64,000 bases of DNA from assembly GCA_963753975.1 (NCBI GenBank), contig CAVWEH010000001.1:288001-352000 (forward strand). The letters run 5' to 3'. Below the pieces are notes generated by a model that was not told the origin of the DNA, did not search any database, and saw only the letters and a list, made by a program, of their open reading frames with translations. This document shows, one piece after another, positions 1-64,000 of the stretch (the stretch's first letter is position 1; the number at the start of each line of letters is the position of its first letter). The translations under genes were made by a program, and so were the position numbers. The stretch comes from an uncultured delta proteobacterium (lineage in GTDB: Bacteria > Desulfobacterota > Syntrophia > Syntrophales > Smithellaceae).

Positions 1-194
1 CGGCGGTGATTTTTAACGCTATCATCATTCCGCTCTTGATTCCCCTGGCGCTGCGCGGCGTTCATTACAATCTTTCCAGTGTTTCGGCGTTACTGCGCCG
101 TAATCTCCTTATTTACGGACTGGGCGGGTTGCTACTGCCTTTTGCCGGCATAAAACTTATTGACATTTTCCTGTCTGCATTGAAGGTACTATAA
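1..194 (+). CDS. kdpB: K+-transporting ATPase subunit B, C-terminal fragment (runs off window start)
   Basis: [18 protein letters not shown]...[22 protein letters not shown] is the typical KdpB C-terminus; directly precedes kdpC. Confidence 0.93.
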
Positions 195-205
195 AGGAGG
201 ATTCT

Positions 206-784
206 ATGTTGCCAATGAAACGTTCTCTTCTGGTATTTGCCGGATTAACACTTATTTGCGGCTTGATTTATCCACTGATTATTACCGGAATATCGCAAAT
301 AGTATTCTTTCCGGAATCAAACGCCAGTGTCATTAAAAAGGGCAATATAATTATCGGGTCGCAACAGATAGGACAGCTCTTTAGCGACCCCAAATACTTT
401 CATGGCCGTCCATCCGCTTCCGATCCTCCGTATGATGCGAGCAATTCCGGCGGCAGTAATCTGGCGCCCTCCAGTGCCAAGCTCTTGGGGCAAGTCCAGA
501 CGCGTATTGAGCAGGTTCGCCGTGAAAATAAATTGCCGGCGGATACACCGATTCCCGCCGATCTGGTTTTAGCATCGGGGAGCGGTCTTGATCCTCATAT
601 AAGCGTGGATGCGGCGCTGCTTCAGGCTCCCCGCATTGCCCGGGAAAGAAAAATAACGGTGGCGGATGTGGAAAAAATGATTCGTGAGAACACGCAGCAT
701 CCTTTTTGGGGAATTTGGGGAAAAGAGAGGGTGCATGTGCTGAATCTGAACATAGCGCTCGATAATTTTAAGACTAAGCAGTAA
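206..784 (+). CDS. kdpC: K+-transporting ATPase subunit C
   Basis: N-terminal TM helix; YFHGRPSA, SGGSNLAP, ASGSGLDPHIS, VLNLNIALD motifs. Confidence 0.96.
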   Translation: MLPMKRSLLVFAGLTLICGLIYPLIITGISQIVFFPESNASVIKKGNIIIGSQQIGQLFSDPKYFHGRPSASDPPYDASNSGGSNLAPSSAKLLGQVQTRIEQVRRENKLPADTPIPADLVLASGSGLDPHISVDAALLQAPRIARERKITVADVEKMIRENTQHPFWGIWGKERVHVLNLNIALDNFKTKQ

Positions 785-812
785 TCTGTTTAATCGCTAA
801 AAGGCAACCGGT

Positions 813-2840
813 ATGAAAGAAAAAAAAATAAGACCTGATCCCGATGCCCTTTTAAGAGAAGTCGAAAAAGAAGATGTCCGGAAGGGAAGATTAAAAATAT
901 TTCTCGGCTACGCTCCGGGTGTCGGTAAAACCTATGCGATGCTCAATGATGCCCACGTGTTGAAGAAACGCGGTATAGATGTCGTAGTTGGTTTCGTCGA
1001 AACACATCAGCGTGCCGAAACGGAAGCGCTTGTTGCCGATCTGGAAACGATACCCCGGAAGGTGACTGATTACAAGGGTATTTCTATCCACGAAATGGAT
1101 CTGGATGCCGTTCTCACGCGTCGTCCCGCCGTTGTTCTGGTAGACGAACTTGCCCATACCAATGTTGAGGGCAGCCGCCATCCGAAGCGTTATCAGGATA
1201 TTGAAGAATTACTGGAAAGAGGGATAGATGTGCACACGACGGTCAATATCCAGCACTTTGAGAGCATGAATGATGCCGTCGCCAAGATCACCGGCGTTCG
1301 CATGCTGGAAACATTGCCGGACACATTTTTTGACCGTGCCGACGAGGTACAGGTGATCGACATTCCTTGGGAAGAGTTAACGCAAAGGTTAAAAGAGGGC
1401 AAGGTTTATATCCCCCAGCAGGCTCTCCATGCCATTGATAACTTTTTCCAACGGGGCAATTTATTCGCTCTGCGCGAACTCATGCTAACTCTCGTAGCTC
1501 GCAAGATGGACAGCGAGCTGATCAACTATATGAGGGCGAAAGCGATTCCCGGTCCCTGGCCTACTGCGGAAAAACTCGTCGTCTGTATCGCCGCCAGTCC
1601 CTATGCCAAACAATTGATACGCAAAGCCTATTCGATCGCTAAAGATACGCACGCCGAATGGTACGCAGTCTATGTTTTGCCCAGTGGTCTTACCGAGCCT
1701 TCGGGCAAGGCAAAAGTTTATTTAACGGAGGCGCTGAATCTTGCGGAAGAACTGGGAGCAAAAATCATAACGCTTTCCGGCGATGATATTGCCGATGAAA
1801 TTATTCGTTTTGCCCGGGAGAACAATATTACACAGATCGTGATCGGTAAGCCTCTGCGGTCGGCGCTTATTGAATTTTTTAAAAGGTCGCCTGTCTCCCG
1901 CCTTCTTTATGCTTCAAGTGATTTTGAACTTCATCTCATTACTCCGACAGTGGGGAAAAAAGAAAAAGAACCCAGCGCCCCTCGTCGGCAAATGGCATTT
2001 AAGTTCTCCAATTACTTAATGACGCTGGTCATGATTGCCATTATCACTCTCATTAACACCGTTCTTCAGAACTTTGTTGATCCGTCTTCATTGGTTTATA
2101 TCTATTTAATTGCCACAATTGTCAGTGCATTGTTGTTTGGCGTATGGCCGTCAATATTCACTTCGATCATCAGTCTTTTAACTTACGATTTTTTCTTTAC
2201 CGAGCCCAGATACAGCTTTTCGATGAATGACCCCAAAGAAATAATCAACCTGCTGGTTTTTCTTTTTACCGCAATTATTGTCGGGCAGTTGGTCAAAGTC
2301 GTAAAAAAACAGAATGTCGCCTTGCAACTAAGGCTGGAGAGGGTTGTCCTGGTCGAAGAGATGAGTAAGGAATTCTTGATCCTCCCTCCTCTCGAACAGC
2401 TGGTGGAAGGACTCGCTACGTTTTCTCAGGAGACAATGAGCACCCTGGCCTTCCTCAAGACGACAATTCTTAATGACATAAGCAATCTGACCATCAAGTA
2501 TGTTCAGAAAGTTATCAACGTTCCGTGTTTTGTTCTGTTCAGGGCAAAGTCAGGCGACCTCCAGCTATGGTCAAGAAGCAGTCCGGATTTGGAAATTAAT
2601 CAAAATGATATGGCCGTTGCCCATTGGTCGTTTTCTCACGGGGAAATTTCCGGTGCCGGAACGGAGACTCTGCCGAGTATCTCTTATTGTTTCCTGCCGA
2701 TTAAATCCCAGGAGGAGACGATCGGTGTAGTCGGCATAAAATATGAGTTTAAGAACCTGCTCCCGGAACAGCGCCGCATTCTGGGAACCATATCCAATTT
2801 GACATCCCTTGTTGCCTCCCGGTGGATACGGATCGGATAA
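813..2840 (+). CDS. kdpD: KdpD sensor protein (KdpD domain, Usp, 4 TM, GAF-like); no histidine kinase domain
   Basis: GRLKIFLGYAPGVGKTYAML, VDELAHTN, KRYQDIEELL; ORF ends after GAF-like region without H-box or ATPase motifs. Confidence 0.9.
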   Translation: MKEKKIRPDPDALLREVEKEDVRKGRLKIFLGYAPGVGKTYAMLNDAHVLKKRGIDVVVGFVETHQRAETEALVADLETIPRKVTDYKGISIHEMDLDAVLTRRPAVVLVDELAHTNVEGSRHPKRYQDIEELLERGIDVHTTVNIQHFESMNDAVAKITGVRMLETLPDTFFDRADEVQVIDIPWEELTQRLKEGKVYIPQQALHAIDNFFQRGNLFALRELMLTLVARKMDSELINYMRAKAIPGPWPTAEKLVVCIAASPYAKQLIRKAYSIAKDTHAEWYAVYVLPSGLTEPSGKAKVYLTEALNLAEELGAKIITLSGDDIADEIIRFARENNITQIVIGKPLRSALIEFFKRSPVSRLLYASSDFELHLITPTVGKKEKEPSAPRRQMAFKFSNYLMTLVMIAIITLINTVLQNFVDPSSLVYIYLIATIVSALLFGVWPSIFTSIISLLTYDFFFTEPRYSFSMNDPKEIINLLVFLFTAIIVGQLVKVVKKQNVALQLRLERVVLVEEMSKEFLILPPLEQLVEGLATFSQETMSTLAFLKTTILNDISNLTIKYVQKVINVPCFVLFRAKSGDLQLWSRSSPDLEINQNDMAVAHWSFSHGEISGAGTETLPSISYCFLPIKSQEETIGVVGIKYEFKNLLPEQRRILGTISNLTSLVASRWIRIG

Positions 2841-2908
2841 ATTTCTCTAATAAATTATTTTCCGTGCGGCAATATATCACGAAGAGTTATTTCATCAGTG
2901 GCGTAAAG

Positions 2909-3064
2909 GAGTCTCATCCCGCTGGCCTCGGCCACGGGATCAATTCGGCCAACAAATTTCAGCGCACTTCCACCGCTTTGCGGGATAGTTCGTCTAACAG
3001 ATTTCAGTGCGCTTCGCTTCTAAAATCTGGGACTCACTACGTTTTGGAGATTTGAGTCTCATTA
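2909..3064 (-). repeat. Nested GA-mismatch hairpin repeat (outer unit plus inner unit starting at 3039)
   Basis: Reverse complement is near-identical to 10148-10306 apart from two ~20 bp insertions present there. Confidence 0.9.
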
Positions 3065-4260
3065 ACAAAACAGCGGGGGTCTTCCGCCAGGTAGTCTCCA
3101 CTGTAAGCTAAAGCGCGACCGCGGCAGCCGCCGCAAACAGTTTTGTAATTGCATTCGCCGCAGGCACCTTTGAGTTTATCTTCCCGCCGCCGCAAATTTT
3201 GGAATACCGGCGCATCCTTATATATTTCACGGAAACTTTTATTTCTGATGTTTCCCGCATTGACCTCCACAAAGGGACAGGGCCAGACATCGCCGTTAGC
3301 TTTGATGTAAACAAAACCTCTGCCTGCGGCGCAGCCGTGAAAAACTTTACCCGCCAGTTTTAACAGCGAACCGTTCCGAACGCCGTTTTTTTCCAGAATA
3401 TAGGGCCAATATTGCGGTCCGGCAACCGGCTCGATAATGGTTCTAGCGATTTTTTGTTTAGCGGCAATAAGTTCGCTTAAATATTTATTCGCGCTTTTCT
3501 TTAAAGTGGCTTTTTCTATCTTTTCTCCCCGGCCGACGGCGACCAACTGATACATCAGCATGATGCCGGCGCCGCAGCTGTCGGCAAAATCAATGAGCTC
3601 GGGTAAGTGCGGCATATTGTATTCCATCGCCGTTGTATTGATCTGCAAAAGGATCCCCGCTTTTTTTGTGGCCTCAATTGCTCTGAGCGCCTGATCAAAA
3701 GCGCCGGGCTTGTTCCTTACCAAATCATGAATTTCGGGATTGGCGGCGTCAATGCTGATGGCGTTGCAAACAACGCCATGATCCTTCAACTTAAAAGCCA
3801 TTTCTTCGTCAATTAGTGTGCCGTTGGTGGCAATAATATTGGCCAGACCGGCTTGCTGGGAATGCTTAAGTAAAGTGAAAATATCCGGTCGTACCAGCGG
3901 TTCACCGCCGGTAAAGATCAATGTTCTGAATTCGCTGATTGCGGCCAGCATATCAATGAGTTTTTTTCCTTCATCGGTGGTAAGTTCATTCGCGGCAGTC
4001 TTGCCGCTTATCGCATGACAATGAATACATCTTAAATTACAGGCGCCAGTCACCTCCCAGGCCGGATGTCCCGGGTAACCGATGCAGCCCATGCCTAAGG
4101 AACCGTTGGCTGCGGGTATGGAGGGGAAACCGTGCCGGAAAAGCCATCCCGGAAAATGCCGCCAGCGATTTAAGTATCCCATGAGTAAAACGCTGCCCAT
4201 TTGTCTTACCAAAAGGGAAGGGGGATTATAAAACCGTTTCGTTTTCTTTTTTGATTGCAT
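3037..4260 (-). CDS. Radical SAM/SPASM domain protein (AhbC/AhbD/NirJ-like)
   Basis: CNLRCIHC motif, FTGGEPL, C-terminal GCAAG..PCPF..CGEC...CGGCR..A...DPRC SPASM cysteines. Confidence 0.88.
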   Translation of the reverse strand: MQSKKKTKRFYNPPSLLVRQMGSVLLMGYLNRWRHFPGWLFRHGFPSIPAANGSLGMGCIGYPGHPAWEVTGACNLRCIHCHAISGKTAANELTTDEGKKLIDMLAAISEFRTLIFTGGEPLVRPDIFTLLKHSQQAGLANIIATNGTLIDEEMAFKLKDHGVVCNAISIDAANPEIHDLVRNKPGAFDQALRAIEATKKAGILLQINTTAMEYNMPHLPELIDFADSCGAGIMLMYQLVAVGRGEKIEKATLKKSANKYLSELIAAKQKIARTIIEPVAGPQYWPYILEKNGVRNGSLLKLAGKVFHGCAAGRGFVYIKANGDVWPCPFVEVNAGNIRNKSFREIYKDAPVFQNLRRREDKLKGACGECNYKTVCGGCRGRALAYSGDYLAEDPRCFVNETQISKT

Positions 4261-4269
4261 AATTAAAAT

Positions 4270-5190
4270 TTAAAGGTAGACCATGATGTAAGCAAGGGAT
4301 GTTCCTAAATTGACGGCAATGTTCAAGCCGCAGAGAATCTCCAATATTTTATGATTTTCATATTTTGCGCGCAGCATCATGATAATTATGAATAGGGAAA
4401 TAATCAGGAAGGGCAGATAAAAATAAATTGCCTGCAAAGGAATGCCCCATAACGGCGATAGGAGCATAGTCAGGGAAGTCAATAGGGAACAAATCACATA
4501 AAGTGCCATTCCTTTTTGCTTGCCGAGCCGATATAGTAAATTTTTTTTATCCGTTGCCTTGTCCGCTTCATAGTCGGGAAATTCATTGAGCAGGATTACA
4601 TTAAAAATCGAAAAGCCGATGGGTAGAGCCAGCCAATGAACTAAGGGGTGAATTGTGCCGGTCTGTATATAATAGGCCGAGGCGACGGGCAGCCAGCCGT
4701 AACAAAAACCGATAAAAATTTCGCCGAAGCCGCGCTGGACAAGGCGTATCGGCTTAGTCGAATAAAAGAAACCGGGAAAAGCTCCGAGGAAACCCAAGGC
4801 CAATGTATAGGGGCCGGTTTTTAAAACGAATTGCAGGATTATTCCGATAATTCCGGCAATGATCAGCGTGACGATGCTTGTCCAAAGGGGGACCAGCGGC
4901 GATATTTTCCCGGTTGGGAGCACACGTGCGCCGCCAGCAAACCGGTTTTTGTGTAAACGATTCGCTAGAATGTCTCCTTCATAATCGAAATATTCGCCGG
5001 AATGATAAGTGGAAAGCATAATCAAGATGACCCCGGAGACACCGAGAACAAAAATTTTAATACTAATGGCAGAATTAATTTTGTATGCGAGAAATGTTCC
5101 CAATATAAAGGGAAGGATGCCGACAGTGTGAAAAGGCGGCCGGGAGAGACCAATCCATGCCTTTATTTTTTCTATATTAGAATTTTGCAT
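4270..5190 (-). CDS. menA: UbiA-family prenyltransferase, MenA-like
   Basis: Multi-TM; EYFDYEGD and NEFPDYEADKATDKKNL aspartate-rich motifs; YSTKPIRL...GFGE. Confidence 0.75.
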   Translation of the reverse strand: MQNSNIEKIKAWIGLSRPPFHTVGILPFILGTFLAYKINSAISIKIFVLGVSGVILIMLSTYHSGEYFDYEGDILANRLHKNRFAGGARVLPTGKISPLVPLWTSIVTLIIAGIIGIILQFVLKTGPYTLALGFLGAFPGFFYSTKPIRLVQRGFGEIFIGFCYGWLPVASAYYIQTGTIHPLVHWLALPIGFSIFNVILLNEFPDYEADKATDKKNLLYRLGKQKGMALYVICSLLTSLTMLLSPLWGIPLQAIYFYLPFLIISLFIIIMMLRAKYENHKILEILCGLNIAVNLGTSLAYIMVYL

Positions 5191-5589
5191 AAAATACCTA
5201 AGTCAGTTGGGCGGTTTACTAACATAAAGGGTCTTTGTTGTCAAAGGGCTACGGTATTTTCTGACAGCAGTAAAATTGGCTGCACAAAGCCGTGGAGGGT
5301 AAATCACTTTTTTTCTTGCTTGTGCATTTTTTTTGTGCTAGGCGTAGCGGAAGTTTGCAGAAAGAATCCTTCCCGAATGAGTAACCACGCGGCTTGCGAA
5401 AAGATCAAGAATTTGCGAATTTGTCGGATGGGCGATGGATTCAGTGCTTACTTTGACGTTTAACTCCGTTTATTACCGGGGAAAATATAGGCTCAATAGC
5501 GGTTTAGTGCCGGAAGTTTAGCTATAGCCGCAAAAGGCGGTTGGTTATAATGTTATATATTTAATCTTAGGAAAGGGGGCATTTCAAGG

Positions 5590-5862
5590 ATGACAAAAGC
5601 AGATTTGGTCGATGTTATGGCAAAAGAAGCGGATATTACTAAAGCGGCGGCGGCAATGGCTCTGGACGCTTACGTTGACGCGGTCACGAAGGAACTGAAG
5701 AAGGGCGGTAAGATTGGCCTGGTAGGATTTGGAACATTCACCGTGGCAAAAAGGAAAGCAAGAGAAGGCAGGAATCCTCAAACCGGTAAAGCCATTAAGA
5801 TTCCGGCGAAGAAAGTTGTAAAATTCAAGGCCGGTAAAGAACTGGCCGATAAATGTAAATAA
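5590..5862 (+). CDS. hup: DNA-binding protein HU
   Basis: 90 aa; GFGTF..KRKAREGRNPQTG..IKIPA..VVKFKAGK. Confidence 0.95.
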   Translation: MTKADLVDVMAKEADITKAAAAMALDAYVDAVTKELKKGGKIGLVGFGTFTVAKRKAREGRNPQTGKAIKIPAKKVVKFKAGKELADKCK

Positions 5863-5885
5863 TAAATTATTAAGTCATTATTCAA

Positions 5886-5928
5886 CTGGGGCCTCCGCAT
5901 TATTCAGAGAAACAATCGGAGGCCTCAG
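5886..5928 (+). terminator. Hairpin after hup (possible terminator)
   Basis: CTGGGGCCTCCG...CGGAGGCCTCAG inverted repeat 24 nt after the stop; long loop, weak U-tract. Confidence 0.4.
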
Positions 5929-5968
5929 TGCATTTATCTTAGTTAATAAATCTGTAAGGAGTTTTGTT

Positions 5969-6958
5969 TTGGGACTCAAGAGAATTCTCAGCGGGATGAG
6001 GCCTACCGGAAAACTGCATTTAGGCCATATACACGGTGCATTGAGAAACTGGATTGAATTGCAGGAAAGCGGCAAGTATGATTGTTTTTATTTTGTCGCC
6101 GATTGGCATGCCGTTACCAGTGAATACACCTCTACGGAAGAAATCAAGGATAACATAACCAGCATGGTGATTGACTGGCTCAGCGTTGGTCTTGATCCTC
6201 AGAAAAGCACTCTCTTTGTGCAATCGGCGATTAAAGAACATGCCGAGCTCTTTCTTCTGCTTTCGATGATTACTCCTCTGGCCTGGCTCACGCGCAATCC
6301 TACCTATAAGGAAATGAAAGCCGAACTGGCCACTAAGGATTTATCCACTTTCGGCTTTTTGGGTTATCCCGTGCTGCAAGCCGCGGATATTATCATGTAT
6401 AAGGCTTATGGCGTTCCTGTCGGAGTTGATCAGTTACCCCACATAGAACTGACCCGCGAGATTGCCCGTCGTTTTAATTTTCTCTATAAGGAAATCCTTC
6501 CGATTCCGGAGCCTTTATTGACCAGCGTGCCCAAGCTTCTGGGTATTGACGGAAGAAAAATGAGTAAGTCGTATGAGAATTCAATTTATATCAGTGATCG
6601 CGGCAAAGAGTTACAGCAGAAGATTTCATCCATGTTCACTGATCCTCAGCGCATAAAAAAGGCCGATCCGGGGAATCCTGAAATATGCAACGTCTTTACT
6701 TTTCAGGGTTTGTACTCGGATGCGACAACGGTAAAACAAATCGACGTAGACTGCAGGAAAGCGGCCATCGGCTGCACCGATTGTAAGAAAGTGCTCGCGG
6801 GGCGTATTGCCGAGGCGATGCATCCCATTCATGAACGGATGGACTATTACATGAAGCATCCGGACGAAATTAACTCGGTTGTTGAAGAGGGCAACAAGAA
6901 GGCCACAAAGGTAGCGCGTCAAACAATGGAGGAAGTCCGCGCCGCGGTTAAGATCTGA
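5969..6958 (+). CDS. trpS: Tryptophan--tRNA ligase
   Basis: SGMRPTGKLHLGH (HIGH-like), YPVLQAADI, KMSKS; TTG start after AAGGAG. Confidence 0.97.
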   Translation: MGLKRILSGMRPTGKLHLGHIHGALRNWIELQESGKYDCFYFVADWHAVTSEYTSTEEIKDNITSMVIDWLSVGLDPQKSTLFVQSAIKEHAELFLLLSMITPLAWLTRNPTYKEMKAELATKDLSTFGFLGYPVLQAADIIMYKAYGVPVGVDQLPHIELTREIARRFNFLYKEILPIPEPLLTSVPKLLGIDGRKMSKSYENSIYISDRGKELQQKISSMFTDPQRIKKADPGNPEICNVFTFQGLYSDATTVKQIDVDCRKAAIGCTDCKKVLAGRIAEAMHPIHERMDYYMKHPDEINSVVEEGNKKATKVARQTMEEVRAAVKI

Positions 6959-6968
6959 CCCGGCTGCA

Positions 6969-7718
6969 ATGTTTATGAACGAAGAACAGACAACAGGTTA
7001 TGCCATCAAGCTTGATATTTTCGAAGGTCCTCTCGACCTGCTTCTGTATTTGATTAAGAAAAATGAAATTGATATCTACAATATCCCCGTAGCGTTGATT
7101 ACAGAGCAGTATCTGCAGTATCTCAAAATGATCAAATCTCTCAACCTGGATTTAGCCGGCGAATATCTGGTCATGGCCTCGACGCTCATTCATATAAAAT
7201 CCAAAATGCTTCTGCCTGAGCCTGCGGAGCCGGAGGAAGAAGAGGAAGAAGACCCTCGTGCCGAATTAGTGAGACAGCTTTTAGAATATCAGGCGTTTAA
7301 AGAAGCTGCGGCTAATTTGGGGGAAAGGCCGATTCTGGAAAGAGACGTGTTTACCCGCGCACCTTTTTTGCCGGAGGAAACCGAAAAAGCCGCGGCGGCT
7401 GAAGACGAACTTATTGAAGTAAGCATTTTTGAACTGATTGAAGCTTTTCACCGCATTGTCTCCCGCATCGATAAAAAAGAGCTGATGGAAATAGATCTGG
7501 AAAAGATGTCGCTTACTGATATAATTAACGAAATAATGGAACGGCTCTCTACTGAAAAAAACCTGACTTTTGATGAATTGCTCGGGGGAAAAAAAGCGCG
7601 CTGGCGCATCATTTACACTTTTTTAGCCCTGCTGGAATTGGTTAAACTCAGAATGGTGAAAGCTTATCAAACTTCTGCTTTCGGTGTAATCCGGATTTTT
7701 CCGGCTGTGGAGTCTTAA
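6969..7718 (+). CDS. scpA: Segregation and condensation protein A
   Basis: FEGPLDLLLYLI, DPRAELVRQLLEY, TFLALLEL. Confidence 0.96.
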   Translation: MFMNEEQTTGYAIKLDIFEGPLDLLLYLIKKNEIDIYNIPVALITEQYLQYLKMIKSLNLDLAGEYLVMASTLIHIKSKMLLPEPAEPEEEEEEDPRAELVRQLLEYQAFKEAAANLGERPILERDVFTRAPFLPEETEKAAAAEDELIEVSIFELIEAFHRIVSRIDKKELMEIDLEKMSLTDIINEIMERLSTEKNLTFDELLGGKKARWRIIYTFLALLELVKLRMVKAYQTSAFGVIRIFPAVES

Positions 7719-8273
7719 ATGGAAAATATTAAATCTGTAATTGAAGCTCTTATTCTAGCTTCCGACGCGCCGCTGGTGAGGGAAAAGATTTGTGCTGTTC
7801 TCCCGGAAACGGGAAAAGCGCTGATCGAAGAAGCTGTCGGTGAATTGATTGCCGAATATAAGGAGAGGCAGGGCGGGATTTATTTGCAGGAAGTTGCCGG
7901 CGGGCTGCAATTCCGGACAAGGCCGGAATTCGGTGATTGGATAAAAAAATTGAAAAACACAAAGCCGGCTTCGTTATCGGCCGCGGCCATGGAAACTCTG
8001 GCGATCGTTGCTTACCGACAGCCGATTGTCAAATCGGAAATTGAAAGTATCCGCGGTGTGGATGTGGGTTATCAGCTCAAGAATCTTCTGGAGAAGAAGC
8101 TTGTGCGCATTGTGGGGCGCAAGGATGTGCCGGGCAAGCCCATCATTTACGGAACGACAAAAAAGTTTCTGGAAGTATTCAACCTGAAAGATCTCGCGGA
8201 GCTGCCTACTTTACGGGAATTGAAAGAACTTCACGAGCAGCACGAGCCCGGCGAAGATTATTCCGGCACATGA
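7719..8273 (+). CDS. scpB: Segregation and condensation protein B
   Basis: LSAAAMETLAIVAYRQP, IESIRGV, PGKPIIYGTT..FL..F.L. Confidence 0.96.
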   Translation: MENIKSVIEALILASDAPLVREKICAVLPETGKALIEEAVGELIAEYKERQGGIYLQEVAGGLQFRTRPEFGDWIKKLKNTKPASLSAAAMETLAIVAYRQPIVKSEIESIRGVDVGYQLKNLLEKKLVRIVGRKDVPGKPIIYGTTKKFLEVFNLKDLAELPTLRELKELHEQHEPGEDYSGT

Positions 8274-9001
8274 AAGAGCGTTTACAAAAGATTATTTCCG
8301 CCGCCGGTGTCGCCTCGCGGCGCCACGCGGAAAAATTGATAACTGCCGGGCGAGTAAGTGTTGATGGCGTAGTAGTAAACGAGTTAGGGGTAAAAGCCGA
8401 CGCCACCAAAAACATTATTCGCATTGACGGCAAAATCATTTCTCTCGAAAAAACAAATTTATATATTGCTTTAAATAAACCGGCTGGATTCGTGACCACT
8501 ATGAGCGATCCGCAAAAGCGGCCGACTGTTGTGGATTTGCTGGGCTCTGTGCCGGAAAGGGTTTATCCGGTAGGCAGGCTTGATTACGATTCCGCAGGAC
8601 TTTTGCTTTTGACTAATGACGGCGATTTCGCGCAAAAAATTCAGCATCCCCGCTTTCAGATACCTAAAGTTTACCGGGTTAAGATTCAAGGACATTTGTC
8701 CAAAGAAGAATTAGTAAAGTTGAGCTACGGTGTCAAATTGCCGGACGGCATCTTTAAACCGGAAAATATCCAAAGGGAAAAAATCAATGACCGTAGTTGT
8801 TGGTTGCGGCTGACGCTGAAAGAGGGGAAAAATAGAATAATAAGAAGAGGTTTTGAAGCGAATTCTTATCGGGTAACACGTCTGGTGCGGGAAGCCGTAG
8901 GCGACATTAAACTGGGGAATCTGAAGGAAGGTTCCTGGCGGTACTTGACGAAAAAAGAAATAAACCGCCTGCTCGATTGCGCGCTAAATAAGAATAAATA
9001 A
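8270..9001 (+). CDS. rluB: rRNA pseudouridine synthase (RluB/RsuA family)
   Basis: ERLQKIIS..G..SRR S4 domain, NKPAG, PVGRLDYDS.GLLLLTNDG; usual scpAB neighbour. Confidence 0.9.
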   Translation: MKERLQKIISAAGVASRRHAEKLITAGRVSVDGVVVNELGVKADATKNIIRIDGKIISLEKTNLYIALNKPAGFVTTMSDPQKRPTVVDLLGSVPERVYPVGRLDYDSAGLLLLTNDGDFAQKIQHPRFQIPKVYRVKIQGHLSKEELVKLSYGVKLPDGIFKPENIQREKINDRSCWLRLTLKEGKNRIIRRGFEANSYRVTRLVREAVGDIKLGNLKEGSWRYLTKKEINRLLDCALNKNK

Positions 9002-9117
9002 AATTTTCTTGACATTCGCCATAAAATAAATAATAACCTTAAACACGTATAAGCGTCTAGAAATAAACATAATATCATCAGGCGACACAGGATTGTAAAC
9101 AGCTTTAAGGAGGCTCT

Positions 9118-9399
9118 ATGAACAAATCCGATCTAATCGAAACTTTGAGCACGAAGCTCAATTTGACCGAAAAGAAAGCAATTGACGTTGTCAATCTTGT
9201 TTTCAAAGGTTTTACCGATGAACTAAAAAAAGGCGGCCGTATTGAAATCAGAGGTTTTGGCAGTTTTGTAGTGAAAAAGTATGGCGCTTACACGGGAAGA
9301 AACCCTAAAACGGGCGCTAAAATTCAAGTTGAACCCAAGAAATTGCCCTTCTTTAAAGTGGGGAAAGAATTAAAAGATAGAGTTGACAGAAAGAAATAG
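9118..9399 (+). CDS. ihfB: Integration host factor beta subunit
   Basis: GGRIEIRGFGSF....GRNPKTG.....K..PFFK.GKELKDRV. Confidence 0.9.
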   Translation: MNKSDLIETLSTKLNLTEKKAIDVVNLVFKGFTDELKKGGRIEIRGFGSFVVKKYGAYTGRNPKTGAKIQVEPKKLPFFKVGKELKDRVDRKK

Positions 9400-9426
9400 C
9401 AATCCTTGCCTGCTTATATAAAATAA

Positions 9427-9456
9427 AAAAAGGGGACGTAAATAAAGTCCCCTTTT
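9427..9456. terminator. Bidirectional rho-independent terminator between convergent ihfB and sodB
   Basis: AAAAAGGGGAC-9 nt-GTCCCCTTTT. Confidence 0.8.
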
Positions 9457-9484
9457 AATCATTAATTGTCATCGTTCAATCAAA

Positions 9485-10078
9485 TTAGCCCAAGTTTCCG
9501 TTAACAAAATCCCAATTAATCAAATTTTGAATGACAGCAGAAAGATAATCCGGTCTTCTGTTTTGATAATCGAGGTAATAGGCATGTTCCCATACATCGA
9601 TAGTCAGGAGCGGTTTCTGGCCATGGGCAATGGGAGTATCAGCATTAGCTGTTTTTGTTATTTTTAATTGCTTTCCCTCCAAGACCAGCCAGGCCCAGCC
9701 ACTGCCAAATTGAGTGATTCCGGCGTTTTTCAGTTCTTCGGCAAATTTATCATAGGTTCCCCAAGTAGCGTTTATCTTGCCGCCAATTGTTCCGGTAGGT
9801 GTGCCCCCGCCTGATTTCTTCAGGCATTGCCAGTAGAAAGAATGATTCCAAACTTGAGCCGCATTGTTGAAGATGCCGGCCTTGGCCGGATCTTTGGCTG
9901 CGATCTTAATAATTTCTTCCAGTGGCTTTTCTTGAAGGTCGGTTCCGGCAATCAGCTTCACTAAGTTATCCACATAAGCTTTGTGATGCTTACCATAGTG
10001 GAAATCCAAAGTATTGGAGCTGATATAGGGCGCTAGCGCGTCTTTCCCGTAAGGCAGGTTTGGTAAATTTATAGCCAT
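9485..10078 (-). CDS. sodB: Fe superoxide dismutase
   Basis: HYGKHH, FNNAAQVWNH (Fe-type), FGSGWAWL, DVWEHAYY; start placed at the ATG after AGGAG. Confidence 0.95.
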   Translation of the reverse strand: MAINLPNLPYGKDALAPYISSNTLDFHYGKHHKAYVDNLVKLIAGTDLQEKPLEEIIKIAAKDPAKAGIFNNAAQVWNHSFYWQCLKKSGGGTPTGTIGGKINATWGTYDKFAEELKNAGITQFGSGWAWLVLEGKQLKITKTANADTPIAHGQKPLLTIDVWEHAYYLDYQNRRPDYLSAVIQNLINWDFVNGNLG

Positions 10079-10146
10079 CTTTTGTTCTCCTTTCTTCATT
10101 GTTTCTTTAATGTCTAAAATATAAGGCGCAATTCCGGAATGTCAAT

Positions 10147-10662
10147 CAATGAGACCCAAATTTCCAAAACGTAGTGAGTCCCAGATTTTAGAAGCGAAGC
10201 GCATAACCTAAAGGTCATCTACGACTGAAATCTGTTAGACGAACTATCCCGCAAAGCGGTGGAAGTGCATAACCTGAAGGCCACTGCCGCTGAAGTTTAC
10301 TGGACGTAATGAGACTCAAACTTTAAAAGCGAAGCGTATTAAAGTTTGTTAGTCGAATTATCCAATAGCTAAAGGCTATTGGAAATTATCCCCGAAGCGA
10401 AGCGTAGCGGGATGAGGAGACCAGTAAGCGCAGCTTATTGGGATCAGTACCTTGGTGTAGGTCGAATTAATGAAACTCAGGTATTGCAAGCGAAGTGCAG
10501 CAATATCTGCTAGCTGTAATGAGACTAAAACTTCAAAAGCAAATAACCTAAAGGTCACTATAGGCGCATTGAAGTTTTTTAGCCGAATTATCCAATAGCC
10601 AAAGGCTATTGGAAATTATCCCGCGCCAGTCGGGGTTGATCCTACCAGAGGTGGAATTGATC
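10147..10662 (+). repeat. Cluster of nested GA-mismatch hairpin units (starts 10147, 10172, 10307, 10468, 10517) with three micro-insertions
   Basis: Repeated TARTGA-NNC...AAGCGAAGYGCA...GAAYTATCC units with self-complementary 10 bp arms. Confidence 0.92.
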
Positions 10663-10723
10663 ACGATTTTGAGGTATTAAGTTTTGGGTTCAGGGCTTGC
10701 ACAAACGGTTAATGCCCCTTACT

Positions 10724-11641
10724 TTAATCGGCAGTGTTATGCCCCATTCTATATTGGAGCCAATTTATATAAAAGAAAGTGACAATAGCGAATATTAATG
10801 AAGGAAGAGCGGCTTCCTTGCTAAAGATAATAAGTGCTATACCGCCGGAAAGCTCGTAATTTTTCATAGTTCCCAGAAGAAGAGAAGAAGTAATCTTTTT
10901 TTCAGCGATCTGAAAAAGCTTTCCAGTTTTTTCAATAGTCAGAGCTAACAAAAAAATGCCAATAACAGCAATGAAAACAATGGAAGAAAGGTCGTCCGGC
11001 CAATTCAAGAGTATATCCCTTCCGTTTGCCGTCAGGGAATAAAATACAATAAATAGACAACAATCGGTTATTATGTTTTCATATGGTTCAATGATTTTAT
11101 CCCATTCTTTTTCCACAATGAGTCGCGAAAGCGCCAGCGGCAGTATAATTAATTCGACTATCAGCAAAATAATACCCCAAAAATTAAAGGGAATATTTTT
11201 AAGAAAACCCAAGCCTATCAATGGTATAATTAAAATAGCGCCCAAATAAGCTCCCGCAAATCCGGCGTATGTCGAAGTAGCGTCGGCCCGGAATGATTTA
11301 CTCAAGGGCAATATGGCCACTGCGGGCGGTATAGCGGCAATCAGCACCATGCCTATCCAGAGGGCTTCGTCGAAAATAAAAAACATGCCGGTCAATATTA
11401 TCAAATTTCCCCAGAGAAGATAATTCATAACATTGCCGCGGATAGCCGAACTGATAAGTTTTTTGGGGCGGCGGAAAAAACCGCGCGGTATTTTCAAAGG
11501 TGTAATTGTCAGAATGACCGTGAGCGCGGGCAAGGTCAGCGCGGCGGCGACTACATTTGCCTGAGGTAAAAGAAAACCGCAAAGCACGGACGCGAGAAAA
11601 ACTATGTTGGAGCGGGAAACAAGATATTTGAAACGGGCCAT
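10724..11641 (-). CDS. Bile acid:sodium symporter-family membrane transporter
   Basis: About 9-10 hydrophobic segments; GMVLIAAIPPA and GTMKNY.L..GIAL motifs; start chosen at MARFKY. Confidence 0.7.
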   Translation of the reverse strand: MARFKYLVSRSNIVFLASVLCGFLLPQANVVAAALTLPALTVILTITPLKIPRGFFRRPKKLISSAIRGNVMNYLLWGNLIILTGMFFIFDEALWIGMVLIAAIPPAVAILPLSKSFRADATSTYAGFAGAYLGAILIIPLIGLGFLKNIPFNFWGIILLIVELIILPLALSRLIVEKEWDKIIEPYENIITDCCLFIVFYSLTANGRDILLNWPDDLSSIVFIAVIGIFLLALTIEKTGKLFQIAEKKITSSLLLGTMKNYELSGGIALIIFSKEAALPSLIFAIVTFFYINWLQYRMGHNTAD

Positions 11642-11645
11642 TATT

Positions 11646-12476
11646 TTACCTCTGAAAATGCAAGATTTTTTTAACTCCAAAAATAATCAAAAGGAAAGCT
11701 ACATTGCAGATTACTATAGTTCCTCCTGCCGGCAAGTTCAATAGAAAAGAAAAAATTATGCCGTTAACTACCGAGAGGATGGAAATAACGGCAGAGACAA
11801 TAATAGTTGTTTTAAAGCTGAAAGAAAACTGCAGCGCCGTAAGGGGGGGAATAATCATCAATGCCGAAACCAACATTATACCCGTAACTTTCATCGCTAA
11901 AACAGCGGCCACGGCAGTCAATAATAAAAGAATGATATTGATTCTGTTTGTCTTGATGCCCATGCTTTTGGCGAGTTCTTCGTCAAAAGTAACTGCAAAC
12001 AGGTCATTATAGAAAAAAATAACAGTACCAACTACAACTATAAAAACAATAAAAGACAGCAAAAGCTCCGTTGGAGTTACCGTGAGGATATTGCCAAAGA
12101 GGTAGCTTAATAAATCGACATTATAGCCTCCCGAGAGACTGGCCAGAATTATGCCTGCGGCAATTCCGACGGAAGAGACGATACCGATGGCTGCATCACC
12201 GTGAATACGTTTGTAGCGAGTCAGTTGAAGTATGGCCAGAGATGAAAGCATAACCAGAGGCAGGGCGGCCAACGTAACATAAACAGGGCTGAAACCAATT
12301 AATAATACGACTGCTACACTGCCAAAGGTAATGTGCCCAAGTCCGTCGCCAATCAAGGAAAGACGGCGCAAAACGAGAAATACCCCCAACACGGAAGAAA
12401 CGGCGGCAATGAGCATGCCGGCAAGCAAAGCTCGCTGAACGAATTCATATTGGAATATTTCCGAAAGCCCGATCAT
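11646..12476 (-). CDS. znuB: Zn/Mn ABC transporter permease
   Basis: LGVFLVLRRLSLIGDGLGH, YLFGNI, G.MLVSALM..P. Confidence 0.92.
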   Translation of the reverse strand: MIGLSEIFQYEFVQRALLAGMLIAAVSSVLGVFLVLRRLSLIGDGLGHITFGSVAVVLLIGFSPVYVTLAALPLVMLSSLAILQLTRYKRIHGDAAIGIVSSVGIAAGIILASLSGGYNVDLLSYLFGNILTVTPTELLLSFIVFIVVVGTVIFFYNDLFAVTFDEELAKSMGIKTNRINIILLLLTAVAAVLAMKVTGIMLVSALMIIPPLTALQFSFSFKTTIIVSAVISILSVVNGIIFSFLLNLPAGGTIVICNVAFLLIIFGVKKILHFQR

Positions 12477-13216
12477 CGATTATTCTCCAATCCGTCATGC
12501 TGGTGGCAGATGATGTGTTGGCTCATTGACCCGAAAAGTTCCGTCATATCTGGTGAGGTGCAAAAATCTTCAAATGTTCCCGCAAAAATTATTTTCTTAT
12601 CGAGATAGAGAAGATTTCGGGCATATTTACCGATGAGTCCTATATCATGGGTAATAAGAACGATCGTTGTGCCGTGAACTCGATTCAATTCGTGGGTCAG
12701 CGAGTAAAAAATATTCCTTGTCTCGGGATCGAGAGCGGTTGTCGGTTCATCGAAAACAAGTAGTTCCGGCCGCCCGATCAGTGCATGCGCCAGCATTGCC
12801 CGTTGCTGTTCGCCGTAAGAGAGCTCGCCGATCAGGCGGGAAGAAAGATGCCTAATTCCCATAAGCTGAAGAACCTGTTCCAAATTTTGCGCGTTCTTAT
12901 TGGGCAGTCCCAGTTGAACTATTTCTTCAACCTTGCCGGGGAAATGTGTGTTTAAGGCATTTAACTTCTGGGGCAGATAACCGATTTTACTCCACTGACG
13001 AAAAGAAGAGAGTGGCTGTCCGAAAAGACTGATAGAACCTTTCTGCGGCTGCAGGATGCCCAGAATATTTTTAACCAGAGTGCTTTTTCCTGAACCGTTT
13101 GGTCCCGCAATGCCCACATAATCGCCTTTTTTTACGGTAAAGGAAATGTCGCTCAGGACTTCCACTCCGTTGAAACAGAAGGTTAGATTTTCGATGCCGA
13201 TCAAGTTTACGGACAT
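12473..13216 (-). CDS. znuC: Zn/Mn ABC transporter ATPase
   Basis: GPNGSGKST Walker A, LSYGEQQR, DEPT, His-rich C-terminus. Confidence 0.92.
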   Translation of the reverse strand: MSVNLIGIENLTFCFNGVEVLSDISFTVKKGDYVGIAGPNGSGKSTLVKNILGILQPQKGSISLFGQPLSSFRQWSKIGYLPQKLNALNTHFPGKVEEIVQLGLPNKNAQNLEQVLQLMGIRHLSSRLIGELSYGEQQRAMLAHALIGRPELLVFDEPTTALDPETRNIFYSLTHELNRVHGTTIVLITHDIGLIGKYARNLLYLDKKIIFAGTFEDFCTSPDMTELFGSMSQHIICHQHDGLENNR

Positions 13217-14145
13217 AACAATCCCCTTTTTAAATTTTTTAAATTCTCTTCCATCAGCGAGAGAAAGGTTACTCCTTTTTTCAGATCATCCTTGCTTATA
13301 TCGTGGCCATTGTTGAGTTGGAGCAAACGCGCCCCTGTTTCTTTAGCAATCGTTTGCGCTAGGCGTGGAGCAGTCAGGTTTTCATAAAAAATGTAACGAA
13401 TTTTTTGTTTTTTTATCTGTTCGATCAGAGTAAAAATATTTTGCGGCAGAGGTTCGGATTCTGCCGATGCATTATAAGCGGCAACATATTTTAAATTATA
13501 TCTTTTGACCAAATAAGCAAAAGCCCAATGTCCGGCGTGAAAAATTGTTTTGTTCCGGCATTTGGCCAGTTCAGTGTTATATCTTCGATCCAGGAGAGCC
13601 AATTTCAATTTGTATTCGGCGGCGTTTTTTAAATAATAGTCGCTGTTGCGCTGATCCTTTTGGACGAATGACTTGGCAATATTATCCACAATTTTTTGAG
13701 CATTATCAAAATCCAGCCAGATGTGCGGATCGAACTTGTACTCTTTATTTTCCTGGTCTTCTTCATTGAGCGGCAGTAAGAAAATGCCTGCGCCTGTTTC
13801 CACCGCCAGCATATTTGTATTTTCCGCCGCCCCCTGAATGATTTTATAAGCCCATTGTTCCATTTCAAAGTTGGTAAAAAGAAAAATATCGCTTTTAGAC
13901 ACCTTAATTATATCATCGGGTTTCAATTCGTAATGGTGGGCGTCGGTTGCCGGCGGCAAGAGCATGGTTACATTGATTTTGTCCCCGCCGATAATCCGGG
14001 CGAAATCATAAAGAGGGAAAATCGTGGCTATTACCTTTAATTTATTATTTGCTGGGCCTGTTTCTCTTGCGGGCTGACAGGATAAAATAATTGACGAAAC
14101 GAGAAGAAGAAAAACAAATATATTTTTTGAAGACATAATCTTCAC
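13207..14145 (-). CDS. znuA: Zn ABC transporter substrate-binding lipoprotein
   Basis: Lipobox-like ILSC, DAHHYE, DPHIWL, H.AF.YL..RY. Confidence 0.92.
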   Translation of the reverse strand: MKIMSSKNIFVFLLLVSSIILSCQPARETGPANNKLKVIATIFPLYDFARIIGGDKINVTMLLPPATDAHHYELKPDDIIKVSKSDIFLFTNFEMEQWAYKIIQGAAENTNMLAVETGAGIFLLPLNEEDQENKEYKFDPHIWLDFDNAQKIVDNIAKSFVQKDQRNSDYYLKNAAEYKLKLALLDRRYNTELAKCRNKTIFHAGHWAFAYLVKRYNLKYVAAYNASAESEPLPQNIFTLIEQIKKQKIRYIFYENLTAPRLAQTIAKETGARLLQLNNGHDISKDDLKKGVTFLSLMEENLKNLKRGLLCP

Positions 14146-14606
14146 CCTTGTTTATTTAGCTGCTTTCGCAACTTGGTTGCATTTCTGCATGCGGCACAAA
14201 GGCCGGATATATTGATTTCGATGTGGTCAATGCTGTAATCATCTTTCCCGGAAATTAGCTGGCGCGCCTGGGAAAAAGTCAGAGGTTCCATGCAGCTCAA
14301 CTCTCCGCAGTTGCGGCAGTTAAAATGAGGATGCACGGGATTCTCCAGGGAAGCCATTTCAAAATAATTAGTGCCGCCGGACGAAGCTATTTCACGCGCA
14401 ATACCATGCTGTTTAAAGAGCGACAGAATACGGTAAATTGTCACTCTATCAATGCGTACTCTGGCTGCCAGTTCCTGACTTATATCGCGTACGCTTAATG
14501 GCGCTTCCGCTTTGAACAATAAGGTTAAAACAGCAATACGTTGCGGCGTTTTGGAGAGTGCTGCTTTTTGTAAAGTAAGCAAGGCATCTTTATATTTTTC
14601 ATTCAT
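14142..14606 (-). CDS. zur: Fur-family regulator, likely Zur
   Basis: TPQR..VL, TIYR.L, HPHFNCRNCG, GLCAAC; first gene of the znu operon. Confidence 0.8.
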   Translation of the reverse strand: MNEKYKDALLTLQKAALSKTPQRIAVLTLLFKAEAPLSVRDISQELAARVRIDRVTIYRILSLFKQHGIAREIASSGGTNYFEMASLENPVHPHFNCRNCGELSCMEPLTFSQARQLISGKDDYSIDHIEINISGLCAACRNATKLRKQLNKQG

Positions 14607-14624
14607 GGCTGATCTTTATCAATA

Positions 14625-14641
14625 ATGCAACACAGTTGCAA
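14625..14641. promoter_or_regulatory. Palindromic operator, probable Zur box
   Basis: ATGCAAC-ACA-GTTGCAA about 19 nt upstream of the zur start. Confidence 0.7.
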
Positions 14642-14732
14642 CAATTATTTTTGGCTATCAACCGGATTTGTGCTATAAATAGCGGCCAAATACCGCATAA
14701 ATAATCAGAGAAACAGGAAAGGAGGATGGTTT

Positions 14733-15278
14733 ATGAAACCAATTGGGCCGTTGATGTGGGAACATAGATTGATTGAAAAAATGCTGGGCCAGGTGATGCG
14801 CCATATCGATCAAGCCGAAAAAAGCGGGAAAATTAATCCCCTGGTAATAGATATAGCTGTCGATTTTATCCGTACCTACGCTGATCGCACCCACCATGGG
14901 AAGGAAGAAGAAATTCTCTTTCGGGATCTGACCAAGAAAAATCTTACGCCGGAATTGAAGAAAACAATGCAGGGGCTCTTTGACGACCACATGTGGGCGC
15001 GCAAGACAACGGGAGCGCTGGTGGCAGCCAAAGAAAAATACTTGCAGCGGGGCGACAAAGAAAAGCTTGCCGGGATAATAGACCTCGCGCGGCAGCTAGG
15101 CGTTTTTTACCCGAAGCACATCGAAAAGGAAGATAAACATTTCTTTTTCCCCTGCCAGGAATATTTCACCAAAGACGAGCAGGGAAAGATGCTGGCCGAA
15201 TTTTGGGAATTCGACCGCAAAATGATTCACGAAAAATACAATAAAGTCGTTGAGGAATACTCCGGGCTCAGCCTCTAG
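14733..15278 (+). CDS. Hemerythrin/HHE cation-binding domain protein
   Basis: LMWEHRLI, DRTHHGKEEEILF, HIEKEDKHFF. Confidence 0.88.
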   Translation: MKPIGPLMWEHRLIEKMLGQVMRHIDQAEKSGKINPLVIDIAVDFIRTYADRTHHGKEEEILFRDLTKKNLTPELKKTMQGLFDDHMWARKTTGALVAAKEKYLQRGDKEKLAGIIDLARQLGVFYPKHIEKEDKHFFFPCQEYFTKDEQGKMLAEFWEFDRKMIHEKYNKVVEEYSGLSL

Positions 15279-15928
15279 TATTTCCAGCCCAAAAATCCGA
15301 AAGCGAGTATATTCATCAAAACCGGCACGGCGTAAATGATTCCCACGGTGATAATTTTAGTTTTCAGCTTTTTTAAGCTGATCACTAAAATCGCCCAGCA
15401 GAAGAATTGGAAGTAGCCGATAAGAAAGATCAGCCAGATACCCTTAAAAGATAAGTTCCAGAAAGGGTATTCCCAGACGAGAAGTCCGCCGATATTCAAA
15501 AGGCATTCGATGAATACGCAAAAAGCGCTGTAACCGATAGCCCAAAACCATTTTTCCGGCAGGCCGAGAATCTTCTCTTTTTTACTTTTCGAAAGAGTGT
15601 GATAGTAGATAATTCCCAGAAGCAGAAACATGAACATTATTTCGATGTTCCAACCCACCAGCGTCCGGAGCGCCGTATCTCCCGGAGTTGTCCAGAGAGC
15701 GGAACGTTGGGTAAGATACATCACCCAGCTGTTCCATGTTTCATTGAAGAAATCCGCGCCGAAAATCGCAAGACCCGCGAAGACGGCATCCCAGTTTTTA
15801 GATTGGCGCGCCTCCTTTATTTCCCGAGTGTAAACATAAAAGACAAAAGCTAAAAGAGGGATTATATACCACTTAAGCATGGTAAGATCTCTCAGACCGT
15901 TTAAGGCTTGTTGGGTTGCTGGCGTCAT
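15275..15928 (-). CDS. Hypothetical membrane protein
   Basis: 217 aa, about 6 hydrophobic segments, GGAGG RBS. Confidence 0.8.
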   Translation of the reverse strand: MTPATQQALNGLRDLTMLKWYIIPLLAFVFYVYTREIKEARQSKNWDAVFAGLAIFGADFFNETWNSWVMYLTQRSALWTTPGDTALRTLVGWNIEIMFMFLLLGIIYYHTLSKSKKEKILGLPEKWFWAIGYSAFCVFIECLLNIGGLLVWEYPFWNLSFKGIWLIFLIGYFQFFCWAILVISLKKLKTKIITVGIIYAVPVLMNILAFGFLGWKY

Positions 15929-15971
15929 ATAACCTCCTTCTCGATGTTTTGGTTACAAAATGTCTGCTGGT

Positions 15972-16078
15972 GAATTCGGTAGCGAGCTCATTCCCCGTTG
16001 CTTGCTGCGGGGGTAAGCGAGCGCATACTGTCCTTAAGAATCGAAGATTATCCGCAACTTGCCGCGGAGAGCTTCAAT
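15972..16078 (-). mobile_element. Two-hairpin non-autonomous element (second copy at 38219-38301)
   Basis: Reverse complement ATTGAAGCTCTCCGCGGCAAGTTGCGGATAATCTTCGATTCTTAAG...GCTCGCTACCGAATTC matches the 38219 copy at both ends. Confidence 0.7.
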
Positions 16079-16202
16079 CTTCTTATCAGGCAATAAAATA
16101 TTTATACAGTTGAATTATACTATAACGTCATATAAACAAAAAGACAAAAATTTGTTAATTTCAGCGCTGGATTTTTATAGAGAATGTGTTTAAATAAGCT
16201 TG

Positions 16203-16307
16203 CCCCGTTAGAAATGTTGAAATTATTATATACCTGCTATGATTTGTCAGCCGCGACTTTGATTAAAAAATAAAGATTAGCCCCAAGTTATTACATTTCT
16301 AACGGGG
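16203..16307. mobile_element. 105 bp MITE-like element with CCCCGTTAGA terminal inverted repeats
   Basis: Perfect 15 bp TIR CCCCGTTAGAAATGT/ACATTTCTAACGGGG. Confidence 0.85.
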
Positions 16308-16324
16308 TGAAGGAGAAATGAACT

Positions 16325-17326
16325 TTGATTCTTACCGGTAAATTGAAAATTGCCCTGCTGATTTTGCTTACCATTTTTATAGTCGGCACTGTCGGTTTTC
16401 ATTTTATTGAAAAATGGAGTCTTGTCGACTCTTTTTACGTCACAATTACTACTTTATCGACTGTCGGCTACGGTGATTTCGTACCGCAAACGGTGGAAGG
16501 TAAATTTTTTGCAGTTTTTATAATTATTTTCGGCGTAGGCACGATGCTTTATTCATTCGGCCTGATTTCGGAAACAGTAATCGAGGGCCGCTTGCGCGGT
16601 TTATTGGGGAGGGGTAAATTGGAAAAAATAATCGAAAAAATGAATAATCATTATATCATTTGCGGTTGCGGCCGTATCGGTCTTTTGATTTGCCGTGAAT
16701 TGACCGCGGAAAAAGTGTCTTGCCTCGTTATCGATAACAATCCCGAGGTGATTCAGAAGGCACACGATGAAGGATTTATTTACTGCAAAGGGGATGCGAC
16801 CCAGGATAAAACTTTAATCGAAGCGGGAATCAAGCGGGCCAAGGGTATCGTGTGCGTGCTCCCGTCGGATGCAGAAAATCTCTACGTTATCTTGACTGCG
16901 AAGGAACTCAACCATAATATATATATAATGTCGCGTTCCGAAGACGAAGCATCGGAGCACAGGCTTGTCCGGGCGGGAGCCGATAGAGTTATTTCTCCCT
17001 ATAAGCTGGGAGGGGTCAGGATGGCCATGGCCATTTTACGTCCGGCCATGCTGGATTTTATCGAAATAACGAGCCGCAGACAAAGTCTGGAGCTGCGCAT
17101 GGAAGAAATTCCCATTACGCCGGGCTCACAGTTTATCGGCAAGTCGCTGGAAAATTCGGGAATCCGTCAGGACTACGGGCTGATTATTATCACGGTAAAG
17201 AAAGATTCGGGAAAGATGATTTTCAATCCGCAGGCCGACTATGTTATTGCCGAAGGCGACAGATTGATAGCGATGGGTGAGGATGAGAATGTAAAGAAGC
17301 TGATCAAAGCATCTTTACCCCGTTAA
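16325..17326 (+). CDS. Potassium channel protein with RCK (TrkA-N/TrkA-C) domains
   Basis: TTLSTVGYGD selectivity filter, HYIICGCGRIG Rossmann fold, FNP C-terminal RCK-C. Confidence 0.93.
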   Translation: MILTGKLKIALLILLTIFIVGTVGFHFIEKWSLVDSFYVTITTLSTVGYGDFVPQTVEGKFFAVFIIIFGVGTMLYSFGLISETVIEGRLRGLLGRGKLEKIIEKMNNHYIICGCGRIGLLICRELTAEKVSCLVIDNNPEVIQKAHDEGFIYCKGDATQDKTLIEAGIKRAKGIVCVLPSDAENLYVILTAKELNHNIYIMSRSEDEASEHRLVRAGADRVISPYKLGGVRMAMAILRPAMLDFIEITSRRQSLELRMEEIPITPGSQFIGKSLENSGIRQDYGLIIITVKKDSGKMIFNPQADYVIAEGDRLIAMGEDENVKKLIKASLPR

Positions 17327-17415
17327 AAATTAAATGGCTTATGCTGCACCATGTATATTTTTTGAGAAGTACTAATAACAGGAAAGTTTATAGTATAAAA
17401 TGATTTCTAACGGGG
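17318..17415. mobile_element. 98 bp CCCCGTTAGA-family element
   Basis: CCCCGTTAAAAAT...ATTTCTAACGGGG; overlaps the K+ channel stop codon and the next gene's RBS. Confidence 0.8.
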
Positions 17416-17423
17416 AGGAAAAT

Positions 17424-18125
17424 ATGAAAAATAATTATTTGTTTATTCTGAAGAGAAGCGCGCTGCTTGTTTTGTTGATAGCTTTCAGTTTGGGTATATT
17501 AGATTGTGGACCTGTTCTCAGCATTTACAGTGTCAATATGCAGTATGACGCGGCCAAGGCAGTTATTCCGGCAGATTTGAAGGCCGGAGAAAAAATGCGC
17601 GACGCCGTAATTACCATCGCGGAATTTACTGATACACGCCAGGTGGATGATAAAAAAATACTCGGCCGGGTGACGGAGAGAGACGGCGTGAAAGCTCTTG
17701 TATTTCCGAAGTATGTTATACCCACGAAAGCCGTTGCTTACGGCATCAAAGATTATTTGACAAAAGCGGGTTATAAGGTTGCCGATAAGATTGCCCAGTG
17801 GGATCTAAAAGAAGAAACGATCCCGAAGGGATCCGGCAAAGTTCTGATAGGCGGGAACATTGAAGAGCTCGAAGCATCCTGCGAGCGCGGTGTTTTTGCG
17901 AACTCTTATAAGATCAGTTTGAAGCTGACCATTGTTTTTGCGGATCCGGCTAAAGGCAAGATATTATATAAAAGCAAAGTGGAGAGCTTGCTTTCCCGGG
18001 ATGATGTTTCCTTTTCCGAACAGTGGTTCGGAGATCAGGCAAGTAGTGTTCTGGGCGACGCCATTGAAAAAGTATTTCAGGAAAAGGCTGTAGCGCAAAA
18101 GATAAAAGAAGCTTTATCCCGGTAG
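17424..18125 (+). CDS. Hypothetical exported protein / probable lipoprotein
   Basis: Hydrophobic signal ending in Cys; ATG at 17424 after GGGGAGG. Confidence 0.7.
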   Translation: MKNNYLFILKRSALLVLLIAFSLGILDCGPVLSIYSVNMQYDAAKAVIPADLKAGEKMRDAVITIAEFTDTRQVDDKKILGRVTERDGVKALVFPKYVIPTKAVAYGIKDYLTKAGYKVADKIAQWDLKEETIPKGSGKVLIGGNIEELEASCERGVFANSYKISLKLTIVFADPAKGKILYKSKVESLLSRDDVSFSEQWFGDQASSVLGDAIEKVFQEKAVAQKIKEALSR

Positions 18126-18130
18126 ATTAA

Positions 18131-18232
18131 CCCCGTTAGAGATTAATGAACGTACGGGGATTATACTCAGCAAATTTTTTGGGATGATAAATCGTGAGGG
18201 CTATACAATTTCGGCAGTAATTTCTAACGGGG
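18131..18232. mobile_element. 102 bp CCCCGTTAGA-family element
   Basis: CCCCGTTAGAGATTA...TAATTTCTAACGGGG. Confidence 0.85.
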
Positions 18233-18245
18233 TGAACGAGGTTCA

Positions 18246-18337
18246 CCCCGTTTAGAAATTAGATAACTTAAAGCCTCGGAACCTCGAAAATCTCCTCAGG
18301 AGTTATGTTTCTATGAATAGAAAAATTTCTAACGGGG
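18246..18337 (+). mobile_element. 92 bp CCCCGTTAGA-family element carrying AGGAG and ATG
   Basis: TIRs; aligns end to end with 21457-21547. Confidence 0.88.
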
Positions 18338-20388
18338 AAAATATCCCCCGCTACAATCACGCAAACTTTAACGCGGCCTTAGCCCCGAAGGGCAGGTTCC
18401 GCATTCTGCTGCCGCTGATCCTGATGATGATCTTCCTCTCCCCCTTCCCTGTGGTAGCCCAAGACCTTACTTGCAGCGACCTTCCCAAACTGATGGAAGC
18501 ATTCTACGCCAAACACTACGTGATGAAGAGTACCACCCCGGAGATCAGGATGCACGCTGTGGACCAGATGGTCAAGCGCCTTGATCCCTCTAAAACGCTG
18601 CTGTACGAGTCTGATTTGAAAAAGCTCAAACCGCTTCTCGCGGACCTGTTTGAAGGCGCGGGAAAAGGCAACTGCGCCTCGCTCCAGTCGGTTTATGACC
18701 TGCTTGTTGCCCGGGTACGGGAGAATGAAACCATCGTCAAAAAGATTCTGGGGCCGGACTTCCGTCTGGACATGATGACGGAGCTGAATATCAACGTGGA
18801 CAAACGCCCCTATCTGAAGACAATGACAGAAAAGCAGGGGCTTCTGAAAAAGATCGTGCAATTCCAGATCGAAAACTCACTGCTCGCCGGCATTGACCTG
18901 GCAACAGCTAAAAAGAAGCAGATACACCGCTACGAGTTACAGACGATGCGGGTGGTTGAGCAAAATCCCGCCGAGCTCATTACAACCTCCGCCGAGGCCT
19001 TCGCCCTGGCCCTGGATCCGCACACCAGTTACCTGCCCCCCAAAGAGCTTGAGGATCTCCAGATTCAGATGAATCTTTCTCTGGAGGGGATCGGGGCTAT
19101 TCTGAGCAGCGACACCGGCTTTACCATTATTGAAGAATTGGTTCCCGGGGGCGCCGCTGAGAAAACCGGTCTGTTGAAGCCAAAGGATAAAATCATCGCC
19201 GTGGCTCAGGAAGGGGAAATGCCCGTTGACGTCATCGACATGGATCTGCGCGACGTTATCAGCATGATCCGCGGCAAGAAAGGCACACGAGTAACCCTAA
19301 CGATCCTGCGGCAGGGGAAGCGCAAGGAGCGCTTTGATGTAACCATCACGCGCGACAAGATCGACGTGAAGGAGCAGGAGGCGAAGATCACCTACGAGAT
19401 TCGGAAAGTGAGCGGAAGGCAGTATCGCTTCGGTGTAATCGATCTTCCTTCCTTTTACGGCGGCGAAAAGGGCGGCAAATCCAGTTACGAAGACGTGAAA
19501 AAACTTCTTGCCGAGGCAAAAAGACAGCGAGTGGACGGCATCGTGCTGAACCTGTCGCGCAACGGCGGTGGGCTGCTCGAAGAGGCGGTGCGCCTTACCG
19601 GCCTTTTTATTGGTAATGGTGGAATAGTAGCGGTCAAGGACAGCCAGGGGCGGGAGACGATTCTTGCCAATGGTTCTGCCGCATCGGGAAAGGACGGTGA
19701 CGAACGCCGCATCAATGCGGCCCCTGCGGAGGATCCACGGGCACTCTACCTGGGCCCCCTTGCCGTTCTGACGAGCCGCCTCAGTGCGTCGGCAAGCGAA
19801 ATAGTCGCGGGCGCTCTGCAAGATTACCACCGTGCGGTGATCGTCGGCTCGGACCATACCTTCGGCAAGGGTTCCGTGCAGGCGCTAATGCCGCTGCCCT
19901 GGGAGCTTGGCGCAATGAAGGTCACAACGGCGTTATACTTCCTGCCCGGCGGCAAATCGACGCAGAAGACGGGTGTGATGGCGGATGTCAGGCTGCCCGG
20001 CTGGTTTGTATTAGAAGATATCGGTGAAGCGGCGCTGGACTATCCGCTGCCGGCTCAGGCGATCGAGCCCTTCCTGGGCGTGCGGGAGAAAGCTGCGCCG
20101 CATTGGAAGTCTGTTGACGAGCCACTGATCGCAAGGCTTTCGTCCAAATCGCAGAGCCGCGTGGCGAAAAACGCAAAGTTTGCCAAAATCATCAAAGACA
20201 ACAAAGAAGCCGCGGAAAAGAAGGGCATCATCCAGCTTGATGATTTACGCAAGACGATAAAGGACGAAGACGCAGACATTGAGAATGAAACGCGTTCCGA
20301 ACAAAGGCAAAAGGCCCGGGAGCAGTATGCGCCTTTTGTAAACGAGAGCGTCAACATCCTGCTCGACGAAGTAGTGAGACTCAACTGA
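18313..20388 (+). CDS. prc: Tail-specific (carboxy-terminal processing) protease, S41 family
   Basis: LDPHTSYL, LEGIGA, PDZ, NGGGLL, SASASEIVAGALQDY, TFGKGSVQ; true start uncertain. Confidence 0.92.
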   Translation: MNRKISNGENIPRYNHANFNAALAPKGRFRILLPLILMMIFLSPFPVVAQDLTCSDLPKLMEAFYAKHYVMKSTTPEIRMHAVDQMVKRLDPSKTLLYESDLKKLKPLLADLFEGAGKGNCASLQSVYDLLVARVRENETIVKKILGPDFRLDMMTELNINVDKRPYLKTMTEKQGLLKKIVQFQIENSLLAGIDLATAKKKQIHRYELQTMRVVEQNPAELITTSAEAFALALDPHTSYLPPKELEDLQIQMNLSLEGIGAILSSDTGFTIIEELVPGGAAEKTGLLKPKDKIIAVAQEGEMPVDVIDMDLRDVISMIRGKKGTRVTLTILRQGKRKERFDVTITRDKIDVKEQEAKITYEIRKVSGRQYRFGVIDLPSFYGGEKGGKSSYEDVKKLLAEAKRQRVDGIVLNLSRNGGGLLEEAVRLTGLFIGNGGIVAVKDSQGRETILANGSAASGKDGDERRINAAPAEDPRALYLGPLAVLTSRLSASASEIVAGALQDYHRAVIVGSDHTFGKGSVQALMPLPWELGAMKVTTALYFLPGGKSTQKTGVMADVRLPGWFVLEDIGEAALDYPLPAQAIEPFLGVREKAAPHWKSVDEPLIARLSSKSQSRVAKNAKFAKIIKDNKEAAEKKGIIQLDDLRKTIKDEDADIENETRSEQRQKAREQYAPFVNESVNILLDEVVRLN

Positions 20389-20636
20389 AAACGAGCACAG
20401 CAAAGGTTGAAGTGTTAGTCGAACTAATGAAACTCCAATTTCGAAAGCGAAGCACATAGAAATTGGATAGTTGAATTATCCCCGCCATAGGCGGAGGATA
20501 TCGAAGATATCTGTGATATCCCCGAAGCAAAGCGTAGTGGGGTAGTGAGTCCCAAGTTTTAGAAGCGTAGCGCACTGAAATTTGTTGGACGAACTATCCC
20601 CGAAGCAAAGCGTAGTGGGGTAATGACACTCGCTAA
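20372..20636 (+). repeat. Cluster of GA-mismatch hairpin units (20372, 20425, 20543, partial 20621)
   Basis: Same unit architecture; 28 bp direct repeat TATCCCCGAAGCAAAGCGTAGTGGGGTA at 20517 and 20595. Confidence 0.9.
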
Positions 20637-20812
20637 AACAGCACCTTTTGGCGTTGTATATCTGTTAGGCAATTGTTCCCATAAAAGGTACATTTAGTGA
20701 ATAATAAGACAATGCGTCCTGGGGGATATTCAAAAACAAATAATTGTCCGAAAATTTAGTTGGTGCACAAAATGCACATTGCAAATAATAATAAGCTTGG
20801 GGATAGCAGGAC

Positions 20813-21195
20813 GTGACTGAAAAAAATATCATAATGCAAGATACAAAAGGGCAAGTGGTTTTATACAAGAACCGGCTGGAAGTCCGTTTAGAAAAGGATA
20901 CTGTCTGGTTAAGCCTGAGTCAATTGGTAGATTTATTCGAACGTGACAAGTCCGTTATCTCAAGACATTTACTCAATATATTTAAATCAAAGGAGTTAGA
21001 CAAAGCATCAACTGTTGCATATTTTGCAACAGTTCAAAAAGAGGGTGGTCGAATTATTGAACGGAATATCGAATATTTCAACTTAGATGCAATCATCTCT
21101 GTTGGCTATCGTGTTAATTCAATTCGAGGCACTCAATTCCGCATTTGGGCAACAAATGTTTTGCGGCAGCATCTGGTTGCCGGTTATACCATTTA
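20813..21195 (+). pseudogene. RhuM-family protein N-terminal part, truncated at a CCCCGTTAGA end
   Basis: TVWLS..Q..DLF.RDKSVISRH, NLDAIISVGYRVNS.RGTQFRIWA..VL..HL..GYTI; family-like sequence stops at the repeat. Confidence 0.8.
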
Positions 21196-21216
21196 CCCCG
21201 TTAGAGGCGAATATTT

Positions 21217-21465
21217 ATGCATTATGTGTACGTGCTTAAGAGCATAAAAGACAAAAAAATGTATACGGGGTGCACAGAGGATTTACGGAAGCGTTTTCGT
21301 GAGCATAATATTGGGAAGGTTAATTCCACAAAAGGGCGAGGGCCTTTTGAATTAATATACTATGAGGCCTCGTCAGATAAAACAGATGCTTTTGCCCGAG
21401 AGAAATATCTGAAATCAGGGATGGGGAAAGATCATGTTCTATGTAAAGGGGATTTACCCCGTTAG
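21217..21465 (+). CDS. Stand-alone GIY-YIG nuclease
   Basis: YVYVLKS...YTGCTEDL.KR..EHN.G...STK.R.PFELIYYEA.....A..RE.YLKSG.G. Confidence 0.9.
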   Translation: MHYVYVLKSIKDKKMYTGCTEDLRKRFREHNIGKVNSTKGRGPFELIYYEASSDKTDAFAREKYLKSGMGKDHVLCKGDLPR

Positions 21466-21547
21466 AAATTGCCTAACTTAAAGCTCCAGAACTTAGAAAA
21501 CCTCCTCAGGAGTTAGTTTTATATGAATAAAAAGATTTCTAACGGGG
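21457..21547 (+). mobile_element. 91 bp CCCCGTTAGA-family element followed by a second right end (to 21565)
   Basis: CCCCGTTAGAAAT...ATTTCTAACGGGG then AAAAAATCTCTAACGGGA. Confidence 0.88.
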
Positions 21548-22245
21548 AAAAAATCTCTAACGGGATAAAAAGCTGGCCCAAGGACGACCGGCCGAGGGAG
21601 AAACTGCTTAAGCGCGGCGCAGGCACTTTGAGCAACTCCGAGCTTCTGGCGATACTTCTGCGCACCGGAGTTAAAGGCAACAGCGCCATTGATCTCGCGA
21701 GAAAAATACTTAGTAAATTCGATACATTTCGCAATATGAGCCACTCTGATATCCGCGATTGGAAAGAATTTAAAGGTTTAGGCCCCGCCAAAATTGCACA
21801 AATAAAAGCCGCGTTGGAAATCGGCAGGCGTTTCCGTGAAGATGAAGTAGTGAGTGTCAAGCAAAAAATTGCCACGGCCGGGGATGTCGTCGATATCATT
21901 ATGCCGCAAATGCGCGACCTCAAGACGGAGGTCTTTAAAGTTGTCTACCTCAACAGCAACAACGGAATAATTGATATTGCCGATGCGGCTCAAGGCACTG
22001 TAAATCAGGCCGCGCCGATTGTCCGGGAAATTATTCATACGGCATTACAAAAATTTGCCGCCTCTATTATTTGTGTTCACAATCACCCCAGCGCGAATAT
22101 TGCACCCAGCCCGGAAGACAAAAAAATAACGGCGGAGTTATCAGCCGCATGCAAGCTGATGGGAATCAGAATGCTGGATCATATCATCATCGGCGACGGT
22201 AGCTACTTTAGTTTTACAGATGAGGGAATGCTTGAATCAATATGA
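21523..22245 (+). CDS. radC: RadC (JAB domain) protein
   Basis: RPREKLL..GA..LS..ELLAILLRTG, GLGPAK, HNHPS...PS.ED, LDHIIIG. Confidence 0.95.
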   Translation: MNKKISNGEKISNGIKSWPKDDRPREKLLKRGAGTLSNSELLAILLRTGVKGNSAIDLARKILSKFDTFRNMSHSDIRDWKEFKGLGPAKIAQIKAALEIGRRFREDEVVSVKQKIATAGDVVDIIMPQMRDLKTEVFKVVYLNSNNGIIDIADAAQGTVNQAAPIVREIIHTALQKFAASIICVHNHPSANIAPSPEDKKITAELSAACKLMGIRMLDHIIIGDGSYFSFTDEGMLESI

Positions 22246-25037
22246 TTAAGAGCGAAGCTCAAACCAGAAAAGAGATTATTGATAAACGGCTCTTGCAGGT
22301 TGGCTGGAATGTGAAGAATCCTCTTCACGCCACGGAGGAGTTAAGTATTTGGATTGGTTTGCAGGAAGGCGTGCATGAGCCGCAGACTATTTATCAGGGG
22401 CAGCTTTTTGTAGATTATGCACTTCTTGGTGAAGATGGCACGCCGGTTGCTGTTGTAGAAGCGAAAAAGACTTCAACTGAGGCGGAGCGAGGCAAAGAGC
22501 AGGCGCGTAATTATGCTGAGAAAATTCAGAAAAATCACGGCGGGCCTATACCCTTCGTTCTTTACACAAACGGCTACGACATTTTCTTCTGGGATACAGA
22601 TCGTTACCCACCCCGCAAGGTTTACGGATTTCCATCAAAAGCCGACTTGGAGCGCATCCAATTTTTGCGTGATAACAGCAGACCTCTATCCAGTGAATTA
22701 ATCAATACTATAATAGCTGGAAGGCCATACCAAATAGAGGCAATTCGTTCTGTTTTGGAAGCTCTGGAAAAGAAACGGCGTAAATTTCTCTTGGTTATGG
22801 CAACTGGCACAGGCAAAACACGCACCTGCATGGCGCTGCTTGATGTTCTAATGCGCACTAATTGGGTTCAGCGCGTTTTATTTCTTGTGGATCGCATCGC
22901 TTTACAGGAGCAAGCACTTGATACATTCAAGGAGTATCTACCTAATGCGCCTATATGGCCAAAGCAAGGTGAAAAAGAATTTGTGACAGATCGGCGTGTC
23001 TATGTATCAACTTATCCGACAATGCTCAATATCATTGAACAGGAAAATTGTCCGCTGACAGCTCATTTTTTCGATCTGATTGTTGCTGATGAAAGTCATC
23101 GTTCCATTTATAACGTTTATAAAAATATTTTCGAGTATTTTGATTCCGTACAGCTAGGGCTTACGGCTACGCCGAAGGATCATGTTGACCACAATACTTT
23201 CTCGCTTTTTGAATGCGACAACGGATTGCCGACATTTGCTTATTCGTATGAAGAAGCAATCAATAACATCCCGGCTTATTTATGTGATTTTGAAGTATTG
23301 AAAATAAGAACAAAATTTCAACAAGAAGGCATTAATAGTAAGACAATTGCGGAACACGACAGAAAGAAACTATTAATTGAAGGTCGTGATCCGGATGAAA
23401 TCAGCTTCGAAGGAACAGAGCTGGAGATAAAAGTATCCAACAAAGGCACTAATGCGCTCATTGTCCGCGAGTTTATGGAAGAGTGTATTAAAGACGCAGA
23501 TGGCGTGCTGCCCGGTAAAACCATCTTTTTTGCGTTATCTAAAAAGCATGCATATCGGCTCTGTGAAGTATTTAACGCTCTATATCCCGAATATAAAGGA
23601 CAGCTCGCCGAAGTAATCATTTCCGACGTAAAGGGAGTGCACGGCAAAGGAGGCATTCTTGACCGTTTCAAAAACAACGACATGCCACGTATTGCTATAA
23701 GCGTTGACATGCTAGATACCGGCATTGATGTGCGGGAAGTTGTAAATCTGGTTTTTGCCAAGCCTGTTTTCTCCTACACAAAATTTTGGCAGATGATTGG
23801 CAGAGGTACCCGTGTTCTTGATCCTGAAAAGATCAAACCCTGGTGTCCATCCAAAGATAAATTTCTGATCATGGACTGCTGGGATAATTTTGAATATTTC
23901 AAAATGAATCCCAAAGGCAAAGAGCAGAAGCCTACCCGGCCTCTTCCCGTAAGATTGTTTGAAGCCAGGTTGGACAAACTGCAAGCGGCGCTGGAAATGC
24001 AGGATGAAACAATATCTCAAAAGACCGTACAGCAAATCAAAAAAGATATTGATTTACTTCCAGCCAACTCCGTTATTGTTCTTGATGGGAAAGAATACAT
24101 CGATTATGCGCAAGACGTATCTTTCTTTAGTAAAATTACACCGGAAGCAGTCGGATTTCTGCGGCAAAATGTTGCGCCAATTATGCGGGCAAAATCTGAT
24201 GCTGATTTTAAAGCCATGCATTTTGAATTGAATGTTGTAGAGGTATCGACAGCTCATCTTGTAAAAGATAAAGAACGTTTTGAGGTATTGAAAGAAGGTT
24301 TAGTCGAAATCATTAGTGAACTTCCGCTTTCGGTAAATATTGCTGCTAAACAACAAGCGTATATTGAAAAAGTGACCGGTAATAATTTTTGGCACACCCT
24401 GGTAGATAATGATTTTGATGAAATGGTGGTCAGGCTTGCCCCGTTGATGAAGTTCAGGGAGCAGGACAAAATAATTGAAGTTAAAACGGATTTAACCGAT
24501 CTTCTAACTGTTAAAGAATATATAGAGTTTGGGCCAGAACATGAACGGCTGACGATTAATAAATATCGTCAGAAGGTTGAAGAATTAATCAGGGAAATGG
24601 TTAAAACCAATAAATCTCTGCAAAAAATAATTGCTGGTGAAGATTTAACCAATCAAGAGATAGAAGAACTTGCAACAATCCTGCGCGACAAATATCCCAA
24701 TGTCACGGAATTAATACTACAAGAGATTTATGATAACCGTAGTGCCAAATTTATTCAGTTTATCAAGCATGTGCTTGGGCTGGAACCATTGGAGACCTTT
24801 ACGGAGAAAGTATCGTTTGCCTTTGATGAATTTATCCGGGCGCACAACAACTATGGACAACAACAAATTCAATTTTTGCAGACATTAAAAACATTCGTTC
24901 TACAAAAAGGCAAAATTGAGAAAAGCGATTTAGTCCATGCGCCATTTACGCAACTACACCCACAGGGGATTCGCGGTGTATTTAAACCTGGCGAAATTGA
25001 CGAAATTATAAACCTGACGCAGAAGCTTGCGGCATAA
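22242..25037 (+). CDS. hsdR: Type I restriction enzyme R subunit
   Basis: DY.L....VVEAKK nuclease motif, MATGTGKT, DESHRS, LTATP, QMIGRGTR. Confidence 0.94.
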   Translation: MIKSEAQTRKEIIDKRLLQVGWNVKNPLHATEELSIWIGLQEGVHEPQTIYQGQLFVDYALLGEDGTPVAVVEAKKTSTEAERGKEQARNYAEKIQKNHGGPIPFVLYTNGYDIFFWDTDRYPPRKVYGFPSKADLERIQFLRDNSRPLSSELINTIIAGRPYQIEAIRSVLEALEKKRRKFLLVMATGTGKTRTCMALLDVLMRTNWVQRVLFLVDRIALQEQALDTFKEYLPNAPIWPKQGEKEFVTDRRVYVSTYPTMLNIIEQENCPLTAHFFDLIVADESHRSIYNVYKNIFEYFDSVQLGLTATPKDHVDHNTFSLFECDNGLPTFAYSYEEAINNIPAYLCDFEVLKIRTKFQQEGINSKTIAEHDRKKLLIEGRDPDEISFEGTELEIKVSNKGTNALIVREFMEECIKDADGVLPGKTIFFALSKKHAYRLCEVFNALYPEYKGQLAEVIISDVKGVHGKGGILDRFKNNDMPRIAISVDMLDTGIDVREVVNLVFAKPVFSYTKFWQMIGRGTRVLDPEKIKPWCPSKDKFLIMDCWDNFEYFKMNPKGKEQKPTRPLPVRLFEARLDKLQAALEMQDETISQKTVQQIKKDIDLLPANSVIVLDGKEYIDYAQDVSFFSKITPEAVGFLRQNVAPIMRAKSDADFKAMHFELNVVEVSTAHLVKDKERFEVLKEGLVEIISELPLSVNIAAKQQAYIEKVTGNNFWHTLVDNDFDEMVVRLAPLMKFREQDKIIEVKTDLTDLLTVKEYIEFGPEHERLTINKYRQKVEELIREMVKTNKSLQKIIAGEDLTNQEIEELATILRDKYPNVTELILQEIYDNRSAKFIQFIKHVLGLEPLETFTEKVSFAFDEFIRAHNNYGQQQIQFLQTLKTFVLQKGKIEKSDLVHAPFTQLHPQGIRGVFKPGEIDEIINLTQKLAA

Positions 25038-25061
25038 AGTAAATAGTAAGGAATAGTTGTT

Positions 25062-26612
25062 ATGTTGATGCCCGAAATGAAATCTCTGATCAATGCTCTA
25101 TGGGACAAATTCTGGAGTGGCGGCATATCTAATCCGCTTACCGCAATTGAGCAAATATCTTATCTGCTATTCATGCGCCGTCTGGATGAAATGGATACAA
25201 AACTAGTAAATGACGCCGAGTTTACGGGCGATAATTATAACTCCATTTTCAAGGGGAAGTTTAAACTGCCATCGGGTGAAACCATTGATAAAAAAACTTT
25301 ACGCTGGAGTCACTTCAAACAGATGGAAGGCGGTGAAATGCTCCGTCATGTGCAAATCAATGTATTTCCATTCATTAAGCAGCTTAATGGTAGTAATACA
25401 ACCTTCACGAAACATATGGAAGACGCTGTGTTTATTATACCTAAAGCTTCGCTTCTAGTGGAAGCAGTCATCATTATCGACCGGCTATATGATGAAATTG
25501 AAAAACAGATGCAGTCTGGTCAAATTTTTCATGACACGCAGGGCGATATGTATGAATTTTTGCTTTCTGAAATTGCTACTTCCGGTAAAAACGGACAGTT
25601 TCGCACGCCACGCCACATCATTGCGCTCATGTGCGAGCTTGTTGACCCGAGGATTCCAGATTTGGTTTGTGATCCTGCCTGCGGTACCAGCGGTTTTTTG
25701 CTCGGCGCTTATCAACACATCCTTACCCAACATACGAGTAAGGAGAATCTTTTTATCGATGAAAATGGTTTTACCCGCGGTAGCCTGGGTGACAAGCTTA
25801 CTGACAAAAAGCTCTGGAAGCATTTGAAAGAGACAACTTTTTACGGGTATGATTTTGACTCAACCATGGTGCGTATCGGCCTTATGAACATGATTCTGCA
25901 TGGCATTACCAATCCCAATATTAAGCGGAAAGACACGCTTTCCAAAAAATATAACGAAGACAATAAATACAACTGTATCTTTGCCAACCCGCCATTCAAA
26001 GGCAGCATTGACAAAGGGGATATCAACGAAACCCTATCACTTGCGACTACCAAGACAGAACTTTTATTTGTCAATCGCATTATTAATTCTTTGCGCATCG
26101 GCGGCCGTGCAGCGGTGATTGTGCCGGATGGCGTGCTCTTTGGTTCAAGCAACGCGCATAAAGATTTGCGCAAAATGCTTATTGAAAAGTGCGAACTTCA
26201 GGGCGTAGTATCCATGCCCAGTGGTGTGTTCAAACCCTATGCCGGAGTGAGCACAGCGATTATTGTTTTTGTAAAAGGTGGCACAACAGAAAAAGTTTGG
26301 TTCTACGACATGCAGACCGACGGATTTTCACTGGATGACAAAAGAGAGAAAATCGAGGCAAATGATCTGCCGGATATTGTAAAGAATTGGAAAGTTCGCA
26401 ACAAAAGCAAAAGCGATAACCGCACAGCCAAACACTTCTTTGTGCCTGTAAAAGAAATCATTGATAACGGTTTTGACCTTTCCATCAATCGCTATAAAGA
26501 AACCATATATATTACAACTGAGTATGAGAAGCCGAAAGTGATTTTGGGAAAGATTGAAGCTATTGAGAAGGAAATAATGGATGGGATCAAAGAATTAAAG
26601 AAGATAATGTAA
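25062..26612 (+). CDS. hsdM: Type I R-M N6-adenine methyltransferase
   Basis: GQFRTPRHI, DPACGTSGFL, ANPPF, VPDGVLFG. Confidence 0.96.
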   Translation: MLMPEMKSLINALWDKFWSGGISNPLTAIEQISYLLFMRRLDEMDTKLVNDAEFTGDNYNSIFKGKFKLPSGETIDKKTLRWSHFKQMEGGEMLRHVQINVFPFIKQLNGSNTTFTKHMEDAVFIIPKASLLVEAVIIIDRLYDEIEKQMQSGQIFHDTQGDMYEFLLSEIATSGKNGQFRTPRHIIALMCELVDPRIPDLVCDPACGTSGFLLGAYQHILTQHTSKENLFIDENGFTRGSLGDKLTDKKLWKHLKETTFYGYDFDSTMVRIGLMNMILHGITNPNIKRKDTLSKKYNEDNKYNCIFANPPFKGSIDKGDINETLSLATTKTELLFVNRIINSLRIGGRAAVIVPDGVLFGSSNAHKDLRKMLIEKCELQGVVSMPSGVFKPYAGVSTAIIVFVKGGTTEKVWFYDMQTDGFSLDDKREKIEANDLPDIVKNWKVRNKSKSDNRTAKHFFVPVKEIIDNGFDLSINRYKETIYITTEYEKPKVILGKIEAIEKEIMDGIKELKKIM

Positions 26613-26613
26613 G

Positions 26614-27771
26614 ATGCGACTAGTGAACATTACTGAAGCAGTTGAAAATACAAATAGCCGTGTTAAACCATTTACTGGCCAGCGCCAATATATGGCTACC
26701 GGCGATTTATCTAAAAACAAAATTAATGAAATGATGGCAGTTGACTATGAAACAAAACCAAGTCGTGCTGATTTACTTGTAAATGCTGGCCAAATTATTT
26801 TGGCGCGCATGAAAGCCACAAATAAAGTTCTTTTAATTGATCAATCCAGTAAAGATTTTATTGTTTCCACTGGGTTTATAACACTTACGCCAAAGAAAGG
26901 GTTCAATTCTGGTTATCTATCTCATTATTTTAAGTCTGGTTTTTTTCAATCACAAAAAGATAAATATTGTACTGGTGCAACTCAAAAAGCAATAAACAAT
27001 ACTTCCTTAAAAAAAATAAACGTTCCTTATTGTTCTATAGATGAACAACAAAAAATAGCTGCTATTCTCGACCAAGCCGATGCCCTGCGGAAAAAGCGCC
27101 AAGAGTCGCTCCGACTTCTGGATGCGCACTTGAAGTCGATGTTTCTGGAGATGTTCAAAAAAGGAACCCTTAATTGGAAAATCTGTAAAATAAAAGATAT
27201 TGCTGAGAATAAAAAAGGAAGCATGAGGACGGGCCCGTTTGGAAGCAGTCTGCTACATAGTGAATTTGTAGAAGAAGGCATAGCTGTACTCGGCATTGAC
27301 AATGCTGTGGAGAATAAATTCTTATGGAAAGAAAGAAGATATATTACTAAAGAGAAGTATTCTCAGCTGAAACAATACACCGTTCGTCCTGGTGATATTA
27401 TTATTACTATCATGGGAACATTAGGTAGATCCGCAGTGATTCCAGAAAATATTCCTCTTTCTATAAATACAAAGCATTTAGCTTGTATTACTTTAAGTAG
27501 AGAAATTGCTAATCCATATTTTATTAATTACACATTCCAATCTGATCCGGACGTAATTCGTCAGCTAAGTGGGAAGAAACGTGGCGCTATTATGGATGGA
27601 TTAAATCTGACGATAATTAAAGAATTAGACATAAAGTTGCCTCCTTTAGCATTGCAGGAAAAGTTTGTTACGATATTGAAAAAGGTCGAATTTCAAAAAG
27701 ATCAAATGAATAAATCCCTCACCGAAATTGACACTCTCTTCAACGCTCTTTCACAACGGTATTTCGGGTGA
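26614..27771 (+). CDS. hsdS: Type I R-M specificity subunit
   Basis: EQQKIAAILDQAD.LRKKR spacer helix, TGPFGS.L, LPPL.LQEKF; AT-rich. Confidence 0.93.
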   Translation: MRLVNITEAVENTNSRVKPFTGQRQYMATGDLSKNKINEMMAVDYETKPSRADLLVNAGQIILARMKATNKVLLIDQSSKDFIVSTGFITLTPKKGFNSGYLSHYFKSGFFQSQKDKYCTGATQKAINNTSLKKINVPYCSIDEQQKIAAILDQADALRKKRQESLRLLDAHLKSMFLEMFKKGTLNWKICKIKDIAENKKGSMRTGPFGSSLLHSEFVEEGIAVLGIDNAVENKFLWKERRYITKEKYSQLKQYTVRPGDIIITIMGTLGRSAVIPENIPLSINTKHLACITLSREIANPYFINYTFQSDPDVIRQLSGKKRGAIMDGLNLTIIKELDIKLPPLALQEKFVTILKKVEFQKDQMNKSLTEIDTLFNALSQRYFG

Positions 27772-27890
27772 AGATAAAGATGGTTGGTGAATTTATTTCA
27801 AAGAGATCATGGCAACCATCAACGGCGATAGGAATTTATAGTGGATAATTAGCTGCGACATTCAAACAAACGAGTAAATAGGATTAGCGC

Positions 27891-28718
27891 GTGCAACGGC
27901 TTAATGTGAGACAATCTCAGATTAGAGAATGTATTGAAAAATCGCTCTTCGCGATTGATCAAACACCGCATTTCCATAAAGGGGAAATCCTTCTTTTACA
28001 ACTCGTTAAAACTGAAGCTCAAGGTTTAGGCAAACTGCGCGCGCGAATTGAATTTGCGCTCGTCTATGACCGCTACGAAGCTGACTATGCAGGCGAGATA
28101 AGTCGTCAACATTGGCCGCAGGCGGGAAAGACATGGAAATATATTCTTGTTTGTTCCGATACAATACCCACTATTCCATTTAGTCTGGAAGAGCTGCAAC
28201 TTTCAAATAAGTATGCAGGCCAAACCAATCCTCTGGCAATTAGTCAAGAAGACGAAGTTGTAATATCTCCTTATGTGTGGGGTAAATTAACCGGCTACGA
28301 ACTCAGGGATACGTTTGGCCCGAGTTTGGTTAAAGAAACACTTGGTAATTATGACGTGATTACACATCCCAAAAAGCAAAAAAAGATTATTGTTCCTGAA
28401 CACGAAGAATTCTATCGCGATCCCTTTTTATCCGAATCTTTAAAAGCGCTTTATGATCACAGATGCCAGGTTTGCGGAATGAATTTTAGAATTAAGTACG
28501 AAGAGCCATTTGCAGAAACTCATCATATTGATTCTTTGAGTAGCGGAGGATTGGATATCAGCAAAAATATTATTGTCACCTGCCCGAATCATCATCGAAT
28601 AATCCACAAAACTAGCGCTGAATTTGATCGCGCAAAACTTTTATACAAATATCCAAATGGATTAGAAGAGCGGTTAGTATTAGCTGATCACTTCGAACAA
28701 AAATCATTTTGGGCGTAG
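27891..28718 (+). CDS. HNH endonuclease with uncharacterised N-terminal domain
   Basis: LK.LY..RCQVCG...ETHHI..LS.GG.D...NI...CPNHHR.IH. Confidence 0.85.
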   Translation: MQRLNVRQSQIRECIEKSLFAIDQTPHFHKGEILLLQLVKTEAQGLGKLRARIEFALVYDRYEADYAGEISRQHWPQAGKTWKYILVCSDTIPTIPFSLEELQLSNKYAGQTNPLAISQEDEVVISPYVWGKLTGYELRDTFGPSLVKETLGNYDVITHPKKQKKIIVPEHEEFYRDPFLSESLKALYDHRCQVCGMNFRIKYEEPFAETHHIDSLSSGGLDISKNIIVTCPNHHRIIHKTSAEFDRAKLLYKYPNGLEERLVLADHFEQKSFWA

Positions 28719-28834
28719 GCGCGAAAAAAACACAAAAAACGTTATTAATCAATATATTCGACATATTGCCGTATATTGACAGGCCTGGCAGGAAATCAAA
28801 TTAGCGGCAATTTATTTGACTTATTGCCGATAAT

Positions 28835-29590
28835 TTGTATACTAGCGCAAGGAGGCTTAGTAAAAAAACGGATAATTTATTTAAACATTTTGAAAATCGG
28901 GAATCGTTTACCACAAATGAAATTTTCGGTTTTTTCTCTCAAACACAGCCCAATATTAAAAAAGCAACCGTAAATTGGCGGATTTACAATCTTGTCCAAA
29001 AGGGTTTATTAAGAAAAATCGGTCGCGGAATATATTCTTTAGGCAAAGAAAATTGTTTCTCTCCAATTCTTGACAAGAAACAAAAAAATATTTTCGTCCT
29101 GATTAAAAAGCAATTCCCTCTTATCACCTTTTGCTGTTGGCATACTGCTTTGTTAAAAGAATTTTTTCAGCATGTATCAGTGTATGATTTTCTACTGGTC
29201 GAAGTGGAACGCGAAGCAATAGATTCCGTTTTTCTTTCTATCAAAGAGACTAACAAAGACACTTTCAAAGAACCGTCGCGCGATGTGATGGAAAATTATG
29301 TATTCAATGGCAAAGACGCTATAATTGTTAAATCCCTGATCAGCGAAGCTCCTCTTCAGGATATTGATAATATAATTGTGCCGACTATAGAAAAGATTCT
29401 TGTTGATTTATACGCAGATCGTGAAATTTTCTTTTTCCTGCAAGGCAATGAAATGCTGAGCATCTTCAAAAGCGCGCTGGGAAAATATACGGTTAATACG
29501 GACAGGCTTTTGCGTTACGCAAAAAGAAGGAATAAGAGAGAAGAACTGCAAAAAATATTAGCCCAAATAAACGGCAAAAATAGGGAATAG
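28835..29590 (+). CDS. AbiEi-like antitoxin / winged-helix regulator (start uncertain)
   Basis: TVNWRIY.LVQKG...KIGRGIY wHTH; PTIEKILVD; LLRYAKRR; upstream of an AbiEii-like gene. Confidence 0.78.
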   Translation: MYTSARRLSKKTDNLFKHFENRESFTTNEIFGFFSQTQPNIKKATVNWRIYNLVQKGLLRKIGRGIYSLGKENCFSPILDKKQKNIFVLIKKQFPLITFCCWHTALLKEFFQHVSVYDFLLVEVEREAIDSVFLSIKETNKDTFKEPSRDVMENYVFNGKDAIIVKSLISEAPLQDIDNIIVPTIEKILVDLYADREIFFFLQGNEMLSIFKSALGKYTVNTDRLLRYAKRRNKREELQKILAQINGKNRE

Positions 29591-29605
29591 TGCCAAAAAT
29601 TTGAT

Positions 29606-30679
29606 ATGATTTCAAAAGACGCATTAAAACCGGAATGGATAAAGAAGGTATCTGCCGAAAACCGCAAGGCAGATAAGATTCTTGTTGAAAAAGTCATCCG
29701 CGCTTTGCTTCTTCTGGAAGGTCTTGCGGAAACCGGCTTGCCCTTTGTTTTTAAAGGCGGCACTTCCGTAATGCTGCTTCAGAAAATTCCCCGAAGATTT
29801 TCCATTGACATTGATATAATCGTACCGGAGAAGAAAAACTTTGAAGCGCTTTTTGCAAAATTCATTAAAGAGAAAAGCTTCACCAGATTTGAGTTTCAGA
29901 AAAGAGATTCGTCTTCAGAAATCAATAAACTCCACTACAAGTTTTTTTATACTCCTGCACATCAAAAGAATATTGCCGAAGACAATATCATGCTCGATAT
30001 TCTTATAGAATCATCAAAATACCAAAACGTTATTTCCCGAGACATTGATTTGTCGTTTGTCAAACAGGACGGATCACCTGCTCAGGTAAAAATTCCCAGC
30101 AAAGAAGATATTCTGGGCGATAAACTGACCGCCTTTGCGCCAAACACTACGGGAATTCCCTACCAAAAGAGCGGCTTTAGTATGGCCATGGAGATTATAA
30201 AACAATTATACGATATAGGGAATCTGTTCGAAGATATCAGCGATATAAAAGTGGTTGCCGAAACATTTAAAAATATCGCACAAACGGAAATGAAATACCG
30301 CGGACTTACGAAAGATGTAAAAATTGTATTGGATGATATTTTAGCCACAGCGCTTTGCCTCGCCACCAGGGGTAAGTCAGGCAAAGGTGACTTTGCGGCC
30401 CTGCAAAACGGTATATCGCAGACCAGAGCTTATATTTTCTCCGAAAGTTACCACATAGAAAAAGCCATTGTTCATGCGGCGCGCGCGGCGTATCTGACAA
30501 AACTCATTGATACCGGCGCCAATAAATTTGTCCGTTTTGAAAATGCCCAACAAATACTTGATTGGCAAATCGAAGCGCCGTTGGACACAAAGCTTAACAA
30601 ACTCAAGAAGAGCAACCCCGAGGCATTTTTCTATTGGTATCAGTTTTATTTGATAAATAAACGGGGCGACACAATTTAG
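29606..30679 (+). CDS. AbiEii/AbiGii-family nucleotidyltransferase toxin
   Basis: FVFKGGTS......RRFSIDIDI, DKL.AF, KQLYD. Confidence 0.88.
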   Translation: MISKDALKPEWIKKVSAENRKADKILVEKVIRALLLLEGLAETGLPFVFKGGTSVMLLQKIPRRFSIDIDIIVPEKKNFEALFAKFIKEKSFTRFEFQKRDSSSEINKLHYKFFYTPAHQKNIAEDNIMLDILIESSKYQNVISRDIDLSFVKQDGSPAQVKIPSKEDILGDKLTAFAPNTTGIPYQKSGFSMAMEIIKQLYDIGNLFEDISDIKVVAETFKNIAQTEMKYRGLTKDVKIVLDDILATALCLATRGKSGKGDFAALQNGISQTRAYIFSESYHIEKAIVHAARAAYLTKLIDTGANKFVRFENAQQILDWQIEAPLDTKLNKLKKSNPEAFFYWYQFYLINKRGDTI

Positions 30680-30755
30680 AAAGTATAACGTGGGCAATTA
30701 TATTTAATTGCTGAAACAATCGGGGACAGGTACAATTTTGAGACTAGGAGGATAA

Positions 30756-31097
30756 ATGGAAAGCATTCTTAAACTGCAAGCTGACATCTGTAAAATATTC
30801 GCCAATGATAAACGCTTGGAAATTATCAATTTGCTGAAGGACAAAGAAATGTCCAACGGCGAATTAATGCAAAAAACTGGCCTGACTAAAGTGAATATAT
30901 CTCAGCACATGAATGTTTTAAAGTCGAAAGGTGTCATTGTGGCACGGCGTGAAGGTGTCCAATTATATTATCGGATGGCCAATCCCAAAATAATTCAAGC
31001 CTGCAACCTGATGAAAGAGGTTTTGGTGGAACAGCTTATGGAAAAAGAAAAGATGGCTTCCATGATGGTTAAAGCTTCCAATAAACTTATAGCATGA
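30756..31097 (+). CDS. ArsR/SmtB transcriptional regulator
   Basis: KRLEIINLL, NISQHM.VLK..G.I..RREG...YY. Confidence 0.92.
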   Translation: MESILKLQADICKIFANDKRLEIINLLKDKEMSNGELMQKTGLTKVNISQHMNVLKSKGVIVARREGVQLYYRMANPKIIQACNLMKEVLVEQLMEKEKMASMMVKASNKLIA

Positions 31098-31109
31098 ATA
31101 ATAATCAGG

Positions 31110-31168
31110 GTTCAAGAAAATCGGAACGGTTCTATTGAAGAGACGCGCATTTCGTGAAGAGTGAAACG
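31110..31168 (+). repeat. Direct repeat copy 1 (copy 2 at 32324-32386)
   Basis: AATCGGAACGGTTCTATTGAAGAGACGCGCATTTCGTGAAGAGTGAAACG. Confidence 0.8.
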
Positions 31169-31202
31169 TGCAGAGTGAAGGTTGCAGAGGTGTATGCCGG
31201 AA

Positions 31203-31298
31203 TTGCCTAACTGAAATAACTTAAACAATTAATTGTTAGGCAAAGTGTGGTTGACTTATTGCCTAACAATATTTATAATTTGGCAATATTGTTAGGCA
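31203..31298 (+). promoter_or_regulatory. Sigma70 promoter with four TGCCTAAC boxes (probable operator)
   Basis: TTGACT 31251-56, 17 nt spacer, TATAAT 31274-79; 14 bp inverted repeat TGCCTAACAATATT/AATATTGTTAGGCA straddles the -10. Confidence 0.8.
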
Positions 31299-31307
31299 GA
31301 GGCGTTT

Positions 31308-31622
31308 ATGAGTGTTATAAAGGGTATCTTAGAAGAAGAGCTCAAACGATTGGAAGAACTCTTGGTTTTCTATAAGGAAAAGATTGCGCGAATCCCCGGC
31401 GGATCTATATCCGCCAAGGAGAGGGGAGGACAGCGATACCTCTATCTCGCGCGCCGTGAGGGCAAGAAAGTCATCTTCGATTATGTTGGCAAAGATGTCC
31501 CTGAAGTGCGGAATGTCCTCAATGATCGTATACGCCAAAGAAAGGAGTATCAGGTAAAACTACATCAAGTGAGGGAAAATCTTAAGGAAGTGAGAAAGGC
31601 TCTCCGTGGAAAAAAGGCATGA
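31308..31622 (+). CDS. Small basic coiled-coil protein, putative antitoxin/regulator
   Basis: 104 aa; GSI..K..GG..YLYL..REG.KV...YVGK; overlaps the next gene. Confidence 0.7.
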   Translation: MSVIKGILEEELKRLEELLVFYKEKIARIPGGSISAKERGGQRYLYLARREGKKVIFDYVGKDVPEVRNVLNDRIRQRKEYQVKLHQVRENLKEVRKALRGKKA

Positions 31623-32310
31623 TTTGTTCTTCATTATATTGACCAAACTCGCTGAGGAAGACGTCCTTCAAGATATCATTCTCATAGGGGGCTGGTGCCC
31701 TCTCGTATACAAGGAGTACTTTGGTAATCCTGTGGAGATTTCCATGCAGCGGACGACAGATCTCGATTTCCTGGTGCCTAACCCTCCGCGTATACATAAG
31801 GATGTTGATGTCTCCCTGATTTTGGAAGGCTTTGGGTTGGACAAGAAAATATCGCTTCCGGATGGGTATGTGAAGTTTGTTCATCCGGATCTTGAAGTGG
31901 AATTTCTCACACCCGAAAGAGGCAGGGGTAGTAAAAAGCCTTACTCAATAAACAAACTCCACGTGAATGCCCAAGGATTACGATATCTGGATCTTCTCCA
32001 GGGGAATACAATAAAAACTTCTTACAACGGTATATCAATCAATGTTCCAGAGCCAGCGGCTTATGTTTTACACAAATTCATCTTGAGCGAAAGGCGCAAG
32101 AATCAGTTTAAGAGGGATAAGGATACTGAAACAGCAAGACAACTAGGAGAGTATCTATTGGGGCTTGAGGCTCAAAGGCGGAAAATGCAGAACATTTATA
32201 TGAGCATGCCGGGAAAGTGGAAGAAAAATCTGATGAGAATTATAAAAGACGTTTCAGATAAGACGTACGCTTTTGTGCAGTCCATGGAGGCCGTTAATGA
32301 TGACGGATAA
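31606..32310 (+). CDS. Nucleotidyltransferase-fold protein (GSU2403-like)
   Basis: ILIGGW, RTTDLDF, VEFLTP, VPEPAAYVLHK....RR....R.KD. Confidence 0.75.
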   Translation: MEKRHDLFFIILTKLAEEDVLQDIILIGGWCPLVYKEYFGNPVEISMQRTTDLDFLVPNPPRIHKDVDVSLILEGFGLDKKISLPDGYVKFVHPDLEVEFLTPERGRGSKKPYSINKLHVNAQGLRYLDLLQGNTIKTSYNGISINVPEPAAYVLHKFILSERRKNQFKRDKDTETARQLGEYLLGLEAQRRKMQNIYMSMPGKWKKNLMRIIKDVSDKTYAFVQSMEAVNDDG

Positions 32311-32323
32311 GGACGTCAATTAT

Positions 32324-32386
32324 GTTCAAGGGGGTAATCGGGGACGATTCTATTGAAGGGACGCGCATTTCGTGAAGCGTGAAACG
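32324..32386 (+). repeat. Direct repeat copy 2
   Basis: AATCGGGGACGATTCTATTGAAGGGACGCGCATTTCGTGAAGCGTGAAACG. Confidence 0.8.
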
Positions 32387-32486
32387 GGCAGCGGGATTCG
32401 CCAGTCTGCAATACAAATTTATACCTTGTCTTTTTTCAATTCATCCTTTTATTATAACTACAATTAAGAAATGGGATGGTTTCATT

Positions 32487-32587
32487 ATCCCACGTCGTCG
32501 TAGATGCCCTTCAGGGTGCTTCGCTTCTGGGATTAATTCGACTTTGAAATTTTTCTGTACTTCGTTTGAAAAATTTTAGTCTCATTG
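32487..32587 (-). repeat. GA-mismatch hairpin unit with micro-insertion (32499-32518)
   Basis: Reverse complement CAAT-GA-GACT-AAAATTTTTC-AAACGAAGTACA-GAAAAATTTC-AA-AGTC-GA-ATTA. Confidence 0.85.
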
Positions 32588-32600
32588 AAAGGAGGTTACC

Positions 32601-33266
32601 ATGGAATTAGCTGCTGCAATCAAGGGAAGAAGGAGTATTCGCAAATTCAAATCGCAGGATGTACCTAAAAGTGTAATTACGGAAATTCTGGAAGAGGCGC
32701 GCTGGTCGCCATCGTGGGGAAATACCCAGCCCTGGGATTTGTATGTATTAAAGGGTAAAACACTGGCTAAGTTTAAAGAAATGAATCTCAAACAAACGCT
32801 GGCGGGTGCTGCTATTGCCCCCGATGTGCCGATGCTCGAAAAATGGCCGGACGCCATGAAAGCCAGATATGGAGAGCTGGGCAAGGTTATTTTAAGCGTG
32901 CAGGGCATAAAAAGAGAAGATAAGAACGCACGTGATAAGTATTATCAGAATATGGTTTCGATGTTTGATGCCCCTTGTCTGATTCTGGCCTGTATTTCCC
33001 GGGATAATCTAGTCGAATACCAGATGCTGGATATCGGCCTCATCGCGCAAACGATCTGCCTCGCTGCTTACGGCAAAGGCCTGGGAACGTGTCTCTTAGC
33101 CGCAGCCGCACGTTTCTCCGCCGAAATCAGAAAGATAGCGGCAATTCCCGCCGATAAAAAAATTGTTGTGGGTATCGCTCTGGGCTATCCGGATCCGTCA
33201 TTTCCTCTCAACAATTTTGCGCGGGAGAGAGCAAAGCTGGATGAGTTCGTCCATTGGATGGAATAA
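32601..33266 (+). CDS. Nitroreductase family protein
   Basis: RRSIRKF, ARWSPSWGNTQPW, GLGTC, IALGYPD. Confidence 0.92.
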   Translation: MELAAAIKGRRSIRKFKSQDVPKSVITEILEEARWSPSWGNTQPWDLYVLKGKTLAKFKEMNLKQTLAGAAIAPDVPMLEKWPDAMKARYGELGKVILSVQGIKREDKNARDKYYQNMVSMFDAPCLILACISRDNLVEYQMLDIGLIAQTICLAAYGKGLGTCLLAAAARFSAEIRKIAAIPADKKIVVGIALGYPDPSFPLNNFARERAKLDEFVHWME

Positions 33267-33303
33267 ACAACAATTTATTGTAACGTGATCAGGAGAGATT
33301 ATC

Positions 33304-33804
33304 ATGAAAAATTTAAATTATATGAGCATTGCTGAAGATGCCATAAGCAAAATCAAAAAAGGAGCTTTCTTAACGGTTAAGGCCGCGGACGCGCTTAACA
33401 CCATGACCATCGGCTGGGCCACTTTCGGATTCATCTGGCAGAAGCCGATCATGATGGTGGCAGTACGCTATACCCGTCACACCTTTAGTATTATAGAAAA
33501 AGCTTTAGACTTTACAGTTACAATACCTTCCGGTGATATGGGGAAGGCAATCGCTTTTTGCGGATCGAAATCGGGCAAGGATGTGGATAAATTCAAAATG
33601 TGCGATCTGGAAACAGCAAAAAGCCAGCATACCGTATCGCCGATCATCAAGGTGCCGGGGATTCATTATGAATGCAAAATAGTTTACAAATCCGCCATGA
33701 ATCCGGTTCATCTGGATAAAAATTATGATAAGGCCATGTATCCGCAAAAAGATTATCACACCCATTATTTTGGCGAGATACTGGCCTGTTACGAAACCCA
33801 ATAA
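33304..33804 (+). CDS. Flavin reductase / flavoredoxin family protein
   Basis: NTMTIGW, CGSKSGKDVDK, YECK, HTHYFGEI. Confidence 0.88.
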   Translation: MKNLNYMSIAEDAISKIKKGAFLTVKAADALNTMTIGWATFGFIWQKPIMMVAVRYTRHTFSIIEKALDFTVTIPSGDMGKAIAFCGSKSGKDVDKFKMCDLETAKSQHTVSPIIKVPGIHYECKIVYKSAMNPVHLDKNYDKAMYPQKDYHTHYFGEILACYETQ

Positions 33805-34026
33805 TGGGGCTATTATCCCTAGGCTTCTGAATATATTGTTAAGCTTTCGGCTTTTTCGGGCAGGGAATATGATTAAACATGTGGCGTCTCCTTATCGGGA
33901 ATGCGCCTCCGGTAAACAGCCCGCAAAGGTGTAAAATTGCCACGGCTCCTGAGAGTCGCCTCACAACGACAATTAAGATGCAAGACGTTTGTCGATAATT
34001 TTATTTAAATAGGGAGTGACACTTCT

Positions 34027-34594
34027 ATGAATTCAAAATTGGCGATAGGGGATAAAGCTCCCGATTTCAAATTTAAGACGCCCTGGGGTGGTGAGTTAAA
34101 TTTTTATGATGCTGCCGGCAATAATCCGGCTGTTTTGATCTTTCTGCGCTATTACGGATGCCCGGTCTGTCAAATGGAAATGGCAAAAATAAAACAGGAA
34201 ATCGATCTGGTCAGGCAAAAAGGTGGGCGCGTATTTGTGGTTCTGCAAAGCGCGTCGGAAACGATTGCTTCTTTGAGAATAACGTTCAGTAGGGTGGACG
34301 GATTCTCGAAAAGAGACGATTTCCCCTTCAAGATTATTTGTGACCCGCAAGGGAAAGTTTTCCAACTCTATGGTGTGGAAGCAGGCGGTATAATCAAATA
34401 TCTGCATCCCGCCGGTCTTGATTGCGGCAATCAAGGCTATCAGTCGCGGCTTTAAGCATGGTAAATTTGAAGGGAAAGAAACACAACTTCCTGCCGCATT
34501 TGCTCTTGATGCAAAGAAAGTTATTAAATACGTTCATTATGGGGAAAGCATCGGCGACATACCTTCGCTCACAAAAATACTGGCTGACATATAG
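34027..34594 (+). pseudogene. AhpC/TSA (peroxiredoxin-like) protein, frameshifted near 34420
   Basis: GDKAPDF, FLRYYGCPVC; continuation IAAIKAISRGFKHGKFEGKETQLPAAF...HYG lies in another frame. Confidence 0.7.
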
Positions 34595-34733
34595 AAGATT
34601 CGGCAATATTCGGGGGTTGATGCAATTAAATTAATAGCAAGGGAAATCCCCTTCGATCCCTTTTTCACCCTAAAGAGTACGCGAAAAAAGGGGAAGTAAA
34701 AGGCTGCTCAAAATCCCCAGCGATCCGGCTTTT

Positions 34734-34791
34734 TACCCTGATAACCTTAATAACCTGAAGGTCACTATAGGGTCACATTAGGTCATCTGCG
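34734..34791 (+). repeat. Self-nested micro-element array (3 left halves then 3 right halves)
   Basis: TACCCTGA TAACCTTAA TAACCTGAA GGTCACTATAG GGTCACATTA GGTCATCTGCG. Confidence 0.85.
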
Positions 34792-35215
34792 GCCGGAATG
34801 ACAGTGGTAGATTTTAGATCGTAGCGGCGCATAAGGTGCGATTCGCAATGACAACCCGGGGCATATCACAATATTATTGAGGTTAATAAATATAATAGCC
34901 TGGTTAAGTGTTTAAAAAGATTCTCCAAGACGCCCGCCCGCAGAACAGCTTTTTAAAATCATCAGGGGTATTTTTTCCGAAAGGAAGGCCCAGCTTGTTT
35001 CTCTCCTTCCAATCAAAGCTTTTATTGATAAAAATATTCTATTCTGGAGCAAATATTGCATTATTTTTTACAAGGGAAGATGTAGCTGCCGTCAGCCCAG
35101 ATAATGATGGCACTTTCACAATTCTCGAGCTGATTGTTTATCTCGCCATCTATTTAATCTGACGTGACCGGGAGCTGACTAAAAAATGACGATTTTTAAA
35201 ACCAAGGAGTTAAAT

Positions 35216-35623
35216 ATGTTAAAAAAAATAACCTGCGGTGCTTGTCTATTTTTCGCCGTAAATATTATCGGTGGATGTAGTATTCTGCCATTCATTCCGG
35301 TTGTGGGGACGGTCTATGATGGCTACATTGGTTGGAAAGGACACCAGGCTACCAAATATTATGCTGAGGATGTAGGCACTATACACCGGGCGGTAATGAG
35401 GTCTTCCCAGCAGTTGCATTTAAAAATAGTCCGTAACTCTACAGACGCGAATAGACATTTTCTGGAGCTAAAATGCAAAGAGCCTTTGCAGATTGAAATT
35501 TTGCCATTTGAAAAAAAGGTTACCAAAGTTATGATCAAAATAAACCTGGGCGGTGATAAGCAGTTCGCCGATTTTTTTTATCATAGGATTGACGCCAATT
35601 TAGCTAAAAGCCGGCGGGCATGA
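35216..35623 (+). CDS. Hypothetical lipoprotein (DUF3568-like)
   Basis: IIGGC lipobox-like signal; AAGGAG before ATG 35216. Confidence 0.65.
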   Translation: MLKKITCGACLFFAVNIIGGCSILPFIPVVGTVYDGYIGWKGHQATKYYAEDVGTIHRAVMRSSQQLHLKIVRNSTDANRHFLELKCKEPLQIEILPFEKKVTKVMIKINLGGDKQFADFFYHRIDANLAKSRRA

Positions 35624-35727
35624 GAAAAGTATGACTAATCGCGGTACAATCTTTATCTTTGACAATTGGCGATATTAAACGTGTATCGTGTCTCGTGAAG
35701 CGTTGGGTGTGTCGGGCTAAAAGTATT

Positions 35728-35796
35728 TAACCTAATAAACTAAATAACCTAAAGGTCACTATAGGGTCACTATAGGGTCACGCGAGGCCATCTGCG
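35728..35796 (+). repeat. Self-nested micro-element array (3 left halves then 4 right halves)
   Basis: TAACCTAA TAAACTAAA TAACCTAAA GGTCACTATAG GGTCACTATAG GGTCACGCGA GGCCATCTGCG. Confidence 0.85.
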
Positions 35797-35881
35797 ACCG
35801 GATTTCCTTTTCGGATAAGGTGTCACTAATCTCGCTAAAAAACGTTAATTATCTACGTTTTCCATCCAGATTAACGATTTA

Positions 35882-35910
35882 TTGACAAATTACCGTTAAT
35901 TTACTATAAT
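35882..35910 (+). promoter_or_regulatory. Consensus sigma70 promoter of the fic gene (probably leaderless transcript)
   Basis: TTGACA-17 nt-TATAAT; ATG 7 nt downstream with no Shine-Dalgarno. Confidence 0.8.
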
Positions 35911-35917
35911 CCTACCT

Positions 35918-36799
35918 ATGGCAACGACACATTCTGTAAAAAATCAGATTCAAGTCTTAAAAGTTCAATATGACCAGCTTTGTAAAGGGAAAGAGTCATT
36001 ACTGAAGTTGATTGATGAATCCGAACTTCCGGAAAGCGTCTTCAATTCCAATGCTATCGAAAATTCTACACTGACGCTTAAAGAGACGGAGCGCATTTTG
36101 CTGGAGATGAAAATTTCCCGCAATGTTTCGGTGCGGGAAGTTTTTGAAGCGAAAAATCTGGCGCAGGTGATGGGATACATAAAAACTAAAGTAATCGACA
36201 CTGAACTTTCAAATGAACTGATCCTGCTTTTACACAAAATGCTCATGGGGAATATTAAAGACGCTGTCGCGGGGCGTTTCCGCATCAAAGGCGAGTATGT
36301 CCGCGTCGGCACACACATCGCTCCGGCGCCGGAGCATGTGGAAAGAATGATGGAGGCAATTCTGCTGGAATTTTCTTCTGACCATGTTAATTACTTTGCC
36401 GACAAAATCGCTAAGTTTCATCTTGATTTCGAAACTGTTCATCCATTTTGCGACGGTAACGGTAGAATAGGACGCGTGATTATCAGTTATCAGCTCGCGC
36501 GCCTTGGTTTTCCCAATATTATCATTCGCGATAAAGAGAAACTGCTGTACTACAAAGCGTTCGGTGAATATAAAAACTCAAAAAATACAAAGATAATGGA
36601 AAAAATTATCACTCTGGCTTTAACGGAATCGCTGCATAAAAGAATTGCTTACTTGCAAGGCGATACTATAATTCCAGTGGCGGATTTTGCCAAAACAAAT
36701 AATAAATCGATTCATGCGTTACTTAACGCCGCGCGCAGACAAACCGTTCCCGCTTTTCGGGAAAAAGGAGTTTGGAAATTCGGCAATTACAAAGAGTGA
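35918..36799 (+). CDS. Fic family protein
   Basis: HPFCDGNGRIGR catalytic motif; N-terminal inhibitory SNAIEN motif. Confidence 0.93.
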   Translation: MATTHSVKNQIQVLKVQYDQLCKGKESLLKLIDESELPESVFNSNAIENSTLTLKETERILLEMKISRNVSVREVFEAKNLAQVMGYIKTKVIDTELSNELILLLHKMLMGNIKDAVAGRFRIKGEYVRVGTHIAPAPEHVERMMEAILLEFSSDHVNYFADKIAKFHLDFETVHPFCDGNGRIGRVIISYQLARLGFPNIIIRDKEKLLYYKAFGEYKNSKNTKIMEKIITLALTESLHKRIAYLQGDTIIPVADFAKTNNKSIHALLNAARRQTVPAFREKGVWKFGNYKE

Positions 36800-36831
36800 A
36801 ACGCAAATCGTGAAGCGTCATTCGAAGCGGT

Positions 36832-38175
36832 CTAGTATCCGGTCTTGAAATATTTTTCGGCGATTCCCTGGGCGGCGATGATTCCGGAAATTCCTGCTCC
36901 CACAATTCCGCGGCTTTTGCCGGTGCCGTCACCAGCTACAAAAATACCTTTTACATTTGTTTCCAAATTCCGGTTTGCAGGGAAATGAGTGTCAAAGAAT
37001 TTTATTTCCGGCGCATATATTAACGTTGACGGGTGCAAAATACCGGGCACTATTTTATCCAGCTTCTGGAGCGATTCCCAAAGATTATCCATGATACGAG
37101 CGGGCATACCCAGCGCTATATCCCCCGGTACGGCGTTATATGTTGCCCTGCACACTTCAAAATGGCGGATAGCGCTGTCAAAAGTCGCTGCAGAGCTTCT
37201 TCTTCCTTCCCGGAAATCACCAATCCTTTGTACAATCGGTTTGCCTCCGCCTAAAAGAAAAAATTGCCGGGCGATCATTTGACCGAACTCGGTTGTGTCG
37301 GAAAACGGCTTGGTCAACGCGACAGTATTGATTAGCGCAAAATTTGTATTTTCCGTTTTCTTGCCGGAAAGGGCATCCCCATTGACCAGCTTGAAATCGA
37401 AATAATTTTCCACTCGCACCCGGCCGCCCGGGTTCGTGCAGAACGTTCTGACCTTATCTCCGTGGCGCGAGGTCGTGAAAATAAATTTAGGATCATAAAC
37501 AATATCCGTCATCGGATCGTAAAATTTTCGGTTCAATTCAATCCGGATTCCCACATCGATGGGTCCGAAATTATGTTGGATGTGCAACTCTTCCGCGATA
37601 TCCCGAAACCAGTAAGCGCCGCTGCGTCCCGGGGCAGCCAGTATGAATCCGGCGTTATAACTGATTCGTTTTTTATTGCGGTTGCAGATAAGACGAAAGC
37701 CGCCGCCGTCGAGTTTTTCAATTGAGGATACTTCTGTTTCCAGGAAGAATTCTGTTTTTTTAAGGTAGCCTCTTAAATAATTTACGACGGCTTTTCCGTT
37801 GTCGGTTCCCCAATGCCACTGCTCCGGCGCAATAAATTGAGCGCCGTGCTCGCCGGCGATATTCTTTATAACTTTGATTTTTTCATTTTTGTCAATGAAT
37901 GTTACCTGCTTACAGCGGGGAAATCCGACGAATATTTTTTTAATCTCGCTCATCAATTGCCGGGCTTTATCTTCATCGATTTGCAGTTCATTCAAATCGA
38001 GACCGACGCGGCAGTCGAAGTTAAGTTTGCCGTCGTTTAACAAGCCGCCGGCCGGATATGAGTGTCTATCGATAATGGCGATTTTGTCTATTCCCAAACG
38101 CGTAAGCCAAATCGCCGCGAAAAGTCCGGCTGGTCCGGATCCGATAATTATTACATTATAAGTTTTCATTTTCAT
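36832..38175 (-). CDS. FAD-dependent oxidoreductase
   Basis: IIGSGPAG, APGRSG, VRTFCTNPGG, FVAGDG.G.SRG. Confidence 0.88.
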   Translation of the reverse strand: MKMKTYNVIIIGSGPAGLFAAIWLTRLGIDKIAIIDRHSYPAGGLLNDGKLNFDCRVGLDLNELQIDEDKARQLMSEIKKIFVGFPRCKQVTFIDKNEKIKVIKNIAGEHGAQFIAPEQWHWGTDNGKAVVNYLRGYLKKTEFFLETEVSSIEKLDGGGFRLICNRNKKRISYNAGFILAAPGRSGAYWFRDIAEELHIQHNFGPIDVGIRIELNRKFYDPMTDIVYDPKFIFTTSRHGDKVRTFCTNPGGRVRVENYFDFKLVNGDALSGKKTENTNFALINTVALTKPFSDTTEFGQMIARQFFLLGGGKPIVQRIGDFREGRRSSAATFDSAIRHFEVCRATYNAVPGDIALGMPARIMDNLWESLQKLDKIVPGILHPSTLIYAPEIKFFDTHFPANRNLETNVKGIFVAGDGTGKSRGIVGAGISGIIAAQGIAEKYFKTGY

Positions 38176-38218
38176 AAATTAATCGCATTTAATCGGGGAC
38201 GATTGCACCGGCTCAATA

Positions 38219-38301
38219 ATTGAAGGTCTCCGCGTCAAGCCGCGGAGAATCTTCGATTCTTAAGAAACAATATTATTCGGTATTCGCTCGCTACCGAATT
38301 C
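38219..38301 (+). mobile_element. Shorter copy of the 15972-16078 element (second hairpin absent)
   Basis: ATTGAAGGTCTCCGCGTCAAGCCGCGGAGAATCTTCGATTCTTAAG...GCTCGCTACCGAATTC. Confidence 0.7.
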
Positions 38302-38734
38302 GGTACCTCTTCGAAGCTTAGCAAATGGCGTTTCATAATTCAAGCCTCCATGCCGGAGAAGATGATTATATTCAAATAAAAAGTTGTCAGAGGGTCGTCT
38401 GCGTCCGCCCGGCGAATGCTGGGTATTCCGGGGCCCGTATCTCGTGAAGCACAAAATACCAGGGGCCGGCTCTATTTAATTTTCTTGCCAGTTACGGTTT
38501 TCCAGCCGGTTAGCTTTACAATATCGCCGCTTATCTTCGAAAGTGTTCCATAATCGGATAATTTGCGGCCATTATGTAATTGACATGCAGGGTCGTTTTC
38601 TCTATAGTTCGTTGCCGGAATAAGATCTAGCCGAAATAAAATGTGGACATTTTGAACGAAGAGACAAATATTAACAAAATCCTATCATTGATATTTCTCA
38701 TCGCCAATGCTCCCGGAAATAACAAAAGGTACAC

Positions 38735-40111
38735 GTGCAAGATTTCACCGAAGGCAATATCGGCAGACAGGTTGTTAATTTCAGCACACCGCTAATGTTA
38801 GGCAATCTGCTCTTGTCCGTTTACGGTATCATCAACATGATCTGGGTAGGCCGGCTTCTGGGCCACACAGCCGTGGCTGCAATCTCCGCCAGCCTGCCGA
38901 TCATCATGCTGATGCCGGCATTTCTCATCGGCCTGGCCATGGCCACTAATGTCCTTATCGCCCAGGCTTTCGGCCGCAAGGATACGGCACTCCTCAGAAA
39001 AATCCTGGCGAATTCCTTTTTCGCCTCTATCCTGTTCTGTCTCGTTATCTCCATCATCGCGCTGGTGCTGCGCCGCCAGTTACTCGAATGGGTACATGCG
39101 CCGCAGGAAATTCAGGACATGGCGCTTTCTTATCTGACGATTATGATGGCCGCGCTGGTATTTCAGTTCTTTGTCTACTGGATGACGGCCATGCTGCGCG
39201 GCCTGGGTGACGCCAGAACGGTGGTGAAAATCCTAATCCTGCTCACGGTGTTTAATATTGTTCTTGTGCCGCTCTTCATTCGCGGCATCGGCCCTCTGCC
39301 TCCTCTCGGCGTGGCCGGTGCGGCATGCGGAACGGCGCTGGCTTCCATGCTGACCTGTATCATCGGCTATATCTATCTTGTGCGGCATAATCCTTACATT
39401 AATATGCACAGCTGGGACTATAGTCTGGATTGGCACATCATCCGGGAAGTTTTTGAAATCGGTGTGCCCGCCTCGATGCAGATGCTTGTGGTCTCATTGG
39501 CCGGGGTATTCATTATCTCGCTCGTCAACAGTTACGGTACGGATGTTACCGCGGCCTTCGGCATCGGCATGCAGATCGACCTTTTGGCATCCATTCCGGC
39601 CATGTCCATCGGGATGGCGGCAACCTCCATTGCCGGTCAGAATCTGGGAGCGCAGAAGATGGATCGCGTCTTTCAGACTTTGCGCATGTCGGTGTTTTTC
39701 GGGCTGGCCATTGCCCTTACCTGCACCGCGGTACTGGCGATTTTTCCTGATTACATAGGCGCCATTTTCCTCAAGCAGTCAGCCGAACATGCAAATGTGC
39801 TGAATCTTGTGGCCGAATATTATCATTGGATGGCGTTTATTTTTCCCTGCTTTGCCGTCATATTCGTCATCCAGGGCGTCCTGCGCAGCGCAGGCGACAC
39901 GATGGCCTTGCTGGTTCTCTCGTTTGTCGCTCTGATCATCATCCGCATTCCTCTTGCCTACGTGCTCGCCGGCCCCTTTGGGTTCAAACAGGAGGGCATC
40001 TGGATGGCAATGCTTTTCAGCAGCACTCTGGCCGTAGGGCTAAACTGGCTCTACTACAGGGGTGGCCGGTGGAAGAAAAAGCGGATATTGGAAAAGCAAA
40101 AACCGTTGTGA
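38735..40111 (+). CDS. MATE family efflux transporter
   Basis: DFTEGNI, LRGLGDA, LGVAGAA.GT, GQNLGA, LRSAGDT; about 12 TM. Confidence 0.93.
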   Translation: MQDFTEGNIGRQVVNFSTPLMLGNLLLSVYGIINMIWVGRLLGHTAVAAISASLPIIMLMPAFLIGLAMATNVLIAQAFGRKDTALLRKILANSFFASILFCLVISIIALVLRRQLLEWVHAPQEIQDMALSYLTIMMAALVFQFFVYWMTAMLRGLGDARTVVKILILLTVFNIVLVPLFIRGIGPLPPLGVAGAACGTALASMLTCIIGYIYLVRHNPYINMHSWDYSLDWHIIREVFEIGVPASMQMLVVSLAGVFIISLVNSYGTDVTAAFGIGMQIDLLASIPAMSIGMAATSIAGQNLGAQKMDRVFQTLRMSVFFGLAIALTCTAVLAIFPDYIGAIFLKQSAEHANVLNLVAEYYHWMAFIFPCFAVIFVIQGVLRSAGDTMALLVLSFVALIIIRIPLAYVLAGPFGFKQEGIWMAMLFSSTLAVGLNWLYYRGGRWKKKRILEKQKPL

Positions 40112-40332
40112 AAATCCAATTCTAATGAAACTCAGATATTATCCCGTTCCGGGATGTCGCGTCTTGGAAAATAGCCTTCGGCTCCTTCCGGAGGTGCTCC
40201 ACAAGCGCAGTGCAGTAATATCTGCAAGTTGTAATGAGACCCAAGTTTCAGCGCATCACATTTCTGAAACTTGTTGGTCGAATTATACCGCATAACTGCG
40301 GCAAATTATCCCACGTGCGAAGCTAAGTGGGG
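40106..40332 (+). repeat. Nested GA-mismatch hairpin cluster (outer 40123, inner 40232-40303, 60 bp insert 40141-40200)
   Basis: CAGATATT[60 bp]AC pairs with GTAATATCTG; inner unit splits GTTG/AATTA. Confidence 0.88.
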
Positions 40333-40444
40333 CTCTGCGGAATCTGTTTCCACAGCTTACTTTGGGGTTTATACCTGTGATCCAGTCATCCAGTTCTTGA
40401 CAATAACCGGCTATTGGCTGTACTTTATATCCAAGGGAGGCAAT

Positions 40445-40879
40445 ATGCCGGAAGACCAGGTATCCCGCTATGAAATCAACCGGAACGTGAGGATAGTCCT
40501 CACGCGCCATGATGCGGATCTGACCAGGATTGACTACTCCTGCATGGGCGGTACGGTTTATCTCTATGGCGATCTCGTCCGGCTGGACAAGGACTTTTCC
40601 GTTAAGGAGATCGATTTCATTGTCAGGGAAATTGCCGCCCTGCCCAACGTGCGTGATATCCAATTCGACCTCAATAACTGGTTAGTGGTGTCTTCGGGAG
40701 ATTCCTGGCAGATAACGAAACCAAAAGAATCCGCACTTGCGCGCGCGGCCCGCCAGGCAGGCTCTTTGGAAGATTCCACCGTCGTTATCGATAAGGAAGA
40801 AAAGATAGCGGATGTTCTGGATGATCTTGAGCCGGACTCAAAAAAAGAAGAAGATGACGAACAGACCAATCTCAAATAA
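40445..40879 (+). CDS. Hypothetical protein
   Basis: GGGAGG RBS before ATG 40445; 144 aa with acidic tail. Confidence 0.7.
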   Translation: MPEDQVSRYEINRNVRIVLTRHDADLTRIDYSCMGGTVYLYGDLVRLDKDFSVKEIDFIVREIAALPNVRDIQFDLNNWLVVSSGDSWQITKPKESALARAARQAGSLEDSTVVIDKEEKIADVLDDLEPDSKKEEDDEQTNLK

Positions 40880-41086
40880 AACCATCTCATGGGTCTTGCC
40901 CGCTTGCGCGGGTTCACTGCCGGAATGACAAAGGGGATAAGACTTTCCGGTATGCAATTTTTTTCTTAAGCCGCTTTTGGGGACATATCAACAGCTTCTC
41001 GTAATACGCATTTGACACGCCCGTGAGGAAATTGTAAAATTCGTATGTCCCTGCCAACTACGTTAGCGGGAAAGAATAAGCTGTGC

Positions 41087-41259
41087 TCACTACCCCGCTA
41101 CGCTTCGGGGATAGTTTCCAATAGCCTTTAGTTGTTGGATAATTCGACTAACAAAAGAGTTTCTGTCCCACATGGCTTCGCATGCGGGATAGTTCCACTA
41201 ACGCTTCGAGCTGCACTTCGCTTGCTCTTAGCGGGTGTCACTAAATTTGGGACTCATTA
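41087..41259 (-). repeat. Nested GA-mismatch hairpin cluster
   Basis: Reverse complement TAATGAGTCC..., inner TAGT-GA-CAC...GTG-GA-ACTA, then AGTCGAATTATCCAACAACTAAAGGCTATTGGA. Confidence 0.87.
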
Positions 41260-41269
41260 GAGGTGCTAA

Positions 41270-41872
41270 ATGGAATTGTCAGATGTTATTGCTGCCCGCC
41301 GGAGCATTCGCAAATTCAAACAAAAAGATATTTCGGCTGATACTGTCCGGCTGCTTCTGGATGCGGCGCGGCTTGCCCCTTCGGGATCAAACATCCAGCC
41401 CGCGCGCTTTATTGTCGCCCAATCGCCTGCCGCCAAAGAAGCCCTCGGCGGGTTTACTCCTTACAAGTTTATCATCAAGGCGGCGGTCATTTTTGTCTGC
41501 TGCGCCGACCTGACGGCTATAACAGCAAGGGAGCGGCGTGTCGGAGAACTGTTTAAAGAAGGCGTTTTCGAAGGCGTCGATATTGATATGAATGATCCCG
41601 CAGCTGTAAGCCCCGTGATGGATGCGGAAGCCGTCAGGGCCTATCTTTCCATGAATGTGGCGATTGCTATAGAGCACATCGTTCTTAAAGCCGTTGATCT
41701 GGGTCTGGGCAGTTGCTGGCTGGGAAGATTTGACCGCGATAAGGTAAAGAAGTTTCTGGCACTGGACGAAAGTATCTACCCGGTAGTGCTTCTGCCTGTA
41801 GGGTACCCCGATCAATCACCCAAAGCACGGCCGCGCTTCCCTCTGGACAAATATGTACTGAAGACAATTTAA
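41270..41872 (+). CDS. Nitroreductase family protein
   Basis: RRSIRKF, ARLAPSGSNIQP, GLGSCW, VGYPD. Confidence 0.92.
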   Translation: MELSDVIAARRSIRKFKQKDISADTVRLLLDAARLAPSGSNIQPARFIVAQSPAAKEALGGFTPYKFIIKAAVIFVCCADLTAITARERRVGELFKEGVFEGVDIDMNDPAAVSPVMDAEAVRAYLSMNVAIAIEHIVLKAVDLGLGSCWLGRFDRDKVKKFLALDESIYPVVLLPVGYPDQSPKARPRFPLDKYVLKTI

Positions 41873-41922
41873 GCAAAAACCATTCTTCCAAGTAATCCTA
41901 TCGCCGGGAAACGGGTTATTAC

Positions 41923-42396
41923 TTAATACGCACCACAGCAGATGATCATGTCGTCTACTTTTTTAAAGTAGGTTATCTTGGATTTTTCCTTTTTGGTTGT
42001 TGGATTCAGATAAGTGTAATCTACCCATCCCTCACCTTGCGCTTTGGCTTTCGCGACGATTTCTTTCCTGAATAATTTTCCCTGGCTGTCCGCTTCGTTT
42101 AGCACATTCTTTCCTACCAGTGCAGGACGAAAGGGATGAGCTATCACCGTGCCTTTCAAATCGTAGACAAACACATAGAAGGAATCTTTTACAAATTGCC
42201 CATCCGGTTTATTAAATTCCACGATAGCCGCATCGCGGCCGTTGGCTTGAACAAACTCCTCGGCTTTAATTACCATTGCCTTGGCTTCGGCTTTTGCGCC
42301 GCTCTTCCCACCAGCAGTATCTTTCCCATATACATGCCCGAAAGTTCCCGCCAAAAGTATAACTAAGACAGCAACAAATATTCTTTTGACTTTCAT
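41923..42396 (-). CDS. Exported single Cache-domain protein
   Basis: Signal peptide; YVFVYD..G..IAHP, G.GWVDY...NP......K..Y. Confidence 0.85.
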   Translation of the reverse strand: MKVKRIFVAVLVILLAGTFGHVYGKDTAGGKSGAKAEAKAMVIKAEEFVQANGRDAAIVEFNKPDGQFVKDSFYVFVYDLKGTVIAHPFRPALVGKNVLNEADSQGKLFRKEIVAKAKAQGEGWVDYTYLNPTTKKEKSKITYFKKVDDMIICCGAY

Positions 42397-42656
42397 GGTC
42401 CCCTCCTCAGAAAAGTTAATTGGGTTTCTACATTGTGAAATTATCCCCGATTTTTTACAAGAAACAGTTGGAAAACGCCCTGTAATTAGTTAACTCTTTT
42501 TGTGCAATAAGTAAAGTTAAAGATATATTTTCATTAAGCGATTAAATGACCATCTTTCAACTTTACAATTATTGATGTCCCCTCATTACTTTCCACTGCC
42601 GAATGAATCGGGATCCAGTTTGACAAACAAGACGGGCAACATTAAATTATTGGTTA

Positions 42657-42674
42657 AAGTGATATTTATCACTT
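42657..42674. promoter_or_regulatory. Perfect palindrome, CRP/FNR/Rex-like spacing
   Basis: AAGTGATA-TT-TATCACTT (GTGA-N6-TCAC) in a divergent intergenic region. Confidence 0.45.
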
Positions 42675-42791
42675 GAGCATTGGAATGACAAATGAGGCGA
42701 ATATCCAAGGATAAAAAATCGTCTTTGTGTGGGCAAGGATGCTGAGTTCCGAAGGCAATGGCTTTGATAACAAAGAAAGGAGTCGAATATC

Positions 42792-43112
42792 ATGAGAAAG
42801 ATATTTTTCTTTGCGGTGGTAATGATGACACCTCTTTTAACCATGTGTTCCGGTCCCTATGGACCGATGGGTGGCTGGGATCGAACGGGAAATTATGTGT
42901 GTGGCTTTGGCTATGGATACGGAGGTATGTTTATGGGGATATTGTTTTTAATCATTTTGGGAATAGCGATTTATTTTATCGTTCAATCTACTAAATCAAA
43001 GAATATGTTCGGCGAAGCGCAGGAGACACCTTTGGATATTATAAAAAAGCGTTATGCCAAGGGTGAGATTAGCAAAGAAGAATTTGACCGGATGAAAAAA
43101 GAATTGGAATAA
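42792..43112 (+). CDS. SHOCT-domain membrane protein
   Basis: Gly/Met/Tyr-rich N-terminus, TM helix, PLDIIKKRYAKGEISKEEF. Confidence 0.85.
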   Translation: MRKIFFFAVVMMTPLLTMCSGPYGPMGGWDRTGNYVCGFGYGYGGMFMGILFLIILGIAIYFIVQSTKSKNMFGEAQETPLDIIKKRYAKGEISKEEFDRMKKELE

Positions 43113-43196
43113 GGGGTAGGGTGAGAGCCTTATAAGCAGGGGCATAAATACATTGCAGTAAGCTTTGAAATCGTTTTCCAAAGCTTACTTGGGCGT

Positions 43197-44390
43197 TCAT
43201 ACCCGTGGTTTCTGGTCCGTGATTCCCAGTGATTCGCTGACGATTTCAGCCGGATCGAGGGCAGCCAGGCCGGAGAGTCCGCTCAGTTGCATCCGGCACG
43301 AACCGCAATCCGCGACAATCGCTTCCGCTCCGGTTTTTCTGATGAGCGAGACAGCCCGGTTTCCCAGTTGGACTGCAGTGGACTCATTAGTCTTTTTAAA
43401 ACCATAACTGCCGTTGAGTCCGCAGCAGGTATCATCAAGTATCTTGTATTCCAGTCCGGGGATCATCGCCATAATTTTTGTTGCCGGATAGCCGATGCCC
43501 AGCGCTCTCAGGTGACAGGGTATGTGGTAAGCAAGCTTGCGCCGCACTTCCCCGAATTGCGGATCTATATGTCCTTCATTGATTAGTTTGACGATATATT
43601 CATAGAGGTTGTAGCTGTTTTCGGCGATCTTTTTCCCCTGCGGAATTTCGAGAATACCCGGATAATCATGTAACAGACACAGCCCGCAGGATGTACAGGT
43701 ATAAACAACATCGTAGCCCGCGTCAATGTAGTTGGAAAGCGATGCCGCATTCTTCTGCGCAAAAGAGCGAGCCAGCGCCAGATTCCCGTTACCCAACGCC
43801 GGAAGACCGCAGCACCACTGCGGCGGTAGTACAACGTCTATATTGAACGATGTGAGCAGTTGAATGATTTTTCTGCCGATATCGGGCCGATAAAAATTAA
43901 TGAAGCAGCCGTAAAAAAAAGCGACTTTTCTTGCCGATTTATTCAAATTTTTCTTTTTGCTATGCAGTGTCCGGAAACTGAATTTCGGAAAAGGTATATA
44001 AGTTGCTATGCCCATGGCCCGGAATATCTTTTTCCCGATTGCGGTGGCGGCAATTGTGTTGGCGATAGGCGCGGTTAAAGAACCAAGGGCGCTTAAGTAA
44101 TAGTTATTGGCGAAAAGGAGGTAGGCCAGCGTACGGGGATGCTGAAGACCATATCTTTGCTGCGCCTTAAGAATTATCTGGGCTGGCTCCACTCCGCACG
44201 GGCAAGACATCTCGCAGCGCTTGCACTGACTGCACAGGAGCACCCATTTATCAACGGCTTTTTCTCTTTCCATCCGGAAGCGCTGGGCATCTGGTCCTGA
44301 TTGTTTCGGCCCGGGAAAATCAGGATTGACCCGCAGGACGGGACAATTCTCCACGCAAATAGTACAGCGTATGCAGTGTTCAAAGTTCAT
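43197..44390 (-). CDS. glpC: Anaerobic glycerol-3-phosphate dehydrogenase subunit C
   Basis: CIRCTICVENCP and CSQCKRCEMSCP clusters, FPGPKQSGPD, two CCG domains. Confidence 0.93.
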   Translation of the reverse strand: MNFEHCIRCTICVENCPVLRVNPDFPGPKQSGPDAQRFRMEREKAVDKWVLLCSQCKRCEMSCPCGVEPAQIILKAQQRYGLQHPRTLAYLLFANNYYLSALGSLTAPIANTIAATAIGKKIFRAMGIATYIPFPKFSFRTLHSKKKNLNKSARKVAFFYGCFINFYRPDIGRKIIQLLTSFNIDVVLPPQWCCGLPALGNGNLALARSFAQKNAASLSNYIDAGYDVVYTCTSCGLCLLHDYPGILEIPQGKKIAENSYNLYEYIVKLINEGHIDPQFGEVRRKLAYHIPCHLRALGIGYPATKIMAMIPGLEYKILDDTCCGLNGSYGFKKTNESTAVQLGNRAVSLIRKTGAEAIVADCGSCRMQLSGLSGLAALDPAEIVSESLGITDQKPRV

Positions 44391-45583
44391 CTGATATACT
44401 CCGCGCAGGACTTTGCCGCAGCATCACCTGTTGCCAGCGCCAGGCCGTGCCCGCAGCCGTTTTTCAAAATCTCCGTATTGGCGAGTATCCCTCCACACGC
44501 AAAAATATTTTCCCATTTGGAGCCCGCCGGACGGAAGGATGAATCCACAATTATCCCCGCCCTGCCGATACCGTGATTAAAGGAAAAATAATCATTATCG
44601 AACCAGGTATTCCTCGGGCCGGGGACATGGACGGGAAGATTAAAAACCTTTTCCGTGATTGTTTCCCGCTGTGCCTGAAGCCCGCCGCCGACAAACGATC
44701 CCGTGGCCAGGATAAAAGCCTTGGCATTAAGGCTGTTGGGCCTTCCTGCGGATTCAGTGACAACGGCTTCGATAATCTTACCCGTTTTTTCCACACCGAC
44801 AACCGGCCACGCCCAGTAGATGGTTCCGCCCTTTTTCCGGAAATAGTCCTTCAGCGCGTTGAATAATCTTCTGCCGGGCATTGATGGCGGAATGGTGGGG
44901 ATTTCAAAAACGGTCCGCGACAGTCTCTCTTCTATTTTTTTGACGATTTTCGCGGCTGATTCCAAGCCCAAAACGGCGGGAAAAGCGATTTTGCCTTCGC
45001 GAATGTTTTGTTGCATAAGCCAGAGGATGAATGCTTCCAAAAAATCTTCCCGCTCGAAATTTGCCGCAATGCCCATGGTTGTGGAAACGCCGGCATCGTA
45101 TGTCGAAAAAGAGGCGTTCTTCCGCCGGGAAATTATGTAGCTGGGGTAAAAATCTTTGAGCCCACTGAATGTAATAATGTGTATTTCGTCATCAGCGTCC
45201 TGGGGCGCTGCCTGCATAGTTACGGGAACCATGCAAGTAGTCTTGTAAGTTCCCAGAGCCGAAAGAATGCGGCGGTTTTCTTCCAGTGCACCGATATAGG
45301 GAATACCCATATCGTTCATAGCATTGGCGAAATTATCCAGCGCCTCCCGGATAGCTACCCGGGAGATAAGGTGAAAAGGGTGTTCCTCCGGAAGATGAGT
45401 CACCCCGTGCAGAGGATTATGATCACGGGAACATACATCTATACAGCCGGTAGAAAGACACGCCGTGGGTTCTCCGGTGGTAACAACGGCAACTTTAAGG
45501 CCGCGCTCGGCAAGCCTCGTGCCCGCGGTAAGTCCGGCTACTCCCGCACCGATAATGATAACATCGTATTCAATCACGCTCAC
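44387..45583 (-). CDS. glpB: Anaerobic glycerol-3-phosphate dehydrogenase subunit B
   Basis: GAGVAG, FPAVLG, EIPTIPPSMPG.RL, LATGSF..GGL; GTG start overlaps the glpA stop. Confidence 0.92.
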   Translation of the reverse strand: MSVIEYDVIIIGAGVAGLTAGTRLAERGLKVAVVTTGEPTACLSTGCIDVCSRDHNPLHGVTHLPEEHPFHLISRVAIREALDNFANAMNDMGIPYIGALEENRRILSALGTYKTTCMVPVTMQAAPQDADDEIHIITFSGLKDFYPSYIISRRKNASFSTYDAGVSTTMGIAANFEREDFLEAFILWLMQQNIREGKIAFPAVLGLESAAKIVKKIEERLSRTVFEIPTIPPSMPGRRLFNALKDYFRKKGGTIYWAWPVVGVEKTGKIIEAVVTESAGRPNSLNAKAFILATGSFVGGGLQAQRETITEKVFNLPVHVPGPRNTWFDNDYFSFNHGIGRAGIIVDSSFRPAGSKWENIFACGGILANTEILKNGCGHGLALATGDAAAKSCAEYIR

Positions 45584-47082
45584 TGCGGTCTCTCCATGGC
45601 TAGTATACCCAGATAGATGTATTCGACAAGCTGTTCTTCGCGCAACTGATCGCCCCAAAGGCAATATCTGATACCGTGAAACCGGCGCTGAAGAAAATCC
45701 CGCAGGGCCGACATGGATTGCTCCGGTGAGATGATACTTTTTTCATGCATGATTCCCAGCGCACGAAAAGTGCAAAACCCACCCTGACACGGTCCCATGC
45801 CCAAGCGTGTCCGGTGCTGAATGTCGCCGACATATCGTGTTCCTGTTTGGCTGATTATCCGCTCCACTTCTTTTCTCGAGACAAGTTCGCATTCACAGAC
45901 AATATTTTTCATATCGGCGAGCCGCTTGGCCAGAGGATAGCCGCTAAGTTCTTCCTGTCCGTCCAGAGGTATTTGAGCCGTTTCACATGCTCTCTTTAAG
46001 TTAAATGAATCCATTATGGTATCGACCATCTTTTCCGCCATGAGCCGGAAAGTGGTGAGCTTTCCTCCCACGATACTGTACATGCCGTTATTATGATTGA
46101 TGATTTGAAAACCACGGGAGATTTCGCGGCTGTCCGATTTTTGGGATTTGAGCAGAGGGCGGACACCGGAAAAAGCACGGATGATACGCGTATTGTTGAA
46201 ATGAGGAATCATTCGTCCCGCCTCGCTGATAATGGTATCAACTTCAGTGGATTCGATTTTGCTTTTATCCGGATCTTCGACCAGCAGCGATGTTGTCCCG
46301 GCCAGGCAGACAGCTTCGTTGGGTACGACGATATCGCCGTCGGAAGGCGGACGGAGCCTGTTGATTACCATATTGGTCAGGCGGTGATTGGTGATTACAA
46401 TACTTCCTTTAGATAGAGTAAGCGGCACTTCATTTCCGGCAAGAGAGGCAACCAGATGAGACCATGCTCCGGTAGCATTGACAAGGACGTTGCCGCGGAT
46501 TTCTCGAATTTCACCGGTGACCTGATCGGTAGCTTTAACGCCGATACAGCGTCCATGCGATTTGATGATTTCCGTTACCTTGTGGCGAATAAAGATGATG
46601 CCGTCTCTTAGCTGCGACGTCGTAATATTGAGCATGCACAGGCGAAAAGGATCGATAGAACAATCGGGAACTTTGATTGCCTCTTCGATTTCCGGATTCA
46701 GGTTGGGAACCAAATCGAGAGCTTTGGTCGAGGAAATGACTTCCGCGGGAATGCCTATTTCTTCACAGCTGCGCAGGAACCGTTCGCGATAAAGTTTGGA
46801 ATCGCCGGGAAGACGCACAAAAAGGCCTCCCGTCTGCTCGACGCATTTTTCACCGATCTTTCTCAAGATGATGTTTTCATCGTAGCACTCCTTGGCCGCT
46901 ATCGGATCGGAGACCACGTAACGGCTCCCGCTGTGCAGGAGGCCGTGGCAGGCGCCGGTAGCTCCCGCCGCGAAGTCTCCCTTTTCTACGAGACAATGAG
47001 GAATACCGCGCAGAGCCAGATCCCTGGCGATACCGCAGCCGGTGGCACCCCCGCCGATGATGATGACATCAGTTTTAATCAT
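45580..47082 (-). CDS. glpA: Anaerobic glycerol-3-phosphate dehydrogenase subunit A
   Basis: GGGATGCGIARDL, HGLLHSG.RY, GGKLTT.R.MAE, CECE...RTRLGMGPCQG. Confidence 0.94.
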   Translation of the reverse strand: MIKTDVIIIGGGATGCGIARDLALRGIPHCLVEKGDFAAGATGACHGLLHSGSRYVVSDPIAAKECYDENIILRKIGEKCVEQTGGLFVRLPGDSKLYRERFLRSCEEIGIPAEVISSTKALDLVPNLNPEIEEAIKVPDCSIDPFRLCMLNITTSQLRDGIIFIRHKVTEIIKSHGRCIGVKATDQVTGEIREIRGNVLVNATGAWSHLVASLAGNEVPLTLSKGSIVITNHRLTNMVINRLRPPSDGDIVVPNEAVCLAGTTSLLVEDPDKSKIESTEVDTIISEAGRMIPHFNNTRIIRAFSGVRPLLKSQKSDSREISRGFQIINHNNGMYSIVGGKLTTFRLMAEKMVDTIMDSFNLKRACETAQIPLDGQEELSGYPLAKRLADMKNIVCECELVSRKEVERIISQTGTRYVGDIQHRTRLGMGPCQGGFCTFRALGIMHEKSIISPEQSMSALRDFLQRRFHGIRYCLWGDQLREEQLVEYIYLGILAMERPQ

Positions 47083-47088
47083 GTTGTT

Positions 47089-48589
<1,501 letters not shown>

Positions 48590-48870
48590 ATTCGCACCCC
48601 TAATATTAGATTAACTATAGATGCTTTTATTAAGATTAGTATTACATAATGTTCCGTATTTGCAAATGAAAAATGTTTCCGGAATTACTTTTTTTATGCG
48701 CGCAGTAATTTCAAAACATCAATTTTGTAAATTAACCTCATACCCCTTTGATTGCCCTATAGCACGTTTGGAATTCATCCTCAAGTAAGGCTAAGAAAAA
48801 AACAATATTTAATTTTTTTGCCTTTTGAAAGGGCTAAAATTTCCTTGACAAATAATAAATATTCTATAAT

Positions 48871-48905
48871 CTGAATAATCATTCAATATTTGAATGATTA
48901 TTCAG
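48871..48905. promoter_or_regulatory. TetR-type operator next to promoter
   Basis: Perfect 16 bp inverted repeat CTGAATAATCATTCAA-TAT-TTGAATGATTATTCAG; TTGACA at 48845. Confidence 0.8.
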
Positions 48906-48923
48906 AACAGAAGGGCTCAGTTA

Positions 48924-49541
48924 ATGGAAAGGCTGGAGCGAAAAGAGCGTGAGTTCAATGTGCGCCGGGCGGATATTCTGGGGCAGGCGGAAAAAATATT
49001 TTCCGCCAAAAGCTATCATAACGTTACAATGGCTGAAATTGCCAGCGCTTCCGGTTTTGCCATCGGGTCCCTCTATCAGTTCTTTAACGGCAAAGAACAT
49101 CTTTATACGACGATGATCAGCGAAAAACTCGACTTGATGTATGCCGAAATCAGGCAAGAGGTAAACACAGCCAAGGATGCTGCCGATAAAATTGTAACGC
49201 TGATTAAGGCGCATTTAAACTTTATCGAAAAAAATACGGATTTCTGCCGTATATTCCTGCGCGGGGAAAACGATGCTTTATCGGAAATTATGTCCACCCT
49301 GCGCCAAAAACTTATCGACGATTATTTTAAACACATAACTTTTATCGAGAATTCATTAAAAATAGGTGTAAAGAGCGGCTTATTGCGCCCGCTCCCGCCG
49401 CATGAAATGGCTTCGGCGTTAATGCATTTGATCAGGTCGGCAGCAAGCGAGTGGTTGTTAATGCCGACGAAAGAGTCCCTCCTTTCCAAAAAGGATTTTA
49501 TTCTGGACATTTTTTTAAATGGAGTAAAAAAATATGATTGA
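48924..49541 (+). CDS. TetR/AcrR transcriptional regulator
   Basis: TMAEIA..SGFAIGSLYQFF.GKE HTH; start 48924 or 48894. Confidence 0.92.
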   Translation: MERLERKEREFNVRRADILGQAEKIFSAKSYHNVTMAEIASASGFAIGSLYQFFNGKEHLYTTMISEKLDLMYAEIRQEVNTAKDAADKIVTLIKAHLNFIEKNTDFCRIFLRGENDALSEIMSTLRQKLIDDYFKHITFIENSLKIGVKSGLLRPLPPHEMASALMHLIRSAASEWLLMPTKESLLSKKDFILDIFLNGVKKYD

Positions 49542-50877
49542 TAAGACTTATCGTTCAGCCTTTTTGATTATTTTGGCAATTATTCTTTTTCCGAAATTTG
49601 TTTCCGGCGAAGAGCCATTAACTTTGGAGAGAAGCATTGACATTGCTTTAAAGAACAGCATTGTTTTAAATATAGCCAAGGAAGGGTCCAAAGGCGCCAC
49701 AGCTCAAAAACGTGAAGCCTTAACCGGTTTTTTACCTACGTTCAATACTTCTTATAATTATACCCGCCTCAATGAGGATCCTTTCACTAGATTTGTTAAT
49801 GTTCCTCCGCCTCTTACAGCACTCAATGGTGCTGAAATCACGGTAGGGACGAAAAATAATTTCACCTGGTCAATAGAAGCAAAGCAACCTATTTTTGCCG
49901 GCGGTGGAATTCTGGCCAATTATCAGGCCAGTAAGATCGGCGAAGATGCTTCCTTTTTAGAAGAGGCCGCCAAACGACAGGATGTCGTACAGGATGTGAA
50001 AATAGCTTATTTCGACATTTTACGGGCGCAAAAAATTCTGGAAACGGCGCGTCAATCGGTCGAAATGCTTGCCGCTCATAACGATGTTGCCCAAAATTAT
50101 TTTAACGTGGGGATGATTCCCAAGAATGATTTACTGCATGCGGAAGTAGAACTGGCTAACGGCAAACAATCTCTTATCCGGGCTCTGAATGCCGTGGAGT
50201 TAGCCAAATCCCGTTTTAACACTGTCTTGAAACGTAAGATATTCGCGCCGGTAGAAATTGTGGATGTTCTAACCTATCAACCCCTCAATCAATCTTTTGA
50301 GCAATGCCTGGCTGTCGCTCAGCAAAACAGACCGGAGTTGAAAATATCTTCGCTTAGAGCCGAGCAGGCAGGTAAATTGGTTCAGGTGGCTCAAAGCGAT
50401 TTCCTGCCGTCAATAAGCCTCGTAGGCAACTATTCTAGATATGGCGATAATCCATCGATTTCCGGCAGTGACTATCAGGACGCGGAAAGCTGGTATCTGA
50501 TGGCAGTGGCGAGCTGGAATTTCTGGGAATGGGGCAAAACTAAATTTCGGGTAGATGCGAGCAAAGCCAAAGAGAATCAAGCTACAGAAGCGGCCAAAGA
50601 ATTAAATGACCAAATTACCCTGGAAATTAAAAATGCTTACCTGATTTTACAGGAAACGGAAAAACAGATTTCTGTATGGCAGCAAGTAATTGAACAGGCC
50701 GAAGAAAATTTTCGTATTTCCGAAGAAAGATACAAGGAAAGAGTGGCCACATCCACCGAAGTGCTCGATGCCCAAACACTGTTGACGAGAGCAAAATCCG
50801 AATACGCCAACGCCTTGGGCGATTATAATATGAATTATGCCAGGCTGCAGAGGGCGATGGGAACTATTTGGCCGTAG
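49534..50877 (+). CDS. TolC-family outer membrane protein
   Basis: LTLE..I.IAL.N, QPIFAGG, NRPEL, RYKE..AT..EVLDAQ. Confidence 0.9.
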   Translation: MIDKTYRSAFLIILAIILFPKFVSGEEPLTLERSIDIALKNSIVLNIAKEGSKGATAQKREALTGFLPTFNTSYNYTRLNEDPFTRFVNVPPPLTALNGAEITVGTKNNFTWSIEAKQPIFAGGGILANYQASKIGEDASFLEEAAKRQDVVQDVKIAYFDILRAQKILETARQSVEMLAAHNDVAQNYFNVGMIPKNDLLHAEVELANGKQSLIRALNAVELAKSRFNTVLKRKIFAPVEIVDVLTYQPLNQSFEQCLAVAQQNRPELKISSLRAEQAGKLVQVAQSDFLPSISLVGNYSRYGDNPSISGSDYQDAESWYLMAVASWNFWEWGKTKFRVDASKAKENQATEAAKELNDQITLEIKNAYLILQETEKQISVWQQVIEQAEENFRISEERYKERVATSTEVLDAQTLLTRAKSEYANALGDYNMNYARLQRAMGTIWP

Positions 50878-50997
50878 TTTTGTTGTATGTTGTTTGTGTT
50901 GAAAAGGATTTTAAAGAGGAAAAAAATATTATTATACGGGATACTCGTTACGATAAACAATTGATATTTATATTAAAATAAATAACAGAGGTGTAGA

Positions 50998-52158
50998 ATG
51001 AAAAACAATAACAGGGCCAGGCTGATGGCCGCCGTTGGTGTTCTTGCTGCGGGCTTGATCCTGGGCGGTTGCGGACAGAAGACCCCGAGCGCTCAAAACA
51101 TTCCCGAAGTTTCCGTTGTGACGATACAGCCGAAGCCGGTGGCTATTACGACCGATTTGACCGGCAGGACGTCCGCCAATTTAGTAGCTGAAGTACGTCC
51201 TCAGGTGAGTGGCATCATTCAGAAGCGCCTGTTTACAGAAGGCTCCGATGTTAGAGCCGGCCAAGTTCTCTTTCAGATAGATCCTGCTTTGTATCAGGCG
51301 GCGCTTGCAAGATCCGAGGCCAATCTCACGGCCATCCAGTTAAGGACCGAACGCTTGCGGGAATTGCTTGTCGAGAAAGCGGTAAGCCAGCAGGACTATG
51401 ATGATGCGGCGGCTGCGCTGAAACAGACTCAGGCGGATATACGAGGAACGGCACGCATCAATTTGAAATATACGACGATTACTGCGCCCATCTCGGGCCG
51501 AATCGGAAAATCCAGCGTCACTGAGGGCGCCTTGGTGACGGCGCAGCAGCCCGAAGCCCTGGCAACCATTCAAAAACTTAATCCCATGTATGTGGATATT
51601 ACCCAATCCACGGCCGACCTGCTGCGATTGCGACGTGGCATTAAGGAAGGCCGTCTGAGTCAAAATGAAGCAAATCAGAAAAAGGTTCAACTCATTCTGG
51701 AAGACGGTACAGCGTATCCATTGACGGGAACCCTTCAATTCCGGGATGTCACGGTCGATCCCACGACGGGGTCAGTCATTCTGCGAGCCATCTTTCCTAA
51801 TCCGAATGGGGTTCTCCTGCCGGGCATGTTTATCCGGGCAGTGGTGCAGGAAGGTGTCAATAAGAAGGCCATTCTCGTTCCCCAGCAGGCCGTGTCACGT
51901 GATCCGAAGGGAAACCCGCTAACATTGATCGTGGACGCCGCAGGCAAGGTTCAATTGCGGATGCTGACGCTTGATCGAGCCATTGGTGATCAGTGGCTTG
52001 TTTTATCAGGTCTTGTGCCCGGCGATCGGGTAATTGTTGAAGGGATGCAAAAGGTGACACCCGGCGTTTCCGTAAAAGCTGTTCCTTTTGAAATTGGCGG
52101 CGAAACAAGCAGCGGGGAACGTAAGAATAAGATTCCACCGCCGGCAAAAGCGAATTAA
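50998..52158 (+). CDS. RND efflux periplasmic adaptor (AcrA/MexA-like)
   Basis: LGGC lipobox, AEVRPQVSGII, APISGRIG, VDPTTGS, LLPGMF. Confidence 0.93.
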   Translation: MKNNNRARLMAAVGVLAAGLILGGCGQKTPSAQNIPEVSVVTIQPKPVAITTDLTGRTSANLVAEVRPQVSGIIQKRLFTEGSDVRAGQVLFQIDPALYQAALARSEANLTAIQLRTERLRELLVEKAVSQQDYDDAAAALKQTQADIRGTARINLKYTTITAPISGRIGKSSVTEGALVTAQQPEALATIQKLNPMYVDITQSTADLLRLRRGIKEGRLSQNEANQKKVQLILEDGTAYPLTGTLQFRDVTVDPTTGSVILRAIFPNPNGVLLPGMFIRAVVQEGVNKKAILVPQQAVSRDPKGNPLTLIVDAAGKVQLRMLTLDRAIGDQWLVLSGLVPGDRVIVEGMQKVTPGVSVKAVPFEIGGETSSGERKNKIPPPAKAN

Positions 52159-52170
52159 CGGAGGCGCAAG

Positions 52171-55100
52171 ATGCTATCAAGATTCTTTCTGGACCGTCCT
52201 GTCTTTGCCTGGGTCATTGCTATGATCATTATGGTGGTGGGCGGCCTGGCGATTTACAACCTGCCCATCACACAGTATCCCCCGATCGCTCCGCCTTCCA
52301 TCAGGGTTGGCTGCCTTTATCCCGGGGCCTCGGCGGAGACGGTGGAAGACAGCATAACACAGATCATCGAGCAGCAGATGACCGGGCTGGACAAAATGCT
52401 GTATATGTCCAGCAGCAGTGATTCGTCCGGCATTTCTCAGATCACGCTGACCTTCGCTCCGGGAACCGATCCGGACCTCGCCTGGGCCAAGGTGCAAAAC
52501 AAGCTCCAACTGGCGATGGCGCGACTGCCCCTAACGGTTCAGCAGCGCGGTGTCTCGGTCCGCAAATCCACCGCCAACTATCTGATGATCGTGGGTCTGG
52601 TTTCCGAAGACGGCAGCATGACCGATATTGACTTGAGAGATTATGCTTTGACCACTGTGCAGCAGGTGCTGGCGCGGGTGCCGGGTGTCGGGGAAGTGGA
52701 AGGATTCGGTGGCGAGTACGCCATGCGGATCTGGCTCAACCCCAACAAGCTGACGGTTTACGGCCTGACGGTGGACGATGTAATCAAGGCGCTTCAAGAC
52801 TACAACGTGGAAATATCCGGCGGCCAGTTCGGCGGGGCGCCGGCGGTGGCGGACCAGCGTCTCAACGCCAGCATTATCGTCCATAGCCTGCTTAAGACCC
52901 CCGAGGAGTTTGCCGAAATCCCCGTCCGCATCAATCCGGACAGCTCCATCGTGCGAATCAAGAACATCGGGCGGACGGAACTGGGGACCGATCTTGCCGA
53001 TACCTTCGCCTATTACAACGGCATGCCGGCGGCCGGGCTGGCCATCCGGCAGGAACCCGGCGCCAATGCGCTGGATACGGCCAACGCGATCCGGGCCAAG
53101 ATGACGGAGTTGAGCCGGTACTTTCCCCACGGCATGAAGGTCGTTTATCCCTACGACACCACTCCCTTTACCAGAGTGGCGATTGAGGAAGTGGTCAAGA
53201 CCCTTTTCGAGGCGATCTTGCTGGTTTTCCTGGTGATGTATCTGTTCATGGGCAACATGCGGGCCACCCTCATTCCGACTATCGCCGTGCCGGTGGTGCT
53301 TCTCGGCACCTTCGCGGTGCTGGGACTGTTCGGGTTTTCCATCAACATGCTGACCATGTTTGCCATGGTGCTGGCCATCGGCCTTTTGGTGGATGACGCC
53401 ATCGTCGTGGTGGAAAACGTCGAACGGATCATGAGCGAGGAAGGAATCTCACCCAAAGAAGCCACCGCCAAGTCCATGGATCAAATCACTCCCGCGCTGA
53501 TCGGCATCGGACTGGTGCTCTCGGCGGTGTTTGGGCCGATGGCGTTTTTCGCCGGCTCTACCGGCGTCATCTACCGCCAGTTTTCCATGACCGTCATCGC
53601 CGCCATGCTCCTTTCGCTGTTGGTGGCCTTGATTCTGACACCGGTCCTCTGCGCATCGCTCCTCAAGCCGGTGCCCAAGGGGCATGAACCGGCGGAAGGC
53701 GGAATATCTTTCCTTCGCCCGTTTTTCAGGTGGTTTGACAAAGTTTTTTTTCGATTCCGAGACCTGTACGTGAGAATAGTCGGTCACTCGTTAAACAAAA
53801 ACGTGCGCTATTTGTTTTTTTATCTCCTGATCGTGGCGGCGATGGGATTGCTGCTTCTGCATTTGCCTAAGAGTTATCTTCCGGATGAAGACCAGGGGAC
53901 ACTGTATGTCATGGCCACGCTTCCGTCGGGTTCCACACTGGAACAGACCAGGGAAGTAATGGACGATCGTCCAAAATCATTTTCAAGTGACAGAAAAAGA
54001 CGCGGTGGAAGGCCTTTTGACGATGAGCGGTCAGAACCAGGCCGGACGGGGACAGAACATCGGTATGGCCTTTGTCAAGCTCAGAGACTGGAAGCTGCGC
54101 TACCCGGCGGGAGTTGAGGGCCGACGCCGTGGCCGACAGGGCCATGCGGGCGTTTTCTCAGATCCGCAACGCCAGGGTGTTCGCCTTCACGCCGCCGGCG
54201 GTCATCGAACTGGGCAATGCCAAGGGTTTTGACTTTCAATTGCAGGACCGTGGCGGCCTGGGTCACGAGGGTCTGATGGCGGCCCGCAACCAACTCCTCG
54301 CTATGGCGGCCAAGGATCCGCGATTGACCCGGGTGCGGCCCAACGGATTGGAAGATAGCCCCCAATACCGGATTGATGTGGATTGGGAAAAGGCCGGCGC
54401 CCTGGGGGTTCCTATCTCTGCCATTCACAACACTATTTCGGCAGAATTTGGCAGTGCCTATGTCAACGACTTTATTAAAGGCGGACGGGTTAAGCACGTG
54501 GACATTCAGGCCGACGCCCCGTACCGCATGTTGCCCAGTGACCTGGAAAGACTCTATGTGCGCAACAACGCGGGCAAGATGGTTCCTTATTCCGCTTTTG
54601 CAACCGGGCACTGGGCCTTCGGTTCTCCCAAGCTGGAGCGCTACAATGCGTTTTCTTCCATAAATATCTGGGGAGAAGCGGCGCCGGGCAGGAGTTCCGG
54701 TGAGGCGATGCAGGCCATGGAGGAGATTGCCTCGAAGTTACCCAAAGAAATCGGTTTTGACTGGACCGGGCTTTCCTACCAGGAACGGCAAGCCGGTACC
54801 CAGGCTGCCCCGCTCTATGCATTTTCAATTCTGATCATCTTCCTGTGCGTAGCGGCCCTGTATGAGAGTTGGACCGTTCCCATCTCGATCCTCTTGGCCC
54901 TCCCCCTGGGGGCGCTCGGCGGCGCTATTGCCTCGAACATGCGGGGAATGCCCAACGACATCTATTTTCAGATCGGCCTCTTGACCATTCTGGGCTTGAC
55001 CACAAAAAACGCCATTCTGATCGTCCAATTCGCCAAGGCCCGAGTGGAAGGAGGAATGGATCTGGTCGAGGCGACTCTGGAGGGGGCCAAACTGAGGCTT

Positions 55101-55424
55101 CGTCCCATTATCATGACCTCGCTGGCCTTCGGATTCGGGATACTACCGCTGGTGCTGGCGAGCGGCGCGGGCGCAGGCGCCCAAAAGGCCATCGGCACCG
55201 GTGCGCTGGGTGGGGTAGTGACCGCCACTTTCCTGGTAACCTTATTTGCGCCGCTCTTCTATGTCTTGATTGAGAAAACCTTCGGCAAACACAGGAAGAA
55301 TAAAACAGCCCTGGTAACCTTATTTGCGCCGCTCCTCCATGCGTTGATCGAGAAACCCTTTGGCAAACACAGGAAGAATAAAACAGCCAAGACAGACAGC
55401 GCAAATCCATCAAGGGATAAATGA
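52171..55424 (+). pseudogene. RND efflux permease (AcrB/MexB-like) with two frameshifts (near 53965 and 54105)
   Basis: FFLDRPVFAWV, GLLVDDAIVVVENVER, KNAILIV, RLRPIIMTS in three consecutive frames. Confidence 0.88.
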
Positions 55425-55425
55425 C

Positions 55426-56833
55426 ATGAATAAAAAATGGTTTCTTCTACTGGGCCTAATAATCTTCCTTCTGGGTGGTTGCACGCTGGCCCCGAAATAT
55501 ACACGGCCGGATGCGCCGGTGCCTGCCCAATGGCCGACCGGTGCAGCCTACAAGGAAACGAAGTTAGTGGCATCTGCTCCGGCAGTAGCGGAGTTGCCGT
55601 GGCGGGACTTTTTCACCGATGAACATCTGCAGAAGGTCATCGGGATCGCTTTGGACAACAACCGCGATCTGCGGTTAGCGGCCTTGAATGTCGAAAGGGC
55701 GCGCGCTTTGTACGGCATTCAGCGAGCCGAACTGTTGCCCGCAGTTGATGCGGTTGGCCTGATAAGTAAACAAGGTATTCCGGCTGATCTTTCAACCACC
55801 GGGTCCGCGACGACTGCCGTACAATATGGCGTCAATCTGGGCATCATCTCTTGGGAAATTGACTTCTTCGGTCGCATCCGCAGCCTGAAAGATCAAGCCT
55901 TGGAGGAGTATCTGTCTACGGAGGATGCTCGCCGTAGTACTCAAATCTCGCTGGTGTCGGCGGTAGCGCAAGCATATCTGACCCTGGCTGCAGATCGGGA
56001 AACCCTCAAGCTGGTGGCCTCCACCCTGGAAGCTCAGGAGGCCTCCTACAAATTGATCCAGAAGCGCTGTGATGTGGGACTCGCCTCCGAATTGGATCTC
56101 CGGCGTGCACAAAGCCAGGTGGATACGGCCAGAGGAGACGTTGCCCGCTATACGCAACTGGCGGCGCAGGATGAAAATGTCTTGAATCTTCTGGTCGGTT
56201 CCCCCCTGCCAGCAGCGCTCTTACCGGCGGAGTTGGGTAGTGTCAGCCCACCCAAAGAGATTTCTCCCGGCCTGTCTTCCGAACTGCTTTTGCGTCGGCC
56301 GGATGTACTGGCGGCGGAACATCAGCTTAAGGCGGCCAACGCCAATATCGGTGCTGCCCGAGCGGCTTTTTTCCCCGACATCTCTCTGACGACCGCCATC
56401 GGAACCGCCAGCGCAGATCTATCCGGACTCTTCAAATCCGGCCAGGGCACGTGGCTCTTCGCACCGCAGATCATCATGCCGATTTTTGATGCCCGCACGT
56501 GGTCGGCATACGATGTAACAAAAGTAGATAGGGAAATATCCGTGGCCCAATACGAAAAAGTGATCCAGACGGCTTTTCGGGAAGTGGCTGATGCCCTTGC
56601 CGTCCGGGGCACGGTGAACCAGCAGATAGCAGCGCAGCAATCGCTGGTCGATGCTGTTGCAGAAACCTATCGCCTTTCCACGTTGCGCTATGACAAAGGG
56701 AATCGACAACTATCTCAGTGTTCTCGATGCACAGCGTTCACTCTATGGCGCACAACAGGGATTAATCGTTCTTCGCCTTGCCCGGCGCGCTAATGCAGTC
56801 GTGCTCTATAAGGTGTTGGGCGGAGGTGAGTGA
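55426..56833 (+). CDS. OprM/NodT-family outer membrane lipoprotein, frameshift near 56700
   Basis: [30 protein letters not shown]; native end YL.VLDAQR...LYKVLGGG in shifted frame. Confidence 0.88.
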
Positions 56834-57095
56834 AGGAGGTCTTGAAAATGTATCGGCTAACCTCGCTCTAGTTTAAAGGCATTTACTTTTCCTTTAGAAG
56901 AAGCATGCAGCTAGATTAAACGGGGGAGATGTGTTATGGCCCGCCAAAAAGTTACCCGCAGACAAAAAGATATCTCTAGGCTCTTGCGTGAAAAAAAATA
57001 TAATCCGCGCCATCAGTCGAAAAAAGATAACAAATTTCCTTTAAAAAGACGCAGCAGTTGACCGATTATGAAAGCCAATGTCAATAATATAACTC

Positions 57096-58148
57096 TCAAT
57101 TTTTATGAAAAGCGCCGCTCAACTGGCCGCAGGCGGCAAGAATGTCGCTGCCGCGGCTCTTGCGGATCATGGTTGTATAATGTTTTTTTATTAGCAGCTT
57201 CTGAAAAGCCTCTACCTCCTCTGGCGGCGGCGCTTTGAAAGAGGATCCGGGTATTTCGTTAAGAACAATCAAATTTATTTTACAGCGCTGACCCTTAAGT
57301 AGATTGGCTAATTTTTCCGCGTTGTGCACGGAAGAATTAACGCCGTCAATTAAAATATATTCAAAGGTAAGCAGCCTCCGACCGGGCATGGGATATTGCC
57401 TGCAAGCGTTGAGTAATGCTTTCAGAGGATATTTTTTATTGACCGGCATGAGCTCATTTCTCGTTCTATCGTCGGGTGCGTTGAGGGATACAGCAAGATT
57501 AATACAAATATCCTTTCCCAACTGAATTATTTGCGGAGCCAGGCCGCAGGTGGAAATCGTGATTTTCCGGTTGGAAATACCAAGGCCGAAATCACAGGTC
57601 AGAATATTTATCGCCTTGAGTGTATTTTTATAATTGGCCAGAGGTTCACCCATGCCCATCATCACAATGTTTTTGATATTGAGGCCTTCGGGTGTTTCCT
57701 GTCTCAGAGCTATAAGTTGTCCGACAATTTCCGCAGGTTGTAAATTTCTTTTTAATCCCCAGCGCCCCGTCAGGCAAAACTCACAACCCATGGCGCAGCC
57801 GGCTTGAGTGGAGATACAAATTGTCCAGTGGTTTTTACCGGGGATTAAAACACTTTCGATAAAAAGCCCGTCTTCCAGACGCAAGAGAGCTTTCTTCGTT
57901 CCATCCTTGGATTTTTGAACTTTAATGATTTGCGGCCGCTGGATACGGGAAATTTCGGCAAGCTTGTCACGAAAATCGCGCGAAAGAGTGGTCATCTCGG
58001 CAAAAGAAACGCTGCCTTTCTGATGCAGCCATTTCATTATTTGCCGTGCGCGGAATTTTTCCTTACCCAGGGAGGAAATTAATACCTCCATTTCCTCGAG
58101 AGTGAAATCCAGCAAATTGGGCAGTGGATTTTCAGCGCTTTTAGCCAT
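57096..58148 (-). CDS. rlmN: 23S rRNA/tRNA m2A methyltransferase
   Basis: [32 protein letters not shown]. Confidence 0.96.
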
Positions 58149-59364
58149 TGAATTTTTTCTGCAGGGTAGCGGCTATGGCGTCAATAAAACCTGCCGTATT
58201 TACTTTTTTGTTGGAAGCTTTCTTTTCGGCCAGTGCCAGCAGATCACCGGTCATTGTGCCGCTCTCCACTGTGGCAACAGCTGCCTCTTCAAGTTTTTCG
58301 GCAAACTTTATCACCTCTGTGGTACCATCCAACTCTCCGCGTTTGCGCAAACCGCCCGTCCAGGCAAAGATCAGCGCCATTGAATTGCTCGAAGTTTCTT
58401 CGCCCTGCAAATGCTTATAATAGTGCTTCTGTACAGTACCGTGAGCGGCCTCAAATTCAAACCAGCCATTCGGTGAAACCAGCACGGATGTCATCATGGC
58501 CAGCGAGCCGTTGGCGGAAGCAATCATATCCGACATGACATCACCGTCGTAGTTTTTCAGCGCCCAAAGCATACCGCCTTCACTTTTCATAATGCGCGCC
58601 ACGGCATCGTCAATCAGGGTAAAGAAGTATTCAATGCCCGCTTTTTTAAATTTTTCTTTCCAGTTTTGCTCGAATTCACGGTTGAAGATTTCGCGAAAAC
58701 CGGCATCGTATATTTTGGAAATAGTATCTTTGGTGGAAAACCACAAATCAATTTTTTCGCTTAACGCGTAAGTAAAGCAGGCTTGGGCAAAACTCAAAAT
58801 GGATTGGTTAAGGTTATGGTTGACTTGAATTATTCCCGCCGAGGGGAAATCTTTAACTAGAATATTTTTTGATTTGCTGCCGTTCTGGGGAGTAAAAACA
58901 ATTTCGAATTTCCCCGCCGTCGGAATTGCCATTTCAAAACTATTATAAACATCGCCGTAAGCATGGCGGCCTATGGTTATCGGTTTTTTCCAGGAAGAAA
59001 CCGCGGGTCGTATATTATTCACCAAAATCGGTTTTCGGAAAACCGTGCCGTCGAGCATCGCGCGAATGGTGCCGTTAGGGCTTTTCCATGCCTTTTTCAA
59101 ATTGTATTCATTCACGCGATCTTCGTTCGGAGTTATGGTGGCACACTTAATTCCGACGCCGTATTTCATAATCGCGCGGGCAGCATCAACAGTAACCCGG
59201 TCATCGGTATCATCCCGATGTTTTATATGCAAATCATAGTAGTCAATATTCATATCCAGATAAGGAAAGAGCAGTTTATCTTTGACCATTTGCCACATGA
59301 CGCGGGTCATTTCATCACCATCCATTTCCACGATAGTAGTTTTAACCCTGATCTTTTTCGCCAT
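58141..59364 (-). CDS. icd: NADP-dependent isocitrate dehydrogenase
   Basis: [39 protein letters not shown]. Confidence 0.96.
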
Positions 59365-59390
59365 AAAAAAATGTCGCTCCGAAACTTTAT

Positions 59391-59568
59391 TTGTGAAACT
59401 CCAATTCCGAAAGCGAAGCGTATAACCTGAAGGTCACACGTCGGAATTGGCAAGTTGTAATGAGACCCAAGCTTCAGAAACAGAGTGCGCTGAAGCTTGC
59501 AGGTCGAATTATCCCGCGAAACGGAGGGCATGAACCATAAAGCGTGCTTCGGGGTTCATGCCCGTGGG
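59391..59568 (+). repeat. Nested GA-mismatch hairpin cluster between acn and icd (outer 59391, micro-insert 59422-59440, second unit 59458)
   Basis: CCAATTCCGA/TCGGAATTGG and CAAGCTTCAG/CTGAAGCTTG perfect arms. Confidence 0.88.
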
Positions 59569-59574
59569 TGATTT

Positions 59575-61512
59575 TTATTTTACGCTGCGGACGTTCAGCG
59601 CCCCGCCGGCCAAAAGTATTTGCCTTTGCCTTGCGGAGAAGGCGCAGGAAACCCCAAAAGAGATGCCCTTGGTTTTGTTTTGTACCAGAATATCGCCGCC
59701 TGCAGTAATTATTTTTCTGGCTTCGGCGATTTCCAAATCATCTCCCTGATTGATTTTGTCATAGTCGCCCTCGACTTTAAAGGTAAGCGGCAATATGCCG
59801 AAATTAACTAAATTGGCGGCATGAATTCTTTCCAGAGATTTGGCCATTACCGCGCGCACGCCCAGAAACATGGGACATAAAGCGGCATGTTCGCGCGAAG
59901 AGCCCTGTCCGTATGATAAGCCCGCGATGATAATGTTTTCTTTTCCCGATTCCTTTATTTTGCGTGCGCGAGTCGCAAAACCGGCATCGATATTTCCAAA
60001 AACAAACTCGGAGTACTTCGGAATGTTCGAGCGGTATTTCATCCGCGCACCGGCGGGGAGAATGTGATCGGTCGTAATCTTGTCGCCTACCTTTATCGTA
60101 ACCTGCGCTTGAATAATCTCCGGCAGTGCCGAATTTTTAGGCACAGAGACGATATTCGGGCCGCGGTAAATTTCCGTGCCGGTGTTTTTTTTGTGCGGCC
60201 AAATAATCATCGAGTCGTCGATTAAGAACTTTTCCGGCATTTTGACTTTGGGATAAGGAATTTTTAAGTCGCGTGGATCGGTAAATTTTCCCGTGATTAA
60301 TGCGGCTGCGGCTGTTTCCGGGCTGACGAGATAAACGTCGGCGTCCGCCGTTCCCGAGCGCCCCAGGAAATTGCGGTTGGATGTGCGCAGTGATACGGCG
60401 CCGGACCCAGGGCTTTGGCTGTTGCCGATGCAAAAGCCGCAGGCGTTTTCCATAATTCGCGCTCCGGAGGAAATCAGGCAGGCCAGATATCCGCTAGAGG
60501 TCAGATTTTCCAGCACCTGGCGGGAGCCCGGCGCCAAAATAAAACTAACATCTGGATGCACTACCTTGCCTTTTAATATTTTGGCCACCGTGACCAAATC
60601 TTTATAGGAAGAGTTGGTACAGCTCCCCAGGCATACTTGATCCACGGCAATTTTTTTCATACTCTTAACCGTGCCGATATTATCCGGGCTGTGGGGCTTG
60701 GCCGTTAGTGGTTCGATCCGGGATAAGTCAATATCAACTACTCTGGCGTAAGTCGCTTCTTCGTCGGCGCTTAGTTTCATGAAATCTTTTTTGCGTTGCT
60801 GCGAGCTGAGGAATTGACGCGTCATTTCATCGCTGGGAAAAATGGATGTGGTCACACCGCACTCTGCTCCCATATTGGTTATCGTGGCGCGCTCCGGTAC
60901 GCTAAGAGTGGCAGCGCCTCTTCCGCCATACTCGAATACCGTACCGACGTTTCCTTTAGTGGTGAAAACTTCCAGCACTTTAAGGATAACATCTTTGGCG
61001 GAAATCCAGGGCTTAAGCTTGCCGGTAAGATTGATTTTAATGACCTTTGGGCAAGTGAAGTAAAATGGTTCACCGGCCATAGCCAGCGCGACATCGAGAC
61101 CTCCGACGCCGATGGCGATCATGCCTAAAGCGCCGCAAGTAGGAGTATGGCTGTCCGAGCCGATTAGCGTTTTTGCGGGTTTACCGAATCTTTCGAGATG
61201 TACCTGGTGGCAGATACCGTTTCCGGCGCGGGAAAGAACGATGCCGTATTTTTGCGCTACAGACTGCAAATAACGTTGGTCGTCCGCGTTTTCAAAACCA
61301 ACCTGAATTGTGTTATGGTCGATGTAGCTTACGGATAACTCGGTTTTTGCTTTCGGTACATTCATGGCCTCGAATTCAAGATAGGCCAGAGTTCCGGTAG
61401 CATCCTGTGTAAGAGTTTGATCGATGCGGATGCCTATCTCTTCTCCGGGCACGAGTTTGCCCGAAACCAAATGTTGCCCAAGAATTTTTTCTACTAAATT
61501 TTTTCCCATCAA
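59575..61512 (-). CDS. Aconitate hydratase (short, ~645 aa type)
   Basis: QDATG, GICHQ, DSHT, GSCTNSS, CGFCIG, TTDHI.PAG, GSSREHAA; upstream of icd. Confidence 0.93.
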   Translation of the reverse strand: MMGKNLVEKILGQHLVSGKLVPGEEIGIRIDQTLTQDATGTLAYLEFEAMNVPKAKTELSVSYIDHNTIQVGFENADDQRYLQSVAQKYGIVLSRAGNGICHQVHLERFGKPAKTLIGSDSHTPTCGALGMIAIGVGGLDVALAMAGEPFYFTCPKVIKINLTGKLKPWISAKDVILKVLEVFTTKGNVGTVFEYGGRGAATLSVPERATITNMGAECGVTTSIFPSDEMTRQFLSSQQRKKDFMKLSADEEATYARVVDIDLSRIEPLTAKPHSPDNIGTVKSMKKIAVDQVCLGSCTNSSYKDLVTVAKILKGKVVHPDVSFILAPGSRQVLENLTSSGYLACLISSGARIMENACGFCIGNSQSPGSGAVSLRTSNRNFLGRSGTADADVYLVSPETAAAALITGKFTDPRDLKIPYPKVKMPEKFLIDDSMIIWPHKKNTGTEIYRGPNIVSVPKNSALPEIIQAQVTIKVGDKITTDHILPAGARMKYRSNIPKYSEFVFGNIDAGFATRARKIKESGKENIIIAGLSYGQGSSREHAALCPMFLGVRAVMAKSLERIHAANLVNFGILPLTFKVEGDYDKINQGDDLEIAEARKIITAGGDILVQNKTKGISFGVSCAFSARQRQILLAGGALNVRSVK

Positions 61513-62193
61513 CTATTCCTTGGGCAGGAGAATTATCGCAATGCGGCGATTTTTAGCCCGTCCCTCGGGTGTCGAATTATCCGCTATCGGCTGATATTCG
61601 CCGAAAGCCGTTGCGGAAAGAATCTTGGGATCAATGCCCCCCTGCTGCAGATATTTGGTGACGTTAATTGCGCGCGCATAGGAGAGATCCCAGTTGGTCG
61701 GATATTTCTTGGCCAATCTGCCTATTATCTTTACATTATCGGTATGCCCTTCAACGCGGATATTCTTGTCCTTTACGTTCTTTAAGATATCCACGACTCT
61801 TTTCAGCACGGCGAGACCCTCTTCCTTCACTTCCGCTTCGCCGGAATCAAAAAGAATTTTATCCACTACATCCATCGTCAGCTTGCCCTTGAGTTCGGTG
61901 ATCGTAATTTGTCCTTTTGCAATTTCGCCCTTCATCTCCTGGAGTAAATCTTTATAGGTGTTGCTGGCTGCTTCGACTTCCTTTGATTTTTTTTCTAATT
62001 TGACGGTACTTTCCTTAAGAGCGGTATTTTCATCGGAGAGGGCTTTATTTTTTTCTTGTTGGGCGGCCAGTTCCTTACTCAAATTGTCGGCCTCTGCCGA
62101 TTTTTTCATATATTTATCTTCCGAAACCCCGCAGCCGCTGCAAAATAGGACCATGATAAAAATGCCGGTGAAAACATAGATTTTTCTTTTCAT
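61513..62193 (-). CDS. OmpA/MotB-family lipoprotein with coiled coil
   Basis: Lipobox-like SGC, ILFDSG.A, VEGHTDN, NWDLS..RA, NRRI.I. Confidence 0.88.
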   Translation of the reverse strand: MKRKIYVFTGIFIMVLFCSGCGVSEDKYMKKSAEADNLSKELAAQQEKNKALSDENTALKESTVKLEKKSKEVEAASNTYKDLLQEMKGEIAKGQITITELKGKLTMDVVDKILFDSGEAEVKEEGLAVLKRVVDILKNVKDKNIRVEGHTDNVKIIGRLAKKYPTNWDLSYARAINVTKYLQQGGIDPKILSATAFGEYQPIADNSTPEGRAKNRRIAIILLPKE

Positions 62194-62330
62194 AATAATT
62201 CCTCCTTATTTGTCGGATATTGCCATTATGTAAACGGAACTGAAAACAAATCAAATAGCCGCTACATGTAAATCCATATAATAAACTCGCTGGATAATCA
62301 ACTGGCAAAACCTTTGCTGACGGCCCGGCT

Positions 62331-63260
62331 TCACACCCCTTCGTTATCCAGCCCTTTTATTCGGACAGCACGCTGAAATCTTTTTTGAAAATAGGGGGTA
62401 TCCAGACTGTCAATGCGAACGACTTTCCTTGTTGAGGAAGCGTGTACAAATTCATTATTGCCGATGTAAATTCCCACGTGTCCCAGTGGCCTGCGGGTAC
62501 GGAAGAAAACAAGATCGCCTTCCTCCAATTCCCCGCGGTCGATGCTCATGCCGACTTTGGATTGCGCGCGGGTGTTACGAGGCAAATCTATGTCGAAAAT
62601 TTGATAAATCTTGCGAACAAAAGCGGAACAGTCAATTCCTTTGAGGCTGGAGCCGCCTAGTCTGTATGGCGCGCCCAAAAAGCCTATCGCCACTTTAACT
62701 AATAATTGTCTCTCATCGGGGCTGCGCCATTTTCCTAATAGCTCTTCATGCTTTTGCCGGTCCTTTTCCATTTTGGCCGGATCACTTTTTTCCCCGTTGT
62801 TTTCATTATCTTTAACATCTTTATTATCTTCATCTATGAGCTTATTTTCTGAAAGCCTCGTTGACTTTGCCAGAACTAATTTCCGGCCGATGCGCAAACT
62901 TTTCGGACGGATATTGTTAAGAGCCATTATTTGTTTTACGGGAACTCCTGTTTTTCGGGCGATTGTGGACAGGGTATCTCCACTTTTAACGGTGTAATAA
63001 ACAGCCCGTTTAACCTCCGGTTTCGGCCCGGCAGTAGAAACTGCGGCGTTCTTTTCGGAAATGATTAAAACCTGATTTGGCTGAAGTATAGTTTTCGTAA
63101 GGTTGTTGGCTTCTTTTATTTCCTCTACACTAATGCCGGATTCTTTGGATATGCTTTTTAAACTGTCGCCGGTTTTTACCGCGTATTCTTTCGGCAGAGC
63201 ACTGTTGATAAAGAACAATGATAAAAACAGGAAAAATACAAAAAACTGCCACTTCCTCAT
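62331..63260 (-). CDS. LysM-LysM-NlpC/P60 peptidoglycan endopeptidase
   Basis: Two Y.VK.GD.L..I LysM repeats; G.PY..GG....G.DCS, HVGIY.G...F.HAS. Confidence 0.93.
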   Translation of the reverse strand: MRKWQFFVFFLFLSLFFINSALPKEYAVKTGDSLKSISKESGISVEEIKEANNLTKTILQPNQVLIISEKNAAVSTAGPKPEVKRAVYYTVKSGDTLSTIARKTGVPVKQIMALNNIRPKSLRIGRKLVLAKSTRLSENKLIDEDNKDVKDNENNGEKSDPAKMEKDRQKHEELLGKWRSPDERQLLVKVAIGFLGAPYRLGGSSLKGIDCSAFVRKIYQIFDIDLPRNTRAQSKVGMSIDRGELEEGDLVFFRTRRPLGHVGIYIGNNEFVHASSTRKVVRIDSLDTPYFQKRFQRAVRIKGLDNEGV

Positions 63261-63645
63261 TAAGTACCTCCTTTTAGCATGCGGTTTCCCTTTTTGTTAA
63301 AAACACAGAAGCATCTCCCGATGACTTATAAGTGCCGGAATGTAAGGGGTAATTTACTGCAAAGAGAATGAAAAATATTTGCCGACAACATGCCTTTAAC
63401 TTTGGGGGCAGTTACATACTAAAAATGTATTCACCTGTCAAATTTATTTTGCAATCTACGATAAAAAGGTATAGGAAACGACACTCAAAAATTTAAAGTT
63501 TAGTGGAGCCCCCTATGGCAGGAGCCGGAGGCGCCCTAAAATAACGCGACCTCCCGCGGGTCACGGTGCTTTTCTCCTCCGGCCGGAGCTGAGCGATTCC
63601 AAGTCGCGGGATTGAAAACTCGTCAAAATTACGGCAAGGATGGTT

Positions 63646-64000
63646 ATGAAGATCTGGAAACAAGTTTTTTTAGTGGTATTTTTTTTCTTCGCTATTATTT
63701 TTACCGTTGATGTCGGACGCTATCTTTTTTATCCCGATGTGGCTTATTTGAAAAAACACAATCCGGGGGAAACCGCTTTTATGGAATACAGGGAAAAAAC
63801 CTGGCAACAAAAAAAGGTGAAGAAGAAAATTAAGAAAATCTGGGTGCCAATTTCTGAAGTATCTCCTTATGTGATGAAGGCTGTAATCATTGCGGAGGAC
63901 CGTAAATTCTGGTCGCATGAAGGATTTGATTTTGAAGCGATGCAAAAGGCTCTGGAAAAAGATATCGAGAAAAATAAAATTCAGGCGGGCGGCAGCACTA
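63646..64000 (+). CDS. mtgA: Monofunctional peptidoglycan transglycosylase, N-terminal part (runs off window end)
   Basis: My translation from ATG 63646: TM helix, then WVPISEVSP...KAVIIAEDRKFWSHEGFD...GGST; not in the ORF track. Confidence 0.88.
   Translation, partial: MKIWKQVFLVVFFFFAIIFTVDVGRYLFYPDVAYLKKHNPGETAFMEYREKTWQQKKVKKKIKKIWVPISEVSPYVMKAVIIAEDRKFWSHEGFDFEAMQKALEKDIEKNKIQAGGST

Follow-up and report, generated by a model that had tools for sequence, protein, structure and literature searches.

Few components of bacterial genomes are as poorly understood as small intergenic palindromes; for REP sequences, it was decades before they were connected with a single enzyme family (RAYT). 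Very small, fold-sharing and self-inserting elements also occur in heterocyst-forming cyanobacteria: their small dispersed repeats (SDR), which Elhai et al. are said to have described in 2008, reportedly measure about 20-27 nt, have a fold and not a sequence in common, and insert into themselves and into other repeats; we know of no enzyme for them. REP, BIME and REPIN elements are portrayed as imperfect palindromes that occupy intergenic DNA in many copies, have a conserved foot and contain mispairs or bulges in their stems; they form mosaic clusters, presumably act as folded single-stranded DNA and are patchily distributed (PMC3116915, PMC6006769). The REP hallmark is given as a 5' GT[AG]G tetranucleotide at the hairpin foot (PMC6006769). 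The BOX, RUP and SPRITE elements of Streptococcus pneumoniae are described as modular chains of small hairpin units with a parasitic distribution and a density very different among close relatives, BOX having no transposase of its own (PMC3049150). Apart from the GT[AG]G foot, the repeats analysed here resemble these systems in the respects just listed. We favour, with some reserve, the reading that the region 10147-10662 of the 64,000-nt stretch of DNA under study (the window) consists of mobile hairpin modules in an array, non-autonomous and without genes, which would move as single strands through a trans-acting enzyme working at their foot.

The sequence at 10147-10662 reads as the first-pass annotation described it and is a pile-up, or array, of small self-nesting hairpin repeats, all on the plus strand. 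The array opens with the 5' half of a host unit (10146-10171; clamp TCAAT-GA-GAC, arm, and loop as far as AAAACG, read by eye), which abuts the -35 hexamer of a sodB promoter-like site on the minus strand (10145-10118, TTGACA-16-TATATT, scoring 11/12). Nested in the loop of this unit is another one (10172-10246, TAGT-GA-GTC ... GAC-GA-ACTA; 10174-10244 and 32.6 bits with the covariance model R1), whose apical loop holds in turn a 20-nt mini-insert, TAACCTAAAGGTCATCTACG, at 10204-10223. The mini-insert was delimited by filled/empty comparison: the unit 2983-3040 on the minus strand is near-identical (inverted pairs I3 and I5) except for these 20 nt, and the pair displays no target duplication. 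The clamp is followed by a second small hairpin, TCCCGC-AAA-GCGG (10247-10262, read by eye), and by the 3' part of a unit (10263-10306, direct repeat family D3) that carries a second mini-insert at 10270-10289 and ends in GGACG, with the next unit directly after it. That unit (10306-10363) is the canonical one, 58 nt long with the clamp TAAT-GA-GAC ... GTC-GA-ATTA and the loop AAGCGAAGCGTA; at 82.7 bits it is the best R1 match of the window, and it served as reference copy of direct family D1. A CCAATAGC..GCTATTGG hairpin, which forms present/absent pairs elsewhere in the genome, and a second copy of AATTATCC come next (10362-10391, D14), then an ATCCCCG ... CGGGAT hairpin with a GCGAAGC loop (10388-10413, D9 and D11) and a degenerate unit ending GGTCGAATTA (10411-10469, read by eye, no R1 match). 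The following unit has a clamp of the AAC/GTT type (10467-10525, 46.1 bits), broken on its 3' side after GCTG by its neighbour, a unit at 10517-10593 (a 78-nt nhmmer match) with a 20-nt mini-insert at 10544-10563 that forms filled/empty pairs with the copies at C4:357295 and C5:10551. Terminal small hairpins, CCAATAGCC..GGCTATTGG and CCCGCGCC..GGGG, and the tail GGTGGAATTGATC close the array (10592-10662, D14 and I6).

With R1, a model built from 27 units and run with filters off (E<=0.1), 13 matches were obtained in the window: 12 proper-strand units over seven loci, and a 13th that is an antisense overlap. Four of the units belong to the main array (10174-10244, 10306-10363, 10467-10525 and 10526-10581, plus strand). 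The first-pass annotation had counted about 17 units of a ~75 bp hairpin at seven loci. All seven loci were recovered, the units in excess of the 12 being truncated or variant copies seen by eye (e.g. 10146-10171, 20372-20423 and 40125-40230), and the length is revised to about 58 nt for the hairpin unit and 69 nt for the module that includes the second small hairpin. The clamps that it quoted at 10307, 10172, 20543, 20425 and 41243 (minus) are all present. Among the remaining loci, the array at 2909-3064 (minus; unit 2983-3040, 76.4 bits) occupies a convergent spacer between kdpD and a radical-SAM gene. That at 20372-20636 (plus; units 20424-20481 and 20542-20599, 74.0 and 77.3 bits) overlaps the stop of a tail-specific protease gene and begins with a variant unit, the inner part reading by eye as a second GA-clamped hairpin. 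A small hairpin and the unit 32531-32588 (65.6 bits) form the locus 32487-32588 (minus), which abuts the ribosome-binding site of the gene at 32601. The array at 40106-40332 (plus) starts from the stop of a MATE transporter gene and comprises one unit with a large insert and the unit 40231-40288 (59.9 bits), and an array upstream of a nitroreductase-like gene (41087-41259, minus; inverted pairs I1 and I6) contains the unit 41187-41244 with the clamp TAGT-GA-CAC / GTG-GA-ACTA (40.6 bits). A composite of ~178 nt at 59394-59571 (plus), made of two units (R1 59397-59456 and 59457-59514), a mini-insert and terminal hairpins, lies in the aconitase / isocitrate dehydrogenase spacer. A repeat search linked the seven loci by the direct families D1, D2, D4, D6, D9 and D14 and by the inverted pairs I1-I9.

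The model detected 141 copies of the core hairpin in the 2.43-Mb genome. Its foot is conserved in sequence, T-A-R-T / GA / G-A-C-Y being opposite R-G-T-C / GA / A-Y-T-A, the arms covary freely, a 2-nt bulge is present on the 3' side and the 12-nt loop itself contains a C-GNA-G mini-hairpin. The second small hairpin, ATCCC...GGGAT, is usually 3' of the unit and moves together with it. In 105 distinct full-length genome copies, the opposed GA/GA is near-invariant (G6 in 104, A7 in 105, G50 in 103 and A51 in 105), in agreement with what the first pass had seen in a few units, and most stem pairs are paired in 97-104 copies by many types of pair; the pair next to the loop, for instance, is GC in 45, AT in 31 and CG in 20. 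The covariation proposed earlier proved strong. In the 27-sequence alignment, 93.6% of cells pair compared to 76.9% in shuffles, both sides change at 16 of 20 pairs, the covariation score was reached by 0/500 shuffles, and slid controls pair in 26-39%. Units from other phyla also covary strongly and keep the GA/GA invariant (34 units, 98.9% of cells paired, 10/10 inner-helix pairs varying on both sides). When the middle dinucleotides of 4+2+4 clamps spaced by 30-90 nt were counted, GA/GA and its mirror TC/TC made up the commonest pair, with 120 cases against a median of 13 per combination. What is observed is an invariant TGA facing GAA; a G.A mismatch is a reading of the predicted fold geometry. 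The outer bases are complementary and not direct repeats (TAGT...ACTA, CAAT...ATTG). Since the sequence of the foot is kept across phyla while that of the arms is not, the foot points to recognition by a protein. At gathering thresholds, no Rfam family matched in the window, and in E-value mode the segment 10100-10700 gave only two matches, both at chance level.

Comparison of filled and empty sites revealed exact insertions without target duplication, in support of the dispersed, structure-conserved and mobile family supposed in the first pass. Within the genome, 60 paralogous filled/empty events with exact boundaries were found, and orthologous sites were compared in two relatives, G011 and G013. 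The spacer holding the composite 59394-59571 is empty in both, again with no target duplication; conversely, the spacer 5934-5955 is empty in the window and filled in both, the copy in G013 carrying a further unit nested in a loop. The kdpD / radical-SAM spacer is 66 nt long with no unit in G013 and contains a different array of 418 nt in G011, and at 32487-32588 homology with the two relatives begins inside the array. Insertions were located in apical hairpin loops, between the G and the A of the 3' clamp, in T-rich tracts after terminators and at stop codons. The smallest layer of nesting consists of mini-hairpins of 18-22 nt; the core motif of the 20-nt mini-insert was counted 68 times across the genome, and the 31 copies that lie inside units all have the orientation of the unit (31/31). 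Polarity is strict at every level: mixed orientations were seen in 0/46 multi-unit clusters, and inverted doublets were not found. Left flanks vary (TTTG, GTTG, CATT, TAA, loop AAACG). A T-run precedes the first unit of a cluster in 32/116 cases compared to 15% of random spacer windows, which is only a two-fold excess. Many copies may derive from the amplification of composites, in which case these counts overstate the number of independent insertions. The idea of a terminal-inverted-repeat MITE moved by a DDE transposon finds no support, given the lack of a target-site duplication and of any match to the two DDE families searched for in the genome, rve and DDE_Tnp_1. Reads of four sequencing runs showed nothing beyond stacked reads from other copies and repeat-to-repeat joints, and were of no use on polymorphism; no RNA run was listed, and the DNA runs shared at most 0.08 of words.

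Such insertions could also be produced with no dedicated enzyme, if the replication fork switched template where it pauses, as at hairpin loops and T-runs; gene conversion would then shuffle the modules, and self-correction of palindromes would keep the stems paired. Several junctions do share a few bases (TAGTG, AATTATCC or TAA), arrays at orthologous sites are mosaics, and none of the four enzyme families profiled tracks the repeats. However, palindrome self-correction should erase the GA/GA mismatch too, yet it is invariant, the foot and not the arms is conserved across phyla, and copy number varies from 0 to >130 within one genus. We regard this explanation as quite improbable.

The position of the units relative to genes bears on whether they are host elements under selection, i.e. 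terminators, mRNA stabilisers, processing sites or binding sites for nucleoid proteins. Both orientations occur, as had been claimed: in co-directional spacers, 59 units are sense and 67 antisense, counts that rest on crude ORF calls. Spacers of the tandem, divergent and convergent types hold 126, 29 and 21 units, a distribution that follows spacer length. This random orientation argues against a role at the level of host mRNA and for a role in the propagation of the element itself, the GA strand being invariant all the while. Any bias towards the replication strand is weak, and the rough count of ~65 vs 44 carries no weight, since GC skew tracks the direction of the genes and contig C5 itself is a patchwork. 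Genes between inverted near-identical arrays and near arrays were all ordinary (hydrolases, PolX, an ABC ATPase, a cation efflux protein, Mut7-C, HIT, an aminopeptidase), and an all-against-all protein comparison found multi-copy genes to be almost absent (20 small groups, the largest with 3 members). Some copies are nevertheless old and conserved in place, which hints at local host functions. A unit starts at the same place, the edge of the sodB promoter, in six species of the genus, and an orthologous unit in the xerC-hslV spacer overlaps the xerC stop codon, in the orientation of the gene, in 16/25 family genomes, some of which have only 0-8 copies in total. In 8/25, additional units are located just upstream of xerC; an ATGTAA site upstream of this gene is occupied by three different units in G000, G019 and G021 and is empty in G011 and G020. 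Some units also follow intrinsic terminators, and REP and BOX elements are described as affecting the transcripts that carry them (PMC3049150). Against host function, 11 of 41 related genomes have no copy at all and sister species differ in whether an orthologous spacer is filled. Combined with the placement in proportion to spacer length, these data make selection as host elements a very doubtful general explanation.

The family is patchily distributed. Copy number ranges from 0 to >130 among 41 Smithellaceae genomes, also within one genus; 12 genomes have at least 60 copies and 11 have none. The window's genome is 95% complete and all others are draft MAG-type assemblies, from which repeats and insertion sequences are often missing. 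The same clamp was found in MAGs labelled Omnitrophota (19 stretches), Bacteroidota (7, Bacteroidales included) and Planctomycetia (2), by a collection scan with a gap of 38-44 nt that missed canonical gap-36 units and caught longer variants in other phyla. It also occurs in 7 tailed-phage contigs. Five genomes of other phyla gave 47, 15, 7, 7 and 1 matches to the model. PLSDB plasmids gave no match by blastn, and the listed publications on palindromic sequences in Smithella, judging by their titles and abstracts, do not deal with these repeats.

Since no moving enzyme was found, the mobility of the modules is deduced from sequence comparisons only. An autonomous copy was not seen when the 3' terminal 12-mer (2 mismatches) or long-range clamp pairs were searched for, both searches being swamped by chance matches. 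The first reading had pointed to HUH/Y1 transposases, and the repeats could indeed belong to the REP/REPIN type or derive from IS200/IS605, with a Y1 enzyme (RAYT or TnpA) mobilising them in trans as single-stranded hairpins: a hairpin substrate, polar insertion without target duplication and insertion beside copies of itself fit the logic outlined for IS200/IS605 and REP (PMC6006769), some Y1_Tnp gene is present in 29/41 family genomes, and the foot is TAGT, resembling GT[AG]G, in 21/105 units. The genomic evidence runs the other way. Y1_Tnp has no match in the window's genome, is missing from 4/12 high-copy genomes (at least 60 copies), one of them 98% complete, and is present in 8/11 hairpin-free ones. 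The 10 best Y1 genes had 0 hairpins at a distance of up to 1.5 kb (30,290 bases in all), the TnpB zinc-ribbon domain occurs in 3/41 genomes, none of them high-copy, and inverted doublets are lacking. As to the foot, base 4 is A in 82/105 distinct units and G in 21, and base 1 is G in only 48. A Y1 enzyme thus appears very unlikely. Over the 41 genomes, Y1_Tnp, RVT_1, the TnpB zinc-ribbon domain and Y2_Tnp all fail to track copy number; Resolvase, the IS110 DEDD domain, rve and DDE_Tnp_1 are absent from the window's genome.

Alternatively, the intermediate could be RNA, transcribed hairpins being reverse-transcribed or otherwise copied back into loops. Spread by an RNA intermediate was proposed for the cyanobacterial repeats, whose hallmarks, reportedly given by Elhai et al. 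in 2008 as self-nesting and a shared fold without shared sequence, are both matched here. The polarity would fit single-stranded RNA as well as DNA, and tandem G.A pairs are common in RNA. Thermodynamics did not separate the strands: the GA strand is the more stable one in 44/74 units with DNA parameters and in 41/74 with RNA parameters, nearest-neighbour models having no preference for it, and G-T cells (55) are not above A-C cells (60). These figures count against the reading preferred here. An RNA route is made improbable by reverse transcriptase genes (RVT_1) missing from 8/12 high-copy genomes, by the lack of an evident promoter within units and by the loop motif: C-GNA-G / GCGAAGC mini-hairpins are described as exceptionally stable in DNA (PMC13037366), and the C-GNA-G triloop as typical of DNA and not of RNA (PMC13037366, PMC3201870).

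Integron-type recombination had been suggested as well. Units abut with no reading frames between them, there are no cassettes, and no integron integrase was detected; XerC scores 144.5 against a cut-off of 265 with the integron-integrase model. The families searched yielded no recombinases other than XerC, a split XerD, a single integrase of phage type and two integrase fragments. In another reading, the folded hairpins may be substrates of a host tyrosine recombinase of the Xer type, as in integron attC and CTX phage, and a dedicated transposase would then not be needed. Single-strand exchange by enzymes of the integron/CTX type proceeds without target duplication, with strict polarity, and generates unidirectional arrays, all of which are seen here; a unit is conserved at the xerC stop, and further ones lie just upstream of the gene. 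The unit at the xerC stop may, however, go back to a single old insertion that has been inherited since. It is lacking in four high-copy genomes (G010, G051, G021 and G024), and G003 has xerC and no dispersed copies. In five genomes of other phyla, 0 hairpins lay near the 11 Xer-like genes, three loose patterns revealed no clear dif-like site, and the range of insertion sites is large and diverse, which is not the way of Xer targets. We consider Xer an unlikely mover. There is an equally slim chance for the fuller version, in which the hairpins would be enzyme-less parasites of a universal host recombinase (most plausibly XerC/XerD), the xerC-stop unit the ancestral or master copy, the TGA...GAA foot the site of cleavage and strand exchange, and phages the carriers between phyla.

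In the reading that we prefer, mobile modules served in trans, the modules and the 18-22-nt mini-hairpins are copied precisely, without target duplication and with constant polarity, into unpaired spots, as the insertions show. They would move as single strands, more likely of DNA than of RNA. The invariant TGA...GAA foot may be the site recognised or cut by the trans-acting enzyme, which would probably be neither a Y1 or Y2 HUH transposase, nor TnpB, nor a reverse transcriptase.

The combination of a cross-phylum foot sequence, an invariant tandem G.A and Russian-doll nesting down to 18-22 nt is unusual. So are swings from none to over a hundred copies within one genus and the lack of a companion among four transposase/reverse-transcriptase families (41 genomes) or four recombinase/transposase families (the window's genome). 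Naming the mover would extend the known mechanisms of DNA mobility by one and could yield a very small structure-guided insertion system; if it were Xer, the hairpins would constitute a new class of mobile elements, no larger than a hairpin, that exploit Xer and enter the loops of other hairpins rather than dif. In practice, the arrays break MAG assemblies, produce false reading frames and occupy promoters and operon spacers (sodB, xerC-hslV), and annotators of Smithella-like syntrophs and of Omnitrophota need a model of these repeats.

Several known systems share part of these properties. IS200/IS605 elements and their miniature derivatives likewise insert in a strand-specific, hairpin-dependent manner, without target duplication and beside short target words, although the left flanks of the present units vary; TnpA (Y1) and TnpB are absent from the window's genome, and TnpB from every high-copy relative. 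Integron attC and CTX phage attP sites are hairpins recognised by their shape and by a short conserved foot with unpaired bases, and also give unidirectional arrays without target duplication, whereas here there are many insertion sites, no gene cassettes and no integron integrase. Unlike REP and REPIN elements, the present units have a TART-GA and not a GT[AG]G foot, form clusters that are always head-to-tail and never inverted doublets, nest in each other's loops, do not flank a RAYT gene as in the REPtron, of which each REP family has one, and have a copy number that Y1 genes do not track. The likeness to BOX, RUP and SPRITE, which belong to an unrelated taxon, is one of kind only, by description and not by sequence; BOX has fixed ends, A-B(n)-C, while any module can here occupy the loop or clamp of another, and the foot of the present family is common to several phyla. 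Compared to the cyanobacterial repeats, finally, the mini-inserts of 18-22 nt are just one layer of a system built mainly on a clamp hairpin of 58 nt, in which the GA/GA is invariant and which ranges across phyla.

A covariance model of the hairpin unit (R1) was derived from a 27-sequence alignment that combined 7 units of the window with 20 diverse ones from the same genome. In the window, R1 identified 12 units on the proper strand, plus one antisense overlap, at seven loci (2909-3064, 10147-10662, 20372-20636, 32487-32587, 40106-40332, 41087-41259 and 59391-59568). The first-pass annotation had counted about 17 units at these loci; all seven loci were recovered, and the units beyond the 12 are shortened or variant copies recognized by eye. 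A profile search of the 2.43-Mb genome revealed 184 copies, 95 on the plus and 89 on the minus strand, grouped in 124 clusters, and R1 matched 141 of 150 scored candidates. Changes on both sides were found in 16 of the 20 pairs of the 27-sequence alignment, in which 93.6% of cells pair, compared to 76.9% after shuffling and 26-39% when the partners were slid. The facing GA dinucleotides are conserved in 103-105 of the 105 distinct full-length copies, all of which keep T5 and A52. Arm sequences are free to vary, but their pairing is mostly kept in 97-104 copies; the loop-adjacent pair is GC in 45, AT in 31 and CG in 20, and pair 9-48 is an exception, with A.C in 22 copies. The covarying stems and invariant GA first noticed in the window hold across the genome. 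Within the 12-nt loop, R24-Y30 and C25-G29 form a mini-hairpin that closes a GNA or ANA triloop. A second inner type, found at 20372-20423 and in several further copies, sets another clamp of the same design within the first one (CGCT-GA-AAAC ... GTTT-GA-AGCG). Across all 4+2+4 clamps whose complementary flanks are separated by 30-90 nt, GA/GA with its mirror was the commonest middle pair, with 120 cases against 13 for the median combination.

The focal stretch 10147-10662 is flanked by sodB (9485-10099, minus strand) and by a gene at 10724-11680 (minus strand). It contains no reading frame and consists of small hairpins throughout; a repeat search of the window ties it to the six other loci. 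Read from the sequence, the first unit starts at 10146, adjoining a sodB promoter-like site, and breaks off in its own loop, in which a complete unit (10172-10246) is nested that itself carries a 20-nt insert in its loop (10204-10223). Directly after the nested unit comes the small hairpin TCCCGC-AAA-GCGG (10247-10262), so that the second TCC...GG hairpin of the original description is real in this array. Next come the 3' portion of another unit, which bears a second insert of 20 nt (10270-10289), a canonical unit (10306-10363), three small hairpins and a degenerate unit. A further unit has its 3' clamp interrupted after GCTG by the next one, the two spanning 10467-10593 and including a further 20-nt insert (10544-10563). 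Small hairpins terminate the array at its 3' end. The focal region is a Russian doll of nested modules and not a simple tandem array; only its first unit is kept across six species. Among the promoter-like sites of the region, the best is TTGACA-16-TATATT (10145-10118, minus strand, facing sodB), with a score of 11 of 12. Its end coincides exactly with the start of the first unit (10118-10146), a junction common to six species of the genus.

Near-identical arrays in the genome differ by exact module insertions, for which 60 mutually non-independent events were listed. The 18-22-nt TAACCT...GGTCA mini-hairpin targets apical loops, its own included, and the CCCAGC..GCTGGG mini-hairpin targets the GAA triloop. 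A 69-nt module of unit plus small hairpin enters the loop after AAACG, and whole units split the 3' clamp between its G and A (GTTG^AATTATCC) or join head-to-tail behind GAATTA. T-rich tracts tend to precede the first units of clusters (32 of 116 have TTTT within 18 nt, compared to a 15% background); some of these tracts are terminator tails, in Bacteroidales too, and several units overlap stop codons. The mini-insert word AATAACCTRAAGGTCAC was also seen outside any unit, in two spacers 1 kb apart (34732-34797 and 35726-35802; repeat families D7 and D12), followed by tandem GGTCAC(TATAGG) copies.

Synteny was compared with two species of the same genus, G011 and G013 (~85-89% DNA identity); the relatives are draft genomes and several junction readings are our own. 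In both species the aconitase / isocitrate dehydrogenase spacer lacks the 178-nt composite present here at 59394-59571, and the flanks are continuous across the site with no duplication. The spacer 5934-5955, empty in the window, holds a two-unit composite in G011, and in G013 the same composite with a further unit-plus-small-hairpin module nested in a loop. An ATGTAA site upstream of xerC carries three different units in three genomes and is empty in two. Combined, covariation and exact filled and empty sites uphold the core of the first-pass interpretation, a structure-selected mobile family.

Other repeats were observed in the window. A different ~110-nt repeat (GGAGCCGGAGGC ... CGCGGGTCACGG ... 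AAGTCGCGGGATTGA) lies at 63535-63650, in a spacer that lacks it in G013; in its copy at C1:67351-67843 a hairpin array directly follows its AAATAA. The word CCCCGTTAGAAAT and its complement occur upstream of several genes (16200-16311, 17395-17421, 18247-18345 and 21453-21555; D5, D16, I11, I15, I23), with a 99-nt direct repeat of 83% identity among these loci. The spacer before the gene at 17400, which contains one such inverted pair, is ~85 nt longer than in G011 and G013; these repeats are possibly regulatory or another mobile element. A 46-nt inverted pair of another family (16033-16078 / 38219-38264, 89% complementary; I7) has metagenome contigs piling up around its first copy (15531-16141). 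A 78-nt tandem duplication of 91% identity (55232-55387; D8) lies within overlapping long reading frames, and a GTGAA-rich 56-nt direct repeat of 88% identity (31123-31178 / 32341-32396; D15) lies 3' of two neighbouring genes.

By our crude gene calls, 176 of the 184 copies are intergenic. Copies in co-directional spacers are sense in 59 cases and antisense in 67, and the numbers in tandem, divergent and convergent spacers (126/29/21) track the total lengths of these spacers (267/78/57 kb), in agreement with the DNA-level role proposed earlier, or at least with a non-mRNA role. Since the GA strand is invariant and the direction of transcription is indifferent, the unit is not kept for the messages that contain it, and the invariance of GA must serve the element's own propagation. 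All 46 clusters with at least two units have a single orientation and the 20-nt mini-insert is oriented like the unit that hosts it in all 31 cases; this uniform polarity points to an intermediate or target that is single-stranded. Nearest-neighbour energies did not separate the two strands.

The enzyme moving the family was sought by domain. The window's genome gave no match to Y1_Tnp, Resolvase, the IS110 DEDD domain, rve or DDE_Tnp_1, and multi-copy genes are nearly absent from it. Among 41 Smithellaceae genomes, 4 of the 12 high-copy ones (at least 60 matches) lack Y1_Tnp and 8 of the 11 without hairpins carry it; reverse transcriptase is missing in 8 of the 12, Y2_Tnp is present in 3 of them, and TnpB occurs in 3 of the 41, none high-copy. 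No hairpins were found near the ten best Y1 genes. This pattern argues against each of the four families, though drafts can miss insertion sequences, and the HUH/Y1 enzyme initially proposed lost support because the genome lacks Y1_Tnp, Y1 presence does not follow copy number and hairpins do not neighbour Y1 genes. DNA is favoured over RNA because reverse transcriptases are lacking and because of the C-GNA-G loop, a motif of extreme stability in DNA (PMC13037366 and PMC3201870).

The tyrosine recombinases detected in the genome comprise XerC, which scores above the equivalog cut-off, a XerD split in two frames, a 396-aa integrase and two fragments. The XerD split (G000:C2:602452-603487; L124:1452-2487) consists of overlapping frames of 200 and 179 aa, and xerC of G013 (C1:796188-796994) has four stops; the split and the stops alike are either a frameshift or an assembly error. 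In the window's genome, xerC (G000:C2:523289-524200, outside the window) is bordered on each side by units that share its orientation. We examined 25 of the 30 xerC loci retrieved from Smithellaceae, five being omitted for size. In 16 of them, including genomes with 0-8 copies overall, the xerC-hslV spacer has a unit that lies over the stop codon of xerC; two of these units are degenerate and one has a contig end inside it. The other nine have a short plain spacer, and units lie immediately upstream of xerC in 8 of the 25. This unit could mark XerC as the cognate enzyme, by analogy with REPs marking RAYT genes. However, it is missing in four high-copy genomes, the Xer-like genes of five other-phylum genomes have no unit nearby (two contigs end 130-175 nt past the gene), and no likeness to a dif site was demonstrated. 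It could also be an old insertion, retained by descent or by a local operon role. Its 12 best copies can be aligned as a single orthologous hairpin of conserved sequence, in which 3 of 22 predicted pairs change on both sides. Its arm and loop type is nearest to Omnitrophota units.

Units are present in 30 of the 41 Smithellaceae genomes and absent from 11; 12 are high-copy, the largest counts listed being at least about 136, and both extremes occur within the window's genus. In other families of the order, 1 of 16 genomes has matches, four weak ones, and in a phylum sample of 301 genomes real hairpins are restricted to Smithellaceae and this neighbouring-family genome. Seven other pattern matches, in 6 genomes of the sample, were not hairpins by eye and are no commoner than the 13 matches to the reversed control pattern. 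A scan of species-representative genomes gave the clamp, with different but pairing arms and by record title, in 19 stretches from Omnitrophota, 7 from Bacteroidota and 2 from Planctomycetia, besides 9 from Smithella-like MAGs. Five genomes from other phyla have 47, 15, 7, 7 and 1 R1 matches; the second small hairpin and the position after terminators or ribosome-binding sites recur there. The inner helix of other-phylum units covaries at 10 of 10 pairs, the clamp, as search key, being uninformative in its constancy. In phages, nine exact matches were found in 7 IMG/VR contigs encoding Mu-like head and tail proteins; a plasmid search gave no match. The distribution matches that of an element moving horizontally, with booms and losses.

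New in this analysis are the range across phyla and in phages, the anatomy of the exact insertions, the negative results for four enzyme families across Smithellaceae and for four more in the window's genome alone, and the xerC-linked copy. The nearest known kinds are REP/BIME/REPIN elements, BOX-type composites and cyanobacterial small dispersed repeats. The Smithellaceae unit differs from the first in their defining features, namely the foot word, the REPtron and inverted doublets, and resembles BOX-type composites and the cyanobacterial repeats in kind only.

Follow-up and report, generated by a model that had tools for sequence, protein, structure and literature searches.

Nested Double-hairpin Units in the Window

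The window analyzed here is a 64,000-nt stretch (positions 288,001 to 352,000 of the forward strand of contig CAVWEH010000001.1, assembly GCA_963753975.1) from the genome of an uncultured delta proteobacterium (Smithellaceae). The genome is 95% complete, with 2.4 Mb in a 6-contig assembly. The window contains gene-less repeat units, each composed of two abutting hairpins. Hairpin A consists of TAATGAGAC, an inner stem with a C-GNA-G apex, and then GTCGAATTA; hairpin B is variable in sequence among the units. Heads, as matched by a 49-nt nhmmer model, and tails (hairpin B) are distinguished below.

The first cluster lies on the plus strand and is built around an outermost unit, U1. The left part of the U1 head (CAATGAGAC..AAAACG) occupies 10147..10171 and is followed by a whole unit (TAGTGAGTC..GCGGTGG, 10172..10262) that sits in the apical loop of U1 at AAACG^AAGTGC and itself contains a 22-nt mini-insert (10203-10224). 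In the orthologue from the related genome G002 this loop site is empty and the head is unbroken (CAATGAGACCCAAATTTCAGAAACGAAGTGCGCTGAAATTTGATGGTCG). The right part of the U1 head (10263..10306) carries a mini-insert (ATAACCTGAAGGCCAC.., 10269-10290) and runs to ..CTGGACG, where the 77-nt inner unit of nest 1 begins (10307..10383). Straight after this insert the U1 tail (10384..10413) restarts with AATTATCC, and the junctions of the nest are CTGGACG^TAATGAGAC..CTATTGGA^AATTATCCCC. DNA folding gave a predicted structure that fills the inner unit (-18.6 kcal/mol, z -7.6), with hairpin A and its GA/GA internal loop at nucleotides 1-54 and hairpin B at 55-77.

Nests 2 and 3 lie on the same strand. 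The outer head of nest 2 (TAATGAAAC..CTAGCTG, 10468..10516) itself starts directly after ..GGTCGAAT, an example of the family's second kind of junction. The 97-nt inner unit (10517..10613) consists of 77 nt plus a mini-insert at 10543-10564 and is 96-99% identical to inner units at C1:152427 and C2:466759 of the same genome; it is followed by the outer tail (AATTATCCCGCGCC.., 10614..10635), with junctions CTAGCTG^TAATGAGAC..CTATTGGA^AATTATCCCG. In nest 3 the outer head belongs to family F1 (TAATGAAAC..GCAAGTTG, 40123..40231) and has a 60-nt insert in its loop. The inner unit is 72 nt long (40232..40303) and precedes the F1 tail (AATTATCCCACGTGCGAAGCTAAGTGGGG, 40304..40332); the junctions are GCAAGTTG^TAATGAGAC..CTGCGGCA^AATTATCCCA.

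The initial annotation had placed three complete units between the G and the A of the arms of other units, and all three lie exactly where it put them. Removal of the insert restores the outer arm, as had been claimed: the rejoined sequences ..GGACGAATTATCC and ..AGYTGAATTATCC were found uninterrupted 5 and 33 times, respectively, in the genome. The unit ends defined by the nests coincide with the bases of the two hairpins. Two recurrences of single junctions were also borne out. The left junction, AAGTTG^TAATGAGAC, is repeated at 59457/59458 in a plus-strand cluster of two heads and one tail (59393..59528), in which the first head (GTGAAACTCC..GCAAGTTG) spans 59393-59457, the second (TAATGAGAC..GCAGGTCG) 59458-59506, and the single tail 59507-59528. 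The right junction, ..CTATTGGA^AACTATCCCC, is repeated at 41117/41116 on the minus strand, where the insert is a tail only and adjoins a damaged head. This minus-strand cluster (41093..41259) comprises a head start (41244-41259), an inserted unit (41166-41243), a head remnant (41145-41165), a 28-nt tail module (AATTATCC..CTATTGGA, 41117-41144), and an outer tail (41093-41116). Its orthologue in G010 is a single simple unit that has this same outer tail and right flank.

Rfam 15 covariance models gave 0 matches at E values up to 1 over window positions 10050-10750. A reading of the TGA..GAA motifs as a hammerhead ribozyme or C/D box was rejected: the usual head has TAATGA rather than CUGAUGA, a 3-nt bulge is lacking, and Rfam gave no match. 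Literature searches found no publication on Smithella double-hairpin repeats.

Fold of the Unit and Position of the Insertion Site

The pairing of hairpin A is supported by covariation. Pair 3/52 is A-T in 50 units and G-C in 24, and pair 7/48 is G-C in 45, A-T in 21, and C-G in 6. The tandem mismatch G5.A50 and A6.G49 is present in 81/81 units, an invariance partly forced by the way the units were selected. The G^A target thus lies inside a tandem G.A/A.G loop with covarying pairs on both flanks. The consensus apex is C24 G25 N26 A27 G28, which we take to be a GNA triloop, a very stable DNA mini-hairpin. A mini-insert of 20-22 nt (ATAACCTRAAGGTCA..) occupies one fixed loop position in ∼36 of 62 interrupted heads, and its site is empty at the orthologous position in G011, G013, and G002.

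Insertion at G^A occurs without target duplication, as proposed in the initial annotation. The junction is positionally unambiguous: the first base is T in the insert and A in the right flank, the last base is A in the insert and G in the left flank, and a duplication is thereby excluded. The contrast drawn earlier with DDE-type MITEs also holds, in that TAATGAGAC.. and ..CTATTGGA, the two ends, do not form inverted repeats and the G^A site shows no duplication. The idea of a fixed G^A position stood in part. The site is precise and recurrent, but others are used as well. Heads of the TAATGAAAC/TAATGACAC kind sit 3 bases further on, at GAAT^TATCC; here 2 nt (TA) are ambiguous, which might be taken for a duplication of TA. 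Loop insertions are found at AAACG^AAGTGC and GTGC^GCTGAA, and insertions at the end of hairpin B at GGAGGG^. Every insertion site seen falls at an unpaired or junction position of the fold. Units also occur in unique DNA, after terminators, after an apparent tRNA 3′ end, and on phage-like contigs; they show no homology to the linker there.

That the G.A mismatch is the feature recognized and cut, in a structure-guided reaction, is plausible. The conserved word YG^AAYWATCC describes the G^A site just as well, and structure-directed and word-directed targeting are indistinguishable on sequence alone.

Nesting across the Genome and at Orthologous Loci

The head model gave 242 matches genome-wide, 175 of which reach the model end, and we estimate ∼240 head copies in the 2.4-Mb genome. 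The units are scattered in 136 clusters. A tally of nested junctions showed that insertion positions are not random, in agreement with the initial annotation: 20/175 heads are followed by another head at +0 (after the last G) and a further 16/175 at +3 (after GAAT), all of these pairs being co-oriented. The chance expectation is 0.008, given ∼215 random head starts, 4.86 million strand positions, and 175 target positions. Insertions are aimed overwhelmingly at units of the same family, as had been inferred from the window, and in a single orientation; 70 of the 71 clusters with at least 2 heads have one orientation only. No clear rule relates cluster orientation to GC skew or to the direction of neighboring genes (cluster strand versus local GC skew, odds ratio 1.7, p 0.16, with origin and terminus unmapped in the 6-contig assembly).

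Tails follow the same pattern. A second tail occurs after 14/22 heads that sit behind the ..G of another head and after 3/93 other heads (Fisher 5e-10). Where lower-stem variants allow heads and tails to be paired, the order is nested in 6 cases and never crossed; a further 10 cases were uninformative. Because it predicts crossed head-tail partners, a G^A x G^A exchange of the integron kind was rejected. At 8/20 G^head junctions there is no second tail (one tail or none), so the strict unit-within-unit grammar holds in ∼60%. In other genera, one head with two tails was found at 2/9 loci (in G021 and G142). The missing second tails and the one-head, two-tail loci suggest that single hairpins may move too, or that nests decay.

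Inner units occur in independent targets. The F1 tail has 11 close copies: 4 directly adjoin an F1 head, and the other 7 come after the end of an inner unit; for most, not all, of these 7, inspection by eye placed an F1 head upstream. F1 linkers host at least 3 kinds of inner unit, and units with one tail type (tail-a) sit in outer units with at least 6 different head arms. Outer units with tails 36-59% alike contain inner copies that are 96-99% alike. Across the 16 strict nests, GTTG, GCTG, GACG, or GTCG precedes the insert; in unique DNA the left flank is rich in T. With copies up to 99% alike, the units have probably been active recently, as judged from their sequences.

Comparison with related species supplied the precise empty site that the initial annotation had called for. 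At C2:355866-355942 of the genome under study, TTAGTCG and AATTATCCCGC enclose a 77-nt unit. Three other species (G011, G013, and G002) have an uninterrupted ..TTAGTCGAATTATCCCG.. at this locus, with unique flanks matching on both sides. In the orthologous linker G010 carries a different unit at GAAT^TATCC, together with a chimeric head, and G005 carries another G^A nest. At C2:632k the outer frame is common to the genome under study and G010, with the interior swapped, and at C5:10716 G005 has the nest too, in the orthologous position. For the window nest at 40232, G010 has unrelated sequence without a repeat, and this comparison gave no precise empty site. At least 6 other genomes, independently assembled and from other species and genera, show the nest architecture; among the genomes searched, the double-hairpin family is confined to Smithellaceae. 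Within Smithellaceae, repeats are plentiful in G000, G002, G005, G006, G010, G011, G013, G019, G020, G021, G024, and G142 and sparse in G001, G003, G004, G007-G009, G012, G014-G016, G018, G022, and G023.

Public sequencing runs were also searched. None contains more than 17% of the words of window 9900-10900, and from four runs came nothing but short Logan contigs, with repeats of many different contexts and none that spans the nests. A metagenome scan with the neighboring SodA returned a best relative at 87% protein identity and no conspecific contig.

Candidate Mechanisms and Related Elements

We are confident that these are small gene-less modules that insert site-specifically and orientation-specifically without duplication. 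Whether they move as folded single strands that are cut and joined by an activity acting in trans is nearly an even matter, and we give the complete explanation, mobile modules together with a folded-strand mechanism, an even chance. New copies, whole and always oriented like the host unit, have entered the linker ..YYG^AAYWATCC of resident units between its G and A, with no target base duplicated. In the proposed mechanism the moving form would be a single strand, folded so that its 5′ and 3′ ends come together where the two hairpins have their base. A trans-supplied activity would cut at the hairpin bases, and the freed unit would be joined into an unpaired position of another folded unit, be it the tandem G.A loop, the junction of hairpins A and B, an apical loop, or the 3′ end of the unit. 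The logic would be that of HUH/IS200-type single-strand transposition, with no recognizable HUH enzyme in the genome.

A profile search of the 95%-complete genome found no match for PF01797 (Y1), PF01548 (IS110), PF07282 (TnpB), PF00239 (serine recombinase), PF00665 (rve), or PF01609 (DDE_Tnp_1), the DDE coverage being rve and DDE_Tnp_1. PF04986 (Y2) also had no match in the genome, but the control for this search was silent too. PF01797 is matched in 15/24 genomes of the family and is absent from the repeat-rich G002, G005, G010, and G011; heads lie within 2 kb of 2/12 Y1 loci in the relatives, about the chance rate. A Y1 transposase was therefore rejected as the mover in the genome under study, which has no PF01797 match, the Y1 genes of relatives being unlinked to the repeats. 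There are 5 tyrosine recombinase matches. The sole one examined, at C2:523.3k, is tightly flanked by repeat clusters; it is xerC beside hslV, the proximity was taken as coincidence, and the candidate was rejected.

The genome has a single reverse transcriptase gene (C2:429.4k, 292 aa), located beside an XRE-type gene; nothing ties it to the repeats.

The main competitor, which we consider unlikely though well ahead of the other alternatives, dispenses with a dedicated enzyme. Template switching at hairpin-stalled forks or short-patch gene conversion would copy a founding nest, using the linker words ..WRGYYG (left) and AAYWATCC (right) as microhomology. Such copying would fit a genome in which, tyrosine recombinases excepted, none of the common transposase and recombinase families tested was found, and it accounts for the single orientation, the lack of duplication, the restriction to units of the same kind, and the near-identical inner copies. 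Recombination among units is indicated by the chimeric head of G010 and the swapped interior at C2:632k. However, the outer units of one inner family have only 6-8 nt in common on either side, a short stretch for conversion, and the insert at C2:355866 has no copy at least 85% alike among the 16 strict nests. Units also occur in unique DNA without linker homology, and the two head types have two different, precisely complementary junction pairs, all of which argues against enzyme-free copying.

It is improbable that an unrecognized recombinase or transposase reads the double-stranded word YG^AAYWATCC while the hairpins serve transcript stability, termination, or host-protein binding. In favor of this reading, the linker word is conserved more than any other part of the family, the lower stem is just 4 bp long, and no orientation bias with replication direction is apparent. 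Nevertheless, insertions occur at other sequences whose common trait is an unpaired position or helix end, and the compensatory changes preserve the stem around the site.

Still less probable, and in our judgment very much so, is a reading of the nests as separate single-hairpin events, in which a 49-nt head inserts on its own and a 20-nt palindrome, AATAGCC-NNN-GGCTATT-GGA, duplicates the 8-nt target AATTATCC in the manner of a DDE-type micro-MITE. The head-head-tail arrangements (8/20), the head-tail-tail loci of G021 and G142, and the tail-only module at window 41117-41144 all speak for this reading, as does the occurrence of AATTATCC on both sides of the tail module. Slippage between 8-9-nt direct repeats could, however, derive both partial arrangements from nests. 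The association of double tails with double heads also argues against separate entry, as does the distribution of the ∼19 tail-a copies, of which a single one is found outside a linker and none sits at another place flanked by a different repeat. Moreover, the flanking repeat tracks the head type, being 8 nt at G^A and 5 nt at GAAT^TATCC, as expected if head and tail enter jointly, and the genome has no rve or DDE_Tnp_1 match.

Local tandem duplication or assembly error, which the initial annotation had set out as refuting options, has a negligible probability: repeats do break and mis-join short-read assemblies, and the Logan contigs over the stretch are short and fragmented, but outer and inner right arms are only 53% alike at the median (16 nests), the architecture recurs in independent assemblies, and the C5:10716 nest is common to two genomes.

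Several known systems resemble these units in part. The small dispersed repeats SDR1-8 of Nostocaceae, reportedly described by Elhai and colleagues in 2008, are 21-27 nt in size. A passage of PMC4390886 places SDR5 between the 3rd and 4th base of HIP1, and SDRs are reported only from Nostocaceae according to a passage of PMC5861425. Like the units described here, SDRs are very small gene-less repeats, precisely inserted at a fixed point of a repeated host word, with no transposase known. Our 20-22-nt mini-insert is SDR-sized. The lineage is different, and the main units are larger, being double hairpins of 72-97 nt with a conserved tandem G.A loop.

Elements of the IS200/IS605 family (IS608, ISDra2) and their ORF-less derivatives, as well as REP, BIME, and REPIN sequences, are moved by Y1 HUH enzymes (RAYT, or TnpA-REP, for the latter group). 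IS200/IS605 elements show an orientation bias relative to replication, toward the lagging-strand template; they insert 3′ of a single conserved tetra- or pentanucleotide that doubles as the left cleavage site, and non-autonomous forms depend on a full-length partner with TnpA (Y1), often accompanied by TnpB. A RAYT gene is single-copy and as a rule has the repeats at its sides. IS200/IS605 and REP/RAYT elements are treated in PMC3116915, PMC3333891, PMC6006769, and PMC8266576. REPs are short, GC-rich palindromes, and a REPIN is two inverted REPs; the conserved 5′ tetranucleotide tag of REPs, GTAG or CGTC, is defined in PMC3733652. The units share with these elements definition by hairpins, the lack of terminal inverted repeats and target duplication, strand- and orientation-specific insertion beside a short word, and mosaic clusters. 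They differ in the missing or unlinked Y1 genes; no significant replication-strand bias was seen, and the sequence before the insert varies among several tetranucleotides. A GTAG/CGTC tag and inverted REP pairs are lacking; units begin with TAATGAGAC and have two different hairpins in direct order. Unlike in IS608, there is no space for a guide between cut site and hairpin because the hairpins reach the very ends of the unit.

Double-hairpin elements that occur in Allomyces mitochondrial DNA were reportedly described by Paquin, Laforest, and Lang in 2000. A passage of PMC2800124 calls them mobile, without flanking duplications, and suggests an RNA intermediate, and nested palindromes occur in Volvox organelle DNA as noted in part of PMC2670323. 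Mobility, two hairpins, and the lack of flanking duplications are common features; the organellar elements belong to eukaryotes, and these passages describe no fixed internal-loop insertion point. Neither the apex motif nor the reverse transcriptase gene, with its lack of a link to the repeats, supports an RNA intermediate here.

The attC sites of integrons are recombined by IntI as folded single strands, forming a hairpin in which an unpaired spacer separates a basal from an upper stem; they form cassette arrays beside an intI gene. Here too, exchange takes place on the 3′ arm beside the junction of spacer and basal stem and leaves no duplication. However, the unit consensus lacks RYYYAAC/GTTRRRY cores, and the units have no cassette ORFs and are dispersed. 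BOX elements of Streptococcus pneumoniae have the form boxA-boxB(n)-boxC and are likewise modular, hairpin-forming, gene-less intergenic mosaics with variable module numbers, but their modules are concatenated in a fixed order. To the best of our knowledge, precise nesting of one BOX unit within another at a single phosphodiester bond has not been described. We also know of no explained mechanism for the scarless, enzyme-less hairpin repeats of Nostoc-type cyanobacteria and of organelles.

The Smithella-like lineage is a second, independent bacterial case of scarless tiny hairpin repeats with no known enzyme. It offers two head types with two exact target bonds, precise empty and filled orthologous sites, a lack of the usual transposases, and a target that is a single phosphodiester bond in a defined DNA fold, features that make the question of the activity testable. 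By inflating and scrambling intergenic regions, breaking short-read assemblies, and lying immediately upstream of ribosome-binding sites, the units matter for annotation and for promoter and 5′-UTR prediction in these syntrophs. More tentatively, and with doubt prevailing, they may represent a new class of structure-targeted mobile DNA, double hairpins built from sheared-G.A motifs (the tandem G.A internal loop and GNA triloops) that would be excised at their bases and joined, scarlessly and strand-specifically, to unpaired positions in folded copies of their own kind by an enzyme outside the known transposase families or by one of host replication or repair. If so, the same process would explain the cyanobacterial SDRs and the organellar double-hairpin elements.

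Unit architecture and insertion sites

As single-stranded DNA, a 77-nt repeat unit is predicted to fold into two abutting hairpins (A, unit positions 1-54; B, positions 55-77) that leave no spacer and use all bases, and the unit ends coincide with the hairpin bases. The fold energy was -18.6 kcal/mol compared with a mean of -4.8 in 200 shuffles (z -7.6). From base to apex, hairpin A comprises a 4-bp basal stem (TAAT/ATTA), a 2x2 internal loop (G.A and A.G), a 3-bp stem (GAC/GTC), a small asymmetric loop, a 10-bp variable stem and the apex. We refer to hairpin A up to its terminal G as the head, and to the remainder of the unit, from AAYWATCC and including hairpin B, as the tail. The apex consensus of 127 distinct heads is C24 G25 N26 A27 G28, where N26 can be any base (A 62, C 33, G 12, T 20). 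We take this apex to be a GNA triloop of the d(GCGAAGC) type, an unusually stable DNA mini-hairpin. Covariation was seen in the base pairs that border the internal loop among 81 distinct simple units: A-T (50) and G-C (24) at 3/52; G-C (45), A-T (21) and C-G (6) at 7/48; and A-T (64) and T-A (7) at 2/53. The observed pairing was reached by 0 of 1000 shuffles. G5.A50 and A6.G49 are present in all 81 units, an invariance partly forced by the way units were selected.

The three nests reported in the initial annotation, each an inner unit within an outer host unit, lie exactly where it had placed them: inner unit 10307-10383 between ..CTGGACG and AATTATCCCC, 10517-10613 between ..CTAGCTG and AATTATCCCG, and 40232-40303 between ..GCAAGTTG and AATTATCCCA. 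The recurrences it had noted are likewise present, at 59457/59458 for the left junction and, on the minus strand, at 41117/41116 for the right one. The nest point is the G49/A50 bond, which belongs to the 3' side of the tandem G.A loop of hairpin A.

Nested junctions were tabulated throughout the genome containing the window (2.43 Mb, 6 contigs, 95% complete; the window is C1:288001-352000) using nhmmer (E up to 10) with a 49-nt head model built from 61 seeds. There were 242 matches, 175 of which extend to the last three positions of the model. The terminal G of these full heads is followed by a tail start in ∼137 cases (AAYWATCC in 99; variants such as AATTGATCC in ∼38), directly by another head in 20 (G^), and by AAT or AAC and then a new head in 16 (GAAT^); two rows of this table were refiled by eye. 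All 36 inserted heads are co-oriented with their host unit, and only 1 of the 71 clusters with at least two heads (136 clusters in total) is of mixed orientation. Head type predicts the insertion bond: all 20 G^ inserts begin T[AG][ATGC]TGAG..., and the GAAT^ inserts begin [TC]AATGA[AC]A (14 of 16) or CAATGAGAC (the remaining 2). After GAAT^ inserts the outer tail restarts with TATCC in 10 of 16 cases, which restores the outer linker GAAT/TATCC as at G^A; the GAAT^ position is ambiguous by two bases (TA). Whole units also occur within loops at AAACG^, after GGAGGG^ and after further tail ends. The proposal that insertion occurs at a fixed G^A position stands for the G^ junctions, but G^A is one of several bonds in use, together with GAAT^, a site just past the head apex, the AAACG^ loops and the GGAGGG^ ends.

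Insertion of whole units into pre-existing units

Two tails, in the balanced order head-head-tail-tail, follow 12 of the 20 G^ junctions; one tail or none follows the other 8. Among 115 heads that directly precede a tail, a second tail starts 18-40 nt downstream for 14 of the 22 located after the ..WRGYYG of another head, compared with 3 of the 93 others (Fisher 5e-10), and two further heads have degenerate junctions. A strict pattern identified 16 balanced nests in this genome. Where the covarying basal stem (TAAT/ATTA, TAGT/ACTA, TTGT/ACAA or TCGT/ACGA) distinguishes the inner unit from the outer, it matches heads to tails in nested order in 6 cases and in crossed order in none, with 10 uninformative, in a comparison where the script mis-assigned some outer heads. 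In the F1 head/tail family, 4 of 11 close copies of the tail are contiguous with an F1 head and 7 are preceded by the end of an inner unit, and F1 linkers are occupied by at least three kinds of inner unit. Inner units that are 96-99% alike are housed in outer units with tails just 36-59% alike. The arms of inner and outer units within one nest are 53% alike (median). Taken together, these observations argue that whole units inserted into pre-existing ones, and argue against random stringing of modules and against local tandem duplication, an alternative named in the initial annotation. The unbalanced junctions may be decay products of slippage between 8-9-nt direct repeats, or single hairpins may also be mobile. 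Nine loci in other genera comprise five balanced nests, two loci with one head and two tails, and two that are truncated.

The decisive evidence for insertion comes from orthologous empty sites, for which related Smithellaceae genomes (G numbers below) were compared. At contig C2:355.8k, the orthologues in G011, G013 and G002 are a simple unit, TAATGAGACTCAAATTTC..TTTGTTAGTCGAATTATCCCGC.., between the same unique flanks. The unit in the genome under study differs by a 21-nt ATAACCTAAAGGTCATCTGCG in the loop and by a 77-nt unit, TAGTGAGAC..GGCTATTGGA, placed exactly between TTAGTCG and AATTATCCCGC. The G010 orthologue has a different inserted unit, at GAAT^TATCC, and the G005 orthologue has another G^A nest, distinct again. 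Since these last three genomes are the closest to one another (identities as read), the simple unit is most simply ancestral, in which case the linker was hit independently in three lineages. At window 10147, the orthologous head in G002 lacks both of the loop inserts present in the window, and at window 41115 G010 carries a single simple unit with the same outer tail. Composite clusters are wholly absent from the orthologous sites of C1:152.2k (in G013, G011, G002 and G010) and C2:632k (in G011); at the latter G010 has the same outer frame around other contents. G005 shares the C5:10716 nest at the orthologous site. A search of the relatives for a precise empty orthologue of window nest 40232 found none. 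A larger "frame" element, TTGTGAAACTCCAATT to ..GGTTCATACCCGTGAT, is present at C2:631864-632129 and in G010:C116, and G011:C4:79020 is its empty site, CATTTTAT^TTTTCA. The two copies occupy one site and have unlike interiors, as if inner units had been exchanged.

Head modules and distribution

A 20-22-nt mini-insert (window 10203-10224, 10269-10290 and 10543-10564; C2:355827-355847) consists of (A)TAACCTRAAGGTCA plus 5-7 variable bases and always lies at the same point, directly 3' of the head apex. It is found in ∼36 of 62 interrupted heads, by our reading of the sequences, is sometimes doubled (TAACCTAATAACCTGAAGGTCAC..) and is missing from the orthologous unit in G011, G013 and G002. Its size resembles that of cyanobacterial SDRs. 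A 60-nt insert containing two small hairpins, TCCCGTTCCGGGA..AATAGCCTTCGGCT..GGTGCTCCACAA, is seen in the F1 head loop at window 40142-40201 and in ∼15 other F1 copies; F-type heads lacking it also exist, for example at window 10468-10516. A chimeric head (G010:C153:32899-33060; stretch L169) has the left arm of one subfamily (TCTAATTCCG) and the right arm of a second one (GCTGAAGCTTGTTGG), with the mini-insert at the join. Its sequence suggests that units recombine at this module.

The canonical unit word TAATGAGAC-N39-GAATTATCC occurs in at least 130 public-genome stretches, nearly all titled Smithella, Smithellaceae, Syntrophaceae or "delta proteobacterium" MAGs, and the host is accordingly taken to be a Smithella-like syntroph. 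The tail seen most often in nests has the right junction GGCTATTGGAAAYTATCC, which is present 11 times in the genome under study and in four others representing three genera of the family (G021, 16; G142, 7; G011, 2; G019, 1). It was found in none of 140 genomes from 23 other families of the order, and the reversed control also gave 0. True units, with head and tail, are located in intergenic spaces of seven phage-like IMG/VR contigs (L210-L217) encoding Mu-like major head gpT, Mu-like protease I, a tape-measure-like protein and a virion morphogenesis protein, indicating that phages or prophages are invaded by units too, or carry them. Many clusters start with ..TTTATT followed by GTGAAACTCCAATTC beside the reverse complement of an RBS and start codon (..CAT..CCTCC..), for example at C1:152290-152320, C2:358700-358760 and window 59370-59400, which places them directly 5' of the RBS of a gene read divergently. 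At C5:209950-209985, a unit begins one base after ..GGGTTCGAGCCCCATCGCCCGCTCCA, which resembles the 3' end of a tRNA gene.

Mechanism and relation to known elements

Insertion is precise, free of duplication, in one orientation and at a few exact bonds, and all bonds seen are unpaired or helix-end positions of the predicted fold, with the unit ends at the hairpin bases. Single-strand cut-and-join elements (IS200/IS605, REPIN) characteristically show this pattern, whereas DDE transposons do not. The initial interpretation, which set the units apart from DDE MITEs, is to this extent borne out, without G^A as the sole target.

In the 95%-complete genome there was no match to Y1 (PF01797), IS110 (PF01548), TnpB (PF07282), serine recombinase (PF00239), rve (PF00665) or DDE_Tnp_1 (PF01609), nor to Y2 (PF04986), for which the control was likewise silent. 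There are five tyrosine-recombinase matches, and the sole one inspected is xerC, adjoining hslV. Y1 genes are present in 15 of 24 genomes of the family, the repeat-rich G002, G005, G010 and G011 being without them, and head copies lie near just 2 of 12 Y1 loci, about the chance rate. The sole RT gene (C2:429302-430180; stretch L187:1366-2244; 292 aa, PF00078 68.8 bits) is unlinked to the repeats; its position next to and following a small gene for an XRE-type helix-turn-helix protein makes a retron or defence RT probable. Cluster orientation has no significant tie to GC skew.

We favor a mechanism resembling single-strand, structure-directed transposition, in which cutting and joining would be supplied in trans by an activity that the family searches did not reveal; we judge the case for it to be about evenly balanced. 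The feature recognized could be the fold or the word YG^AAYWATCC, the sequence being compatible with both. As the chief alternative, units could spread without an enzyme, through template switching or short-patch conversion that uses the conserved linker words. Units do recombine with one another, as chimeric heads and swapped interiors show. Enzyme-free spread poorly explains units in unique DNA and phage DNA and the existence of two head-type-specific bonds.

Window 10050-10750 gave no Rfam match (E up to 1), and no paper on Smithella repeats was found in the literature searched. They miss at least one defining feature of each of REPIN/RAYT, IS200-derived elements, DDE-MITEs and attC. Among bacteria, the Nostocaceae small dispersed repeats, as described in citing papers (PMC4390886, PMC5861425), come closest. 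Structural precedents are organellar: double-hairpin elements without flank duplications (PMC2800124) and palindromes inserted into one another (PMC2670323).

What the first reader, a model, noticed from the sequence alone, without database searches (positions are those of the whole stretch)
21196..21565. GIY-YIG nuclease gene enclosed by CCCCGTTAGA inverted ends, truncating a RhuM gene
Seen: a left end CCCCGTTAGAG (21196) falls where RhuM-like sequence stops and 21 nt before the GIY-YIG ATG. An unpaired matching right end CTCTAACGGGA ends at 21565, with a complete 91 bp element (21457-21547) nested just inside it that supplies the nuclease stop codon. Known: small stand-alone GIY-YIG proteins include structure-specific nucleases. 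Inference: a candidate autonomous or cargo-carrying member of the family; no DDE, Y1 or tyrosine recombinase gene is visible in the window.
Basis: partly seen in the sequence, partly recalled or inferred. Interest (0 to 1): 0.75.

Follow-up and report, generated by a model that had tools for sequence, protein, structure and literature searches.

The report
Tiny hairpin-ended mobile element with GIY-YIG nuclease
The window holds a decayed copy of a roughly 280-base selfish DNA element, found in many bacterial phyla, whose single 86-residue nuclease gene sits exactly between two pairing inverted ends that are also carried by gene-less mini-copies nearby.

Summary
CCCCGTTAGAG (21196) and CTCTAACGGGA (ending 21565) enclose the GIY-YIG ORF. 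A complete 91-bp element (21457-21547) is nested inside and supplies the stop codon. The RhuM homology ends at the left end.

Comparison with 80 related loci shows this is a conserved architecture:
- In 70 of 79 loci the 86-codon ORF is preceded by (T/C)CCCGTTAGAG and ends in CTCTAACGGG plus stop.
- The arms covary, with 8 of 17 pairs changed on both sides and 0 of 500 shuffles as high.
- The last Leu and Thr codons are frozen as CTA and ACG.
- Gene-less elements of 28-180 bp carry the same ends and cluster near the genes.
- Four-base direct repeats flank 40 of 112 elements, against 11.5 expected. Three nested insertions show clean duplications.
- Neighbouring genes are unrelated and co-directional, often overlapping at ATGA.

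The protein is a minimal Slx1/UPF0213-like GIY-YIG nuclease.

The window's own copy is chimeric. It follows the family only to K71, then continues with the interior of a small element, and it lacks the conserved C-terminal helix.

Best reading: a new kind of tiny inverted-repeat mobile element mobilised by its own nuclease. Mobility catalysis is inferred, not shown. No description was found in print.

The parts
20813..21195 (+). N-terminal fragment of a RhuM-family gene, cut off at the element's left end
   Evidence: Pfam PF13310, E 7.6e-21, profile positions 1-62 of 252 only. The ORF then runs on into the left arm and stops at 21247.
21196..21208 (+). Left inverted arm CCCCGTTAGAGGC, preceded by the flank TTTA (21192-21195)
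   Evidence: The same arm lies 6-29 nt before codon 1 in 70 of 79 related loci.
21217..21429 (+). GIY-YIG ORF codons 1-71, the part that matches the family
   Evidence: Pfam PF01541, E 2.2e-16. It is 84-89% identical to the closest relatives over residues 1-74. The alignment diverges after K71.
21430..21456 (+). Divergent tail of the ORF (DHVLCKGDL), homologous to the interior of a small-element family rather than to the gene
   Evidence: In alignment A2, L003 7598-7757 and L003 6614-6715 have the left arm joined directly to ATGGGGAAA, followed by this sequence.
21457..21547 (+). Nested 91-bp gene-less element (E5). It supplies the TAG stop of the nuclease ORF, and a Shine-Dalgarno-like GGAG plus the ATG (21523) of the RadC ORF.
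   Evidence: It is 83% identical to the copy at 18247-18345 (D7). The same nested element sits at the orthologous place in L003. The single-strand fold has the terminal stem, z -5.15.
21548..21568 (+). Remainder of the outer element: AAAAA, the right arm ATCTCTAACGGGA (21553-21565) and TAA. In the nuclease frame it reads KKSLTG then stop.
   Evidence: Homologues end in ...FLSLTG. The codons TCT CTA ACG GGN are near-invariant.
21523..22245 (+). RadC gene. Its only upstream in-frame ATG lies inside E5, so its first 14 residues are encoded by element sequence.
   Evidence: The Pfam UPF0758_N match begins at residue 15 and the NCBIfam RadC match at residue 25. L003 has the same arrangement.
16203..16307 (.). 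Gene-less element E1 (105 bp) upstream of a TrkA-type K+ channel gene
   Evidence: The site is orthologous to the intact gene-bearing element of L002 and to the small elements of L005 and L001.
17318..17415 (.). Gene-less element E2 (98 bp). Its left arm has one change, which creates the TAA stop of the upstream gene.
   Evidence: It belongs to the same family as L001 9409-9510.
18131..18232 (.). Gene-less element E3 (102 bp)
   Evidence: Fold z -4.44.
18246..18337 (+). Gene-less element E4 (about 92 bp, with an extra T in the left arm). It supplies the ATG (18313) of the S41 peptidase ORF.
   Evidence: (D7). In L003, L001 and L005 the gene-bearing element occupies this position upstream of the S41 peptidase.

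Best explanation
Window 21196-21565 is a decayed, chimeric copy of a very small selfish mobile element. The intact form is about 275-285 bp.

**Architecture of the intact form**
- It starts with a 13-nt left arm, (T/C)CCCGTTAGAGNN.
- A short leader of 6-29 nt follows.
- Then comes an 86-codon ORF for a minimal Slx1/UPF0213-like GIY-YIG nuclease.
- The ORF's last codons (TCT CTA ACG GGN) are the right arm. The stop codon lies in the 4-nt flank.

**What the comparison shows**
- The two arms pair with each other, since compensatory changes keep them complementary.
- Gene-less versions of 28-180 bp carry the same ends.
- Insertions are flanked by 4-bp duplications.
- Most copies sit between co-directional genes, often so that the host stop/start overlap ATGA is rebuilt on both sides. 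The element would then be transcribed and translated with the operon without breaking it.

**What is inferred**
- The nuclease is the element's own mobility enzyme. It would recognise the junction or stem formed by the paired ends, as structure-specific Slx1-type nucleases do, and cut at its base.
- A 4-nt staggered cut at targets, followed by host repair or ligation, would complete the move. The same enzyme would mobilise the gene-less copies in trans.
- In the window, a gene-bearing copy that had landed in RhuM recombined with a small element upstream of RadC at the shared GATGGGGAAA. That would delete the nuclease's C-terminal helix and the rest of RhuM.
For: **Conserved ends.** 70 of 79 loci have GTTA upstream and TAAC at the ORF's 3' end in register, and TAAC lies at +250 from codon 1 in 62 of the 70.

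**Covariation.** On 48 aligned elements the 17-pair helix is 91.8% paired. Eight pairs carry changes on both sides, in 69 cells. 0 of 500 shuffles reach this, and the slid controls are 31-49% paired.

**Constraint at nucleotide level.** Leu84 is CTA in 66 of 68 cases and Thr85 is ACG in 68 of 69. Leu at codons 74, 78 and 82 uses 5-6 different codons. The count was not anchored on the motif and used 77 loci.

**Gene-less partners.** There are 44 small and 69 gene-size elements after de-duplication. The size classes are under 200 bp (45) and 200-339 bp (73). All larger pairs are combinations of separate elements or AT-rich chance matches.

**Clustering.** 23 small elements lie in the 435 kb within 4 kb of a gene, against 3 in the 465 kb at 4-10 kb.

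**Target duplication.** Perfect 4-nt direct repeats flank 40 of 112 elements, against 11.5 by permutation (maximum 21 in 2000). Three nested insertions into known sequence show CCTG (L019), TAGA (L042) and TTTA (L012).

**Selfish context.**
- The upstream neighbour is co-directional in 61 of 68 loci and the downstream neighbour in 52 of 64.
- The downstream ORF starts at distance 0 in 22 of 64.
- The upstream ORF ends within 10 nt in 29 of 68.
- The 50 downstream proteins scanned belong to unrelated families.

**Gene-bearing and gene-less forms at one site.**
- Upstream of the K+ channel gene, L002 has the intact gene. L005 has a 107-bp remnant that keeps the leader and the first codons. L001 and the window (E1) have small elements.
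- Upstream of RadC, the window has the gene while L003 and L004 have small elements.
- 8 of 40 small elements keep the gene-type CCT just inside the right arm, compared with 41 of 65 genes.

**Protein.**
- AlphaFold2 gave pLDDT 92.8.
- The nearest structures are UPF0213 BH0048, Slx1 (entries described as processing branched and 5'-flap DNA), At-HIGLE and I-TevI.

**Other points.**
- No transposase was found in the window.
- There are 3020 representative clusters at E <= 1e-10.
- The 80 loci carry record titles from CPR/Patescibacteria (41), Thermodesulfobacteriota-type (12), Omnitrophota (5), Planctomycetota (5) and others.
Against: - No recent movement was seen. The two related small copies in the window are only 83% identical, and several sites are occupied in all related genomes. 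This fits long persistence as well as it fits mobility.
- 72 of 112 elements lack a perfect 4-nt direct repeat. Both flanks share a T-N-N-A consensus that partly reflects stop and start codons.
- Only 2 of 40 small-element interiors resemble the gene by blastn-short. Most small elements are therefore not demonstrable deletion derivatives.
- GIY-YIG nucleases are hydrolases with no known strand-transfer activity (recalled).
- A trans-acting transposase elsewhere in these genomes cannot be excluded. Only 10-kb flanks of the best 80 of 497 confirmed loci were seen, and all records are metagenome or single-cell bins.
- Strand asymmetry of G.T against A.C mismatches (about 50 against 18, summed) hints at pairing on the sense strand. 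It is confounded by the stop codon and does not separate RNA from single-stranded DNA.
- The window's copy lacks the nearly invariant Y73, N76 and R77, so it is probably inactive.
Confidence: 0.55

Rival explanations
1. Homing-type spread. The paired arms are not transposon ends but the two halves of a palindromic target. The nuclease cuts gene-less palindromes, and the break is repaired by copying the gene-bearing copy through the arm homology. The gene therefore hops between pre-existing hairpin sites, and the hairpins themselves spread by some other route.
For: - Orthologous sites carry the gene in one genome and a gene-less element in another.
- Interiors at one site are unalignable while arms and flanks are conserved, which suggests replacement rather than drift.
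- Minimal 28-31-nt palindromes exist: L003 6536-6563, L012 and two in L024.
- 38 of 40 small interiors are unrelated to the gene.
- GIY-YIG enzymes are classic homing nucleases. The TIGR01453 match is weak, E 2.2e-05 and below its cut-off.
Against: - The arm homology is only 13-17 bp.
- Gene-bearing elements themselves show 4-nt direct repeats in 26 of 69 cases, against 9.6 expected.
- Minimal palindromes and small elements also carry target duplications, so something inserts the whole unit.
- The protein has no DNA-binding domain beyond the 86-residue core.
Confidence: 0.2
2. Passenger gene. The ends belong to a miniature inverted-repeat family moved by a conventional transposase encoded elsewhere. 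The GIY-YIG ORF is cargo that became fixed inside one lineage of these elements.
For: - Terminal inverted repeats plus a short target duplication are the usual signature of DDE-type transposition (recalled).
- Most small elements have interiors unrelated to the gene.
- Only gene neighbourhoods were sampled, so a distant transposase would have been missed.
Against: - The right arm is built into the last codons of the ORF in phyla as far apart as Patescibacteria and Thermodesulfobacteriota.
- In 1.2 Mb there is no third size class and no other ORF type between such ends.
- No transposase was found in the 64-kb window.
- Arm positions covary through three Watson-Crick types at 96-100% pairing. 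That argues for base pairing between arms rather than for a protein reading two independent sites.
Confidence: 0.15
3. Not mobile. An ordinary small nuclease gene whose mRNA is closed by a long-range 5'-3' stem, for stability, RNase III processing or translational control. The small hairpins would be unrelated regulatory or terminator-like repeats.
For: - The stem encloses the ribosome-binding region and the stop codon.
- G.T wobble exceeds A.C on the sense strand.
- More distant UPF0213 relatives are fixed housekeeping-type genes. The Radiobacillus copy lies between a tRNA methyltransferase gene and rsmI and has no enclosing repeat.
Against: - Neighbours are unrelated in nearly every locus.
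- Target duplications are present, including insertions into other copies.
- Gene-less copies share the same ends and the same sub-terminal bases.
- Many homologues lie on very short contigs, as repeats do.
- 59-88% protein identity across phyla implies horizontal spread.
Confidence: 0.05

Closest known systems
REP / RAYT systems (repetitive extragenic palindromes and their Y1 transposase-like genes; recalled)
   Same: A single small gene is flanked by inverted copies of the repeat. That repeat also occurs, without the gene, many times in intergenic regions. The repeats fold as hairpins and sit between co-directional genes.
   Different: RAYT is a HUH/Y1 enzyme, whereas here the gene is a GIY-YIG nuclease. 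Each REP is itself a palindrome, whereas here each arm is not and the stem forms between the two ends. A 4-bp target duplication is present.
IS / MITE pairs, and orphan MITEs such as Neisseria Correia elements or enterobacterial ERIC (recalled)
   Same: Both have terminal inverted repeats, a short target duplication, gene-less copies of about 100 bp, and intergenic insertion with effects on neighbouring gene expression. Here the elements donate start codons to RadC and to the S41 peptidase.
   Different: No DDE, HUH, serine or tyrosine enzyme is present. The whole autonomous candidate is about 280 bp, far below any insertion sequence I know of (recalled). The arms covary as a helix.
Free-standing and intron-borne GIY-YIG homing endonuclease genes (I-TevI, Seg proteins; recalled, with I-TevI as a fold match)
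   Same: Both are selfish genes of the GIY-YIG superfamily inserted between host genes. Degenerate copies are common, as in a gain-decay-loss cycle.
   Different: Homing enzymes carry a DNA-binding domain and copy themselves into one cognate allele. This protein is the 86-residue core alone. It sits at dozens of unrelated sites and is bounded by inverted repeats and duplications.
Bacterial Slx1-like / UPF0213 (COG2827, YazA/YhbQ-type) minimal GIY-YIG proteins
   Same: The fold and sequence family are the same: 1zg2 E 4e-11 by sequence and best Foldseek match, with Slx1 next. PMC1564403 (passages read) places 1zg2 and 1ywl in the Slx1 family and calls the prokaryotic members the minimal form.
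   Different: That paper treats the prokaryotic members as vertically inherited and does not contain the words 'inverted repeat'. The one distant relative checked, in Radiobacillus, has fixed neighbours and no enclosing repeat.
IS200/IS605 and their palindrome-associated derivatives (recalled)
   Same: Both are very small elements with hairpin-forming DNA and gene-less derivatives. A 4-nt sequence at the boundary matters.
   Different: Those elements have sub-terminal hairpins at each end, a Y1 transposase and no target duplication. Here the two ends pair with each other and duplications are seen.

Membership tests
GIY-YIG nuclease superfamily (Pfam PF01541) | Sequence match to the catalytic domain above the curated cut-off | tested here: met
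   E 2.2e-16, 60.4 bits against a cut-off of 22.6, profile positions 1-70 of 78.
GIY-YIG nuclease superfamily (Pfam PF01541) | Complete domain with the conserved C-terminal helix, in the window's copy | tested here: not met
   The window diverges after K71 and lacks Y73, N76 and R77, which are invariant or nearly so in 74 relatives. Intact relatives have the helix at residues 68-85.
Bacterial Slx1-like / UPF0213 | Sequence and fold similarity to solved members; no auxiliary domain | tested here: met
   1zg2 E 4e-11 and 1ywl E 3e-4. By Foldseek 1zg2 is first, followed by Slx1 entries with TM about 0.62-0.65 over the query. The protein is 86 residues and a single domain.
Structure-specific nuclease activity (Slx1-type) | Cleavage of branched, flap or stem-junction DNA | not testable with these tools
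   Only fold similarity is available.
Inverted-repeat transposable element (IS/MITE kind) | Terminal inverted repeats shared by gene-bearing and gene-less copies | tested here: met
Inverted-repeat transposable element (IS/MITE kind) | Target-site duplication of fixed length | tested here: met
   The duplication is 4 bp. It is perfect in 40 of 112 elements against 11.5 expected. Three insertions into known sequence show it cleanly. 72 of 112 are not perfect.
Inverted-repeat transposable element (IS/MITE kind) | Transposase of a known catalytic class (DDE, HUH, serine, tyrosine) | tested here: not met
   The only ORF between the ends is the GIY-YIG gene. There is none in the window.
Inverted-repeat transposable element (IS/MITE kind) | Observed movement: empty against filled sites, or near-identical copies at different sites | tested here: inconclusive
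   Related genomes differ in what fills a site, but no truly empty site was found. Copies within the window are 83% alike.
REP/RAYT | Y1 (HUH) transposase-like gene flanked by individually palindromic REPs | tested here: not met
   The gene is GIY-YIG. The single arms are not palindromes, and pairing is between the two ends.
Homing endonuclease gene | One conserved cognate target, with the gene copied into the allelic site | tested here: not met
   Insertion sites lie next to unrelated genes. Flanks share only T-N-N-A.
Integron gene cassette / attC | Integron integrase nearby and attC-type imperfect repeat downstream of each ORF | tested here: not met
   No tyrosine recombinase is present in the window. 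The arms enclose the ORF rather than follow it, and the order of the core motifs is the reverse of attC (recalled consensus, read).
Known RNA families (Rfam 15) | Match at the gathering score | tested here: not met
   Nothing lies at the elements in window 15500-22500 at E <= 1 except one chance miRNA hit. The 16 loci scanned gave only tRNA and tmRNA elsewhere.
RhuM family (PF13310), the neighbouring fragment | Full-length domain | tested here: not met
   Only profile positions 1-62 of 252 are present.

The most novel reading that the evidence does not exclude
An 86-residue GIY-YIG nuclease is the sole protein of a new class of prokaryotic transposon. At about 280 bp it would be the smallest autonomous DNA transposon known. 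Its two ends pair into a stem that the nuclease recognises by structure. It makes 4-bp target duplications and slots itself into operon stop/start junctions so that it is expressed by the host operon. It also mobilises a large population of hairpin mini-elements across CPR bacteria, Omnitrophota, Planctomycetota and Thermodesulfobacteriota. The same elements may account for the non-intron GIY-YIG insertions reported in CPR rRNA genes (PMC11270868).
Probability: 0.4. Interest if true: 0.9.

Novelty: new variant of a known kind. Interest (0 to 1): 0.8.

Why it matters
- Many bacterial miniature repeat families have no known mobilising enzyme. Here a repeat family is tied, by shared ends conserved across phyla, to one tiny gene.
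- If that gene is the mobility enzyme, it adds a catalytic class (GIY-YIG) to the short list of prokaryotic transposases and sets a new lower size limit for an autonomous element.
- It would also give a compact, structure-guided DNA-cutting module that is easy to test.
- The finding also affects annotation. The 'GIY-YIG nuclease family protein' genes of this clade, and the odd N-terminal extensions such as MNKKISNGE or MNPVRE on neighbouring genes, are element-derived.
- In the window, the elements now provide the start codons of RadC and of an S41 peptidase.

Tried and rejected
- **Integron cassette array.** The small elements separate consecutive genes at 16.2-21.6 kb. I rejected this because there is no integrase, the arms enclose rather than follow the ORF, and the motif order is opposite to attC (recalled).
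- **Known RNA family, ribozyme or intron.** Rfam found nothing at the elements.
- **Insertion into rRNA genes.** This lead came from PMC11270868 (passages). None of the 8 loci scanned for it holds rRNA, so the link stays untested. The supplements of that paper were not opened.
- **Small elements as plain deletion derivatives.** blastn-short found gene-like interiors in only 2 of 40. The claim was therefore narrowed to a subset.
- **Larger units with the same ends that might hold a transposase.** All pairs over 340 bp were combinations of separate elements or AT-rich chance matches.
- **Phage and plasmid records.** There was one weak hit in each, at 38% and 42% identity, and no member of this clade.
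- **Literature.** Searches gave no description of inverted-repeat-bounded mini GIY-YIG elements. The motif-string search returned only unrelated primers.
- **Not checked.**
  - Only the best 80 of 497 confirmed genome loci were seen.
  - The source genome itself was not among them (best hit 88%).
Full report
**1. The observation**

The sequence is as described.
- CCCCGTTAGAG starts at 21196, 21 nt before the ATG of an 82-codon ORF (21217-21465).
- CTCTAACGGGA ends at 21565.
- A complete 91-bp element with perfect 13-nt inverted ends lies at 21457-21547 and provides the ORF's TAG.
- The ORF is a GIY-YIG domain (Pfam E 2.2e-16).
- The upstream ORF matches RhuM only over profile positions 1-62 of 252, ending at the left end.
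- The 10-mer, allowing one mismatch, occurs 13 times against 3.1 expected, and 0 of 100 shuffles reach 13.
- Four more small elements of 92-105 bp with the same ends lie at 16203-16307, 17318-17415, 18131-18232 and 18246-18337.
- Except for the pair 18247/21457 (83% identical), their interiors are unrelated.

**2. The right end is also coding sequence**

A search of the protein collection found 2844 relatives at E <= 0.001 among 2848 candidates. The listed relatives are mostly 86 aa and cover about 90% of the query. They end in ...GMGKRYLKNRLKRFLSLTG.

In the window, removing the nested element puts KKSLTG plus stop (21548-21568) in frame. This gives 86 codons.

**3. Related loci**

One scan of the genome collection gave 497 confirmed relatives, and the best 80 were kept with 10-kb flanks. 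By record title they are:

| Group (record title) | Loci |
|---|---|
| CPR/Patescibacteria | 41 |
| Thermodesulfobacteriota-type (Smithellaceae closest, 80-88%) | 12 |
| Omnitrophota | 5 |
| Planctomycetota | 5 |
| Bdellovibrionales | 4 |
| 'Gammaproteobacteria' | 4 |
| Elusimicrobiota | 2 |
| Nitrospirota | 1 |
| Unclassified | 6 |

All are metagenome or single-cell bins. The source genome was not among them.

- In 70 of 79 loci examined, GTTA lies 6-29 nt before codon 1 and TAAC lies at the ORF's end. TAAC is at +250 in 62 of the 70.
- The nine exceptions have nested insertions in an arm or in the 3' end, a one-base variant, or decay.

**4. The arms pair**

On an alignment of 48 elements, the 17-pair helix (columns 5-21 with 290-306) is 91.8% paired.
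- Eight pairs carry changes on both sides, in 69 cells, and 0 of 500 shuffles reach this.
- Partners slid by 1-3 columns give 31-49% pairing.
- The innermost pair shows U-A 21, C-G 19 and A-U 8. Its right base is the third position of a Leu codon.
- Counted by position from codon 1, not by motif, Leu84 is CTA in 66 of 68 and Thr85 is ACG in 68 of 69. Other Leu positions use five or six codons.
- The constraint therefore acts on nucleotides and on complementarity.
- The stop codon lies just outside the 13-nt core.
- All small elements folded as single strands form the terminal stem, with z from -2.7 to -8.0 across 11 sequences.

**5. Gene-less elements**

With the same criteria, 44 small and 69 gene-size elements were found in the loci plus the window.
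- Lengths run from 28-31 nt for bare palindromes (L003, L012, L024) to 180 nt.
- No third size class exists.
- Small elements are about ten times denser within 4 kb of a gene than at 4-10 kb: 23 in 435 kb against 3 in 465 kb.
- Only 2 of 40 interiors resemble the gene.
- 8 of 40 keep the gene's CCT inside the right arm.

**6. Insertion signature and context**

- Perfect 4-nt direct repeats flank 40 of 112 elements, against 11.5 by permutation with a maximum of 21. The repeats are TGAA (21), TTTA (4), TGAG (4), TAAA (3), TCAA (2) and others.
- Three insertions into sequence whose prior state is known show clean duplications: CCTG in the gene's conserved 3' end (L019), TAGA in its left arm (L042), and TTTA (L012).
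- Neighbours are co-directional in 61 of 68 loci upstream and 52 of 64 downstream.
- The downstream ORF starts at distance 0 in 22 of 64, so that ATGA serves as nuclease stop and host start.
- The upstream ORF ends within 10 nt in 29 of 68.
- In the CPR type the left flank is also ATGA(A/G), which keeps the upstream stop. That ATG is often in frame with the nuclease.
- 10 of 53 intact frames lack their own ATG. In L032, L039, L048, L060, L071, L074 and L077 the outer ATG is in frame, read.
- Downstream genes are unrelated, including S41 peptidase, YchF, AbiEii, glycosyltransferases, Pth, PheT, FolD, AccD and Jag.

**7. The window's copy in context**

L003 (a Smithellaceae bin) is syntenic with the window.
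- Upstream of the S41 peptidase, L003 has an intact gene where the window has two small elements.
- Upstream of RadC, the window has the gene. L003 has a small element whose left arm is joined directly to ATGGGGAAA, followed by the same tail and the same nested 91-bp element.
- The window's residues 72-80 therefore belong to that small-element family. The arms do not match at three positions. The left flanks differ (RhuM against other DNA), while the right flanks are orthologous.
- I read this as a recombination or deletion between a gene-bearing copy in RhuM and the small element before RadC. This is an inference.
- At a third site, upstream of the K+ channel gene, L002 has the intact gene, L005 a remnant with the first codons, and L001 and the window small elements. 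Both flanks are conserved there.
- RadC and the S41 peptidase now take their only in-frame ATG from element sequence.

**8. The protein**

- The AlphaFold2 model of an intact member has pLDDT 92.8.
- The nearest solved structures are UPF0213 BH0048, then Slx1 entries described as processing branched and 5'-flap DNA, then At-HIGLE and I-TevI.
- PMC1564403 (passages read) places 1zg2 and 1ywl in the Slx1 family and does not mention inverted repeats.
- The profile finds 3020 representative clusters at E <= 1e-10 and 14284 at E <= 0.001.
- A 42%-identical Bacillales relative sits between a tRNA methyltransferase gene and rsmI and has no enclosing repeat (n = 1).

**9. Interpretation**

- Shown: a conserved unit of two pairing arms around a minimal nuclease gene, gene-less partners, 4-bp duplications, and operon-junction sites in unrelated contexts across phyla.
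- Inferred: the nuclease mobilises the unit by cutting at the paired ends.
- Rivals: homing into pre-existing palindromes, a passenger gene moved by an unseen transposase, or a non-mobile RNA stem.
- Evidence against my reading: no recent movement was seen, most elements lack perfect duplications, most small interiors are unrelated to the gene, and GIY-YIG enzymes are not known to join DNA (recalled).

**10. What is known**

Eight literature searches found no description of such elements.

[quoted passage not shown] Whether those insertions are these elements is untested.

PMC12455944 (one passage) lists a GIY-YIG protein among genes predicted to be transferred from Patescibacteria.

**11. Verdict**

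The window copy is decayed. The family appears to be an undescribed kind of tiny inverted-repeat element. Interest 0.8.

Noticed in passing
window 2918-3064, 10148-10622, 20424-20620, 40200-40290, 41081-41244, 59394-59514: A second, unrelated repeat family. It forms clusters of short hairpin units (for example ...AATGAGAC, stem, AAGCGAAGCG loop, stem, CGAATTATCC...) in both orientations in intergenic regions, up to 96-100% complementary between distant copies (D1-D6, I1-I5). One cluster lies between the S41 peptidase gene and the RhuM fragment.
   Followed up: partly
window 18313-18340 and 21523-21565; L003 3818, 7715; L001 9409-9510: Small elements of the Smithellaceae lineage carry an ATG 16 or 25 nt from their right end that reads out through the arm (MISNG..., MNKKISNGE...). 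This ATG serves as the only in-frame start of the downstream host gene: S41 peptidase, RadC and a lipoprotein.
   Followed up: partly
L007 9385-9449, L018 9283-9329, L022 9711-9781, L058 11340-11407, L064 3837-3902, L070 14613-14683: A 47-75-nt subfamily with ends CCCCGTTAGAAG...CTTCTAACGGGG and G+C-rich inner hairpins (DNA fold z -5.2 to -8.0). The L022 and L070 interiors look like reverse complements of each other with compensating changes. No Rfam match.
   Followed up: partly
L004, L005, L007 (3' end of the nuclease gene); protein P0060: An in-frame 27-nt mini-palindrome (TCCCGTA...TACGGGA plus TAAA) is inserted just before the last four codons. It gives 91-95-residue variants ending ...SRTASLRDKSLTG.
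   Followed up: no
window 22242-30676: A defence-type gene cluster lies downstream of RadC. It holds type I restriction-modification genes hsdR, hsdM and hsdS, then an unknown ORF, DUF6577 and an AbiEii-family gene. The truncated RhuM gene probably belonged to it.
   Followed up: no
window 47412-48589 (- strand): An FGGY-family sugar kinase gene is split into two adjacent ORFs in different frames, holding profile parts 1-126 and 146-245 plus the C-domain. This is either a frameshifted gene or a sequencing error.
   Followed up: no
window 52171-55421 and 55232-55387: An AcrB-type transporter is split into two overlapping ORFs (profile 2-582 and 631-1020). A 78-nt tandem duplication, 91% identical, sits at its 3' end (D9, 44).
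   Followed up: no
window 34732-34797 and 35726-35802: Direct repeats containing reiterated GGTCACTATAGG units flank an unassigned 145-aa ORF at 35186-35620 (D8, D12).
   Followed up: no
L010 4791-5065 and 9702; L021 and L026: In L010 a second copy of the right arm plus its flank follows the 1420-aa Laminin_G_3 gene that lies after the element. L021 and L026 are two copies on one Moranbacteria contig with identical flanks, which suggests a segmental duplication rather than transposition.
   Followed up: no
L044, L046, L049: Three Patescibacteria-type genomes have the element, with the AGCCCG...CGGGCT arm variant. In L044 and L046 the downstream ORF is the phenylalanyl-tRNA synthetase beta subunit. 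In L049 the nearest downstream ORF found was on the opposite strand and was not scanned, and orthology there rests on near-identical flanking sequence only. This suggests long vertical persistence with an intact ORF.
   Followed up: no

Follow-up and report, generated by a model that had tools for sequence, protein, structure and literature searches.

A self-nesting 18-21 nt hairpin unit in the intergenic repeats of Smithellaceae, probably a structure-directed micro insertion module

Results

A three-deep nest and its constituent unit

The window analyzed here, a stretch of 64,000 nucleotides from an uncultured member of the Smithellaceae, carries on its plus strand at 34734..34791 a composite of six short half-elements, which we call nest A. 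The left halves (TACCCTGA TAACCTTAA TAACCTGAA) all come first and the right halves (GGTCACTATAG GGTCACATTA GGTCATCTGCG) after them, an order that a preliminary description of this DNA had already stated. The halves resolve into three units that lie one within the other: an outer unit at 34734-34741 and 34781-34791 (TACCCTGA..GGTCATCTGCG), a middle unit at 34742-34750 and 34771-34780 (TAACCTTAA..GGTCACATTA), and an intact inner unit at 34751-34770 (TAACCTGAAGGTCACTATAG). The ortholog in the related genome G010 is equally deep. The nest occupies the loop of a host hairpin at 34724..34797 (plus strand), in which the 5' arm TCCGGC (34724-34729) and a loop remnant TTTT stand before the nest and the 3' arm GCCGGA (34792-34797) stands after it; the two arms pair in the predicted fold, and they covary in a second related genome, G006 (CCCG..CGGG).

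The unit that builds the nest is 18-21 nt long and consists of a 14-nt core, TAACCTRAAGGTCA, followed by a variable tail of 4-8 nt. Its start is TAACC or TACCC and its end is the tail, which defines subfamilies of 18 nt (CAAG, CACG), 19 nt (CGCGA), 20 nt (CTATAG, TCATGA), and 21 nt (TCTRCGA). The core has the potential to form a mini-hairpin with a 3-5 bp stem (ACC/GGT) and a TRAA loop, and it comes in two types, an A-type (TAACC..GGTCA) and a C-type (TACCC..GGGCA; core CCCTAAAGGG). The types differ by a compensatory change: most copies have A-T at core positions 3 and 12, where the variants have C-G. Positions 2 and 13 are A.C on the top strand in 101/111 copies, which by base complementarity is a G.T wobble on the bottom strand, and as RNA the bottom strand folds better, at -2.7 kcal/mol vs -1.1 kcal/mol. 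The outermost pair of nest A does not covary, its left half being C-type (TACCC) and its right half T-type (GGTCA); this is the sole mismatch among the order-informative nests that we examined. Several tails are palindromic (CTATAG, CCATGG, TCATGA, CACGTG). There are also examples in which the tail reads as the inverted upstream host flank (GGAGTG..CACTCC), in an inconsistent register.

The pattern TAMCCTRAAGGBCA occurs at 7 sites in the window when at most one mismatch is allowed, against an expectation of 0.19, and none of 100 shuffled sequences reached 7. The genome that holds the window (G000; 2.43 Mb in 6 contigs) contains 71 exact matches to the pattern. The genome-wide motif search that the preliminary description had proposed returns ~111 copies in 2.43 Mb when two mismatches to the core are allowed. 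An Rfam 15 scan of the whole window gave no match at the gathering score. The same description had raised the possibility of an adapter or assembly artefact, which we exclude, since a 23-nt string spanning a double nest recurs at 54 loci of public metagenome-assembled genomes with 23 accession prefixes (counted by hand), from differing studies and assemblers.

Other copies in the window

All five single copies that had been listed before are present, with matches at 10204, 10270, 10544, and 59423 and, on the minus strand, at 32505. Three of them belong to a composite array of host hairpins (H1 and others, see below) at 10130..10690 on the plus strand, where hairpins are nested in each other's loops: a 21-nt unit with the tail TCTACGA at 10204..10224, at the 3' end of an H1-type loop; a 20-nt unit with the variant GGCCA and the tail CTGCCG in an H1-type loop at 10270..10289; and a 20-nt unit of the CTATAG subfamily at 10544..10563, which splits a 12-nt loop into 7 and 5 nt (AAGCAAA, unit, GCGCA). 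All three lie on the plus strand. The minus-strand copy at 32498..32518 is a 21-nt C-type unit, CACCCTGAAGGGCATCTACGA, and the covariation claimed for it holds, its core positions 3 and 12 being C-G and not A-T. The 18-nt unit TAACCTGAAGGTCACACG at 59423..59440 (plus strand) follows loop nucleotide 12 of an H2-type hairpin and precedes its 3' arm, and it forms part of a composite array of repeats of ~175 nt at 59386-59572.

What had been called a probable variant, at 34666..34684 on the plus strand (CACCCTAAAGAGTACGCGA), turns out to be a degenerate single copy of a C-type unit with the CGCGA tail. It occupies the loop of CCCTTTTT/AAAAAGGG, and in a by-eye comparison and hand count 16/19 of its positions match the C-type CGCGA-tail unit at C4:8667. 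We also found a second deep nest that had escaped earlier notice. This nest B, at 35728..35797 on the plus strand, reads TAACCTAA TAAACTAAA TAACCTAAA followed by GGTCACTATAG GGTCACTATAG GGTCACGCGA GGCCATCTGCGA, that is, 3 left and 4 right halves, of which two neighboring right halves are identical. Its host arms are likely TCGGG (35712-35716) and CCGGA (35798-35802). In G005, G006, and G011, the orthologous upstream regions contain what looks like an empty hairpin, TCCGGC-ATAC-GCCGGA, in a stretch where the upstream alignment is weak.

Host hairpins and the landing point

The unit occurs in, and moves along with, a larger set of modular hairpin repeats, H1 and H2 among them, by which the intergenic spacers of Smithellaceae are filled. 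The H1 host hairpin has the form AATGAGAC-stem-12-nt loop-stem-GTCGAATTATCC, and the H2 host hairpin, which begins with GTGAAACTCCAATTCCG, likewise has a normal loop of 12 nt. Empty 12-nt loops number 83 for H1 and 53 for H2; filled loops of either kind measure 30-34 nt, or 48-50 nt where they hold a doubly nested unit. Comparison of filled with empty host loops defines the unit without circularity. In the filled loops, the 12 host bases are intact on the 5' side of the unit and the 3' arm begins immediately after the insert, with no flanking bases duplicated. Units of the CTATAG subfamily depart from this rule and follow loop base 7, at the 3' edge of the GAA turn in a GCGAAGC mini-hairpin. 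The base 5' of the insert is nearly always A, and the junctions permit a microhomology of 1-2 nt.

Orientation within the loop is almost uniform: in H1, 35 units point forward and 1 is reversed, and in H2 all 16 point forward, in lists that share at least two loops. A flanking stem of at least 5 bp surrounds 86/111 copies in G000, whereas permutation of the downstream flanks (200 runs) gave 52 on average and 65 at most. A third host type, H3, was never found without a unit. The host repeats are themselves nested in one another's loops, and their H1 stems show no strand asymmetry in wobble pairs, with 19 G.T vs 13 A.C. As tails recur together with their particular host type and whole arrays move together, many copies are probably non-independent; that is, they are probably composites of host and unit that were multiplied together, as passengers of larger modules, and not independent insertions.

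Nesting, mirror order, and probable gain of a unit

The unit carries its own loop/3'-arm boundary (..TRAA^GGTCA), so that new copies landing there come to lie inside old ones, which gives the order L-L-L-R-R-R. An outward walk from each core, applied to the unbiased genome-wide set of ~111 copies in G000, counted left and right halves as (1,1) in 91 cases, (2,2) in 14, (3,3) in 2, (2,1) in 3, and (1,2) in 1; of the four cases with unequal counts, two are degenerate (2,2) nests. Across the family, three left halves in a row are found 40 times, in 22/116 genomes, and three right halves in a row 80 times, in 35/116 genomes, against 0 and 4, respectively, in the reversed-pattern controls. Nests reach a depth of up to four in relatives.

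The types of the halves are mirrored about the center of the nest. In balanced nests that mix A- and C-types, 21/22 pairs fit nested pairing and 13/22 fit parallel pairing, and among the five order-informative nests, four are fully consistent with nesting and none with a parallel arrangement. Examples of such mirror order of types are the four-deep ACAA/TGTT nest of locus L138 and the CAA/GTT nests of L135 and L139, and the middle layer in G006 and in metagenome contig L188 is a different mini-hairpin, CCAC..GTGG. Resident unit types (tails CGTCACCG, TCTGCGA, CACGT) are found both single and doubly nested in unrelated host loops at 54 loci, and identical 18-21 nt subfamily units with the same ends recur across unrelated host contexts. 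Both the mirrored types and the recurrence of subfamily units in unrelated contexts agree with the proposal, made in the preliminary description, that nests arise by insertion.

A further line of evidence is the ortholog of nest A in G006, which is more distant from G000 than G010 is. There, TAACCTAAA is joined directly to GGTCAC, so that exactly 34751-34770, the inner 20 nt TAACCTGAAGGTCACTATAG, is missing. In G000 and G010, TAACCTTAA is followed by the block TAACCTGAAGGTCAC(T/C)ATAG and then by GGTCAC. The G006/G000 junction shows neither a duplicated flank nor a direct repeat. The insertion of whole units into the center of a resident unit, as had been suggested for the LLL-RRR order, is what this comparison displays. 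Given that the extra 20-mer is a unit of the CTATAG subfamily, known from H1 loops, its gain in the lineage of G000 and G010 appears more parsimonious than a precise loss in G006. Addition is by whole units with a fixed 5' end (TAACC is invariant at the 5' end of inserted units), in one orientation, and without target-site duplication.

Metagenomes provide further states of this locus. A scan with the conserved downstream motif gave 14 loci, of which 1 is G006-like (depth 2), 1 carries another three-deep nest, and 12 are nest-free. Of these, contig L189 has the G006 state, with TAACCTAAA joined to GGTCAC and no flank duplication; upstream of the conserved motif, contig L188 carries the other three-deep nest. 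Variants of nest A from the same population were absent among those 14 loci, and a scan with the upstream flank of nest A gave zero matches.

Not every array in the family is balanced. The symmetry of left and right counts that the preliminary description had expected is strong within G000, but family-wide there are clear examples of expansion of one half on its own: L115 has seven identical copies of TAACCTGA with two right halves (period 8), and L167 has one left half with five identical copies of GGTCACGCGA (period 10). The refuting condition that this description had named, uncorrelated left and right counts, is thus averted only in part. In loci selected for left-half runs, 12/30 have fewer right than left halves by a hand reading of the rows, and 9/31 of the nests selected for right-half runs are (3,3), both being pattern-selected and thus biased samples. 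Some nests, such as L134, hold orphan halves at the innermost position. In G020, an 18-nt unit stands head to tail, as (TAACCTAAAGGTCACAAG)x4, at the loop/3'-arm boundary of H2 hairpins (L009, L010). Plain tandem repetition describes the arrays of G020 (period 18), L115, and L167, and does not describe the mirror-ordered nests with their central 20-nt indel. Unbalanced arrays are homogeneous and heterogeneous nests are mirror-ordered. As nesting creates tandem direct repeats that slip, we read half-unit slippage as a process that acts on top of nesting and is secondary to it. Finally, the predicted folding of the nests does not surpass that of shuffled sequence (z from -0.73 to -1.53), so selection for one long structure is not evident.

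Distribution, turnover, and the search for mobilizing genes

Matching public contigs come from Smithellaceae, Smithella, and Syntrophaceae metagenome-assembled genomes. The core is present in 22/24 other Smithellaceae genomes, with 0-185 copies per genome in the family; outside it, 16 genomes from the other families of this order hold 0-2 copies. The genus itself divides into seven unit-rich genomes (G000, G002, G005, G006, G010, G011, and G013), with 28-66 copies, and eight unit-poor ones, with 0-3, and the H1 signature is found in all seven of the former and in 0/8 of the latter. Over the 64 kb of synteny, at ~80-92% identity, there are 6 copies in G000, 5 in G013, and 1 in G011, with none at orthologous sites. 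The composite arrays turn over as well. That at 59386-59572 is absent in G005, G006, G010, G011, and G013, whose orthologous spacer measures 2-28 nt, and the spacer orthologous to the array at 10130-10690 measures ~156-349 nt in the same five genomes. Among these fast-moving hairpin modules, the unit is the smallest.

Its top strand lies on the G-rich strand in 74/111 copies (p = 6e-4), and relative to the direction of flanking genes there is no bias (41 against 35). Host repeats carry the same strand bias (133/223 and 66/104), which may therefore be a property of the arrays rather than of the unit. One close pair of units on opposite strands was seen, at C2:720563/720605.

A search for the Y1 HUH transposase domain of the IS200/RAYT group (PF01797) found no match in G000 (95% complete), G005, G010, or G011 (98% complete). 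Elsewhere in the genus, the domain is present in the repeat-rich genomes G006 and G013 and in the repeat-poor genomes G004, G007, G008, and G012, and it does not track copy number. IS110 and TnpB likewise had no match in G000 at its 95% completeness. The sole reverse transcriptase of that genome belongs to a type VI retron with an HTH partner.

Discussion

Our preferred reading, to which we give a probability of roughly two in three, is that the unit is a non-autonomous micro insertion module, mobilized in trans and directed by structure. Units land at the boundary between the hairpin loop and the 3' arm, target their own copies, and proliferate in particular lineages. The mechanism that we propose from these regularities starts with a hairpin that would be extruded on single-stranded DNA, perhaps on the lagging-strand template. 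A structure-specific activity supplied in trans would then copy or join the unit into the loop/3'-arm boundary, and such an activity may lie outside the families that we searched (IS200/RAYT, IS110, TnpB). New copies that are received at the corresponding boundary of a resident unit produce nests, and repeated hits on the boundary of the host would produce head-to-tail arrays with a period of 18. The tandem arrays of G020 are what such repeated hits on the host's own boundary would give, and slippage could give them too. Once halves stand in tandem, ordinary slippage adds or removes single ones. Because the module rebuilds its target on insertion, it would be expected to invade itself. A broader proposal, which we put forward tentatively and with the odds against it, is that these repeats reflect an undescribed kind of DNA movement, in which a structure-directed process may write a module of ~18-21 nt into any small single-stranded hairpin, at the junction of its loop with the 3' arm, without duplicating the target and without the help of a transposase from a known family.

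The main rival to a mobilized module dispenses with a dedicated enzyme altogether. Under replication copy-choice, the nascent strand would leave at the loop/3'-arm boundary, copy ~20 nt elsewhere, and return via a microhomology of 1-2 nt, so that the unit would be a recurrent templated insertion and not a transposon. This comes close to the idea of templated synthesis in the preliminary description, and we consider it unlikely, at perhaps one chance in a handful. The failure to find a transposase of the kinds searched speaks for it, as do the position of the insertions, exactly at a structural boundary where polymerase pausing is expected, the 5' flank nearly always ending in A with a possible 1-2 nt microhomology at the junction, the variable tail length of 4-8 nt, and the modest bias to one replication strand. 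However, copying of this kind would be expected to leave ragged ends and to carry along flanks of the donor, and we saw neither; instead, the insert has an invariant 5' end (TAACC), and whole subfamily units with identical ends appear in unrelated contexts. Nor is an orientation ratio of 51 to 1 obviously required by copy-choice.

Two further explanations were weighed. In one, which is already disfavored and which we rate as very improbable, there is no insertion: slippage multiplies left halves and right halves separately, and their numbers and types stay matched through selection for a folded RNA or DNA. Such slippage would readily account for the pure half-unit arrays ((TAACCTGA)x7 in L115, (GGTCACGCGA)x5 in L167), for the two identical neighboring right halves in nest B, and for the frequency of unbalanced nests in the pattern-selected samples. 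It does not easily account for the difference between G006 and G000/G010, which is one contiguous central block of 20 nt with no flanking direct repeat and would thus need two coordinated slippage events, or for the interleaving in mirror order of different subfamilies, tails, and even stems (CCAC/GTGG). Selection for an extended structure is not evident, as the nests fold no better than shuffles. The arms beyond the 3-5 bp core are non-complementary, with spacers of 8-9 nt on one side and 10-11 nt on the other, and the same units stand single in unrelated loops. The other explanation, which we find the least probable of all, sees in the unit a functional cis-element, for instance a site for protein binding or an RNA hairpin for processing or termination, that is kept by selection and whose nesting is incidental. 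The strong family-wide conservation of the core next to variable tails would fit a function, and so would the A.C combination at positions 2/13 in 101/111 copies, with its G.T wobble on the bottom strand, and the better RNA fold of that strand (-2.7 vs -1.1 kcal/mol). Yet position is not conserved between close relatives, both orientations relative to flanking genes are used (41 against 35), related genomes hold anywhere between 0 and 185 copies, and the window has no Rfam match at the gathering score; function would in any case leave the nests and tandem arrays unexplained.

We return to the reading of a structure-directed insertion module to ask how it relates to known systems. Our literature search found no description of these Smithellaceae repeats. 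The closest known system appears to be the small dispersed repeats SDR1-8 of Nostoc punctiforme and its relatives, which were reportedly described by Elhai and colleagues in 2008 as being 21-27 nt long, and with which we compare the unit by description and not by sequence. The SDRs are said to be dispersed units of ~20-27 nt in many copies, and the Smithellaceae unit, at 18-21 nt, falls slightly below the published range. They are also said to form a small predicted hairpin with compensatory changes, to be embedded in other repeats and mini-transposons, and in some families to be nested in their own copies, all of which are shared with the unit. To our knowledge, the loop/3'-arm boundary of any small hairpin has not been described as the target of an SDR. 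Precise insertion at a defined point and confinement to a single lineage are further points of likeness: as described in the sources concerned, SDR5 inserts in HIP1 and SDRs are absent outside Nostocaceae among cyanobacteria (PMC5861425), the insertion of SDR5 falling precisely between HIP1 nucleotides 3 and 4 (PMC4390886). Unlike the SDRs, the unit has its host in the Desulfobacterota (Smithellaceae) and not in the Nostocaceae, and unlike genomes that carry SDRs, G000 is not rich in HIP1, with 27 GCGATCGC sites. A cyanobacterial origin of the DNA is rejected on this count and on the Smithellaceae identity of the matching records. Elements of this kind are thus known, if poorly understood.

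The significance of the unit lies in part in this poor understanding. Units of this size have no room for the ends on which known transposases depend, which has made their spread a standing question since the SDR report of 2008. The rules followed here are unusually clean, comprising a fixed 5' end, landing at the junction, one orientation, no duplication, and self-targeting. Since seven unit-rich genomes stand against eight unit-poor genomes in a single genus, phylogenetic profiling for the responsible gene is directly possible. Such arrays also have practical consequences, as they lengthen and rearrange the spacers between genes, interrupt short-read assemblies, and can mimic regulatory structures.

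Among the better-known classes of small mobile elements, MITEs have terminal inverted repeats and a target-site duplication and measure roughly 50-500 bp. The unit resembles them in being non-autonomous, and its H1 and H2 hosts have imperfect terminal inverted repeats. The earlier remark that it is far smaller than MITEs is correct, by several-fold, and it differs from them further in that no target-site duplication is seen, either at the G006/G000 junction or in the filled H1/H2 loops. Insertion of IS200/IS605 elements is strand-specific and hairpin-dependent and does not duplicate the target. Unlike these elements, the unit is too short to carry two subterminal end hairpins, and a cognate transposase was not found among the genomes searched.

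We know of no description of self-nesting as a feature of REPs, with which the unit otherwise has much in common. Like REP, BIME, and REPIN sequences, it is intergenic, present in high copy number, and arranged in mosaic arrays; REPs are characterized as imperfect palindromes of ~20-40 nt that are thought to act as single-stranded hairpins (PMC3116915, PMC3733652), and REP loops are reported as insertion targets for some IS elements (PMC1525189). REP palindromes are described as bearing a conserved GTAG or CGTC tag at one end (PMC3733652), which the unit, unlike REPs, does not have. We saw no systematic inverted pairs that would correspond to the inverted doublet of REPINs. Unlike the REP-RAYT system, it is not accompanied by a RAYT-like gene in G000, G005, G010, or G011, and its stem is only 3-5 bp.

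A last likeness is to the short palindromic repeats that Volvox carteri carries in its mitochondrial and plastid genomes, for which loops of 3-5 nt, usually TAAA or TTTA, are described (Smith and Lee 2009, PMC2670323). As characterized there, these are short hairpins with a similarly small loop; they differ from the unit in residing in organelle genomes, in their average length of ~50 nt, and in their long stems, and the passages of PMC2670323 on which this comparison draws describe neither a defined 18-21 nt unit nor an insertion-point rule. The plastid motif given in that source, TCCCCTTTAGGGA, resembles the C-type core CCCTAAAGGG, a likeness that is probably due to convergence.

The larger hairpin repeats that host the insertion unit lie in modular intergenic arrays, which occupy positions 10130-10690 and 59386-59572 of the window and, on the reverse strand, 2870-3070 and 32520-32590. 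These arrays combine H1, with the layout AATGAGAC-stem-12-nt loop-stem-GTCGAATTATCC, and H2, written GTGAAACTCCAATTCCG..CGGAATTGG, with other hairpin types. Their hairpin modules occur one nested within the loop of another, compensatory changes are seen in the stems of the repeats, and congeneric genomes differ by the presence or absence of entire hairpin arrays.

Throughout the genome, the 12-nt loops of H1 and H2 are mostly AAGCGAAGCGCA-like (for example, at window 10196-10203 and 10321-10332), a sequence that consists of two AAGCG pentamers and includes GCGAAGC. GCGAAGC forms a DNA mini-hairpin of unusual stability. Units of the CTATAG subfamily are inserted in these loops directly after the GAA turn of this heptamer.

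CTATAG is one of several palindromic hexamers among the tails that define subfamilies of the unit, the others being CCATGG, TCATGA, and CACGTG; palindromic tails are found, for example, at window 34765-34770 and in loci L119, L123, and L136. In genus g5 of the family (L168, L166, and L172), the left half of the unit reads TGACCT, which yields a perfect 5-bp stem, TGACC-TGAA-GGTCA, whereas the pair completing this stem is A.C on the top strand in the window's genus. Some tandem unit arrays of another genome, G020 (L010, L011, and L013), are broken by two-base N runs, which we take to be masking, not biology.

Both deep nests (34734-34791 and 35728-35797) fall within window 33806-38567, a segment of ~4.7 kb. 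Because this segment is missing from the syntenic region of one congener (G013) and is partial or rearranged in another (G011), it may be a small variable island. Close to the first nest, upstream of an ORF at 34908-35162, lies a possible promoter or leader element, the motif GGCAYATCACAATAYTATYRAGG (34860-34882), kept in 14 metagenome contigs with otherwise unrelated upstream sequences.

The sole reverse transcriptase found in the window's genome belongs to a type VI retron detected by PADLOC on contig C2 (429058-430244; positions 1058-2244 of locus L112), in which an HTH_VI gene (E-value 3e-23) is followed by RT_VI (2e-79).
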